Made by a program: the position numbers and the translations under genes. A DNA stretch of 64,000 bases, taken from contig NMRA01000881.1 of the NCBI GenBank assembly GCA_002633005.1, positions 1 to 64,000 of the forward strand, given 5' to 3'. The notes under the pieces were generated by a model that saw only the letters and a list, made by a program, of their open reading frames with translations, did no database searches and had not been told where the DNA came from. Shown here piece by piece: positions 1 through 64,000 of this stretch (position 1 is its first letter; the number at the start of each line of letters is the position of its first letter). This DNA comes from Phoronis australis (taxonomy: Eukaryota; Animalia; Phoronida).

Positions 1-516
1 TGCCGTTTACACTAGGTTTACACTAGTGAAATTTATAGGTTCCTAACTAAAATGAGTAAAAAGGGAGTTTTAACTAGGTAGACATGACTCTGAAAGTGAC
101 AAAAATCGAAAAAAAATTTTGTAGTTCGTTTTTTTAAAAAATCGTATTTTTTAATTTTCAAAAAATCCAAGTTTACCTCAAAATGACCAGGGATTATCAT
201 CAACTGTTTCCTTACGCAATATTCTACATATACATACCAAATATATGTACAAAATCATTATGATCTTGATTTTGCGGCATTTTTTGCGTGTGAGTTGGGG
301 CAAGCACGCCACTTTTTGTCATTTGGTCACTTTCCGTCTAATAACTAAAAATCTGGTCCATGTATCAATAAATCCTGGCTTGCGTTTTCACTCCAGTCCT
401 AGAGGATTTCAAATTTGCAAATTTCGTAAAAATTGACCCACGTGTTGCGGAAAAATAGGCCCGAGAATCTCGTCACTATCCTGAAATCACGAGCCGAGAA
501 AAACGGCTTTGAAGTT
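1..516. repeat. End of an unclassified interspersed repeat, truncated by the window start
   Basis: Ends in GAGAAAAACGGCTTTGAAGTT, a motif I associate with termini of non-autonomous invertebrate repeats; the other end is not visible. Confidence 0.3.
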
Positions 517-704
517 AAGCGGTCATCAATTGCCACTTGAGATCAAATTTCGTTTAGAATGCGTGGTCATTATGTACCAATTTTTGTTGAAGTACTAGAA
601 ATGTAGCTGATATTTACTTCATGTTTAGAAAATGTGACATACCTGTTTTTTACAGCGTAAATTTAATTATTCTTTCGAACTTGTGAAGCACAACAGACGA
701 CCAA

Positions 705-1925
705 AACAAATATGGCTGTCACGTGGGCGGAGCTTAGCATTGATCTTTTGTCTGCTGTACTTGTGTGCCGACCACACATTAAAAACATGTGTCGATTGTT
801 TATACGATTCATCTGAACTCTCAGTGTAGTAAAAGACTATCTAACTATATTACACAGACCTATTTGTTAGTATTCCAATATTATCATCAACCAATATATG
901 TGTTATATCAAATCGCCGCGTTACTGTCTACATAACAATATTGGCGACGAGGATAAAGAACTACTTTCATGGTAATGGTTCAACATTTTTACGTGCCTGT
1001 ACCGAATGGACTTTGGGATAAGAAAATATCACTTTCTGCGCAAATAGCGTCGCTTGGGTGAGATTCTCAAGTTACCAAAGCTTCTTATATTGCTTTGCTC
1101 TAAAATCTTATATGATGAGTTTTAATTCAGGGATACGTTTGAATCTATGCACTAAAAAAATTAGTTATATTGAACACTGGGTCATTTCTCTAATTCTTTG
1201 GGTTACGACCAGTGGCAAGTTTGACAGCCTAGTTTCTCCACGGTGCGTTCCCTGTACAGAAGTACGGTTTATCTGCAAAGACTCTACTCTGACGGCATGT
1301 AGTTGTCCATATGTGTGTTGCGCGCGGCGTGTTTTCACAGCGTGTGCATGCACTCTCACCGAATCGTGCAACACCACCCACGTCGACGCTCAGCGTCTTC
1401 TCGCAAGACCACTCACCTTACCGTCTTCTCTTGTACACGCACAATTTCTGCACTAACTGCTCAAGCTGAGTGCAGTGATGGCTTCGGTAGGACTTGGTGT
1501 GCTCAACTTAATTTTTTTGCAGATAGACAATGAGTCTCAGGCTCGGAACAGGAGCTAGTTCACCATTTCACTACCAACTTTCACATTGTCAAAAATAGAA
1601 TTATTTTGTTCTTGGTCTTGCTACAACATCAATATCAGCTGGTACAGCACTCTCGATTGCCCGGTTACGCAATGATTGTTGGCAGGGTTAGATTAGAGCT
1701 AGTAAGTGTCCTTTTATAAGCTCCGCCCCAGTTGTCAGTCACTGAGCTGGTGAGCATTCAAGCCATATGACTTACTGAGGCTTGGTCAAATATAGCTAAA
1801 AAAACAACTTTGGATTTTCAGAATGATTTTATTTTTCTTCAGCATACTGTGCATCAAGAATTAAAGATTAGGATGGCATAAAATGTAATAAACAGTAAAA
1901 AAAATTTTTTTTGTATCCACCTACC
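705..1925. mobile_element. Possible non-autonomous Kolobok-like element (right end only)
   Basis: Internal inverted repeats GGGCGGAGCTTA (725-736)/TAAGCTCCGCCC (1717-1728) and ATATGGCT/AGCCATAT; ends GTATCCACCTACC followed by TTAA (1926-1929); no matching left TIR found. Confidence 0.3.
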
Positions 1926-2639
1926 TTAAAATAATTTCGATTGTGTTATTTATAGTTGTTTTACAATCAACGTGTATTTGTCTTTTGTTAAATTTTACGG
2001 TTTTTGAGAGACAGTGCGCAGAAACCAGGTGTGAAACAGTGCACATGAACAAAGACAGATGTATGAATGACTGGCAAGTAGATACATGTATTTCACTTTC
2101 CTTTTCCAAATCAAACAAGTGTTCGGTAAAGTTTTGATGGCTCGTATAACTTCCATGCAGTCGAAAGTGAAACTTCCAGGATGTTTATAGCTGAACGGTA
2201 CCATACCTTTTTACTCTGGTGTCATCCTTGTACGTGGTATAACGTGCTCGCATTATCAGATCCCGCACGTTAATGATATACTGGTCAGCCAAGGTCCAGT
2301 AGTTCGAAGAAAGGCCAAATCCCTAAAATATACACCTTCCAAACGATTCAAACGAAGTCAGCCCCCTGTACAGAATGAACTGATCTGAAATGAAAACTTC
2401 AAATGAGAAAGAGTGTAGGCAGAAAGTATGAAATCAAGGTATTCGTGGGTTCGAAAGTTTTCAAGTCCAACAAGAGCAAGCGGAGCATTGAAATGCGGTG
2501 TTCTTTTAAGGGTGTTTTTGGTATCATAAAAATGGCCATTAGATGGTGAACAATTTGTCAAACCCACCGAATTGAGAAGGAAATTCTAACATATAAGGAA
2601 AACATAAAAACAAATGAAACAAGGTGCACAGCTATAGTC

Positions 2640-3940
2640 CGATTGGTCTGAAACCGGTATTCTGTCGCCATCTCTATAGAAGTCTGCCAAATTTCGCCGT
2701 AGATGCAAAAATGCAAAATTTCCCCTCAAGGAGGCCAAAATAGTCAAAAACATCTGTAGGTCAACATAGTCTAGGGTCTTCGCATCAGGAACACAATTGT
2801 CAACTTTCACAATCTTGGCAGATATAGATGCAGACGTCCAAAAACCTTTGCAAAAAATTTTAATGGACAATGGGTGGCACAAGAAATTAAAAATCTGCCC
2901 TCAAATTATGTGATGTTGTCTTCTTAATAGCAACTTATTTGCCGAATTTCATGAAATTACATTTATGAACTCCGAAGATACAGAGGTAAACAAAAAAGTA
3001 TTTTGCCACCAGGTGGAACAGTAGTATTTGGATCAGTTCCGACATTTGTTGCTATTTGGCATCGGCTCCGTAGGAACACATCGTTCAAATGTCAAAGCTC
3101 CTTCGGCCTCAAACACAGTAGTCGGACCCGTCGTAGCCTGCAAATTCTAGTAATCATGCTTTAAGCGGCATGGCAGTAAGCAGTGAACGCCAGAAAATGG
3201 ATGCAGGTGGCGTACAAAACATCAGATCTGTCGAAATATTGGAATGGTTTGTCATCTCAGTAACAGAAATCTAACTGCCGAATTCATGAAAATACGTATT
3301 ACTGAAATCCGAAGATGGAGATGCAAACGTAAAAAAACATTCTTGGAGCCACAGTGATATCTAGACAAGTTCGACATTCGTTACCGTTTGTCTACTGCTC
3401 CATAAGAATACATTTTTCAAATTTCACTAAGCTCCTTCAAAGGGTTGAGGAGATTCGGCAGCAGACGAAAAAAAAAGAAAATCGCTACCAAGGGGCGACA
3501 GGTCGGGACCGTCTGAAAGTCGACGTCAGTCGTGGCCTTCTCATCAGCAACACCTCTATGAATTATTATAATGATCCTTTGAACGGTATGGCAGATAGAG
3601 GAGCAAGTCTAAAACGGATGCAAAAATAAAAAAATGTCCACAAAGTGGCACTATATTCATCGAATCTGTCCGAAAATGAAACAACATCATTACCCCTGTA
3701 TCAAAAACCTATTTGCCGAATTTCATAAAAATCCGTCAAGGAACTCCAAAGATACAGAGGCAAACGTAAAATGCTAAGATTGCCACCAGTCACCAGTCGT
3801 CACATGGGAATACCTCTTCAAAATTTCAATAACGGATTTAGGAGATACAGCCGCTGGTGCCGTACGCTGGAAGTCCGGAAGTCCAGGTGTTCGGACCCCC
3901 GGACGCCCAGACAGAGATGACGGCACCCTGCACCCACGTA
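2640..3940. mobile_element. Non-autonomous repeat family with internal subrepeats (Helentron/HINE-like, class uncertain)
   Basis: Recurring TGCCGAATTTCAT...GATACAGAGG..AACGTAAAA...GCCACCAG subunits; terminal-type motifs near 3120-3151 and 3478-3512; CGGA-type simple repeats at about 3870-3915; an inverted family member lies at 25090-25410. Confidence 0.45.
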
Positions 3941-6900
3941 TAAGTCACAGTTGGAGAACTGTAGCTGCAAGTGTCAGCCAAACTAAAATATTATCAATAA
4001 CGACAGTTACACAACTCTATCGTCCTTCATGTATCGAAGAAGACAGCATCTCTACGTCCACGCCCTCGTAGAAGCAATTTCTGGGATTTTTTTTTTACTT
4101 TTCCGACTCAGGTGTCTTTTTGTGTTGGTGGAACAGCGATATTGTTGGTTCGCTACCAGTGCTGGTGAGAGTCCTGCTTATTCAGGTCCTTTCTGGCCCT
4201 AGAAAAAGCGTCAACATTTCTCTTACTTTGAAGGTTTATATCTCAAAAAAACAGTTCAGATTCATGCAAGACTTCCAAAACTATGATTTAAACGCCGAGG
4301 TATTCCTCGGTCTGAATTATAGCTAGATCAAAAGCCCGTCAATACAAAGATCCACACAAGTCCAAAGTCTATCAGTTCGAAAGCTAAAAGTTCGAACTTC
4401 CATGGCATGCGCTTCTGAAAAGTGACCTCGAGCAGGAGGAGTGGAGTGTGGAGTTATGTGCATGTGCCTGATTGAAACTAAATCTTCGAAGTACTAGTAC
4501 CTCCCAAAAGGATACAAACAAAATTTGGCAATGATTACTGATCTGCAACATATATTAACATTTTAAAATTTTTGGTTTAGAGCAACTAAAACTTTGCTGC
4601 TCTGCTGTGGATGACATTGAATCACAAGTTTCTGGTATCATAGCTCTTCGTACTACTATCGAACTAATTAGCTTGATCATTCGGATTTACAAGCCTTTTT
4701 TAAAACATTTTCATTTGTCGCATTATTTGCCTTTGGACTTGTACACCTTCGAAGTATTGAGCTCTATCCTATTCATACTAATGCACAATGACTCTCAAGC
4801 AACGTTAGATTATCTTCTGAATTATAGTCTTCCGTTGATAAGTCTCTTCTTCGATCCTTCCTTTTCCATTCTCCTTCTATCCTTTTGGTTATCCGTGGGT
4901 AACAACGCATCATTGCTGTGTGAGTATGACGAGTAAATCGACAAAAACGTGCATTAATAAAATTTACAAGCAATTGAGAAATCTACCATTGTTTTCAATT
5001 TGACACTTGTATAGTAATTTAAAATTCTGTGTCCCTGCCAAGGCAGAAATCGATTATTTGAACCACTGCTCGGCTCCATCTGGCTGTGGCGTCTGCAGGG
5101 GAATTTAAATAACACCATTCAGGATGCATCTTGTGACCTTGAACGACGTTTGGACTTATCCATGCTGCCATTCTTTGTGTATTAGGGCTTGTGTTTGTGT
5201 GTTAGTGTAATCAAATTTTCCTTTACCGCCACGAAAATCGATCATTTTAAGTCGCAGGTTTATGGTCTCATAGACCTTTAGACTAGTTTTGAACTAACTA
5301 GCTTTTCCTTCGGTCGGGTTTGTGAACTTTGGGGCGCATAGGGCCCTTTTAAAAACTTTTTCTTTGTCGCATAATTTGCATTCTGACTTTTGACAGGTTG
5401 GAGTATCGAGCTCTATCTTTTTTACTAAGCCGATATGATTTGCAAGGTACGTAATATTACCATCTTGATTTTATTCTTTGGTTGTTGATTTTCGTCTCCC
5501 ATCCTTCTTGTTCCGTTTTGGTTAACCGTGGGTCGCGTTCATTCATGGGCAGGGCGAGTAAATAGAAAAACACGTGAATTAATAAAATTTACAAACAATC
5601 AAGAAATCAACTATTTTGTCAATTTGCCACTGGGATACAAATTAAAAAATCTGTTTCCCTGCCTCGGCAGTAATCTTCTCACTGGATCCACTGCTCAGCT
5701 CCATCCGGTTGTGGCATCTGCAAAAGCATTCAAAAACACCAATTATAATGTATTTTGTGACATTGAACGTCATTTGAATTTATTAATGCTGTCTTTCTTG
5801 GTATATTAGGGCTTGTGTTAGTGCAATTGTTAGTCGGGATTAGACAGAGCGTTAGCGTCGCCACGAATATATCAGAGAGACAAGTAACAAAAATCTAGAG
5901 CAAACGAATAGTAATAGATTTAATGGATGGAGACATCCATCCATTTGAAGTGTGTTTGCGTCATCACGATCCAAACAGTAAAACCCAAATATTATCTAAA
6001 GTTCAACTAAAATACAGCCAACACTTAAAATCTTTTACAATGACTTGGATACCACACAGTTGTCACAGGTGGAGAAATGTAACTGCAAGTGTCAGCCCGG
6101 TCAAAATCTTACTAATGACGAAAGTTACAAACCTCTATCATGCTTCACGCATCGGGTTAGTCAGCAACTCATGAGTTTCCGAGATGTTTTTACCTAACTG
6201 GTGTCGGTTGTTCAGCGACATCTTTAGTTCACTGCCAGTAATGGCGATGTGAAGGTCCTGCTTGTTCAGGAGCTGTATAGCCCTAGAAATAATGTCTACA
6301 ATTCTCTAACTTTGAACGTTTACATCTCAGAAATTACTGTTCAGATTCATGAGCAAATTTTAAATACTGTGATTTAAATAACGTTCACAAATCGAAAATA
6401 AAATCATCATATTTTAGAACATTAACAGTGTTTCCAAGATCTTTTCTCGAACAATTTTATTAAATTAAATTCGATCTTGTAATTGATAACACTGTTTTAC
6501 TATCAATGTGCCTTTACCTTTTGCCAAATAATTTCGTTTGTTCAGAGACTGTGCCCTGAAACCGAGTGTGAAACAGTATAGATGAATGACGACAGATGTC
6601 TGGATGACTGTCAAGTAGATTTTTTACGTCGCCTTTCCAAATCAAGCAAGGGTTTGGTAAAGTGTAGATGGCTTATATAACGCACATGCAGCGGAATCAT
6701 GTATCTTCCAGGATGTTTACCGCTGAGCGTCAACTTGCGTTTGGGCTCTGGTGTCAATCGTGTAAGTGGTGCTGCCGCATCTTTGGTACACTGTCACTGC
6801 TAGATACATCAGATACCGCATGTTAATGGCATACTAGTCAACCAAAGTCCAGTGGTTCGATGAAGTTAAGACCAGGTCCATAAAAACCTAAAATAAGTTT

Positions 6901-7458
6901 CAAGCGAAGTCAACCACTTGTAAGTGTTGAACATGTTATGTGCTCTGAATTGAAAACTACAACTGAGAAAGAGTGCGAACAGAAGGTATAAAATCACAGT
7001 ATTCTTCGGTACGAAGGTTTGCAAATAGAAAAATACCAAACTCCAAATGGAAACAGTAGTCGAAAAATCATCTCGAGAACTAAAACTTTGAACTTTCATG
7101 AATCAGATTTTGAACAGAGATTTCATGCAAATGATTCGGAGATTAATATGCACGTGCCTGTTAGAAACTACTTCTTGGAAGTACCATGCGGTCAAAGCCA
7201 CCTCCAAGAAGAGTAAAAAGTGATAACAAGGATCGGCTGTGCCTAACACGTTGAAAACTTCAGTTTAATGATTGTTGGAATTTCAAATTTATTTATTTTG
7301 AAGTGTAAATTGTATTAAACAAAGACATTTGATTAGGAAAACAAAGCGACGCCGCTGCAAAAGAGGAAAAACATCGAAAAACTGGATTTCTTGCAATCCT
7401 GGTTTTGCATAAGATAATATTCTATCGCAAAATAAATAAAATAGTGATTTTATTCATA

Positions 7459-8178
7459 CCGTATAGCCACGCAATTAGGCGCATATGCTAAATTTCTGGA
7501 CCGCGCCTAATTGCAGGATTTAGGTGTATGCGCCTATGTACGGGACATATGAGTACAGCTTGCATTGATTATGGTGCTTCGGATATAGGCACACCTTAAA
7601 TATTTTTAGGAAACACTCCTAGTTTACACATGCATTATAGTGCAAATTCTTTATCGTAACCAAAAGTAAATGTGCAAAATAATGACGATAAATGCATTTA
7701 ACAAGGTAACATTAATTTCTAATGACATACCACCGAAGAACCTGTACTGCTTGTTCGTGTGGGCAGGAAAATAAGTCCACGAATTGGACGTGAAATCCAA
7801 TGACATGGTAGTAGATTAGTCAGGTTGAACAATCACGATTCGATTGCAGTTAAAACGTTGTAGCACTTAGGTAATTTCTAGATGAGACAAAAAAGGTTTA
7901 ATTAGACGTATGTCATTAATCAGAATATAGCTTCTAATGAGTTTTAAGACTGTTTACTTTTACAGTTTAATTGTTCCTGTACTCACCCAGAGTCTCACTA
8001 ACGCCACACGCTGTGTGAAAGTGAGTGTATTTTTTAAAATCATTTAAGGTGCACCTGCGCCTAATTGCGGAACTTAAAGGCGTGCACCTGTATGCGGAAT
8101 ATTTGAGTAAACGATCTTGCAAAATACATTACAATGATCCGCATATAGGCGCGTGCGCCTAATTGCGGAGCTATGCGG
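7459..8178. mobile_element. Tc1/mariner-pogo-type MITE, about 720 bp
   Basis: TIRs CCGTATAGCCACGCAATTAGGCGCA / TGCGCCTAATTGCGGAGCTATGCGG; TA on the left, TG (decayed TA) on the right; repeated GCGCCTAATTGC subterminal motifs. Confidence 0.8.
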
Positions 8179-9488
8179 TGATAACTTGAACTAACAACTG
8201 AATACCATTCAACCACTCCCCATTTAGTCCACATAATAGCCATCAAACCAGACTCAGACATGTTTTCATTTTAGAAGAGCTAAACACGTCAAAATCAGAA
8301 ATTTTACTCTCATTGAAATCGATCAAATAAGTTCAGAATATCATCCAATGTCATTAAAATGTATCAATTAATCCGAAACGCCTCCCAAAAGACCTCATCA
8401 CTTCAATTGCATCGTAAGTGATTGTAATAATGCAAGCACTGTTTTTGCGATACCTTTACGATAACAAAAGAAATGCTCTGCTTTCTGCGAACGTGACCAC
8501 ACGCCTAAAGAGATGCACTAAAACCTTCAGCGAAAAATAAAATTATTGATCTACTGCAAAGTGGACACTCCATGATAACAACGTTTTTTCGAGATATACT
8601 CTACCAAAAATCTCGTAAGTGAACATGACCTCCCTGGTATAGAGATTCCCTAAAACCTGTAACCGGGGTATAAAACATTCAAGGAGCTTTGAGGTTACAC
8701 AGGCAAAAGTTAAACAATTGAAATTGCCACTAGGGAAGGTAAGAAATCACTGCATTCGTGGCTCCCAAGGTTTGCAAGTCCGACAAAAATGCATAAATCC
8801 GAAGATCCATATAAGACGATAGTTAAAAATTTGAATTTTCATGACGCGAGGCTCTGATCAGTGACCTCTGATCAGTGACTTTGAGCAAAATGTTCGAGGA
8901 TTGATGTACGCGCGCCTGTTTGAAATTTGTTCCTCGAAGAGCCAGTGTCTCTCAAAATGATTCAAACAAAGTCCGGCAATGAGCACTGAGCTTTAATTGT
9001 GTCGCATTTAGTTGAATTGTCAGAGTTTCGTTTACCGCCAATAACATTTTGCTGCTCCACTGTCGATGAATTTGAATTGTTAGATTGTGGTCTCATAGAC
9101 CCTCCGACTAGTTGCAAGTTAAATAGCTTTACTTTCTGTCGGATTTGTGAACCTTCGGCTTTTATAGGGCCATTTTGTGTCAGATTATGGGCCTCCGGAG
9201 TTGTGAACCTTCAGATTATCGAGTGACTTATACCAAGGTATTATGACGCGCAAGTAACGTTAGATTACCTTCTTAATTTTAGTCTTCGGTTGCTTATTCA
9301 TCTTCCATCCTTCTTCCGTTTCGGTTGTCCCTGGGTCACAGCGTATCGTTCGGGTATACGTGTGGCGTGTCAAAAGACAAAAACGTGCATTAATAAATGT
9401 TACAAGTAATAAAAGATTGTTTTCAATTTGCTATTAGAATACTAGTTGAAAAATCTTTGTCCCTACTTCGGCAGTAACATATCACGGG

Positions 9489-9581
9489 AACTACTGCTGA
9501 GGGCCCCCATGGAAAGCGGTGTAAACTGATGGGATTACCCTCATTGTAAATATTGCATTAAACAAATAAAATAAAAAATAA
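9489..9581 (+). mobile_element. 5'-truncated LINE 3' end (L2/Crack/CR1-type stem-loop plus A-rich tail)
   Basis: Absent from the paralogous copies (ACTGCT.GCTCCATC is contiguous at about 5065 and 5690); hairpin GAGGG-CCCAT..CGGT-GTAA-ACTG-ATGGG..CCCTC, then AAATAAAATAAAAAATA. Confidence 0.7.
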
Positions 9582-11175
9582 GCTCCATCCGGTTGTTGCA
9601 TCTGCAGAGGAATTCGGTTAACACTTTTCAGCATGCATTTTGCGACCTTGAACGTCATTTGGGTTTACTCATGCAGTCATTCTTAGTATGTTAGTGCAAT
9701 TGTTAGTCGGGGTCAGAGAGAGCGACGCGAACGTGTCAGCAAGACAAGTAACAGACGCCTAGTACAAGCCAATGATGATACATTTGATGGATAGATGGTT
9801 AGATCTATCGTTTGAAATACATGTGCGTCATCACGACGCAGAGTACAACTAAAATACAGTCCACATTTAAATATATTACAACGACCTGGACACCACAATG
9901 TTGTCACAGATGGAGCACTGTAACAGCAAGTATCAGCCAGACAAAAATGTGATCAATGACTGAAGATACGTACCTGTATCGTCCTGCGTGTATCAGGTAA
10001 GACGCCATCTCATAATGCACGCCCTCACGGAATTAGCGGCAATCTGACACAGCAGGCTGTCCCACTCAAAATGAAACATTTCATTTAGTCATCCCATTAC
10101 ACCTCGGGAGGGGTTATCGGATTTTCCAATAAGCTGTTAGCACTTACAAACCGTTTTATTAGTAATTATTTAAAGTTTTACTGAAATTGCTATGAAGTTA
10201 CAACTGCTGAAAAAGAAATTTACAAATTCAACCAAGGCATTCAATTGAAGTGCAGTTGCAGGATACCCACGTCGTTACACCATCCACATCAATAAACCCG
10301 TCTTTTGGAAATACTGAATACCGAAAGAGTGCTATCAATGGGAAGCGTGACACGTGTGATCCTGCAGTGAAGAGATCAGAGAGATCTTCTTGGGAATGAA
10401 TGGAGTGCTTTCAAAACTAAACTGCATGGGGGCTACGACGAAGTCAGATACGGGTCGTGTGTCAGTCTTGATTCGTGGACAGAGATTTGCCTTAAGGTCA
10501 TGGTCCCTCAAACAACTGACGGATGGGTTGGTGTTTTTATTTCCTGTCCGTCAACTTTCAACATCATTTCTTTCGATTTAGTACAACTCTATTGTTTTCC
10601 GCTATTATGCTGTGCCCTCCCGTTCACGCCGGGATTAACGCGAACCCTGTCAGCGGTATCATGAAAATATCCATAGGCGAAAGAGATACGTAAAGTTTTG
10701 CTATAAATGTGTCTAAATAGTAGAGCAAACTCGAACAACAGCATGTGCGAGTTTTCTATTTCACCTGCTAAAATGGGCCCTAAAAGCAAAACTGGCATTA
10801 ACAAACGCACGTGTACAAGCTGGGAAGCTCAGTGAGAAGCAAATTGTTGAAGGTACTGTATTTGTGTCTTCACACAAGCCATATGTTTGTCACATCACGT
10901 GAAGACTTGTGTCACATACGCAACTTATTACCGTGACGCAATTGACTTTGTTTTTCTGTGTAATTTGCAAAAAGCAACTGTCGAGAAGTAAAATTTGAGC
11001 ATTTGTTGCAAAACTGCATTTTTCCAATGTTACAGTCAGCGTGCAGGGGATAGATCGATTTTCAAATGACAACCACTCATTACACAACACGTGTCTTACC
11101 GAGACTCCTCAGTCACTTGTCTTTGAAAATTTATTATTAGCTACTAACTGGTTAATAAAACAAAATATATGGTAA

Positions 11176-11654
11176 GGCCCTGTCATACTTATTTCGACGC
11201 GTCGATGTTTTGGGGAGTTGCGGTCAGGATGAACTGTTAACTTTGGTCCTGGATCGACGAGCCAGTTAACTTCGCAGTAAACACATGAATTTAACAGTGG
11301 AACGTCGGACGCTGCGATGCAGTGTGAACAGTGTACTTCGGTCCCATCGAAGTTATCGCCAGTTGCCACTGTTATCGTCAACAATTAAAGGGCAGGGGCG
11401 TCGCTAATAGTTGCTTATATTTTGCTCGAATAATCACCAATCAAATCAAAATTTTATTCCAATTAGGACATGGAAATAATCGCAAATTGCCACATTAAAA
11501 AAAATCTTGCGATTACGTCTATGACAACAGCGTCACTTACCGTTTACTTCGATGTCCGTGACTACCGAAGCCGGTGTGAACGGTTTGCTTAACTTGGCGG
11601 TTTACCTATCCGGACGCTCCCCTCAGACCGGAGTTAAGTCAGTATGAAAGGGCC
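11176..11654. mobile_element. Harbinger/PIF-like MITE
   Basis: TIRs GGCCCTGTCATACT / AGTATGAAAGGGCC (13/14 match); flanks TAA and TCA. Confidence 0.65.
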
Positions 11655-12803
11655 TCAAGAGTCGTGATGTTGTATTTTAAGGATACTTGTACCAAAGTTT
11701 TCAAAATAGACAGACTTCGAGATAACTCTTCCTGGCTATTCTTTACTTGGATAAACTTCTTGTTGGAATTATTTGGCAGTTTAGTCGAATCTTTGTCGGA
11801 CTTGAATGTGACATTACACCTAGTCGCTAATTGTATGTGAATGGACTTACGTGGATGTTGCGATTTTGACTACCTAAATGGAGCAACATGTGTTGAGGTT
11901 TTGCTGAGATTTAGCAAGAATTGAAATGGATTGTAGTGAAAAAGAAGTGAATATTAGTTGCAGTTTTGTTCGCCGAAACCTAAAATCTGACGTTGTCTAG
12001 TTTATTTTGAAAACTGCTTTATGCTAGTTTTTGCCCTTTTACACGGTATGTACTATTGTAATTTGTTGGTGTGCTTGAGAAAATAAAAATATACCTATCC
12101 ATGCAGATGTTGTGGTTATAGCAACATCACAAACTTATTAATCAATATTTTAAAAAGCTATCCACCATTTTCGTCCTAATGTCTATAAGGTCCACCTGCA
12201 CAATTACATGTATGAAAAGCATGTCTTGTTTTATGTGACAAGCTTTCCCAAAAAAATGCGCTCAAAACTCGAGAACTACGCTGTTTTGAATGAAACTGGA
12301 GTCACATCAACACTAAAACATTTTTAAAAAGTCATGAAAACGTCAAAACCAAATATTGCTTTGAGTGTTGCTTAATCTTGGATCTATGAAAAAAATGATC
12401 GCTGATGTGTTCAGAGTAGTCTCGACAACAGAAAGGACTGCGTGTACAATGCATTGCAATTTGCCAGAGAATGCATGTCTCACAATTTTTTTCTAAAATG
12501 AAAAGACAACTATTCCAAGTTGAAGGATACCACGCCATTCTTAGGCAGAGAATGCTTCCTTCCAAGCTAAGGTTTTTGTAAAGCGAAAATAGAACTATTC
12601 AAAGTTTAAGCATGAGCATGGTCTGTTTAAACTTGGATTTGGATAGAAAACAATTGCGAGTGCATTCAGGAGAGTTTCAAAAGCAACAAAATTGCATTTA
12701 CAATGTATTGTAACCAATCATAGAATGCTTGCTTCCCAACACAAGGTTTTGTAAAGCGAAAACATGATTATTCCGAGTTTAAGCAAAGGCGTGCACTGCT
12801 TAA

Positions 12804-14448
12804 AGGAGAATGCCACCCGATTTAATTATTCTTTTTTGCCGTCTTAATCGGTCTATATCCACATCGCCTCGCATACGGTCGACCTTACCTTGCTAAGAGG
12901 TGTCGCGTTAACCTGTGAGGAAGGTGAGAAACGACGCTAGCGACGTCAGTGGTTCGTATGCAGAGTGAATGCCGCTGTTGCGGTGCATCGTTCCCGCTTG
13001 TCCGAACTAAGCAGCTGCAAGGAAAGCGGGTATATCGTTTTTTTTACGTCCTCGAGAGTCAGAAATGCTTAGGAAGTGGCTCATGGTAGTGAAGACTGAA
13101 ATGTACGCTGTAAATAGCAAGTATGAGGCCGGGAGACATCTCCGTGTCTGTGGCCTACGACGTCGACAGTGCCTCACGAATGCCGGCTTACCAAATAACT
13201 CTATACGTTCCGTTGTCTGAGCTTGTTCACGTCGCCTCTCTAGTATTTCTTCATCACTGTATTCCTGTTCAGATAGCCTGTAAAACTTAACGATCCACCC
13301 GCGAAGTCGGGACTGATAAACTCTAGCTCGTCCTAAGTCGGGATTGCGAGTTGCCATGTTGGCGTTTTTTACTGAGCGTTAGCTGTTTCAAAATGAATTA
13401 TTCTCACCCCAAACCAATACTTATATAAAACTGAAACAAAGTCTGTCTCATTAGATGCAATTTGTAATGCCTTTGGAGTTTTCGTGAGAGCAAATGATTT
13501 GAGAAGCCAGCAATGAATAAATCACTGCGTTACCGGCTTTAGGTGCAATAAAACTAATTGACGCGGGGACACCGAGGCCGTGTGAGCTCATGCTAATTTA
13601 GTGTTTGCTGGCAGAAACTGTTGTGAAACAACTCGTTTTCCATCCCACGGTCAGGTGTTTGGTTAATTTTTATTTACATTTTCATTACTCAAACAATGAT
13701 TGTCAATGTACAACTTCTGCCCTGCTGACGGTGCTGTGGCCAAAGCGGAACATGAATTCGCGGCCCCCGACGAGTAAGTAGATTTGCAGTTTAGTGGCTA
13801 ATTCACCAACATAATGACGTGCACATTGCTTTGGCTCACTAGTATTGTATTTTCTTGACTGGAAGTTTAATTTTCATTGAACTTTGGCCGGTTTATGTTC
13901 GTGAAGTCTGATCCGAGTTTCCGAGCCACTTGCCGGGACGAATCCGGCCGGCCGCGACGGGCCTGATCGGGCTCTGAGCCAATCGCCAGGATAACAAGCG
14001 TTTTGTGTTTAGAACTAAAAAATAACAAGTATAAACAACACAGATCTAGGCTCTCCTGTCTATATCTCACGGAAAATACTTCGAAATTATCTCCGAACAC
14101 ACCCCAAACTCCCGCGACGGACCTTATTGGCCTGCCGAACTTTGTAGGCTACGGTGTATCCAAAAACCAATAAATCCGTAAGAGCGAAATAAAACAAGAA
14201 CTCGGTGTATTTTTAAGTTTGATGATTTATTGGTGTTAAACGATGACTTCAAGCGATAAGCTGACACCAGTAACCCGTGTTGTGAACTGCTGAACAGATT
14301 GCGAGTGAAACCGATGACGTCATTGGAAAATTTCAACACCTCCGTCTGCCGTCAGGTGTCAGGTAACGCAACCGTACGTGTCGTTATGGAGTAGAACTAC
14401 TCCATCTAAATTGATACAAATTAGGTTGTTTTTGGGTAGCATGCTCCT
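12804..14448. mobile_element. Kolobok-type non-autonomous DNA transposon
   Basis: TTAA on both sides; imperfect TIRs AGGAGAATGCCACCCGA / TTGGGTAGCATGCTCCT; removing it restores the host tandem repeat. Confidence 0.8.
13192..13357 (-). pseudogene. Putative first exon of a Kolobok accessory (KolX-like) gene
   Basis: AACATGG start; MATRNPDLG...YRLSEQEYSDEEILERRREQ; followed by a G|GTAAG donor; lies inside the Kolobok element; KolX resemblance is from memory of an acidic EY.DEE..R motif. Confidence 0.35.
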
Positions 14449-17139
14449 TTAAACATGGGATTGGGTAGAGAACAACTACGCAATGGGGTCAAAGGAGTCT
14501 CAAGAACAGAAATGAATGCTTATACAATTTATTGTAACCATACTCAGAATGTTTTAGCTTTTGATTTAAGTTAATTGATCTGTTTGATCATTGTCTTCGA
14601 TGTCGTGTGGCTCTACTGTTGACATAGTTGCCTGTGAGAGTGTCTTGGCATTTGGCAACGGCTGAGTCACTCAGTGCCCTCTTTGCAGCTTCAATTTTCG
14701 TACATTTATTCTCTGTTATAGACTACCTCCGTGGGCGTTTGTGTGATAAGTGTATAAATTGTCGTCTGAAATCGAATTTTCGACTTTTTAGTTTAAATAT
14801 CGAGTTTTTAGCTCGAACCTACATGTATGGGCCATCAAGTGCCAGCATCTACCATTACATACCTTACTCGAGCAGAGAAAAAGACCCGTATAGTAGTCAA
14901 AAATAATTTCGAGACGTACAAAGTTAAAGATCATCTCCACAACAAATTTAGCTAAAAATACCTTCATCCTAGAGATGCAGAAACCGTCTCTCTTTATCAA
15001 ACACTGAACCAGGCACCAATTTCAAATGCCAAGTTTTATTTTCATAATGGAATAGGTAACTATTACTGAAAAACCGATTCGTGGCTACTGCATTGTAGTT
15101 AGATTTTTTACTGGTTCTTAGATTATAGTAACTTTGAATGTCAGGCCATGTGTGTGTAGTCCATGATTAAGGAACGGCATTTCAGTCCACCAATGATTTT
15201 TTTTCATCCGAGTCCCTCGGTACTAACCAGTAATAAGACCAGCCCGCGATAGCTTTATCTCGATACCTTTAAAAGACTCTTCTCACCGTACGTTCCGTAA
15301 TAATTTCAGACCAACTGCCTTGTTCTTGTCACAGGCGCTCGAATTTCTCGATCACTCATAACCATATATAAGTTTCTTAGTAGTGAGTGACATCAGTGGT
15401 GACCGGAACAGATAAACTCGAGCATCTGTGGTTCTTGCTTGGCTGCAAAGGTTGTCAGGCAGCTTTCTTAATTTCAAGATAACGTGCGTGATCTTAGAAT
15501 TCCGAGTTCACGTACGACTCACTCCTGTGTGATCTTGAGATAAAAGCGCTACTCCAAATTCACGAACGGCAAATTCACGTGTTTGTCGACACGAAACGGA
15601 TATTAATACGCAAAAAGTTGACAAAGAAAATACCTAATTTTATGTTCTACGAAACACCAGATTGAAAGAATCATTTTCATTTAAAATTTATTTCATGGCC
15701 GTTGAAATAAAACGCTGCCAACATGGCAGCAATTTGAGATTAGTGTATATTTAGTGTATATTTCCTAAAAGTTTTGTACGTCAGCTTTTCAGTTAATTCT
15801 CGTGCCTGTAGAATCCTTATATTTGATTTTGAAAGACGGGTGACAAACAGCTTGATAGCATTTTCACCCATTTTCTAGACAGAATTAAATAAAGTTCAAC
15901 AGAAAAGTATCTAAATGTGTTCATTTTCGCCGCGAGCAATCATTGCACAACATTACATAACCCGGGCTGATAGTCGAGTAATAGATGTTGGCCTTGGCCA
16001 GATAGCTGACCTAGCTTAGAAATTTAAGAATCGCATGCCACACTCTTTGAGTAATTTTTCCAATTTCACCCGTCGTGATTGGCCAATTTTCCGAATCCAG
16101 TCTCAAGTAAAGTTTGATGGTAGCGGATGCATTGAAAAGCAGAACTGAATTTTTTTTATTTTACTGCCTGCATACGTTTTACTGTTTTTTGTAATAATGT
16201 CCTGTTTGTAATCATTTGTATGTCTTGTGTTTAAAGGTGGATCCTGAGTCGGATCATTGCAGCATTTATCAGCCGATTTTACGGATTTTATTACATCCAC
16301 CTGTCATTAGATTTGCATTTGACTAAATGACCACTAGCTGTCTCCGAGGGTTCAGAAAGTGGGCATTGCGGCTTCTCTCTTTTCCAGAGTAACAAATAGG
16401 TGGCGCTGTGACAGAGTTAACAGTGCGACCTGATCTAATTTGTCGCTCAACCCTACCCCAAGTGATGTAAGCAGTCCTCCTTTTGCCAGCCGATAGCTAT
16501 TTCATGGAGCTAGCGATAACTTTGATCGAAAATATGCTAAAAACCAAAAAATACAACAAGGTAAGACTTTCTTGTCCATAAACTTAGTCGTTTTCACTGT
16601 TCTTTGGTCTTGAATTAAATTCAACCCAATTAGGCGACATGTCACGTGCAATTTACTAGGTCACGTACAATCCTCCGTTTACAGCCACGTTTCCTTATGA
16701 CCAAGATCACAACTTTTTGTTCAGGTGACCTATAATTTGCATATTTGTGACAAAAATTATAAGTGTAGTTTAACAGTCGGTGTCCAAGCTATCATTCACA
16801 GGCAACTGATTCCATACATATTGTTTAGAATAGTTTTTCAATCAAAAAGTAATTCAGATGAATTGAGCGGTTTCGTTACACTATCATGTCGCCTGTATGC
16901 CTAAGGCATGTACTGCCTAGGTTGGATAATAAAAGGTCGATTTAAATCCTCTGTGGTAAACTTGAGACTTTCATAATATCGATTCATAATTTTCGCCGAA
17001 TCATGTAGTCAAAGCTCATGAGATTTTTAGATATTTAAACGCGTTGACCTGCCTTTTGATGCATCGAAACTCGTTGGAAAACGGTCGAGTTTTCTGAGAA
17101 AAGAGCTGATCCAGGCCAACCATGCTCAACTCAAATTCG

Positions 17140-17420
17140 AGTGGTCTACATCATAAATTAAATAATCTATGTTCTATATGAGAGCATTTGGGGGAAGACT
17201 AAGGACCCTCCGTGTACCCAATCGATTTTACAAGGTCGCTGGATCATTGAAAAAATACTCACTAAGTACAAAGTATCTCCACAGGGCCGCAAGATCATGC
17301 CACCTGATTCAGGCACTCAGTTTAGAACGCTGGTAACACAACAGCAATTATGAAATGGATTTTGAAGCTGCTTCAAGCCCTTTTTAACCATATAAAAAGG
17401 AAAATTAAATTCGGCATTTT
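17140..17420 (+). mobile_element. Highly decayed LINE (L2/CR1-group) RT C-terminal remnant
   Basis: Fragmentary translation IWGKT...SIYK...STKYLH resembles the VWG.T...IYKLQK...Y.H region; broken frames. Confidence 0.3.
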
Positions 17421-18637
17421 ACTTTAATAAAAACTGGATGATATTTTATCTTCGCTACCAACAAGAACATCGAAACCATCAGCGACCCAAGAAAATGCTT
17501 CATTTTTTGCGAATCCGGAAAAGGCACATGTAACCTTGCGTATTGCTTGTGACTTTAGTTAGTAAAGGGAATGGAATCCTGTAACATAACGACATCGATT
17601 ACATTGGAGTAAAGTGCATAATTTGATTAATTTTTCGTTTTTAGACAGCTAAACAGGGCGAAATACAGTTTAAGACCAATTGTACAACATCGTTTGGTTT
17701 CCAACATAGACATGTCTAGTTTCCAATTGACGGAGCACGAATTTTAGCACTGAGATGATGCGGGGAAAATGACTGTGAGCAATCGAGAGCTTTGGGAGCT
17801 ACACTCACTCTCGTCGTTCAGTCGTTTGATAATAATAGCATCACTTCGTCGCACTAGGAATTGTGCCGTGTGGTAGTCAAATAAAGGCAATTTGAAAATC
17901 ATGGGTTGGTTCCCATAAACAGACGTAACGCGGATTTTAGCGAAACATTTACCAGACAATTCTGGAAAATGATAAACAATTGCCGGCTAATCTACCATCG
18001 AAACCTATGCTCATTCATGTCTTTGGAGAATTGATAAAGATGAACGACAGAATTTTGGCGACAAAAATGTTTTTCATTAGGAAAACATGATAAAATCTTG
18101 AAAAATAGAACATCGACTGGTTACCGCATTATGTGGTTCCTGTCGCATAGAGCAATTTACTTGACGCCTTTCTGAGCACCAATCGCCCGTCGCGTTTCGA
18201 TGGGACGATGATCCCTTTTATTTTGTATTAACGGTAAAAGCCATGATCTGATGTTAAGAAACAACTTTCTCTGTCGTATAAGCTTTTCCGAAGCAACTTT
18301 GTCACGTTCTTATCTTCTGTTCCAATTTCATTTTTGAGTTAATTTCGGAAGCTAAAATAACGTTCTCAAGGTAAAAAGTCATTTCCGTTTTTAAGAAACA
18401 AAATGAAACCGATTTTACGATCAAGTAGTCAGGAGTTTTCCAAGTTTTGAAAGAAAGCGTGTCGTTTATTCAAATTTTGAAATGGTGCATTTCAAAAAAA
18501 ATACCATGTTAGTGAGGTTTTTCGCCACTTTCTTTGTTTTGTATAGTTACTGGCTTCAAAAGCTCCTTGATAACCTAGCGGAATTTAAATAGACCGGCTA
18601 CTCCCGAGCTACCGTAACGACGAACGAGGCCAATTTC

Positions 18638-19240
18638 TATGGTGGGCTGTTGAGGGGAGAGTATCGCCGTAAAATTACGCTCGTAATTACGAGCGTAAAT
18701 TAAATTGCAGGAGTGTCGCCGTACAATTACGCTCGTAAATTAATGAGGAAATTTTGCCGTAAAATTACGCTCGTAATTACGAACGTAAATTAAATTACAA
18801 AAGTGTTGTAGTAAAATTACGCCCGTAAATTAAATGGGGGAAATGTCGCCGTAAATTACGCCCGTAAAATACCGTAAGAACGTTCCAAATTTAAACCAAT
18901 CGGTGTTAACCTAACATACGCGGCTGTTCCTGGGCAGCTCGTTCTTGCACAATCGCTGACATTGCAGCAGCGATTTGATCCGCCATGATTCAACGCTCGT
19001 AGCGTAGACATGTAACCCGTCAGTAAATAAGTATTAACATGAGCGCGAGCGACCGTGAGTTGTAAAATCGAAGGTCATTGGCTAAGAGTTTAAACTAAAT
19101 TAAGAGCGTAACTTTACGCCGTAAAGAATTAAATTACGCTCTTAATTTTACGGCGTAATTAATGGCGTAAATAACGGCGTAATGTGCATGATTACGCTAG
19201 TATTTTTCCGGCGACACTTTCCCCCCAACGGCCTATCATA
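18638..19240. mobile_element. IS3EU-type non-autonomous DNA transposon, 603 bp
   Basis: TAT...ATA termini; imperfect TIRs of about 40 bp; exact 6-bp TSD AATTTC (18632-18637 and 19241-19246); internal arrays of CGCCGTAAAATTACGCTCGTAA. Confidence 0.8.
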
Positions 19241-19641
19241 AATTTCTGGGTATAGAAATGTAGTCCCGTAGAGATTACTTACACAAAGGAGCCGCTTTGT
19301 TCAGAATTACTTCAGGGTAGACAGTTGACCTTCTTCGCTCCACAGAGGCACTCTCATTAACAGCAATATTTTTCTCATTAATACACTTCTAGTTCGTGTC
19401 ACGAACTACTGTGTTTTTTTCTCATGGGCCGCATAAGTAGTCATGTCAGTCCCACCATAGTTTCCGTAGCGAAGCCCAATAAGCGCAAAATATACATGGC
19501 GGAAATCCTCTGCAGGCATATTTGTTCCGTTGATATGTCACTGAAACTAATACCGGACAGAGCCATACATGACGAAGGGTCCTGGACACAGAGTGGTATA
19601 TCTGAGATTCTAATTCTATGACTTCTGGTTGGTATCCGGTT

Positions 19642-19748
19642 CAGCCTCGTCCCCAAGCCTTAACATGGCGCAGATGGGTTTAACGTTACACCAAGGACGG
19701 TTTCTGCCTGGACCGATCAGCGCCCTCTTGAGGCTTGGGACGAGGCTG
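19642..19748. mobile_element. Small Academ-like MITE, about 107 bp
   Basis: TIRs CAGCCTCGTCCCCAAGCCT / AGGCTTGGGACGAGGCTG; no clean TSD. Confidence 0.5.
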
Positions 19749-20658
19749 GGGTGTGACATTTGGGCCAAGACTAAAAAGTTGGGCAAAGAATGAAACGGAT
19801 GGGTCTAGAAGCTGACGGTTAGTGATGGTACTTTGAATTTGAGCATATTTGAAAAAATATTTCGTTCGAACTTGTGGTCTGTTTATAATAAATTTGCCTA
19901 GTGTACCCTTATAGGGGCTATTCGACGTAGTTTTAGCTTCTATCAGTTTTTTGTCATTTTGTTCTCACAATGAAATATTGCTCACTTGGTGTTTTGTGTA
20001 AAAAATCTAAACTAACCGCTTGACTCAAAAGATGGACGACACACAGGTTCATGGCCATTACTCGTGCCAGTCTCAATACTTACGAGCCTTTCATTCGTAT
20101 TAGTTTTAGGTTATAACTTGTTTTAGTAGCTACATGTACCAGATGCCCATGAAATAAGACTGCCTGTGAGAAATTAAAGTTTCGTAAAAGTAATACCACA
20201 TCAAAAAAGTTTTAAACAACGAATAGCAGGATTATACTATATTTTGGTCAAGGTCAATTACTTTTATTCCAGATGTGTTGAGTAAGTCGCTGTTCGTACA
20301 TACAAGCCACCATTCAAATTAACTGACTTCATAAATGAAAAGGACAGTTACGCTTAGTCATGAAAAATGTTTGACCACACAACAACAGACAATTGAAGAA
20401 GACATTAAGGGTACGCTACGCCGTCACCATGACATAAATCGATGAAACAACTTTAATCGATGTAGTACTCTAATCGGAAGCGCTTTTGGGCTTAAAAACC
20501 TTACCGCACTCGTTGGTTTGTTGTCGAATAAGCCAGCAACATAAGTAACACGCAATGGGTAGATGCGCAAATTTCGCATTTGCAATTCTAGTGTTGGCCA
20601 ACTCCAATAAACTCTGAAATGTTTTCTTGAGTCTCTGGCGGTTTCAATGATCTTGTTA

Positions 20659-22010
20659 CCGGGGTTTTCCGTAGATAAGCCCACCCGATGAAACGCCCAT
20701 GTGCGTTTATTCGGAAAATTATGCCGAATATACGTCCATGGGCGTTTATTTGGTGTTGCAACTTCTCGTGTCAAGTGTCGAGATAATGGTGCGTTTATTT
20801 GGAAAATTTCACTTTAAAAGCCCACTTAGCGTCAACTTTTAGTCACAAAGTCAGTTTTGTGGAGTATTTATCAATTATAAAAACGAATGAAGTGTTGCCG
20901 AACTATGCATTTATTACTATAGAGTTTTTAAAAACTGTTTTAAATAAAAAATCAGCCAGAAAACCTCTTAATCCACGTGTATTCAGTCCATGTCGATGTT
21001 TTCATCCAGCTCCTCCTCCGAATTTCTTTCCACCTCCGAGTCGCTGAAGGGATCCTGCGACTTGCCGTCCATCTCTTGGATACCCACGTTGTATCGCATG
21101 TGTTCGCGAATCCGGGGTTGAATAATACGGTAGAGACCATTTGCCAATCAACATTCGAATGCTCTGATAATGATGTCTAGCGGGATTTTCCACATGGATG
21201 AAGATACAAATTCCAGAAGTTTCACACAGGATGGGGGGCTGCGATATCCTCTCGAGGGTGTTTTCTTTCTCGCCGCCGTTTTCAAGCCAATGAGAAACAA
21301 CATGACCGCCGGACCCAAAACATGACCGCCGATCTTCCAAATCGGACCAACTCACCACTAAACAGGATCTACGGGATCAAATGAGACAGACGCACCTAAA
21401 AACATAACCGCTCTACCACAAAACAGGACCGCCGCAGACCAAACGTGACCGCCGTGACAAAATGTAAATTATCAATGTCTTTGTGCGAGAGTGCGGGGTA
21501 TGACGTAACCGGCCAGCTAGATGTATGAAGACTGTCGTCAAAATATGTAATGTGTAATGTGCTCCGTTAGGCCCCGAAATGTCCCACGCTCGAACTTGTT
21601 ATTTTTCATAATACGTGGTGGGAGTATTCAAGCCGAAGTTCATAGATTTTCTACTAAGTGTCCTTGGGTGCTATCAACTTCCGCCACACGGAGGTCTAGA
21701 AGTGTCATGCACATTAATTTTCTTGTCTCGCTGGGCAGATATTGCAAAAATTGATAAGTTGCTACACAATTAACGTTAACAGGTATTAACATTCCTTTTA
21801 AGGACTACCAATCCACCCAGAAGGGCTGTTTCACTTACAAAAATACATATCGCGCATCATGCTGGTATTTACGTAGCCAAAATTATGACTTTCCGTTTAC
21901 ACACCCCCTTTTTCGAATAAACGCCAGGGCGTTTATTGGTGTTACTAAAATGCCTGAAACTTATCACTTTCCGAATACACGCCCAGGGGCTTATCTACGG
22001 AAAACACCGG
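20659..22010 (-). mobile_element. Internally deleted pogo-family transposon
   Basis: 24-bp TIRs CCGG(G/T)GTTTTCCGTAGATAAGCCC with TA TSD on both sides; minus-strand remnant at about 20983-21300 reads WLENGGEKENT...PPSCVKLLEFVSSSMWKIPLDIIIRAFEC* plus an acidic tail, like a pogo transposase C-terminus. Confidence 0.85.
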
Positions 22011-22405
22011 TAGTAATGGAAATAGACTCCTTGCTGAGTAAGGAACATTATGAGGCCAATGAGCTTAAGTGACTTGATTAATCATGTTTTAATTCCTGGG
22101 CAGATAAACACTGAGGAAGTGCAGTTTTATGATGCAACATTGTCATTGAGAGTCAGTTGTTGCTTAGGAACAGGCATGGCGGTGCTCTCTAAAGCCGTGG
22201 GTTTGACTGCTTGTGAAATCACAGCTTTTGATTTAATTTAATAACTTGGATTAACCAAATATGGCTGGACATTTTTTAGTGAAAGAATAAACTAGTTGGC
22301 GTGATGTAATTGAAAGCATGAAATTTCACTAATCACTTCACGTCAAAAAGTTGATTTGACACTGAAACTCGTCTGATTGCACTCCACGGCTTTGACTTTG
22401 AAAAT

Positions 22406-24142
22406 GCTTTGTTATGATTTTTATAACAAAATTAAGTTTGATATCGTTCAAGATATAGCTTTCCAGCTGTTTATAGACCCTAATCCTTTCATATCAACTG
22501 TGCTTCATTCAGATATCAAATTGGTTCAAACAGCTTGGTACCTTGCTCCATTATAGCTGTTTTGCACACCAGTAATCGTTTCAACTTAAAGATGTATTTA
22601 CATGCTCCTAACCATGTTAATGTATAGCAGAAACTAAATGACAATGTTGTTTTACCATAATCTATGCTAAATAAAGTGCAATTGTATTCACTGAGAACTT
22701 TTAAATGTGAAAATAAAAAAATCTGCAAATGGGTGACCTTTGTACTAATGACGTACATCGCGGGCTCACATATCCCACATCATGCAGTGTTATTCCCCAG
22801 CACCACGTCACGGTACTTACTGGACACGATTCAATGACAAAAATCGTCCTTAAAAACATCTTGCACTTGCGGCAATACAACCACCCTCCACAACAACCAA
22901 CCAACCAACTTTTGGTTTAGACTGTTATTTCTTTAGTCAAATTGGAGATTATTTATGGGATTTGGAAGAACTGACAGTTCGTTATTGCTTGAGACTAGGC
23001 TCCAGCTTTTAGTTGGCTTGTAACAACGTGTCATTTTAGATGCTGAGCAGGATCCCAAGGAGTAAGGCACAGACAAATTTTACAAACCTTGCACCTGAGT
23101 AACGAACAAGTTGAGACCATGTTTACAGCGGTAAGTGGTCTGAGACATGTTCCCAGCTTGAACGGAACCCAGCTTCAACTAACCGTTATGAACCTCTTAA
23201 GTTGGGTGACAGGATTAGGTGTGCTGGCGGTTAATGCGTAGCACAGCTGTCTTCACGCTATTAGACAGCCAAANGCTTTGTTATGGTTTTTATAACAAAA
23301 TTAAGTTTGATATCGTTCAAGGTATAGCTTTCCAGCTGTTTATAGACCCTAATCCTTTCATATCAACTGTGCTTCATTCAGATATCAAATTGGTTCAAAC
23401 AGCTTGGTACCTTGCGCCATTATAGCTGTTTTGCACACCAGTAATCGTTTCAACTTAAAGATGTATTTACATGCTCCTAACCATGTTAATGTATAGCAGG
23501 AACTAAATGACAATGTTGTTTTACCATAATCTATGCTAAATAAAGTGCAATTGTATTCACTGAGAACTTTTAAATGTGAAAATAAAAAATTTTGCAAATG
23601 GGTGACCTTTGTACTAATGACGTACATCGCGGGCTCACATATCCCGCATCATGCAGTGTTATTCCCCAGCACCACGTCACGGTACTTACTGGACACGATT
23701 CAATGACAAAAATCGTCCTTAAAAACATCTTGCACTTGCGGCAATACAACCACCCTCCACAACAATCAACCAACCAACTTTTGATTTAGACTGTTAGTTC
23801 TTTAGTCAAATTGGAGATTATTTATGGGATTTGGAAGAACTGACAGTTCGTTATTGCTTGAGACTAGGCTCCAGCTTTTAGTTGGCTTGTAACGACGTGT
23901 CATTTTAGATGCTGAGCAGGATCCCAAGGAGTAAGGCACAGACAAATTTTACAAACCTTGCATCTGAGTAACGAACAAGTTGAGACCATGTTTACAGCGG
24001 TAAGTGGTCTGAGACATGTTCCCAGCTTGAACGGAACCCAGCTTCAACTAACCGTTATGAACCTCTTAAGTTGGGTGACAGGATTAGGTGTGCTGGCGGT
24101 TAATGCGTAGCACAGCTGTCTTCACGCTATTAGACAGCCAAA
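22406..24142 (+). repeat. Direct duplication with 869-bp period, joined at a single N (probable haplotype-overlap assembly artefact)
   Basis: 22406-23273 vs 23275-24142 differ by roughly a dozen substitutions; the N at 23274 sits exactly at the junction. Confidence 0.9.
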
Positions 24143-25089
24143 ATGGCACCCATTAGGGTTTAAATTTACCTGCCCCAGTTTTATTAAAAATTTATACGTG
24201 CTCGTTGGCTGGGGGAATTTTAAGTTTGGTGCTGCATGTGAATGCTACGCTTGAGTTTACAATCTATTCTGGTTGCAAGATTGACAATTGTTGACCCATT
24301 GACCACGACATTTTTGTTCAATCGTAGCTTTTCTAAACCTTTACTGCTTGCAAGCGGGAAGTTTGAAACTGAGCAGAAAATCCAGGTACCCTTCTGACAA
24401 TTTCGACTTGTAAAAAATCAGGCTGCTCGACACCCACTTTTCACATGACGGCGACATCCCGTTGCTCCCAACTTGTTCGATTCTATAGCCCAACAACAAG
24501 TTGGGAAGTTTACCCCCGTAGCCAATATCTTACACGACTGATTAACTCCATTCTAGCATTTATGGTTGGAGTGCCTGCGCTCTTTTGTTCGATAATTGCT
24601 CTGATCTCCGATCAGATTGTTTCTTGCATAACTGGGCTGGGCTGATAAAAAATGAAAGTTAAGTTATAACATATTTGAGCTTAAACTAATAGCATTTCTG
24701 AATTCCTCGTCAAATGCTGATCATGTTCCGTTTTTGAATCACCAAAGTCGCCCAACTACAACACAAGTTAAGACAATCTATTCTGTCCAAACGGATTACC
24801 AACGCACTGAGTTTGACCAATGAGCTATAGCTCATTGGTTTGACTGTGTTCATACGCGTTCGGTAATTAGCGTGCAACCACCATACGTTTCCATTGAAGC
24901 CTGGGAGATAATTGGCCTGCTTGTTATCATACGGGACAAAAGACTGAGCTGGGCAGTTAATGAAGAAGCTAGATGTTATCACACGCTCAGAACCCCCGAC
25001 GTCTGGTGAAGTCACTGAACGGGAAAACGTTGTTATTGTGAAAATTGGCATGAAGTCGACGGCTGACGATGATTTTCCGACGACTTCGT

Positions 25090-25410
25090 CTGCTGTGGCG
25101 CCTCCTAGTGGAAGTCTTTTTGCGTCTACGGCTGTAACTCCTAATCCGTTTGCAGGATCTTTACAAATTTAGTAAGGGTATACAGATGTTAACAATGGAG
25201 GACGACGCCTTTCGGACAGATCTGACTACTGGTGTGCCACCTAGTGGCAATTTTATTTTTTTTACGTTCACCTCTGTATATTCAAAGGTCCTCAACGTAT
25301 TTTAGTAAAATTTGGCACACAGGCATCTGTTAATGAGGTGACGCTATCTCTCCGTTTTCAGATGGATTCGACGTACTTTGCGCCACCTAGTGTCCATTTT
25401 TTCTGTTTTC
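25090..25410 (-). repeat. Inverted copy of the repeat family at 2640-3940
   Basis: GCCACCTAGTGGC..TTTTACGTTCACCTCTGTAT..AAATTTGGCA is a reverse-complement relative of 3640-3790. Confidence 0.6.
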
Positions 25411-25801
25411 GAGTCTGTTCCGTCAGTGGTAAAAGCTGAAAGCAATACTTTGGAGTCAGTTGTAGCATGATTTGAGTAAGGTTTTGAAGTCTTTGGTCCA
25501 GTATAACGTTCAATCATATTTTTAAGGTTACGTACATCCTGTGGAGCAGACTGTTGGAGCTGCCAAAAATTGCTTTTTCAAGTCCAAAATCAGCAAAAAC
25601 TGTTGAGTGTCAACCAAAGTTTTGTTTGTTGCCATTGGTGGTTTGGTGTTGAGAATAAGCTAACTTAGTTGTCGGCGAGGTTACGTTTCCATAAGTCACG
25701 TGGGCTGTCACCCATTAATGTTCCACAAAGCTGATTGGTAGCCTAGTTCACATAAGACGCCATTAGGCTTAAAAGTGAATATTTGTTTCACATTAGGCTT
25801 G

Positions 25802-25807
25802 TTTATT
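25802..25807 (-). terminator. Polyadenylation signal AATAAA of the peptide gene
   Basis: AATAAA on the minus strand 25 nt after the TAA stop at 25833-25835. Confidence 0.55.
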
Positions 25808-25832
25808 CTGACATATATTCCCGGGTGTACAT

Positions 25833-25956
25833 TTAGTCGTGAGGTCTATCACATTTCTTTATGTTCAGCAAGCACTTAAATCCTTGATCTGCACAGTCAC
25901 TGTCCCTGTTGCAAGTTCGTCGAAAATTCACCATTCCGCTTTCCTTAGCAACGAAC
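25833..25956 (-). CDS. Exon 2 of a small secreted Cys-rich peptide precursor: (R)FVAKESGMVNFRR-TCNRDSDCADQGFKCLLNIKKCDRPHD*
   Basis: Acceptor TTCATGTTTGTGTCTCAAG|G; phase 2 matches exon 1; dibasic RR followed by C-x5-C-x6-C-x6-C; AATAAA downstream. Confidence 0.7.
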
Positions 25957-26454
25957 CTTGAGACACAAACATGAATGATGGTCGTACACGTATATTTCTC
26001 TAAGACGTAATTGGCTGGAACGGATATCTCGATTGATATGCCAGAAACCTTGCTCGAATACCATAATTTTCTCATAAACCATAAGTTTCCAAATGCAGTG
26101 TAAAGAAAGATTTCGTTTGTTGTAACTAGACACGTACTAAATAATGTGAAGTTGGTGCTGAGTCTTGTCACCGGTCAGGCGTAAAGAGAAGGGCGGTTTA
26201 TAAGACGAGAAATTAATTCGTAAGAATTGAATTGTTGTTGATGACAAAAGAACTACAGTTCGTAAGAAAACAATATAGTAGTGAAACGGCCGCTGTTCAT
26301 ATGAGAAAGACCGTGTAGGCCTTGAGAGAGTTAAGTTGTCTATCACTCGCCCGAGTTCGAGTATCACAGCGTTTGCAAAAAGAGGGTACACCTGAATTTC
26401 CAATACCCAAGTCGAAAATCACGCGATCCGCAACATTTCAGCAGATATAATGTT

Positions 26455-26650
26455 GACTTTATTTTATTTATTTTTTGCTGTAAATAAGTTTATTTGCAGA
26501 AACAGAAAATTAACAATGGAATACAATAAAAAGGAAAACAAACAAACAAAAACACATTCACTCTCGCATTTACACATTTTATTTTTAATTAACAAAGGAC
26601 AGACAAGACTGGTGAACTTATAGGGCTGCTACAAACCTTGCTCTGGTGTG
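26455..26650 (-). mobile_element. Probable LINE 3' tail within the intron
   Basis: Minus strand: CAAGGTTTGTAGCAGCCCTATAAG..CTTGTCTGTCC, a T-rich tract, AAATAAAC, then AAAAAATAAATAAAATAAA. Confidence 0.45.
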
Positions 26651-26817
26651 AGAATGCTCTTCCAAAGCAATGCGATCACTAGTTCATAGGATGAAACTAA
26701 CGGGTCATAACAGCCCGGTCTCGGTCTCAAATTGCTCTTCATTCGTGTGTTGCAAGATGAGGCCAAGTGGGCTGTATCAAAAGTTGCTTTTCCAATAGAG
26801 GGCACACCTTTACTGAC

Positions 26818-26897
26818 CTACACTGTTCACAAACGAAACCACTGAAAATCCACAACTGAAACCACACGGTGAGCCAATTTGGCGTAAAGCGTGACAT
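26818..26897 (-). CDS. Exon 1 of the peptide precursor: MSRFTPNWLTVWFQLWIFSGFVCEQC (signal-peptide-like)
   Basis: 26 codons plus AG, then donor AG|GTCAGT; hydrophobic/aromatic core; TATA box about 90 nt upstream. Confidence 0.65.
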
Positions 26898-26987
26898 CAG
26901 TGACCTCAGCTGACTTGTGCCCTGCTACTGAGAAGGACGATGTTGATTAACTCAATGATCATTCATTTTGTCCCAGTGGAGACGACC

Positions 26988-26994
26988 TTTTATA
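26988..26994 (-). promoter_or_regulatory. TATA box (TATAAAA) of the peptide gene
   Basis: GCATATAAAAGG on the minus strand; an Inr-like TCATT lies about 35-40 nt downstream. Confidence 0.55.
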
Positions 26995-28665
26995 TGCCGT
27001 CAAGCTTGGTTAGCAGTGTTTTATTCAATAGCCTACTTATAAGTAACAGATTAATGAAGTAAATTGTCGAGCTACTGATCAAGTATGTGCAGCCGACAAA
27101 CTACCCCGTTATAAGTGCTAGGATAAATTCGCCGCCAGTAGTGCAAATCGACCAAAACTTTCAATAAAAAACACGTAGTATGTATTAAATCAATAGGTAG
27201 CCCCCATGAAGTTGGCCAAATGGCGGAATGTCAGGTGCGTAAATGTTTTAGGCATTAGGTAATTAAGGTTACCTGTCTGAAAAAAATTATTAGGGGATAC
27301 TGAGAACACTGAAGTGAACTGGACCTTATGCTTTCTTTTTTGTCTATTGAGTCGTTAAAAGTAGCCCAGTTTTGTTTATCTCAATTGCCGCCTCCAATAG
27401 AGGAGTTTCCAGAATCATCCAATCAGCTTCAGATTTCATGAATGTTTCGAGGCCACTTCCAGTGAATAGCTGAAAAATTAAGTCACGAATCTCCATCAAA
27501 TTTGCAGAACATGAAAGCGGAAACCTATTGATTTTGGTGAATCGCGATAGGAGTAGATATATTTTTTAATTTTTGGGTTCACGCTATGTTCCATCTCCTT
27601 GACCATTGCTCAACCACTAAAAATCTGCTCACTACATTATCTCCATATATGAATATCTCATTCACTTTTATGTGACGTCACGAATAATAACTGAAATAAG
27701 ACTATTCGTACATAATAAATTATTCTAAGTTTTCCGATTGTGATTGGATTAGCTATATAATGTTAGTACTGCCGGGATAGCACATGACCCTTGTTATACT
27801 ATTTCGCCCATGATATCCTTATGAGAAACCTAGTGTTGTCTTACGTAAATATATTTCATAAGGAAGTAGTGGAGAATCTTGAGGTCGCAAGTCGAGTTAC
27901 AGATTGAAGTCCCAAACGGCTGTACATTATCCATAATGCCTTAGTTCAGCCAAGGGTGGCGCTGTACAGTTTGCAAGTAGATTCAATGAATCTATTTTTT
28001 GTGCTTGCAAAGAGGTTGTGAATAAGAAAAGTCCACTAGTTCGGCTGTAGGCGTCTTTTTTTCGAAAAGGTGGTTCCTTAGAGCAGTGCTGCATTGAAGT
28101 TCTGCGACTGAGGAATCTGTTACGATTTCAAGTAGCCCTAAAAAATCCAAAATTGGCGAAAAATGGGATTAGATGGGATCTCTTGGTTTCACTGCGTTGA
28201 CGTTTCCAGCTCTATGTGTGGAACGTAAGTCAGCTCTGTATGAATCATTAAGATAAGGTAAGACCCAGCGACCAGCTTCACATTGACTTGACAGTTTATT
28301 TTAATTTATGTGAATTTAGTTTTTGACGTTTATTTAGCACTGAGCAAACCACAACTCGGGGTCAGACTCAGTCAAATTTCAACACCTTTTTGAGAAATTA
28401 TTGTTCAGTTAAAAATAAAAAGCAAAGTTGAATTGACAAAATATTGTCCTTTTGACCTTCTTATGCAGTAATGTAAACCACAAATAAAAAACAAAACAAA
28501 TTTTGTAAGCAATTTTCTTGTACGTTGTCACTGTATTCTTTGAGCTTTGGCTTTCACCAAGAAACGAAAATTCCATTGTTTCACCGGCTGATTTCTGTTC
28601 TCTTACACGGTCGCATTAGGCCGCAAAACAGTTGTCAATTTTAAAGTTTAGACTTATACTAAACA

Positions 28666-28905
28666 TGGAGGAGGCAGTGCGGCTTATTGTGATAGGTGCC
28701 CGCGTTCTTTACTCGAGGTCGCGGGTTCGAGTTCCACTGGGTCACACTGCTAAAGTCTTGAGTCAGGTTTCTAGTTCCTCAGCACGGTTTTAACTATATA
28801 TTAATCAGGCACAAAAACGGTTCCAGGTGATCACTGCAATGGGCCCACATGCGCTGCCTGCGCACGTCTGGTACAACGTGTATCAGACCGTCTGCAATTA
28901 TTTTG
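28666..28905 (+). mobile_element. tRNA-derived SINE
   Basis: A-box-like GCGGCTTATTG and B-box GGTTCGAGTTCC; exact 12-bp TSD TTATACTAAACA (28654-28665 and 28906-28917). Confidence 0.85.
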
Positions 28906-29356
28906 TTATACTAAACAAGTGTACACTGGTTTGAAAAACCTCAGAACTCTTTGCAATTGTAGATCTAACATTCTAACGGTCCAGTTTTAATGGAGGTAGG
29001 CCCTCAAGAGAAACTTTACTACAGATGAAGAGCAACTCACGTTTAGATCCACGCCATCAAGAGAATCAAGTGAAGTCAATAACACCCGTCAATTCATAAC
29101 AGAAAAAAATAAAATAACATGGGAATAATAAACGGTTATCTGTTGTAACACCTTAACGGGCCGGTGTTCCGACTATCGGTACAAAACTGAAGGGCCCCCT
29201 ATACGGAGCCAACAGACTACCATGACGAAATGAATCTCTTCAATTCCACCTGGCAAACTACAGTAGGTCGCAAGCTGGTTGCATAGAGATCAGTAGATTG
29301 GTGCATCCGTTGTTCACTTGTTGTAATAAAGATAATGAAACCCATTTATTAGTAAC

Positions 29357-29532
29357 CGCCCAAGGTACGATAACCATGCGATCTTATTGTTATATCCAAC
29401 AAAGGTGGAACAAAGGAAAACAATGCTAGCGTCTCATAGGTCATAACTATGCAACGTGCTTACGCCCGTCGCATGGAAGTTGCAAGTTAAACAATAATGC
29501 CTTGCGAGCACCATACGACGTCATTTGACATG
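29357..29532 (+). repeat. Dispersed repeat of about 175 bp, copy 1
   Basis: Aligns with 47899-48072 (CGCCCAAGGTA..TTGTTATATCCAACAAA..CAAAGGAAAACAATG..CCATACGACGTCATTTG). Confidence 0.8.
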
Positions 29533-30014
29533 CATTATCTTCACATATACCTGCGTCATGACTAACAGCAGTAGTAGACCTAATTGATCTTGGTCAGTAG
29601 CTGTGGTTCTGTTGCTGTTGACTATATACTTCAGTGCAACAACGGCTTTGAGAAGAAAGTATTTTCGAAAAGTGTTAGACGGACTCTAGCATCAAATATC
29701 GTCGTAGTAAATCAAACCTTTACTGCGAACCTGCTGTTGTTGCAGAGAGCGCAGAGCCTCGATGTTTTCTTTATCTTAAACGTGGTGATAAGCAAAGGGT
29801 AGTGCTTAAATTACCACACCATGCGCAATTTACACACTTCACAATAAACTGACACAAGTAATAATTAATTTTGTACGTCATTTACCTAAGATAAATATGG
29901 TGAAGTCGAAATGTCCCGATATGCGCATGATATGCGTCAGGTTCTTTGCGTTCATGGTCTTCGGTTTGACCGCATCGTGTTACTAAAGACCACCGCCAAG
30001 AACTGTTATTTACA

Positions 30015-30050
30015 ATGGCTCTTTCGTTTTTTATCTTTTTAATTACCATG
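30015..30050 (+). CDS. Exon 1 of a putative secreted peptide: MALSFFIFLITM
   Basis: Kozak ACAATGG; 12 mostly hydrophobic codons; consensus donor ATG|GTAAGT. Confidence 0.55.
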
Positions 30051-30168
30051 GTAAGTTGTGCTACAATTCAGGCTTGCATGATTGTTCTCCGTTCTCTGCT
30101 CCGCCTGGGAACACTTGGCCTATGAATTGTAACACCAAACCATTGCCTTTGTTTTTGTTTGTTCTCAG

Positions 30169-30276
30169 GTAGTTATCAGTCTTCTTAAGCACATTTCGAC
30201 GGCTTCGATTTTACCAATGCACGTAATTGGCTCTAGCCAACAACATATAAATGTCGGAAAGCAACGTGCATCTTAG
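30169..30276 (+). CDS. Exon 2 of the putative secreted peptide: VVISLLKHISTASILPMH... (3' end uncertain)
   Basis: Strong acceptor TTTGTTTTTGTTTGTTCTCAG; phase 0 continues the hydrophobic signal to a plausible STA|S cleavage site; either reads to TAG at 30276 or splices at CAC|GTAATT (30223). Confidence 0.5.
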   Translation, partial: VVISLLKHISTASILPMHVIGSSQQHINVGKQRAS

Positions 30277-30479
30277 GCCAAACGCAGAGTCATTATGCAA
30301 TATGAGTGACACGAATCTCATAAGCTTCGTACCCTTTCAGACGCCAGGAATATGTGGTACACCTAATTTTTATATGTTTGCATTTAATTGGAGTTAAAAC
30401 CCAAATCTGAATGATATGTAGATTAATTTTTCAATAACATCATGTATATGTTTCATCGAGTTACTTGACTTAAGCCTCT

Positions 30480-30900
30480 CAACACCATGGGCATCCGTAA
30501 CTGCTCGCTGTCTGGTCCGACTGTTACTTATCATAGGAATCTCTATCCACAGCACGTTAATAGAGAGGCGTTCTGATGGCACATTTCTTCAACAGTCCTG
30601 AACAAGAATGTCTCGCCTCTCTGTCTTCCTTGGGGCTTCCAGTCAAAGGCAACTTTAGTGGTAATTGTGTTTTGCTTTCTTAGTGTGTGGAAGATCCACC
30701 TACACACCCTGTCCTTAATCTGAACCTGTGCTGTCTCTTGTCTGACTCTTCCCCGTGATTTGCAGGATTTATCACAGTCATCCATTTAGGAACACTTGGG
30801 TCTTGTTGACAATGGATTTAGTGAATTACTAGGTCTCAGATCCACAAAGCATTACAGCCTTGAAATTTAAGTTGAAGATTTCAGTTTTCAACAGCAGTTT
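30480..30900 (-). mobile_element. RTE-clade LINE fragment (RT C-terminal region)
   Basis: Translates to KTEIFNLNFKAVMLCGSET* and RWIFHTLRKQNTITTKVAFDWKPQGRQRG..TVEE, matching RTE motifs IFN.NVKSVLLYGSETW and RWIGHTLRK...ALDW.PQG.R.RG. Confidence 0.8.
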
Positions 30901-32137
30901 TGGAATTGAAACAGTAATTGTTCATGAGTTTAACGGGACACCATTAATACAATACGAGGGTTGATGTTTTCCTTTGTTCTTCATTTATTCCAATCTCTTT
31001 TCTTACATCAGAGAGCCTCTGCGGTTGGCCCACTCCCTGGCACGCCAGATATCGGTCCGGATGCATGAAGGGCTACATAAAGTAGGGTTTTTGCGATTTT
31101 AAAGTAAAAATTTAAAGTCACATAAAAAGAAAAAGGGGATGATGTTTCAGAGAACTATAAGTTTTTACAGTGTTTTTAATATCTCACCTTGAACGCCTGA
31201 AAAAATTCACGAGTGAACGCTCGTCATACTTTTACTTCTGTGACTCCTTTCATGAAAAGTGACTTACGACTTTTGAAGACCAAGCAGTTGTCTAAGTTAA
31301 GATCGAAGATCGGACTAAGACAAGACAGAAGACGATTATTCAGAAAAGGTCGTTTCAAGAACACAGAAATTAAGTCGCAGCTTTGATATATTTCAGCATA
31401 AAAACTATACTTTTGCTACCTTTTGCAAATTCAAAAAACTAAGCAAGGTGGTGTGTGAAATATAAAAATAATCTAGGTTTTGAAACTCTAACTGGGGATT
31501 TATTTACAATATTTTTAATACAAATGGGGTCCCGTTTAGGTGAAAGGACCCTGGTGTGGCTGAAAATATCATTTTTCATGTGCAGTTAAGTCGCACTGCA
31601 TTGTCCGGCAAAGCATAGTAGACTCCTAGTGAGAACAGCAGCAGCAGCTTGTCTCTACGAGCCTGTGGTGCTCTACAGGTTCGCGAAGCGGAAGCAGACG
31701 ATTTTCAATTTAACGATGCTTAGGGACATTAGAATACACAAAACGTACCGAGAGTGGTGTGCATGAAATGATTCCGCGTATCGACCTCGACCTTGGGTCA
31801 CGGTCGATACGCAGAATAATGTCATGTATTTATCCCATACGCATCGTTTGCTTTCTTTCGGCATTTTATATATACTTCAGCCAGACTGTTTACGTACCGA
31901 ATCGCAACCTGTTGTGTATGTACGTGCGCGTTATGCTGCTAACTTACTATAGTAAAAGAAAACAGTATTAAATGTAAAGCTTTATTACTTGAAATTGATA
32001 GAAAAGTGTGAAAACGACAGTTGTCGTGCATTGAACTTGTATCATATTTCGAAAAAATAACAAGAATATTTATAACATTGTAAAATCCTCATCATGCACT
32101 CATTCATGAAACTAAGTCATTGACCGGAGCGCGTAAC

Positions 32138-32245
32138 CTACACATCGTCTGTTTTCACGAAGATGTTAAAATCGCCACTGTTGATGACAGCTCCGGCGAA
32201 TATGCCTGTTGTAGCGTTGTTGCAGGTACGTTGTTGCACTTCTAC
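32138..32245 (-). pseudogene. C-terminal tail of the Crypton recombinase
   Basis: VEVQQRTCNNATTGIFAGAVINSGDFNIFVKTDDV*; continues the frame from 36300 once the Academ and one TAC are removed. Confidence 0.7.
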
Positions 32246-35200
32246 TAGTCTAGTCGAAAAATGGCCCCCCGTGCACCCCCCCAGTGCACCCCCCGGACTT
32301 CAACTTCAAGCTGCATTTATATGAAGAAAATTATGTGTGAAAACGGAAAAATGATGTTAACAAGCCGAAACAATGTCCCACGCATACCTTTTACGCAACT
32401 TAGTACCACCATTACCGATGTTGCTATATTTCGCCATATCTCCCCGACGATTTCATATATTGAAAAAAACTAAATGTCTGGGCATATGTTTTGTGGGTCA
32501 AACATTACATTAGAACTACAAGTATGTGATAAAAGTTATCTTACATGTACAAAACACTCAACATATGGAACAGAAATGTTGTGTGGAGCATGATAATCCG
32601 CTATTTTTATCCAAATTTAGGACTTTGATGTTGACGGCATAAATGAAACCAAACTGTGACGTCATATTAAGGTTGCAGCCTGACGAAAATATATTTTAGG
32701 TTCAATAAATGAAACAATGTTTCTCATCTTTCAAAAAGAGGAACATTATTTCTAAGACAGTCACATGATAACACACCAATGCTTTAAAACAGCTTTTGAC
32801 GTAAAAAACGTCTTGAATACAAACTAACATAAAAACATACATACCGGTTGTTGACATGTCAGTCAGAGCGAATCCAGTGTGGAGGACTGGGAAATTGGAC
32901 TGCAATCGAAATTAAGGCAGCTATCTAGGAAGATGTAAAAATCATGCCTAAAAGAAAACGAGATCGAAGCTTATCAACTGAAGCCAAAGATCAGTCTCTT
33001 CCCGTATGCATTCTTCATTTAGATTCTGTAAGTGAACATGGCAATTTTACAGGATTACGCAATGTGAGAGGAACGGGAATGCAAAAAACTACCACAGCTT
33101 AAAACTCATATCGTCCAACAAAATGATGTCATCAAAGTCTCTTCCTTCCGTTTGCTGTGCGTTGCGGTACTAAAATGGAACGGGCATGGGAATCTTAGGC
33201 ACGGTTCTCAGAAACTATAGAATCGTTTCAAAACAGGTCCATTGCAAAACCAGGTTATCTTCACAAAAATGGACAGAGGTGACACTATCGTTTTGGCCGT
33301 TTCCCAGATCAAGTATAACCTTTCACTTGCTTTGGTGCAAGTATATTGTTTAGGAAGTACAGGTAAACGTCTGAAAACCGCACTCACTCTTTAAGAGGAC
33401 AATTGAAAGGCATGCAAACATTCTTCAGAACTACCGTGGTCTTTAACAGCCCATTATATGGAACTGGATATTGTAAAACTTTTTTCCTCCACAACTCATT
33501 CAATTTCTCCGTTTGTTGATGACCGGGTTGAAAAATTTAAGAGAACGATTTCCTTTATTGGACAAGATATCACATACGGAAAGTGGAAGTAAACGTCAAA
33601 GCATGTACTTTTTTGTGTGACCATCAGAAAATTGTTTCGAAGCAAGCAGCTTACTACTATACTGCACAAACTGGCCGAGTCACTCGGAGAGCTATGACTT
33701 CATCTTAGATTTTGAAACCTCTTTGGCAAACGTGATGGGGGATGTGTCAACTCATCAACTCACAAAGGAAGGGTGACAATGTACAGTGTATCCCATTGTG
33801 AGACAATTCGAATAAAATGAACACGAATATACAGGGCAGCAACATCGTCAACAATGCTTGAGGAATCGTGATTAAAAAGGTCAAGCCTGGTTTTAAAACT
33901 TCCAAAGATAAACCAATGCATGTCGCAACCGACAACGAAGTCTCCGAGTAGACGCTCCATCGTGGAACAACAGATGGCCTTTTTCAAGACCAACACAGCC
34001 TCCTTTTTGCATTATCTTATGGACGACATTGCTCCAGAAGACTTTCATTATCATCAAAATGCTCTATACATCCAAGATGGCATGACACTTCTCCGCACGT
34101 TTGCTGATCTCCGTCCAATGTGTGGTAAGATCTATTTACAAGTACGATGGCGTCGAAGACGCACTTCTTGTTCTCAACTGTCAGCTATGTCCCTGAATCT
34201 ATCAAAGCCCAGGAACGGTTGCAACGTGGCAGATCAGAGAACTTAATCGTGGGTGGACAACATACACTGAAACCATACGACTTCATAACCATTCTTGAAA
34301 ACGATGACAACAAAATGCAACTGTGTCAACTGTTACTGTAAGTCTGGAGTGGTGAGAAGGCAGTTTCCAGGTTGGAGAAGAGCGAGATGGTCATCCTGAT
34401 TGTAGACGGAAAAGCCCACGAACGTGTTACATTCGATGGAGAGGAAAGTCCACAATCTTTTTTCTGAACAAAATTTTCTGAGTATTTCTTACTTTAAGAT
34501 AATCTGCAGTGTCATACAATAAATTAATCTGATGTTTCAGGTTCATATTTAGGAGCACCCATATGTATCTACAGCAATCAAGAAGAGACACAAGAATTGT
34601 TTTGAACCTCCAGTACTTTGTCTCAGTTGGGTACAGAAACGCCGTGTCAGAACCCCTCACACTGAACTATTCTTTGTAATTCTGCTGCATCATACTTATG
34701 CCATAAAGTTGACTGGTGTATCTAGATACAGAGTTTGGAAAACTTCGGTGACTACTAAATCTCTCCGACTTGGCCAAAATGCTTGGGAAAATGTTACTGT
34801 GAAACTATACTAGGATTTTATATATATATATACGCTGAAGAAGACTGCACCAGGTGAATGAAAGGCTATCCCTTTAAAAAGCTGGAAAAGAATCCAAAAA
34901 GTCGCCGAGCATTCATGCAACTTGGCATTGATTGGGTTGTAGGTTCTGAAGTTTTGAGAGGGATGGACGAGTTCACCTGCTTCACGTATGAGTCGTGGGT
35001 AATGGATAGATGCTACTCGTACCACGATGTTGCGCAATATGGTTGGTGAAGATGAAATTCTCACCTACAAGTCAAAGATTGACCTTGCTCGACTTAACCC
35101 TGCCTGGCTGCACGGAAACCTCACATCCAATGAGTAAATCACCGCGTCCCTTTGTACAAGAACGCTTGCGAACTCGTAATTGAACAGCCAAAACCTTATG

Positions 35201-36299
35201 ACGAAGGACAAGGGTGGATACGGACCGACGAAGAAGTGTTAGAATCTGTGTTGCCGTGTGGTCCTATCTTACCACACTCACTGATTGATATCTTGCTCAC
35301 CGATGTTTGTGAAGTGGAAGAGGAAAGTGACTAGTTGTATGGTAGTTTCACGGGAAGCGATCATGGTGAACGTGACATGAAGTGATGGAACATGTAAGCA
35401 GTGACTTCAGCACCTAATGGCTGCCCATATTTCTCCTATCATCTCCTCTCATTCCCCTACATTTTTCTTTGAAATATAAAAAATGTTGAAATACGGTTCA
35501 GTTAAAGCCGGTAATACATGTAAATTTGGTTCATACAGTATGTTAAGAGCATATCTCTGAGCCCACTGGTGCCATAAACTGCCAAATGTAACGAACTGTT
35601 AGGCGTATTGGCTTGCTTTTGTCTACGTCACCGCGAGAATCACCTCAGTTTTAACTCAAACAGCTGCGAAAAACACCCGCACGCAATGGTGTTCTATTCA
35701 GACCCCTATTCAATACAACCTTTTGTTGCTTGTGCTGGGATCTCGCAGTGACGCAACATGGCTCGAAAACCATCTTCACTTATCATGTGACAGGGTTACA
35801 CTTGCGTGATTGAACTCGCGTTCTCTTATTTTACTAAGGCTTTGCATGGACTGTCTGGTTAGCTTAATACATCTAAAGTAACAAAATTCCGTTGAAGTTA
35901 GGCTTTAAAAGCTAATTATATAAGCACTGAAAGTTGCACATTACTTTAGTGTTTATATTGGCTTATGTACACCTTCAGTGTATTATCGATTGTAAGTAAT
36001 CGTATCATGCAAATCAGATGCAGTAGATTATGAAGAAAATCATTCCTTCGTAATGCTTGACCCTAAAAATGTCAGTTTTCAGACTTGATTGGTTCAATTA
36101 CAGGAAAACAAAGTCCGATATCATCAAATAACGAAAAATCGGTAATGGCGGCACTAATTTTCATAAAAAACGCATATGGGACACTTTTTCGGCTTGTTAA
36201 CATCTTTTTTCGGTTTTCACACTTATTTCTCTTTGCAAAAATGCAGCTTTGGAGTTGAAGTCCGGAGGGTGCACGGAGGGTCATTTTTCGACTCAACTA
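32246..36299 (+). mobile_element. Academ DNA transposon, 4054 bp, degenerate
   Basis: TAG...CTA termini; imperfect TIRs of about 200 bp; 3-bp TSD TAC on both sides; internal transposase remnants. Confidence 0.9.
32945..35334 (+). pseudogene. Academ transposase/XPG-like ORF remnant with many frameshifts and stops
   Basis: MPKRKR...; KHVLFCVTIRKLFRSKQLTTILHKL; IQDGM; SIKAQERLQRG; ENDDNKMQL; EETR; PKPYDEGQGW...GPILPHSLIDI. Confidence 0.8.
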
Positions 36300-37611
36300 T
36301 ACGGATTCTGTAGCATGGATAGGTTCACATGTTGCTTGGGAAGGTTGTCCTTGCTGCTCGTGTAATACTGTCGCCGATAGTAGCGGGTGCTCTCATGACC
36401 AGTGACCCTTTGGCCTCGTTGGCTTTGAGCATGATTTTTGCACTTGCAGTTGATGTGGCCTTAGTTTTCAGAATTGTGGCCATTGCTCTCTACTGTGTCG
36501 TGGACGCTGATGCATAGTTATTCAAACTTGCTACATTTTTGTGTCCACTGACTTGCCCAATTGTGGTAAGTGGTATGCCTGCATGAAGGAGTTTTGAGCA
36601 CATGGTTAGCCTTACACTGTGGTTGGATTTCTTACCCGGGAAGCCTGCTCCTTGTGACATTTTTCATGAACAAAGCTATTGTGTTTTTCCCGGGGATTGA
36701 TTGTTGTACCATATTTCGGAGTAGAGGGTTTTGCAGTGGTTGATGTTGAGGTAGAAAGGTGAGTCAGGGGTAAGGGTGTTTGGTGGTCCTCGTGATTGGT
36801 AGGCTTTGTAAGTAGCAACGGGGCACCTTGACGGATCTGACGGATGAGCAAATGCTTTTGGATTAAATGGTCTAATGTCGCTGCTAGTGCCGAACCTTGT
36901 TTTCGTCTCCCTTTCGTTGAACTCTAGGTATTAGTTGCCAGATTCGTCATCAAGCAACTGTATGTCTGCCCACTGTAGCTGGCGGATTACATGTGAACCC
37001 CGGAAACTAAACAGTTTGGTATTTAAAAAACCATACAGTGTTGATGAGTTCTTGTGGTGAATGTTTCCCAAGTTGAACTGTACTCCACAACAACTCTTCC
37101 TCGTCATCTGTCAGTAATTCTGCCCTGTTTTTTCGATTGCCTTTTCTCTGTTGTTTCAAGTCCCGCCGACGAGCAAAAAGCACGGCTTTGGAAAGTCGAA
37201 ATGTGGTTGGATTGTCTACCATAGTGACTGGGTAGTCTATTTCTATCAGGTATCGGTCAATGACCCTGTGAAATTATGTTAAAGTGTCAGGCTCATATGA
37301 AGATCCATCGGCATTGCCAATGCCATTAGAAAGCCCGCTACGAGGGGATCTAGTTCTTTCGGAGATATGTCCAGCAACTTTCCGTTTTCATTATTTTCAA
37401 ATAGCCAAGCAGCAAATCTCTTGGTTACACTTGAAGTTTTCTTGACAGTGTTGATTTTTTTTCGGTTGATGAAATCTTTTGCTTCACTTGCCATCACTTT
37501 AAGTTTCTCATTTTGCTTTTCCTGTTGCACCTCCTGTTCTTCTAATTTAACCAACTCCTGAATTTCTGAATCCTCGTATTTTAAATTGAACATTCCAAGA
37601 TTGAAACTCAT
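36300..37611 (-). pseudogene. Crypton tyrosine recombinase (DUF3504/ZMYM-like) remnant
   Basis: NTVKKT..W; KGNRKNRAELLTDDEEELLW..QLGKHSPQEL; FRG; RCPVATYKAY; catalytic NHSVR and GHKNVASLNNY motifs; frameshifts and stops. Confidence 0.9.
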
Positions 37612-38097
37612 TATTTTTGTGTACGGTCGCCGCGCTTCCGTAGTTACAGCGTCTGAGTTGCAGACGCTGTATTTCAGCAAATAAAACGGAGACAAAAGTG
37701 TCATATAATTAACATTTTGTACCAGATGTTATATTTGGTACCTGAGTGCATGTTGAGTGTTATTTATGCAACTTCAGTTTCATTTCTTGAAACTATTTTA
37801 TGAAAGTTTGATGATAGAACTTGTTATCGACGCCCTAGTCTACATTGACCTAATTTTGCACTTTCCACTTTTAACTACAGAGGGCACTGTTAAAAGTAGT
37901 GCCCGGGGTGAATACGAAAAACATTATTACATGGCTGTATTTCCCTCGACAGATTCAACGCATGTGGGATAAAAAAATATCAACTAAATTTGTTCCTAAA
38001 CAGTTTACAGTGATGATAGTCGTAATTTGTGGTCATTTACACCAAAAGTACAATCTTAAGCTCAATCCGTACCAGGCTAACTTAACGTTGGTCTTAA

Positions 38098-39433
38098 AGG
38101 CGAAGGCAACCTTTTTTCATGTCACTTTTAGCTAAAATAAGGTTCGTTGATTATCCCAGACACATTTTTCACTTAATTACAGCTTTTCTTAATTTCATTA
38201 ATTTCTCACTTCTACTCCGGAAGTGACGTTTTGGGAGGCAAGAGTTTCGCGCCAATTTCTTTTCATTATAGTCTGACTGTGAGAGCTGTCGAGTCAGTCA
38301 TTGTTCTACCTCAGTTGTGATAAGTTCGATCGTAAATTGATTTTGTTTACAAGTCAGTCAACATGCCACGCTGTTGCTGCGTGCCGGGATGTACTCATTA
38401 TCGTCTCACACGCGCTTTGCCTGGGTACCTTGCGTCGCTTTCCGAAGGATGACACACTTCGCCGTACTTTGCTAGCTCGTTCATGTGAAGAACGCAGCGC
38501 TACCCGTCCACTCAACGTACAAAGCAGTGGAGGGTTACCGAGTGTGTGGCAAGCATTTTCTGCCGTCAGATTACGACAGAGATATGTACGCTGAATTGAT
38601 GAAGGTCCCTGCGAAACAACGCCTGAAGAAGGGTACCATACCGTCGCTGTTGATTCCCGGCAGTGCCCCGTCGCCAACCCCGAGAAGTGCGTTTTTGAAG
38701 CAAGAAGCCTCGCTAGCTGTGGCTACTATATACAGTGACTGGAGGCACTTCATCTACTGTCACCCGTGCCTCCGAACGTACCCCATTGCGTGCAATTCCG
38801 GGAACTAGCAGTGATTCGCCGTGGGCTGTTGTCTCTGTCCCAGAGCCTGTAAGCAGCCCTGCAGCAATGTTGAGTAGTGGGAGTGAATACAGGCCCAGTT
38901 CGACACCCAGTGAAGAGGACAGTTCGTCATCCAATGAACAGATCGGTGAGCCTAAGTTTGATAAGTTTATTGTGGACTTGTATTGGAGCTATTTAGAAGG
39001 TGCCAGGTGTGTGGCGAGGGGTTCACACGGCGGGATGTAAGCAGTTTGGGTGCTCAGATCACCCTCCAGTGGGAGTGAGTCGCGGGACACTCGGGCAAGT
39101 GGGACAGTTCTTCCTCTGTACGTGAGACGATAATGAGTACACCCCAGTACGCAGCAACAGCGTGGTATGTTGACCGACTCGTAAGCAAAAGCAAACGACG
39201 ACCGAACTTATCACAACCGAGGTACAACAATGACTGACTCGACTGCTCTCATAGTCAGACTATATGAAAAGAAATTGGCGCGAAATTCTTGCCTCCCAAA
39301 ACGTCACTTCCGGAGTAGACGAGGAGTAATTAATTAAATTACGAAAAGTAGTAAATAAGTAAAAAATATGTCTGGGATAATCAACGAACCTTATTTTTGC
39401 TAAAAATGACATGAAAAAAGGTTGCCTTCGTCT
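38098..39433 (+). mobile_element. Kolobok fold-back derivative with two left ends (312-bp inverted arms)
   Basis: TTAA TSD on both sides; arms 38098-38409 and 39122-39433 are inverted copies; AG...CT termini. Confidence 0.9.
38363..39115 (+). pseudogene. THAP-domain Kolobok transposase N-terminal remnant
   Basis: MPRCCCVPGC...RRFPKDDTLRR...RVCGKHF...LKKGTIPSL (THAP C2CH and AVPTIF-like motif), then KFIVD..LLELFRRCQVC...GHSGKWDSS; frameshifted. Confidence 0.85.
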
Positions 39434-42098
39434 TTAATAAATTACTTGAAACGGAGCTAAGGCGTTTTGGTCTGAACCGATTTTTGTCAAAGTTAAGACA
39501 GGAAAAGGTGACATGAAACGGGCCCCTGGTATACCTTTTAATCGTCCTACTCCAAGTCCAACGATAGATCTGCCTTCTCACCGTGAGAGGTCTTCCATGT
39601 GATTTCTGCTTACGGTCTTGCCCATGATGATCGCTCGTGGTTGTCCAGAATATTAGCAGTTAAGCGTTAAGCGTCTTTTGATAACATGGCATTAGTCTGA
39701 TCAATGACTGCGTTTGTTATGTAAGCTGATCACACTAGCACATAATAGTCCATTATGGCATCTAAAGTCCTGCCTTAATTTGTCACATGGTCGAAAAATA
39801 AACTCTGCGACATTTAACGGGAATCTCATGGGACAAGTCATTTGTATCGAATAAAAGGAAATAGGTATTGTGATGGAATCTGATGTTTGTTTGATAATTG
39901 TTAATGTCGTTTAATGCGAAACATGATATGTGTTCATAATTACTAAACTCGGAGGAAAACGTATATTATCTGAATATTGAGATTAGGATAATCTTAGAGA
40001 AAGTCATACCCAAGTATGTACAAAACTGCAGAATGAATTTGGAAAGTAGTGAAGTTTCCATTTATACCGCCTTGTTATTGCTCAGTCAAATGGTTTGCGT
40101 TTAAGTAAACTTTTCAGGAAAGAGAGGTACATTCATAGAAAAACAAGGGCATCTATTTGACATCAATATTCATGATGAAAAACTCGAAAAATTCATGAGA
40201 CCACGAGGTAATAGACATTTTATTCATTTTTGCTTTACTAAATTTTTCGTTTTTTATAAATACTTTAAAAGAACCAATTTTTATATCATCTGGTGACACA
40301 GTGATGTGCCTGAAAAGCATCCCTAGAATATTGTGAAAGTTATACAGTACATAACCTTAGGACTGAAAGGCTAGAATTGGCAGAAGCCTATGTTTTTTCA
40401 ACTTTTGACGATCATTTTTACACCCCGAAAATAAATATCGACATAACATTCTGTGTACCGCAAACTGTATTGTGCTATTTATTATTATTCATCTATTCAT
40501 ATTTTGATTCACGAGTACACAATGATAACTAATTGAACAGTACAGTATAAGAGAAACGGAAATATTTCCACGTAAATGGGTGTACATGTCACCTTTACAA
40601 AATTTCCACAAGGTATCCAATGCAATCTTACTTAATAACACCAGTTACAGCGAGATCTACTTAATTTTAAACCACAATTAAACATGTCCGCAAGGGTAGC
40701 CTCGCTTGGAAAATCTCTTCTTAAACGTTAGTATGTAACACAAATAAAAACAAAGTTTTATCTTTAAGGAAATAGCCATTACAAACTTTATACAATCATT
40801 CAGCGAGCTGAGCCCTGGCGCATTCACCCGTCTCAGTTTGAAAAGGTATAGCGTACATATCTTACCTGAGCCAAAATAGATTTATGAGTAAGGAGAAGAA
40901 AATGGAAGTTTCTACGCAGTAGTCCGAGATTTAACTGTTGCGTCAGATCAATATTTTAGCTTGCTACTACCAATATCTATCCTCGCGTGCTTTTGTCATT
41001 TAACACAGCCCACATGTGAACTCCCAGAAAATCCCTCCGTGCTTGAGATCGAATTTATTCACATTGCAAATAACTAGAAAATCCCCACATTCAGGACAAG
41101 TACTCAATCATTAAAGAGACAGGAGATTCAAATCAGGTGGAGAAAGTGCTATAATCCATATTACCTATAACCTTGTATTTGCACCCAAGAGCCTATCAGT
41201 GATGACGCAACCACTGCTTTGTAGTCAAGATGATCGTTTAATGTTACCTCCAAATATTTTTAACAATTATGCTCTATTTTCGAATCCTCAAAGGTTAAAA
41301 CTCATGGGCCAATTGTGTGTTACTGACTGTGTGAGGTGGTCGTATAGTTGTTAATCTTTCCACAGTCGCCTATAATTGTTTATTTTTCTGCGAGCAATGC
41401 AGTACGCCTAGAGGGGCTCTCGTGATTGTTTTTCCGGAGCATCGACTTACAATAATTGATATTCTGTAATTGGCGAGGACGTGCTTCGACCTATTGATAG
41501 TTGAGAGATGATCACAGCAGAGAGTCACCATGTAATAAAAAGGAAACAGCTAAGTTGTGTTTATTAGCAAGTCCACGATTGATAATATCTAAATTGAGAT
41601 AAAACTAATGAGCACGTCAGTTAACCACGTCCGTTGAGTACATTCGTAAACTTTTCAGGTAATAACGTTATTTGACTGTGGATTTAAGAGAAAGCAGAAT
41701 GACATAAAATTCGAATTCCGTTTGTCGCGTGGCATCAAAATCCGTCAAAACTGACATTGGGATGTGCGGTAGCATTGGCTGCACTTGACTGATTTTGTCA
41801 TTTCCGCGGGTTCGACAAAGTTGTCTAATGTCTACGTCCCTCGTACTCGTTTATCTGACTTTCCACGAGCCTTTATAGCGGGTTAGTGAAAATCACGCCA
41901 TTCTTTCTGTACAGATGTTTACGTAATGACCTGAAAATTTTCTGCTCGAAAATGAATGAGAGGTCATTATAAGAGATGTTCGATATACTCACTAATTATG
42001 CTTCTAATATTATATATGAACGTCGTGTATAGTCACTTTGAATTAGTGCCGCCCGACGCCTGCGCAAATCATCAGCCTCTGTTTACTTCAATTTCAAG

Positions 42099-42191
42099 TG
42101 ACGTCATGGAACTTGAAATGACCTGATTGGTTGCATCATGCACAGTGGTACTTCTTGCATATAAATGCAGTTCCTCGAGAAACTAGCTGCA
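42099..42191 (+). promoter_or_regulatory. Candidate Pol II promoter: CRE, inverted CCAAT, TATA, Inr
   Basis: TGACGTCA 42099-42106; ATTGG 42126-42130; TATAAA 42160-42165; CATT with A at 42191 (31 nt from the TATA start); donor G|GTAAGT at 42281. Confidence 0.45.
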
Positions 42192-45178
42192 TTCCATGAT
42201 TTCGTGAGTTATAAAGACAGAAGGTGCGTGGAATTATTTTCGACAATTTAAGTTGAAGTTCTAATATTCCTGTTTGAACGGTAAGTTTAGTTAATTCTTT
42301 AGGAGTTTCAGAAATGTGAGTCATTATTACCTTTTCTTGTTTTATACAAAAGAGCAACTGGTATAGGCAACTATCAACGAGTACAACCAAGGACAAACAA
42401 CTGAAACTTTAATCATAAAAGCACTAACTTGCTACGTTGCTTCGTTTTCACGTGAACTATGTTACGTTTTAAGGCCGTAGCGACTGTGATTACTCTCAAA
42501 ATCCAATTAACTGATCATTGATCTTTCCAATTTCTTCTTTCGAACTTTTGTTAAAATCTAGGTGCCTCTCTGGGAAAACTACCATCCAGTACAGTTTCAT
42601 GTACATGCAATCATAGACTGCATCCTAATATTGGGGAGGGTAACATAAAATTAATCGATCTCAGCTCATTTTCTCCGAAATGAATGATTGAAAACAAGTG
42701 TCAATTGCAGGACATGATCAGTTTCTCAAAGATTACTCGGTAAATTTACCATTCATACGAACATTGCTTTTATCAATGGTTACCAATTTCAATTGTATGG
42801 GACCAAAATGCACATTAAAACCAGTGACAGAGCTAGAAAACAAACTTGTAAACTCTACGTTGATGTTCTTTTACCAAATTTATAACCAGTAAAACGATTA
42901 ACACCTTTGCAAGGATTTTTCATTAAACTGATATATTTGCTAACTATGAGAACGCTCCGTTATTTCCGTGTAACTGCATATTATAAGCAGACAAGGAGAG
43001 AATGATAATTGCCTCTGTATAATTATCTGTACAAAGAAGACACACCCTGTCAATTTAATTAGTAAGATCTATGCCTGCTTGTTGTGTATCCGCTTTGGTT
43101 TTGCCTGGTAAGTCGTGATTCGCAGAGTGAGATCGCATCAGAGATAATAAAAGATAGTAAAACAGATCAAGTGATAAATAAGGATCAAATAAATACGCTT
43201 TTCCATTTGAGACAAGTGTTTTCAGTCAGCATTATTCTAAACATCCCTATGACAACCCAGTAAACATTGCCGGATTACCCATTAAGCAAAGGAGCAAGCT
43301 TCAGCTTATGGACCCACAAAAATTAGGCGTTCCACATTGTTGTCAGTCTCCGCTTGGAAATTGTGGCTCTGGGAGGGGAGCGAAAATTTGGGATGGAATT
43401 TAAAGGGGAATAGGCCTACACCGTACGTCAAAATTCAATCTTTGATTAAGCGCCCTGCATGTTCCTTACTATTTAGAGTAGAAATAGTTTGTTTTCAGGA
43501 GAACTCATGGGTCGTTATTGCTTTAGACGGCGCTTGAAACACGGCGGGTTAGTTTGATATAGGGGATCCCAAGGGCTTAATTTTGACTTATTTTCATTTA
43601 AAAGATAATCTTAAACGCGATGCAATTTCATGCCAAGAACAAGTGTGCCTGCGGAGGCCTAGGTAGAGTTCAGTAACGCTAGGACTTCTCTAAAAGGCAA
43701 GACTGCGAGATTACGTGTTGCCGATTATTTCAAATGAAAACACGTGGTTTTGGTTAGATTTTAGCGAGGTTCTACCGGTAGCGTTATTGATTTATACTCA
43801 GAATAGGCTTTGAGACAGTAACCAAGGTCGGCTCACAAGTGACACCCAGATCAGCCGTAAGATAGTAAAGACAAAAATGATCATTTCACATGAATACCTG
43901 AGACAATTGGCGCGAAGCAATGAAACATGTAGAACCAGTCACCAGTCGTGGTTCCCTGTCGTCATGTTATTCAATAGCTTCTTGCTGTGCCTTTATCACG
44001 TATAGGAAATCGAGTTAAGCTCCATCCATTTTAAAGAAACCATGTTTTACACCGGTAGTCTTAGGAGACCTATTCTGTTTGTGGTAGCCTTTCACTGACA
44101 AGATTAGCTTAGTTCAATCAATTGAGAACAGCCAGTAGACGATGTCCAGGCCAAATGGAACTCCTCGCTTGTCGGCTGCTAACGCGTAATATTTAGACTT
44201 ATTCACACGTGAAGAGTTCCCGCATATTGAACGCATCCGAATCCTGTAAGACAGTCGGACCAGCACAATTGCTGTTATATGACTTCGTACCGGATTTAAG
44301 CTCGGGAGCTCTCAGTGCGGCGCCATTGAATGGGAGCATTCATAGATCGTCTCGGTGCCTAGTGTTGTGGGTGCTTGCATTTGATCCATTCAGACCTTTT
44401 CACTAGATCTCGTGTAAAAATTAAATACGCTGTAATTGGCCATCAGTCTCCTGAGGCATGCAATTAAATATCTCCATCTAACCAATGGAGGATTGTTCCT
44501 TCTTCTCCACGTGTATTCGAAAAGATTCGTGATTTTTGATCCGGGTACAAACTCATTTTCTTGCATTCTCTAACTATAATCACGGAGGATTTTAATTGGC
44601 GTTCACAGTCAGTACAGTGCGTCTGGAGCATTGCCAACAATGCCAAACCCCGAAGTCAACGTGCTTGTAGGAAAAAATCAAAACTGTGTGGAAATTTGTG
44701 CAATCTTGTCTAGTTTCAATTCCAAACATTTCAAAATCAATCAAAGATTGTTAACAGACAAGGGTTTTTGTATATAAATGAATTTTATTCATATTATAAG
44801 TGTACAAGCTACAATCGGTGCAAAAATAGTAAATGATGTAAATTTAAACAGCTGAGCTGTGGTGATGTTTAGAATTCTATTAAAAGCGTAGTTCCGTTGA
44901 AAGGCTGGTTCATAATTCCGCAACATTTGAAGTAAAACAACTCTGTTAATATTGTTCAGAATTACAAAAGCCCACTGACTACATGTAGTTACAAAAGAAT
45001 TTGGTAGGGTAACCAACTTCTAATAAAGCCACTCCTAACAATAAGTAAGCGGATTTTCGAATAATTTGTAGCAGAGCTGACTGATTACGCACTTGAATTT
45101 ATGATAACCAGATAAATGAAGATGTTTAGGATTTGTCGTAAAATAGTTCTTTTGCCGTCAAAACTCGGGTTATGGTAA

Positions 45179-45435
45179 AGCGGCATTAAACCCGTTCTTT
45201 GTCAAAAATTAATTTTCAATTTACATCAACTCGTTTTAAAAAAGTGGTCTCAAGTTGTACCTTTCTCGGATGAGGAATTATTTCTAGCCTGTGCGCGATA
45301 TTTCTTGCTCTAAAATTTTTTTCCGAGCACGGAGATCCCTTTGAAACTGAGTACGGAATAATAAAAGACCAATTTTATAATGGTAAGTAGTCTAAATCTA
45401 AACTTTTTTTTACAGAAAACGGGTTTGTAGCCGCT
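45179..45435. mobile_element. Kolobok-like MITE, 257 bp
   Basis: TIRs AGCGGCATTAAACCCGTT / AACGGGTTTGTAGCCGCT; flanks GTAA and TTAA. Confidence 0.65.
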
Positions 45436-45604
45436 TTAAGTATGTAATCGAAGATTGCACAAAGCAAACAAACAGCTTCTTATTTAATTTGCACTTTCTT
45501 ATCTACTAAAGTTTTACTTTTCATGCACAAAAATGGGGACACATTTATAACATGTAACTTTCTGTGTAAAATATTATTATAAGTGGGAACACCTGTGTCA
45601 GTTA

Positions 45605-45750
45605 CGGGTGATCAACCAATGTTATGTTTGAAACAGCGTTCACAAAAGACAACAGAGACGAACGTGCCAGGGTGGATTCACCTATATCAATATGAATCAA
45701 CCGTCATGACGGGTTAATCTTTGTTTATATAGGTGGCCCCATCGGTGTGG
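45605..45750 (+). repeat. Short copy of the minisatellite-bearing repeat
   Basis: GGGTGATCAACCAA..ACAACAGAG..AAC.TGCCAG..TCATGACGGGTT..TATATAGGTG is shared with 46833-47230. Confidence 0.7.
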
Positions 45751-46832
45751 GTGCATCAATATTTTCATAAGTTACACGTTTTTCAGTGACAACAAAAAAT
45801 AATTTTGGGGAATAGAAAATTGCCTCTACCGATTAAAAACAACAAACATGGTTTTGGAGTTACGTAATGGCAAGAGATTTTTAATAAAATGCTTTTGTGC
45901 TTGTTTTAAATTTCTTTTATTAGGCACAATATTTTTCTTGACTTGATTTTTATATCTATAATCTTAATGTCGTTTTATGTGTTTTACGTTATTACTTTTG
46001 ATTTTCTGATACTGAGGAAATTATTTCCTTGTCCCTAAGCGTGGAGTTCACTAGGAATACGAAAATGCTTTAGATTTTTAACCACTTGTTGGTTTTGTTA
46101 AAAAAGTCTAGTCTAAAGCTCCACCTCACGTGACCATGTGAAAGAAACTGCGTTGTAAATTACATGAATGCTCTTGACTCACAGTTTAAATTACACTCTT
46201 TTCCAGTGTTGCGATAAGTACATTTCCATATAGGTGGCGCTGTGACAGGGAACATAAAGAGCGTCTAGTCTTGCTGGTTGACAGTTGCTAATTGTAGAGA
46301 CATTTTAAGATTTTAAGACGACACTCCAATTAGCACGATTCTCGCCTGTAGGCAGGACTTTTTACCACGCTACTTAGTTCATGGTTCAAACTGCTGTCAT
46401 TTAATTAGATTGCTGACAGATAGACTTTCGCATGACATATTCTCATACAGGCTTCGTTTAAAAAAGCTACAATGATAACGAAAAGGTCTCCACCGCATTT
46501 TTATCTAAATTGACCTTAGTTATAACTCAATACAAGGTCCGATAATTATTTTGGGTTGAAAACCAAACTACTGTGTAAATGTAGGTAATGGTTGCACCAT
46601 AGCACTTCTTGAGGAAGACATCTTGTATGGCACCATTAAAGGGTGAGGTGTAAATTATTTAATGCTTTCTGGTGCAGTGCATATGTGGTCACAAAGCCTT
46701 TTTCAGGGTGCGAGGGGTGGCCAAGGGGGTATATTGTTGTCCCTCAGTGAATTTGGTTTTAACAGCAATATTGTGCTCCGCATCTAAATAAATATACGAA
46801 TTTCTATGTAGAATATGATTATAAGGGTGTAA

Positions 46833-47230
46833 AGGGTGATCAACCAAGGCAATGTTTGAAACTGGGTGTACCAAAAACAACAGAGGTGAACATGCCAGAG
46901 TGAGTCAACTTATATAAATGTAAGTAAACCATCATGACGGGTTCACTTATATAAATATATACAGACCCGTCCCGATGGGGCCACCTATATAAATATAGTT
47001 CGACCCACCATGTTGCTTTCACTTATATTAATAAAGATGGACCCATCCCGATGGGCTCGTCTACATAAATATCAGGCACCAATTATGACGGGTCCACTTA
47101 TATAAGTATCAATTGACCAAACCCAGTGCTCCATTTATATTGAGACAAGTGGATCCATCACGGCGGGTCGACTTAGATGAACTCACCCCAGTTTGAACTT
47201 TTTATATAGGTGCGATTTCACCCATAGGGG
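46833..47230 (+). repeat. Repeat with an expanded palindromic minisatellite (unit about 37 bp, about 8 degenerate units)
   Basis: Units CAC(T/C)TATATAAATAT-n-GACCC(A/G)TC-nn-GA(C/T)GGG. Confidence 0.75.
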
Positions 47231-47898
47231 TGGTTCCAGCTATGTTTATTTTGATCGAACTACCGTGGCGAGATTCATGCAGGCATGCCCACGATGGGCC
47301 CATCTGTAATTTCCACCGTGACAGGTCCACTTGCTCTGATTTTATTTGAATAGGTGTTGTGGTTATGGTGGGTGTCAGAACTTCTACTTATAGACTGAAG
47401 TCCATCTAGTAAGAGCACAGTCATTAGGTAATGTTTGAAAGGTGAGATAAAACTGGACGCATAAGATTTTACAGTGTGGCAAAACATATTTTGAAGGCAC
47501 TGGCACAGTGGAATTAGAGATACTACCAACAAAGCAATTACCGAGCAATGACAAATTTTGCACTCGAGGCTACCACTGTATTTGACTGTTGTGTTGTTTT
47601 GGAAGATATTTTAGCGTAAACTCGCAAAAAATGATCAGTAGGCTGCACTAAACTCTGTCTACCAAATACTTCATTCCAATTTAGCCATAAAACACACACC
47701 ATGAGCAGCCCCTGTTAGGTGTGGTTGGCAATACTACCCAACAGTCTGTTCAGTATCTAAAAATTTGTATTTTAACCCACGGGAAACTAGGTCGCAAGTT
47801 CGTCGCACAGATATGGCTAGAAAGGCCTATCCATTGTTCACTTTGTTTTTTCTTTCTTATGATAAAATAATGGTAAGTATTTATCGGTATCTGATGTG

Positions 47899-48072
47899 CG
47901 CCCAAGGTAAGATATCCGTGCTACCTATATTGTTATATCCAACAAATACGCAACAAAGGAAAACAATGGTAGCGTCCCATAGCCGATAAACATGCGACGT
48001 GCTTATGGCCGTCGCATGGATCTCGCAAGTTAAACGATAGCTTCCGACCTCCATACGACGTCATTTGGCATG
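47899..48072 (+). repeat. Dispersed repeat of about 175 bp, copy 2
   Basis: Aligns with 29357-29532. Confidence 0.8.
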
Positions 48073-49759
48073 GGAACACAACTGAGAGACAGATTAATTG
48101 GAAACTCAGCATTTATGTTTTAAAAAGAGAATATATAAGATGTCATTTAGCACTCTCCATAACTTTTTCAGATTTCTATATTTTAAGTCTTTGCCACCAA
48201 TTTTTTGCACACACTTTGATAAAAAATAGTTAGGTTTTTGAGTAGCACGTCCCGCATAGTACGAGAGTATCGCCCCATTCGTGAAATAAATGTCCACCTC
48301 ATCATGAAAAGAGACCGCAACTGTACAAAGAGCAATCAGATTCAGTAGTCACTGCAAATTGTTGACTAACAGTGACAATAATAAGGCAGCACGGTCATTC
48401 TTCAGTACTATGGCAAAGACTCACTGTTCTGTGTTCGTCTAGATGCCAGTGGATTAATTGCAAGCAAAGCAAATTTCAGCTTTAAGGTTCTGGTACCTGC
48501 GTCTCATCATTCTCCAATGCATCAATTTGTTGTTCTTTGTATATCATTAATGAAATGTGACAGACAAAATTCCCTACAAAAGGCCCTTTTGGGACATTGA
48601 AGCTCTATAAAAGGTTCCTTTTCCGGCTACACAAATTTACAGAAGTGTTTACAACTTCATCTGTATGTTTGAAACATTGCTTACAAAATATGTACTTACT
48701 CTTTTTTAACATTATGGCATCTTTTCTTGTACTGATTCAGGCTTTAAAGGTGAAAGCTCTACTGTACAAGAACCCTTATCGACAAAAAAGGAAGTGTTTC
48801 TGAAACAAAACTCTACGAAAAATTGGCCATTTCATGGAAGCTCCCTTTAAAAATTACTCTTTTCGAGTTCGCTTTAAATTGGTGGTTATCCTAGTTACCC
48901 AGTTGCACTAGCTTTAAAAATAGAATTGAGTTTCCTCGGGATATATAATGGCTTCAACAAAGTTATCAAGGCTTGCGGGACTGTTAACACGGCTCTGGCA
49001 TTTGTAGACGGCTAAGGAAATCTTCGTTGCTCATCAACGAGTTTGCGAGGGGATGAGAGTGCTTAAACTGTGTTTTTCGGTGCGAAAGCCTATGTGTGTA
49101 GACACGATTCGTTAACCAAAGAAGTGAATTTAAACGTCCATGACCGTCCTTTAGCTTTGTCCTTCGGCTAGCCGGAGAATAAAATTTAGTTTTGGCACAG
49201 TTTTTATGACCACTTTAGAGCGTATAAAAATAATTTAGGAGCTGCGTAAAAAGTATGATTTTTAACAATGCTGATTAAGAAATAGCTTTCTTGAACGAAC
49301 ATTGATCACGTTACTGCATATTCCGTTTACTTACCGTAAGCTCACAGTGGATGTCTTCAAACAACAGCTGACTACTAACTCTTACCGACTTCAAAGTAGT
49401 AATGGTCAAACAAAAAACCTTTTAGAAAAAAAATATAAAACAAGAGATCAAAGATTTTACTTCAGTAACCACGGTTGATTTGAAGTAATACCTTCGCTTC
49501 AGTTTCCTCTTAAAATGAATCAACCACTGACGGAGCACCCAAAATGTGATTTTTCTATAAACTTGATTTAAGCCACATGACTACACTGGCCGTGTGCAAG
49601 GCTAACTCGATGGAACAAAATAACAAGTCGTACGTGGCTGACAGAAAAAATTGTCCAGTCGCGATATCTAACGTCCAACTATATAACCTGAGCTCAAACA
49701 CCACATTTGAATGTTCATTTTTTGGCAACAGCCAAATGTGTTGTTTTGTCTTATTGTTT

Positions 49760-50720
49760 GTTGCAATTTCCTTTGTTCGTACGCTACGGATCGCTTTCTG
49801 ATCCGATCGACATGCAACTTACACACAACACGCGTCTCATTAATATCTCAAAGACTATTATTTTGGGTTGAAATCTGACACATGATGGCGCTGTGGCGGC
49901 CCTTTTTCACTGTTATGGTTTGCGGAGCCTAGCATAAGGATGTTTTTCTGAAATTTGGTATGTAAAGACAACTCTTTAAGGGTCGTAGGGTATGTTCCAT
50001 CTCTTTTTCTCTACATCCTACCGCTCTCAAGATATTCGGCATTTTCCTTTCTGGTGACTGCTCTTTAAATGATTGGATTTTCGCCTTATATCTCCATCTT
50101 CTCGTGTTGTACAGATTGCATTTCATGTTCGATCGATATGAAATTCACCCACAACAGGTGCCTTGTCTATAGACTCGTTTTAATTGAAATCGAACGCAAG
50201 ATGGTGCTGTGGCGACCTTTTTGCCTTTTTTCCTTTTACGGAGCCATAACTCCTCAGTTCTTAGAGGGATTTTTCTGAAATTTATTATGTTGTGTGGATA
50301 TTTCAAGAGCTATTGGATGCACCATATCCGTTTTCTTTACCACTTTCCGTTCTAGAGTTATTCCATATTTTAAATGACTACTCTTAATAAGAGTGATTTC
50401 TTGTTCCATGCCTTCAGATGTCCTGAGACGAATCTTTCTGAACTTTGGCTTGTGGATAGCTCTTCTCAAACACTATCTAAATGATACCGTCTGTTTACCA
50501 TTGCGACTTAATATTCTCAAATTAGTTGACATTTACTGGTTAGAGGATCTTTTATTGACCAATTCCTCTTTGCACTTTTGTTGGTCAATCACACTTACGC
50601 TACAGGCCACATTTTTGCTCCCTACATAGGTGGCGTATCTCGTGAAAACCTTGAGCCTTTTGTTTTTGTGCGAAATTGGACACATGATGGCGTTGCGATA
50701 GTCTTTAGAGCTCTAACTTC
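49760..50720. repeat. Interspersed repeat with internal subrepeats
   Basis: Three related GAAAT..(G)ACACATGATGGCG.TG motifs (about 49870, 50185, 50672) and repeated TTTTCTGAAATTT. Confidence 0.5.
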
Positions 50721-52885
50721 GCGATCGAATGAGGGAGTGTTGTGAATTTTAGGTACGTAGGTAGATCTTCTCAAGACCTGTATGCTGTGTGCCACGGGTT
50801 TCTCGCTCCCACTTATTGTTATCAACTTGTTGGAGTTCTTAATTTCTTCCCTTCTAAGTTTTTTATTCGATTTCGCAGGGTGGCCCGTTTGGCCCAATTT
50901 TAAAGTTAAATTATCTCACATTGCTAATGTTTTACATGTATCCTCGACATCCGGCTTTAGACCACTATTGTATCAATGACCACTGCATTTCCCAGCGGAA
51001 ACGAAACCCCTCACCCCCACCCCATCCTTAGGACATTTATAAATGAATTATCATCAAATTCGAGTATTGCTGAGTTGAGATTTACGAAATAAACTTGTAC
51101 TGAAACTTGCTTTCAATCTATCAAAATCTTAATTATTCCTCTTCAGTAAAGCCAGGTCTTGCTTTTAGTAATGATAGATCTCGGAGATGGAAATTAATGA
51201 AGATTAAGTAGGTCCGAGAACACAGCTATCAGTTGTGCAGCCCCTTATTAAATTCATCATAGCTTTGGCGAGTATCAGAACTAATTAATTATTCAAATAA
51301 CGGGTTATAATAGATTAACGGGACAAAAGTCGAACAACGTAGATGGTAATTAAACCACGTTTAAAGTGGCATAGAAGCCTTTTAAATATAACGGTAATAT
51401 TAGCACTATTATACCAATAATAATAATCATATTTCTAATAATAGTAAAAAAGTAATAGCGGTACTCTTTTTTATTTTACAAATGTCCAAAAAAACAATGC
51501 GTTTGCATGCATTGCGCTTAACATCATTTACATGCGTGAATACACATTTCTCATTCCGTCAAAGTTTTAAAGAAAAGAAGTAGTTTTTCAGATAAAGGAA
51601 CGCAACACTAAAGAGGAAACACCAACATCGTGCTCGCTAAGTTTGCATAAATTTTTTGATAAGGTAATTACCTTTCAATGAGATACATAAAATTCTTTGT
51701 TAAAGGAATATTATGGGTTTTACGGCTGTAAAACGCATTTTGCGGATTATTGTTGGATGAGATAGGCTTCTGAAAGTTATTAGCTATGATTAGAGCTATA
51801 AAACAACAAAATCCGCTCTGCTTTTGTGATTTTGTCGCAAATCGCCAATTCCCTCGGTTGTTTGCCTGTTAAAGCGTCTAAAATACTCTGTCATTTATCA
51901 AATGGGATTTCACTCCCCTGGATGAGCGGTTGACTGCGCCAAGGGGGGTTTGCAGCCTTTTGCGTTCACGCTTTTTTTAACCTCACTTTTGTTGCCGATA
52001 ATGCATCTTGAAGCACAAGTAAGCAACTAAGTATGTAATTCACAAGACAGGGTAATTAAAAATGACATAATTTGCGATGATGAAGAATGAACAAAATGTG
52101 GAAAGTTGAATAGAATTATACAAGCCCGTCTCAACAGTTGGTCAGAGCTTTTCCATAAAACACGTTTCCATTTACTTATGTGAATGTGTGTTTGTGTTGC
52201 TTTTACTTTCGCAAAAATGCGAAGCAAATGAACAATTTTCAACCTAAGCAGAACACCTTGCAAAAGACTTGGTCAGCATTTGGTTTCGTAAATTCAAAAC
52301 CTATCTTGGTGATTGCTCGTCATTGTTGGTTTTTCATGAATTGAGTTTTTACGCAGACTGCGAACCTGATGGTTCAGCAGTCTTCATAGACCATCACCTC
52401 TTTCCCCACCGTGTTCGGCAGGCCCACGAGCTGAAACAAGGGAAAAATTAAGAATGTCTGCAACCACAATGTCACATTGCGAAAAAAAGGGTTTGTTCAG
52501 CAATCAACTATAGAGGCTGAGAAATAATTACAGTGATGGGCTCATTAAATGACCATAGATTCTCATCTAAAATTCTAATGATATTGATTCACAGCAGCTG
52601 ATTCACAGAACGCCTTTGTAGGTTAATCTCCAGAAGACTGGGTTGTAAGGAAACGATTGTACACATTTCTTCTAGAATTGTAGACTAGTGTGTGTAAAAT
52701 GTGTGTTATTTTCACCCTATGTCATAACAAGTGTATATTATATCTGAAACAAACACACTCGTAGGAATCGTAACGACCTGAACAATTTCCGTTGAGAAGA
52801 ATGCGCCCTTTGGAGATGAGAAGTAATACGTCACACAGAAGTGAAAGCGTCCTCCAAAATTCTGAATTGCATTATTCCATTTCTT

Positions 52886-53053
52886 TCACAGACCGGCTTC
52901 ACTTACTTGACTTCGCCGGTTCCGCCGGATCAACCGGATGAAGCAGCTGATTGGTATGCAAGCCGGAAGTTGCCATCAACAACCAATCATGCATATCTCT
53001 TAGCTGGTTCCCCCGGCGGAACCAGCGAAAGCAATCAAGTGCACCGAGTGTGA
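52886..53053. mobile_element. Small fold-back MITE
   Basis: TCACA..CACTT..TTCGCCGGTTCCGCCGG / CCGGCGGAACCAGCGAA..AAGTG..TGTGA; inner TGATTGGT / ACCAATCA. Confidence 0.55.
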
Positions 53054-54356
53054 CATCAGTTTTTTAATCAGCCTGTTTATCAGCTGCACAACTAAAACTA
53101 CGTGAAAGATTTTCATACTGTAAAAACTCTAAATAAGGCTACTATTTGCACCCTCATCGATGTTTAGTACTTTGTTAATATAGGACTGCATTATAAATGC
53201 TCTCTGATTAAGGTAAATTATCAAATTTCTAAAACAATCGGTATATTTATTACGCATTTTCTTAGTACATCCCAAGAAGTCCTCAACGTGTCAGTTCTTA
53301 TTTTTCTATGCGCAAAGGTTGCTGGGATTTTTATTTTGGAATCGGGGCAAACGTTCCCAAGCAAAATGCCTGTAAAGTAAGCTATGTTTGGGTGTGATAG
53401 TCAGAGCAACCAAAAGGACAGGTATGTTTAAATCGGGTTAAAGGTCTTGACTAATACTTGCAGACTTGGTAAAGTGTGTAAAGGTATGCCAGTGTGGTCA
53501 AATTTCATCAATAAGACCAATGCGTAACAATGTTAATCTTTTACGGTACAGAAAAACATTCCGCCACAATCCGAAGATCGCATACCAACTAAGTAGGCGT
53601 AAAAAAATTTACAGAAATTGTTTGAGTTTATCTGATTATTCATCTTCCAAACAGTGACACCTGATCATTTCATCTTTTGAATAATTTAGTTTCTATTTTA
53701 AGTTAAATCGACCCCTGCATTCTTTAAAACAGGAAATTTCCGAAACGACGTCCAGGGCGGGAGATTTTCTGAGAACACGCCGGGCACGGAAATAAGGGCT
53801 TTCGTTCGGAAAGAAGCCAACTTTTGTGCGCTGCACGCCACATGCCGAGTATTACAATGATATTCCATTAACGGTAAAACATGTTTTCTTTCAATCAATC
53901 AATTTTATATCTGTAATAAAGGCCAAAGGCCCATCGTGCAAAAACATTTAGATGTTCAAGCAAGTAACGAATTCTTAAGAAATTGAAAAGGTGAGGTATA
54001 TTTAAAAAGGTTAGATTGTTGTTCTGTATCATTTATTGAAATTAGTGAATTTATGAAGAAGTGTGCTTGCGTGCAGTAATACGTGTTAATGTACTTTTCT
54101 CTAAGCTGAGTATAAGTATTAAATAAGAAAATGGTATTCCTCCTCAATAACATTGTGTCAGAAGGGGCCTACTTTGCCTGCCCGGTCAAAAGTGTCTACC
54201 TACGTCAATTAACAGTTTCTTATTTGAACAGAAATTGGTTTGAATAATTAGCATTTTTAAATCAAAATAGAGCTTTTGTCGTCCCAAACGAAAAGTACAA
54301 TTCAGTCTTAAAGTTCAAATTACTGAGTAAAATGCGTTAACCCCAGGTTTTTTCTT

Positions 54357-54418
54357 AACACTCACAAAAACTTTCTGAAACTCTAATAATTAGAGTTTCA
54401 GAAAGATTTGTGAGTGTT
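54357..54418. repeat. Near-perfect 62-bp palindrome
   Basis: AACACTCACAAAAACTTTCTGAAACTCTAAT-A-ATTAGAGTTTCAGAAAGATTTGTGAGTGTT. Confidence 0.9.
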
Positions 54419-54627
54419 CTCCACGACCTGTTTCGACTCGACGCGGTAACGGGTTTGGATTTTGCCGCGTCGAGTTTGGGGAAAGCGCGTCAAGTTTAAA
54501 AATTGCCGCGTCAGGCTTAAAATCTTGGCTGGCGACTGGCGTGGTACTTCAGCCCTCAGCATCTAATCTGAGCCTGATTTTACCAACAGTAAACATAGTT
54601 CACTTTACCAACAGGCAGTTAACAGTA

Positions 54628-54705
54628 CCGTATTCGCCGTAATAAGGCGCCCGGGTCCCTTCGTAATATTCTTTTCGGGAGGAGGCGCTTATTGTAACCC
54701 GGGCC
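54628..54705. mobile_element. Orphan left end of a TA-CCGTA (pogo/Tigger-type) element
   Basis: TA|CCGTATTCGCCGTAATAAGGCGCCC with an internal GGCGCTTATT inverted motif; no right TIR found. Confidence 0.45.
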
Positions 54706-55787
54706 AAGGCGGTTAAAACCCGGTCTCCGAAACGGGAGAAATCGGAAGCTAGGCTTCATCAAATTTACGCTGTGTGATGTATCTGTAGCCTATGACAGGT
54801 TTCTACAGAACTGTGGCGCATTGCTATCAAACTTCGTTTATAAATTACGATCATTTTACAGAAAATTGTGCTAAAAACCCTGGGCGAAAACTCGCCAAGG
54901 CGCCGCTGCCTCGCGATCGTCGACAGGGCAGATTGAATAAAAATATAGTTTCGACTCAGCAAATTACCTGAAATCTTCACTTAAGTTTTCTAAATAGCGT
55001 CCCTAAGATTTTAAGTTCCTGTGGAGTCGGTATTAGGAAAAGGATAAGTTCAAATCTGCGCAAGATCGTACCCAGCAACATGAGAAAAATCTCTGGACGA
55101 ACGCACGTGTCGTAGTCACGTGACCTTTGTTTTGAAGATCGTCTGCGTATGTGAGTGAGCGAGCGCGTGCGTGTCATCAGCGTTCATTTGCCGGAGTAAA
55201 CCCAATGTAAGGCTTTAGGTGTGCTAAAGAAATAATACGAGCAGTATCACGAGAACGCGTTTTATTCAGCACTTGCTGATCGCATGTAGACTCCGGTGAC
55301 CTAAAGTCGTGATTATAAGCACATCTACTATTAAAACGTGCGAGAATTGTCTCGGTTGGGCCTAAGGCCGAATGTCATTGAGCCGCCGGGTGACTGGATG
55401 TGTGACAGTCTGAGTTATTTTCCAGGACATTCTGGGGCGGAGGTGTCTACTATGAGTGGGTAATTTTACTAGATACTTTACTTTAAAAACACCAGTTATG
55501 AATACATTAAAAAGTGATTTTAAAATAGAGCAATCGCTTTTAAAAATAACGTAACAGTTTTACGGCATTAGAAACTTTCTGAAATTAGTGCCAATCTTTA
55601 TTTCTTGCCGATGTGCTACCCGAAAACTAATGTCCGCGATGACAAGTGACACGTATATAGCGCGCGCTTCCTGGCCGTGTGCTTTTAGCAACCAGTTTTT
55701 TCTTCATGAGACCGTCGTTAGCTAAATGAGTATGTCGAGTACAATTCGCGGTTTTCACGTGTAGGCGCTACAAAGTGTTAAAGAGTA

Positions 55788-56418
55788 GGTCACACCTAAC
55801 CAAGTTCAGTGTACAATTTTTGAAACATATATAAATACGTTAAGGCTACAGACTAGAGAAAAGACAGTATTGACTACTGATATTGAACTCTAGAAATTTG
55901 CGTCAAGTTTGGAATTGGTATTGTGGAGAACATCAGACTGGTGTATGCAAATCTCTTCTTTTGAAAGGGCGCTCTTCCTGAACCAAGTTAAGCCTTAAAT
56001 AGTCTTACAACGACATTATCGTTGAGTGTTAAGAGTTTACTAGCTATAGTTTTAGTTCTACATGTTTCATTTTGCTGTACTACTTGTTTACTATAAGATA
56101 ATCCTTGATTGGCATGCCCCATGAAGTCAGGTAAGTGATGGCATAATTTGTTTACAATGGAACACTAGAGAATGTTCTAATGAATTCTAGCATGTTAGTG
56201 ATTAACACGGAATCGTTGTGTGGAACATTCTAGAGCCTGGTATATGTTTGCAGAATGATTGCGTAGACTTTGAAAAGTTCTAGAATGTGGTTGAATGGAT
56301 GAAAACTTCCAGAACATTGTAAGAGAACCAGGCCCCTTGTAAGTTGAAGTCAGTTGACTTGAGATGAAACAATAAATGTGTTAACCTGCGCCCACCCATC
56401 AACGGGTAAAACGTGACA
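55788..56418 (+). mobile_element. Possible solo LTR with clustered heat-shock-element-like motifs
   Basis: GTCAC...GTGACA short inverted ends; GAATGTTC, GAACATTCTAGA, GTTCTAGAA, TTCCAGAAC; AATAAA near the 3' end; no TSD. Confidence 0.35.
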
Positions 56419-57967
56419 GGGGGAGAAATCTTTTTTCTGATATCAGTCCCAGAGCGGAATTGAACTTGCATAACTCTCACGTTGCAGCCAAATACTCTCT
56501 TGTGGCTGAACCAAACCCCACTCAATGTGTGGTAGATATTTTAAGTGTATTTATCTCAGCGGTACAGTTCCCGGCCTTGATTTCAGCGAATTTCTGACAG
56601 ACAACGACGAGAATTGGCGATAAAATCACAAAAAGCACGACAGATTTTATTGCTTTGTAGCTGGGGTCAAAGGTGACAATGTCAAAAAGTCTTTCGTACT
56701 CAACAATAGTCCCAAAGCTGCGTTTTTCTGTGGTAAAAAATGATTCTGTCCCTTTAAATGTGTTATGTCTTTAGAACATTTTTCGGGAAGCTCCTTCAGG
56801 CAAATGGGGAGATAAGTGTGATTTATTATCGGCCAGTCGGTGGCGTTACAACATAGTGTAAGGAAACTAGTTAATCTGAACGAGTGTGGGTTATTTAGAG
56901 GATATGAGTCCACTTGTCAGTGTCATCTTAAGTGTTTGCATTTATCGAACTCGTAAACTGAATAATTTGAAAGTAGGAGTTCAAAGTCGTTTAAAGTTGC
57001 ATGCCCTTATTTTGGCAAATGAGGCGGCTAAGATTCAAAGTAAACACGATTTTTATCAGTTGTACATCGAAACCAATCACAATTTTGATCAGGTTACAAA
57101 CATCTGGAAAAGTTATGTCTTTGCATTCCCTTACAATAATCGCCAATCTGGTTTAAATATTTTGCGATTATTGTTAGAGAATGCATGAACAAACTTCTTT
57201 GGGATTTTTTTACCTACTCGAAGATCATGAAAGATTCGTTGTTTCGGTCTACAAAATACGAAAATGTCCGTTTCATTTGAATTATAATTGTCTCATTAGC
57301 GAATGTTGGGTCCAGCAAGTTTGAGTAGGCGAACGCTCATTTAAGACGTTACGCAAAATTACGCGTGTGTTCCGACTGCCGGATATGACGAGCGTCTAAG
57401 CAAGAGTGACCATTCATATTCCTGAGGCATTCTGGCAGATGAGCTTGTCTTAATCTGTGCACTTGCTGGCTTCCATTTCACTAAGTGGGAGAAGTTGGTG
57501 TACCATAACGTCAACGACAAAATAATGTAGACCACGTTCCTCTTTATAATATTATCACATGTGACAGATGCGTATATAATCGTTAATGGTTGAGCTATGT
57601 AAATCCCAGCAGCAATGTAATATTACTAAATTTCCATTGGCCTTGTAAACATGTAAATGAAAAACGCCTTCTGCACAACTCTGAAATCGACGAGTTTACG
57701 AGACTAGTCCATAGGGAAAGCTATTCTGTGGAGGTCGGTACTACTTAAGATATTGGAAGGATTTTGGTTACATTCAGAGCACACGGAACGAGCACAAGAC
57801 CTGCAGGCGCTTCATTTGAGAAAAGTTTTGCTCCCCTTTTGCCTCTCGTCATTGTTATTTCTTCCCTTGTTCGGCCTGTCGTCATCATTTACACCTCCGC
57901 CTTTTCTCGGTCACACCTGCTTTCCGACTTCTTCGCCCTTACCTCTTCCAATGCCTGTCAACACAGG

Positions 57968-58036
57968 TTTCTCTCTCTCTCTCTCTCCCTCTCCCTCTCC
58001 CTCTCCCTCTACCTCTCCCTCCTCTCTCTCTCTCTC
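57968..58036. repeat. CT/CCCTCT microsatellite
   Basis: Directly visible polypyrimidine simple repeat. Confidence 0.95.
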
Positions 58037-58395
58037 ATTGCTTTCATTTAGTCTTTTGGCATAGTATTTGTCATTTTGTCTTAATAACTTAATTGACTTT
58101 TAAATCAACCCCAGGTAAAGGATATCTCCCTATACAAAAACACTCTATGAAACCACTCACATCGCCTACACGAAGGCGCCAGATTTATGCATACAATTTG
58201 GATTTAACAGTAATGGAGGGAAATGCCAATCCGGCATCGAGTTGTTTCAGTAAGGTCGGAAAGAGTGTCAGCTCACAAATTGATTAAGTAATTTTTAAAG
58301 CTTATGTTATACGACTCAACCATTCCCCAATGATCTCCTGTGGTTTTGTGGATACATTCACTGTGAAGAATAGAGTGTAGATACTCAACCGTGGT

Positions 58396-58716
58396 TCAAA
58401 AGCTCAATTCTGTCTTGATAGCTAGTGTGTTTCGGACGGGGGTTTCTTTCAGGATCTTTGAGAAAGCACCCTCAGCTTGCTTGTTGATATTGGTTTCGAC
58501 ATTACGAAGCATTTTCACTTTCCGAGATTGGCTGTCCGTATTAAGCTTATTTACTTGGATGCAAACTTCGTTGAAAACACAACTAAACTTTTTTGTTTGA
58601 AAGCTTGATATAGAGTCGCTCGTAATGTCGAAACAATCTTCTGCGCAGCTATGTAGCAAAACACCGAGACACATAACAAACAAACAAATTGAAACACGAG
58701 CTATATTTTGAGACAT
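58396..58716 (-). CDS. Putative secreted protein, 106 aa; frame extends through two TGA codons to 58204 (170 codons)
   Basis: ACCATG start; n/h/c signal peptide MSQNIARVSICLFVMCLGVLLHSCA|EDC; no homology recognised. Confidence 0.55.
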   Translation of the reverse strand: MSQNIARVSICLFVMCLGVLLHSCAEDCFDITSDSISSFQTKKFSCVFNEVCIQVNKLNTDSQSRKVKMLRNVETNINKQAEGAFSKILKETPVRNTLAIKTELSF

Positions 58717-61700
58717 GGTGTCTTATCATCAGAAAATAAGTGGAATGGAGAAATACCCGAAGCGAAATAAACAGTGAAATACACGTGACAGCAGGAAGAT
58801 GAGAATACAAGCAGTGTGTGAATGTATAACACGGTAGGAAACCCGCAAGCCTGATGAAACAGAGCCAGCGTGCGGGCTGTGAGCTGCTCATTCAAAACAC
58901 GTTTTTCATGACTGATCAACAGGGACTCCAAAATCTTTAACCTAAATGTGTAATTTTCAACATAACGAATGATGGTATTGTCCACTATTTCTTGCCTAGT
59001 TAATTTTCGGTCGTGTTGGTTTACAAAATAATCTTGAATGGACCCACCCTGAAAGTGCAACCGTCGCGAGAGTGAACACACCGCTGGCTGTTCACTAGAA
59101 GGACATGACGTGCGGATTAGTAAACAGTATTACATTTGGCCACTGGTCGTGGTATTTCACTACTGGGTTTGTTTGTCATGACAAAGTGATGTGGCTTTAT
59201 TTTCTGATCATAAATGGTTACATTCAATCCATCACCAGGTTTGACCACCCCAATGTCATCCGTTACAATCTTCTTAAGCACATGTTCAAGACATACTGTT
59301 CCTAAAATACACGTTCTTAGTGGTACTAGTACTAGGTTCAGTGTTTACAAGCGGATCAATCCTAGATATGAAAGACCCAACATGGTTATCAACAAAAGAA
59401 TTAATATAACCATTCTTAACTAGAACTTCTTTTATGTGTTAAACATTAACGTTGAGTGCTTGGCGCGCCCTCTTGAGGTAAGTAGTCAGAACTGCTAGTT
59501 TGTGTCTTTCAGGGCATAGCCCTCACATAGTATTAAAATGTCTATGGTTCAGGCTAGTCATTTTTAACATGTAAACAGGCATCAATAGTTGTAGGTTTAT
59601 GATAAACTGAAGTATGAGATCCACCGTCAGAATAATGTACAAGGACATCGATAAAAGCCAACTTTTCACAGAAGGCAATTCATGCATGAATACTTGGATA
59701 CTGAAAAAACTGTTGCGTCACTGCTATGCGAAGCAACTCAACAAACTTACAAATACTCAAGGACGAAACTTATGATTTTATTTTGGAGTGTGTGTAACCC
59801 AATATGCCCAACAGCTGCTATCCGCCCAAAAACCTAAGGAGACGGAGTGGAAACATACAAGTTTGATATTAAAGGCAATTTAACTACTGATCGTAGGCTT
59901 GAGTATGAAAAATTTTATTAACCTTTAGTGATTGAATAACTCGAAAACTTTCCCAGTATCAAAACATACATTACAGTTCGATTGGCTGGCATACCAATGC
60001 CTTGGCCAAGGGTATCTTATTCGAAACTCATTAAACATTCATGCCGTCGGTAGTATTCGAGTACAAATGCGAAAGTTTATTCGAAGCACGTCGTGAAATT
60101 ATTAAGTTTTAGAGTCGAGCTCCGAGCCTTGACGTCGTCGAATGTGCATTCCTCCGTTTTTTCGGCTCAGAACCTATGCCATGGTATCGGTCAAGTGTTT
60201 TTATTTTGCAAGTAGAACCAAGTCATCTAGTAGTCTTTCACTGCTCATTGCAGAGTACAGAGAGACAACTTTTGTAAGCATATAAAGATATCCGCCTTGT
60301 TTTATGACAATCCAAAGCTGTTGAAGTTTAGTCAAATCTTGTTGGCATTCGCATTATTCTTTTGCCTATGAACTTTGCTCCGACTGTTTAACTGGAACCT
60401 AGCATTAACGGTTAGCTCTTACGACGCTACAAGTGCATTACATTGTTTCTTCTGAACATCATATGTCAAAAACAAGAGATCGGATTTGTATGAAACATTC
60501 ATATACTATGCTTCATGCACTAGTCTCAGAAATGATGAGGATTTATTTTTAAAGTGATCCAATTTTGCATGAGGAGCTATCAATAAAGGTTTGCAAATTT
60601 TTTACAAAAAAATGAAAAGTTTCATGAAACGAGAACGAGCCGATAACTTAAATAACTAACAGAATTTCGAGATTTCATCTCGAACATTTACATATATGTC
60701 AAATAACATTTGGTAGGACGTTATTGATACCGTTGTTCGACAATGGTTGCTAAATTTTGATAAAAATGTAGCGGTAGATTGGTATAATGTCAAAAACCAA
60801 ATTTCACAGGCTCTCTGCTTTCAGAGAATAGATATTTTTCTTGAGTTAAATTTTATATTTTTTAGGTATTTGACTGGGTGCACAGACTTGTTGGTAAAGT
60901 CTTACGTAACGTTGGGGAAAGGGATTTTGTTTCGTTAGCATACCGTTGGACGGACTGCGTGTGCGATTACGCGATGGGGTAGATCTCGGAAAATGACTTT
61001 TCTCGTCGATAATGTGATTAATGTCTTCATCTGTTGCTTTGTGATAAGAGGTTTTACTTTTCATGACCACGTGCACGAACATTACAGCAAAAGCAAGCTC
61101 GGATGTCAACATTTTTCTCATCAATGGGTTGCTTAACTTGCGTAGTGTCATGTACCGGCGATTTCCGAACGAACCCTCAGTGACTGCACTTAAGATAACA
61201 ACAATCATCTTAGTGGTGGCGACTTCGGAAGCGATGATTTGTTTCTTCTTCCTAGATTTTAACTTAGGTTGGCTTAAAATAGAATGTGTTTCGTAGACGG
61301 TAGAATTTCGCGAAGAAAGCAAGTATGATCACGTGCTTTCCTTGTTACACACGATCATCTATCGCGCAGTCGTGTACGATCTCTCGTTTTGCTAGTTTCT
61401 CGCATCTACGGAACCCATGCCAAGTTCAAATTCATTTTATCAGAAGTTTGGCTACTAGGAAAGCAGTACGGCTTCAGCTCCATTGACAAGTCACTGGTAC
61501 ACGTGAAATACTTCAACTGTCCTTTTAAGGGCGAAACTTGAGGAAATCATGACATTTTGTCACATGTCCAATAACTTTGTCGCGTTCAGACAATGCAAAG
61601 CGATCCAGAAAGAGCCCGTATAGTCCTTGTTTCCGAAAGAAACATGGGGGCATTACTTGTATGTTGGTACGGAATACCCGGTGTGTGGCCAGTACCAGCG

Positions 61701-62405
61701 ACTTACTTAATAATTCTATGACGAAATTAATTGAGCTCGCCGAAAATAAAATTTAACCCTGTTGTACGTCGATTTGAAAATTGTTTAACTTTGAAATAGC
61801 ATCACTTCCTATTCCTTTAAAGAGGCCTGGAACGCGATAAAAAGACCAATTTACAACATTGAAAGTGGTTATCTTTACTAATACAGAATTTAATCAGCAC
61901 ACCGGGTATTTTTACATTTTTTCTTAAAGATTTTTAATTTCTTTTGATAGCAAAGCATTTTATTTTAGTTTTAAATTTCAAAAAACGATCTATCTGTCGA
62001 CTGCTCGCCACTTCTCCCACAATGCAAAGCCGTCTCCTTACTTGGTATGGCAAGACATAGACTAACACACATTTCTCTTATATGAACAATGTGACCTTTG
62101 ACCTCAAACGGCTTCAAGAAATTGACTGTGAACCCATGTGCGCATTTTTCGTAAGTAGAAGGGGGATTACAAATTCTGTGGTGACCACAGAGTTTTTCCT
62201 AAGCGGTAAATTTCGAAAAGCGTGAATTTTGTGGGTTTTTTGGAAATTTCCTCACAGGGAAAGTGATTTCCTCTGAACTAGACGTTGCGAGGTGGTACTT
62301 TCGTCAGGAATTGTTTAGATGATAGTTTTGAAGAGCTTTCGAGTTCTATGTCTCTTTTAACATCTAGTGCGTACCTGCTGAATCAGGTTAATATGACCTA
62401 AATAC

Positions 62406-62871
62406 CAGGGGGGAATCAGCAATTGGTCGGTTTTCAAAACCACTTGTCCGGTTCAGATGGCAGGAGTGCAGAAACCAATGGCCGGTGTTCTAACGTGGTG
62501 GTCGGACCTCAAAACGCGATGTCCGGTACCTCAACACCAGATGGCCGGGAACAAAATATGATTGTCCGGACCTAAAACGGGTTGGCAGGTGTTGAAACAC
62601 AATGGCCGAACCAGTCGCCAGTTTTGAACAAAACAAACAAACGGGTACGACAAATAAACACTTGATATCACGTGAATCCTTCAAGACATTCAAAACGATA
62701 CCGACTATCATGGTTTGGGTCCAGCCAACTAGTTTCTTAGGTGAGGCCATAGTGTTTTGAAGTCCGCACAACACGTTTGATCACTGGCCATTTGGTTTTG
62801 CAATCCAGCCGACTAGTTTTGAAGTCCGGGCAAGCGGTTTTGAAGTCCGACCAATTGTTGATTCCCTCTTG
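62406..62871. mobile_element. MITE with CA...TG termini (P/hAT-like, unclassified)
   Basis: TIRs of about 45 bp, CAGGGGGGAATCAGCAATTGGTCGG..CAAAACC / GGTTTTG..CCGACCAATTGTTGATTCCCTCTTG; internal CCGGAC.TCAAAAC subrepeats; TSD unclear. Confidence 0.8.
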
Positions 62872-64000
62872 AAGTAATACGGTGAAAAACTCGTGAAAAT
62901 TGCAGTTCGAGACTCAAACTCTGCGAAGGTAACGATTTTGAACTTGTCTTTCATTTACCTTCCTTTATACGTATTTCATGAAGCACGTCACGTGGAAATT
63001 TTCACTGTCAAGAAAAAACAAGAAAGTGGTTAACTGTACTTAGCAATTTCACAATTGGAAGGACACGCCTATCACAAACGAATATAAGTCCACGAGGAAC
63101 CATTTTTGATTAATTTTCAAGTTTAGAAAAGATTTACTTGAAAGTTGCTTTTCCTCAACATTTTTCCTTGCCCAACTTTTCTTGCTTTGCCCAACTGAAT
63201 CCACAACTACCAGGGGTCTGTCAGACACCCGACATCTCCTGCCCCAGAAGATACGCCCGTACCTATATTGACTCATCGGCCTCAATTCCAATGCAGATCC
63301 AGGATTTTGGGAGAAGTGAACTGAATAAATACACACGTGTGCGCACGCAAGCACGCATTAACATCTGCCCACGTACCCACACTCAAAGGTTACTGTCAGG
63401 TCATTTTACTTGGTTGAGTTTATGATAATGAACAGAAAGCGCCACAAGAATATTCTTTGAAAAATCATTTTGTAACATTCATAAAAGTTTCTGAACTCAA
63501 CCCCCGGGCAAACACCTTATTAAACCCGTGCTTTCTGTCAAACAACAACATTTGATTTACGCCACTTACCGTTATGAAATTGGTCTTTAATTGTTCCTTA
63601 GTCAAAAAAGCTGCGATTTCTGTGCTTGAAAATAACTGCCTCAGACCAAGGTCGCAAAATTTCAAGTTATTTTATTAGCCTGGTTTGCAAATTATATAAT
63701 GAAATTCTTTCAATTGGCTCTTTTTGGGCCAAGAGATGACTTATGAACTGATTGTGGAGTATGGTCAGACTACCTTCACAACGGTAAGTGGATTAAACCA
63801 AAACTTTGTTTACAGAACGCACAGGTTTACTGGCTGACATAAGCAGTTTTCAAAATTCGAAAGATAGTTCAAGGCTTGTGAGCTCAGAAGCAAATGCATC
63901 TGAGCACAGAGGCCATTTCAAGTTATAGTAAATAATCTCTACTCCAGCTCTTGACTGGCCTAGTTGGTGTGGTAATACTGTCTATTCAGACATCACATTT

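What the first reader, a model, noticed from the sequence alone, without database searches (positions are those of the whole stretch)
25802..26994. Complete two-exon gene for a toxin/defence-like DDH-type peptide precursor
Seen: TATAAAA (26988-26994), ATG at 26897, donor AG|GTCAGT at 26817, an 861-nt intron, acceptor AAG|G at 25957 in matching phase 2, TAA at 25833, and AATAAA 25 nt later. The spliced product is 67 aa: MSRFTPNWLTVWFQLWIFSGFVCEQCRFVAKESGMVNFRR|TCNRDSDCADQGFKCLLNIKKCDRPHD. Established: signal-pro-dibasic-Cys-rich mature peptide is the layout of conotoxins and many defence peptides. The spacing C-x5-C-x3-G-x2-C-x6-C is one residue off the disulfide-directed beta-hairpin consensus (C-x5-19-C-x2-G/P-x2-C-x6-19-C). 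Inference: an unannotated secreted 27-aa two-disulfide peptide. Weak points are the AAG acceptor and an atypical signal cleavage site.
Basis: partly seen in the sequence, partly recalled or inferred. Interest (0 to 1): 0.8.

Follow-up and report, generated by a model that had tools for sequence, protein, structure and literature searches.

The report
Silent copy, hidden hairpin-peptide family
A small two-exon animal gene is predicted to make a secreted 27-residue peptide braced by two disulfide bonds, likely a defence molecule; this copy gave no RNA reads in the samples tested, but related transcripts did, so it is likely a quiet or decaying member of an undescribed peptide family.

Summary
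All motifs lie at the stated coordinates. The whole model (TATA, signal-like first exon, in-phase intron, dibasic site, four cysteines, stop, AATAAA) arose in 0 of 400 simulated windows. The mature stretch is predicted to fold as a beta-hairpin (pLDDT 82, versus 54 for one control) that overlays knottin cores, though every match is weak. No sequence homologue was found. No read at 95% identity or more covered either exon, and none showed the splice joint, in three RNA runs (18-19% of each read) and one contig set. At 80%, partial reads of two or three related transcripts lay over the stop region. One continues in the exon-2 frame and keeps the last cysteine; two read past the point where this copy stops. 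So a family is real and expressed, while this copy is shortened and silent in these samples. Toxin or defence function is untested, and strict DDH spacing is not met. The scan noted a similar six-cysteine gene in another genome, but no look-alike sequence.

The parts
26988..26994 (-). TATA box; start of transcription expected near 26963 (inferred from the usual spacing)
   Evidence: sequence; two upstream ATGs at 26966 and 26962
26818..26897 (-). Coding part of exon 1: 26 codons plus 2 nt, signal-peptide-like (uncharged aromatic core), phase-2 donor
   Evidence: best 12-residue GES mean 1.96; one site obeying the -3,-1 rule, after residue 19; no reads
25957..26817 (-). Predicted 861-nt GT-AG intron with an AAG acceptor; no convincing middle exon
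   Evidence: (highest pyrimidine share, 0.71, of 21 AGs examined); splicing not shown
25917..25956 (-). Exon 2, pro-region ending in a dibasic Arg-Arg site (25922-25917); not acidic
   Evidence: 1 acidic and 3 basic of 13 residues
25836..25916 (-). Predicted mature peptide, 27 residues, C-x5-C-x6-C-x6-C, near neutral (pI 6.4), predicted beta-hairpin
25833..25835 (-). Stop codon; two expressed relatives read on past the equivalent place, so this copy's tail is shorter
   Evidence: loose ends read by eye
25781..25832 (-). 3' untranslated stretch with AATAAA (25807-25802); the part on which reads of related transcripts lie

Best explanation
The locus is a two-exon gene copy predicted to encode a secreted precursor that would be cut after Arg-Arg to release a 27-residue, two-disulfide beta-hairpin peptide, likely a defence ligand, and it is likely a silent or decaying member of a small family whose other members are expressed. 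Shown: the motifs and their phase, the absence of reads for this copy in four runs, and partial reads of related transcripts. Predicted: signal peptide, fold, and C1-C3/C2-C4 pairing (by overlay on the knottin core). Inferred: because the peptide is near neutral (5 basic, 5 acidic residues), it would act by binding a protein target such as an ion channel or a protease, as knottin-core peptides do, and not by lysing membranes. Also inferred: this copy lost its C-terminal extension through a small deletion just before its stop, since two relatives share the longer reading; all four cysteines are intact, so the peptide could still be made if the gene is switched on in an unsampled tissue or stage.
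For: Model beyond chance: 0 of 400 simulated windows. Fold: pLDDT 81.9 with a hairpin versus 54.4 for one non-coding four-Cys control; 16 Foldseek rows at E up to 10, mostly cystine-knot peptides, best EETI-II (TM 0.67, rmsd 1.5), versus 0 rows for the control; best VIA row EETI-II, Z 3.5, rmsd 1.3 over 27 residues. Family: relative 1 has 17 reads in X1 and 11 in X2, all in the gene's sense under the usual stranded convention, plus one X4 contig at depth 188. Its loose end, read by eye, continues in the exon-2 frame with 6 of 9 residues identical, including the last Cys, and 5 of 9 base differences at third codon positions. Relative 2 (5 and 7 reads) shares with relative 1 a five-residue run that differs only at synonymous third positions. 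The X4 contig begins 243 nt upstream of the match; the spliced two-exon model predicts about 266. Silence: depth 0 over both coding exons, apart from the last few bases that the relatives' reads overlap, and no joint. Signs of decay: shorter tail, AAG acceptor, no purine at -3.
Against: No positive control that these runs cover unique genes of this assembly: only 4, 0 and 2 reads at 99% or more in X1-X3, X3 laid nothing, and no other host gene was found in the window. Only 18-19% of each raw run was read and tissues are unknown. Relatives were seen only over about 65 bases at the 3' end; their first three cysteines and their signal exon were not seen, and one difference in relative 1 is unlisted. 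Relative 2 reads are antisense. The two relatives also differ from each other in tail length, so a short tail need not inactivate. All structure matches have E above 0.8 or Z below 4, and the control is a single peptide with less similar Cys spacing. The function rests on analogy alone.
Confidence: 0.55

Rival explanations
1. The copy is fully functional but expressed only in a tissue, stage or challenge that these runs did not sample.
For: Every element from TATA box to AATAAA is intact and in phase. All four Cys are kept and the fold is confidently predicted. Relative 1 itself is sample-dependent: 17, 11 and 0 reads in X1-X3. The AAG is the most pyrimidine-rich of 21 AGs examined.
Against: 0 reads in about 35 million records and absent from one whole contig set that holds relative 1; derived short tail; weak start context.
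Confidence: 0.3
2. The RNA comes from a diverged population or cryptic species under the same label, and relative 1 is the fast-evolving orthologue of this gene, so the gene is active.
For: Most repeat reads were only 90-95% alike and few reached 99%. Relative 1 is 32 of 36 bases alike over the stop region but 18 of 27 alike in the coding end, the pattern of a hypervariable mature region (PMC4558851, passages).
Against: No reads on exon 1 or its leader even at 80%, where an orthologue's conserved signal exon should lie. Unchecked notes on this genome report spliced reads for other genes.
Confidence: 0.1
3. The peptide reading is a chance arrangement of motifs, and the reads come from a short interspersed repeat.
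For: No homologue in any protein collection. The scan covers very many windows and my patterns were post hoc. The reads match only 34-36 bases.
Against: 0 of 400 simulated windows. The loose ends keep the frame, the last Cys and synonymous-type differences beyond the aligned part. No second copy of the exon or its 3' stretch in the window. The fold prediction is far above the control.
Confidence: 0.05
4. On function only: the family is an endogenous signalling, wound-response or protease-inhibitor peptide family, not a toxin or antimicrobial (confidence is conditional on the family being real).
For: Best fold matches are protease inhibitors (EETI-II, an Ascaris carboxypeptidase inhibitor). The closest precursor layout, sea star KASH2, is injury-induced and of unknown function. 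Relative 1 has an amidation-type signal after its last Cys, as KASH2 does.
Against: Multi-copy family with a divergent coding end and variable tails, as in mussel MgCRP-I. Language-model neighbours are spider toxins, but at 0.83 or less, a lead only.
Confidence: 0.35

Closest known systems
Sea star KARTESH (KASH1, KASH2) and CHUPA peptides; KASH2 is a single-domain DDH (PMC11891777; outline, introduction, results part 1 and discussion read)
   Same: Signal, pro-region, dibasic site, four-Cys mature peptide of about 28 residues; amidation signal in some members; no homologues outside the lineage.
   Different: No acidic pro-region here. KASH2 entries 8V2M/8V2U were not among the sequence or fold matches. 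Their sequences stand in a figure that I could not see, so no direct alignment was made.
Arachnid single-domain DDH peptides, e.g. scorpion U1-LITX-Lw1a (named in PMC11891777; consensus from PMC3381931, passages)
   Same: Four Cys, a Gly two residues before Cys3, predicted hairpin between Cys3 and Cys4.
   Different: Three residues, not two, between Cys2 and the Gly; not among the fold matches; no venom context known.
Two-disulfide cystine-stabilised beta-sheet core of knottins: squash inhibitor EETI-II and its Min-23 fragment (PMC2659701, passages), scorpion lambda-MeuTx
   Same: Best structural overlays; a similar first loop in lambda-MeuTx at E 0.9.
   Different: Lacks the third disulfide and, by recalled knowledge, the inhibitory loop of EETI-II; no significant sequence match.
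Mussel MgCRP-I family (PMC4558851, passages)
   Same: Pre-pro-peptide genes with a phase-2 intron before a last exon that holds the dibasic site, Cys-rich peptide and 3' UTR; short C-terminal extensions; unexpressed frameshifted copies.
   Different: MgCRP-I has six Cys and four exons; here four Cys and two predicted exons.

Membership tests
DDH (single-domain) | Four cysteines in the mature peptide | tested here: met
DDH (single-domain) | Consensus C-x4-19-C-x2-(G/P)-x2-C-x4-19-C | tested here: not met
   Consensus from PMC3381931; here C-x5-C-x3-G-x2-C-x6-C, one residue longer in loop 2
DDH (single-domain) | Two-stranded antiparallel beta-hairpin | tested here: inconclusive
   Predicted only: strands 17-19 and 24-26 of the 30-residue model, pLDDT 81.9, single sequence
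DDH (single-domain) | C1-C3, C2-C4 disulfide pairing | not testable with these tools
   The model output gives no sulfur distances; pairing inferred from the overlay on EETI-II. Pairing as in PMC11891777; PMC4942781 words it differently
DDH (single-domain) | Structural match to solved single-domain DDH peptides | tested here: inconclusive
   Rows listed are mostly knottins, all weak
Inhibitor cystine knot (ICK) | Six cysteines in three knotted disulfides | tested here: not met
   Four Cys only; definition in PMC4942781. Relatives' full Cys pattern not seen
KARTESH/CHUPA | Acidic pro-region between signal and dibasic site | tested here: not met
   1 acidic residue of 13 in the exon-2 pro part; definition
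KARTESH/CHUPA | Echinoderm host and sequence homology | tested here: inconclusive
   Host not established here; no PDB sequence match at E up to 10 for the 30-residue stretch
MgCRP-I | Six-Cys array with adjacent CC; four-exon gene | tested here: not met
Secreted pre-pro-peptide | Cleavable signal peptide | tested here: inconclusive
   No SignalP here; proxy gives an uncharged 12-residue core (GES 1.96) and one -3,-1 site after residue 19
Peptide toxin / defence peptide | Activity on a target and expression in a gland or barrier tissue | not testable with these tools
   No assay; tissues of the RNA runs unknown

The most novel reading that the evidence does not exclude
A lineage-specific family of naturally two-disulfide, single-domain hairpin peptides, some amidated, in a non-venomous marine invertebrate outside arachnids and sea stars: a further independent home for the DDH scaffold, used as chemical defence, with this locus an active, narrowly expressed member.
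Probability: 0.3. Interest if true: 0.6.

Novelty: new member of a known kind. Interest (0 to 1): 0.4.

Why it matters
PMC11891777 calls KASH2 the first DDH peptide outside arachnids and asks for similar peptides in other lineages to settle whether the DDH fold preceded or derived from the cystine knot. An expressed four-cysteine hairpin family in another phylum would add such a point and offer a natural minimal scaffold. The layout itself is common, and this copy may be inactive, so the value lies in the family that it reveals.

Tried and rejected
No whole genome is held, so paralogous loci could not be searched. No RNA holder listed for the stretch; the four runs came by species label. Protein searches with exon 2 found nothing: 22-72 residues, 73-2000 residues, 1.84 billion representatives at E up to 0.001, metagenome contigs (272 pattern matches, 0 confirmed). 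A search with the 3' stretch in the frame that the relatives use found nothing. Pfam gave only LDL-receptor A at E 0.42; PDB sequences gave complement C8 beta and lambda-MeuTx at E 0.27-5.1 for 41 residues and nothing for 30 residues: an LDL-A domain was rejected. ESM Atlas hits were 0.83 or less. KASH2 and U1-LITX-Lw1a were absent from both fold lists, which excludes nothing. A middle exon was sought: 4 weak in-frame candidates, none convincing. A longer exon 2 from acceptors 26137 or 26158 is not excluded but gives an unlikely hydrophobic pro-region. By eye, relative 1's tail faintly recalls the end of trypsin-like proteases (recalled motif); rejected because the upstream sequence lacks the catalytic motifs. 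No second copy in the window, no Rfam family, no tRNA. No look-alike among earlier findings. No paper on such peptides in phoronids or on a lophotrochozoan DDH came up (listings only, open-licence library; supplements not read).

Full report
Observation. In the window, 12 stretches fit a loose four-Cys-then-stop pattern (9.9 expected), but only this one also has a dibasic site and AATAAA. Of 4 signal-like first-exon candidates in the window, only this one has a TATA box. The joint model occurred in 0 of 400 order-4 Markov windows, and in 1 of 400 without TATA. The patterns are post hoc and the scan is large, so this argues against chance but does not prove a gene.

Surroundings. The DNA is 36-44% GC and repeat-rich. 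Pfam on 176 of 177 stop-free frames of 66 residues or more (one with an N left out) gave 5 hits at E up to 0.01: DUF3504 twice, THAP, and two weak DUFs; DUF3504 and THAP are transposon-linked by my recall. No host gene was found to serve as an expression control. No genome is held. Unchecked notes on this genome call the host a horseshoe worm, a mollusc or an echinoderm; I did not establish it.

RNA. No run was listed as holding the stretch; three 2026 raw RNA runs and one contig set came by species label. At 90% likeness, 12.8, 11.3 and 11.0 million records (18-19% of each run) and 239,584 contigs gave depth 0 from 25907 to 27926 and no joint at the intron; nearly all laid reads came from a repeat at 25200-25420. 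At 80% on 25600-27400, 28, 22, 0 and 1 records were laid, none at 95% or more, all only in part, and none joined. They fall into groups. Relative 1: 17 and 11 reads, in the gene's sense if the library follows the usual stranded rule, plus one X4 contig (4,223 nt, depth 188), matching 25802-25837 with 4 differences. Relative 2: 5 and 7 antisense reads at 25781-25816. A third type: 2 and 2 reads. A further 4 and 2 reads in the intron look like a repeat.

Reading the loose ends by eye: relative 1 continues upstream in the exon-2 frame, with 6 of 9 residues identical including the last Cys, 18 of 27 bases alike, and 5 of 9 differences at third positions. An amidation-type signal follows its last Cys; this copy has none. 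Relatives 1 and 2 both carry bases that this copy lacks just before its stop, and share a five-residue run there that differs at synonymous positions only. So the frame is coding in the relatives and this copy's short tail is the derived state by parsimony. Their tails differ from each other (about 23 and 10 residues after the last Cys position, against 5 here), so tail length is variable in the family. The X4 contig starts 243 nt upstream of the match, close to the 266 expected for a spliced two-exon message; its 3.9 kb of downstream sequence is unexplained. Limits: only about 65 bases of each relative were seen, exon 1 drew no reads, and one difference in relative 1 is unlisted.

Protein. 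No homologue by words, by HMMER over 1.84 billion representatives or in metagenome contigs. Pfam, PDB sequence and ESM Atlas hits were below significance. AlphaFold2 on the 30 C-terminal residues alone gave pLDDT 81.9 in the best and 78.9 in the worst of five models, with a hairpin at 17-19 and 24-26. One non-coding four-Cys control from the window gave 54.4. Foldseek listed 16 rows at E up to 10 and none at 0.001, mostly cystine-knot peptides, best EETI-II at TM 0.67; the control had 0 rows. VIA-align ranked EETI-II first of 48,161 chains at Z 3.5, rmsd 1.3 over 27 residues, below the level that the tool calls trustworthy. The mature peptide is near neutral, pI 6.4.

Mechanism. Most likely: a TATA promoter drives a two-exon message; the precursor enters the secretory path, forms two disulfides, and is cut after Arg-Arg (25922-25917) to give 27 residues. 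These steps are predicted or inferred from known pre-pro-peptide processing. A neutral, braced hairpin would more likely bind a protein target than lyse membranes; defence is the likeliest role by analogy, with wound response, signalling or protease inhibition as rivals. This copy is silent in the samples seen and shows signs of decay, but an unsampled tissue cannot be excluded.

Comparison. It works like a single-domain DDH or cystine-stabilised beta-sheet peptide. It is not filed as a DDH member, because the published spacing is missed by one residue (PMC3381931, passages) and the pairing is untested. It is not an ICK (four Cys; PMC4942781, passages). The closest precursor layout is sea star KASH2 (PMC11891777, named sections), but the acidic pro-region is missing. 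The gene layout and the silent frameshifted copies parallel mussel MgCRP-I (PMC4558851, passages). Min-23 shows that this two-disulfide core folds alone (PMC2659701, passages). bioRxiv 10.1101/485722 (passages) holds that scorpion DDH toxins arose from ICK by disulfide loss. Figures and supplements of these papers were not seen, and KASH and CHUPA sequences there may bear on membership.

Verdict. Observation confirmed; interpretation partly supported. A real copy of an undescribed, expressed family of four-cysteine peptide genes; new member of a known kind; interest 0.4.

Noticed in passing
X4 contig laid at window 25802-25837: The contig of relative 1 runs on for about 3.9 kb beyond the matching 3' stretch: a long 3' UTR, read-through, or a merge with a convergent transcript.
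   Followed up: no
window 22402-24142: An 872-nt tandem duplicate, 98.5% identical, joined at the window's single N; likely an assembly overlap at a gap.
   Followed up: no
window 25200-25420: Interspersed repeat next to the gene, abundant and strongly one-stranded in all three raw RNA runs, at 90-95% identity.
   Followed up: partly
window 38094-39437: 317-nt inverted repeats (90%) flanking a weak THAP match (E 0.0018); likely a transposon remnant.
   Followed up: partly
window 36679-37273 (-): Two DUF3504 pieces in separate frames (E 1.2e-08, 6.7e-07); likely a decayed mobile element, by recall.
   Followed up: partly
window 58399-58722 (-): A 108-codon open frame with an early Met and a hydrophobic, Cys-rich start that looks like a signal peptide; no Pfam match.
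   Followed up: no
window 25957-26174 (-): The exon-2 frame stays open for 72 codons into the intron, with in-phase YAG acceptors at 26137 and 26158.
   Followed up: partly
window 28680-28760 (-): By eye, a tRNA-like, SINE-type stretch; ARAGORN and Rfam list nothing.
   Followed up: partly
window 1926-10013: A cluster of diverged direct repeats, most 350-720 nt long and 66-78% alike.
   Followed up: no
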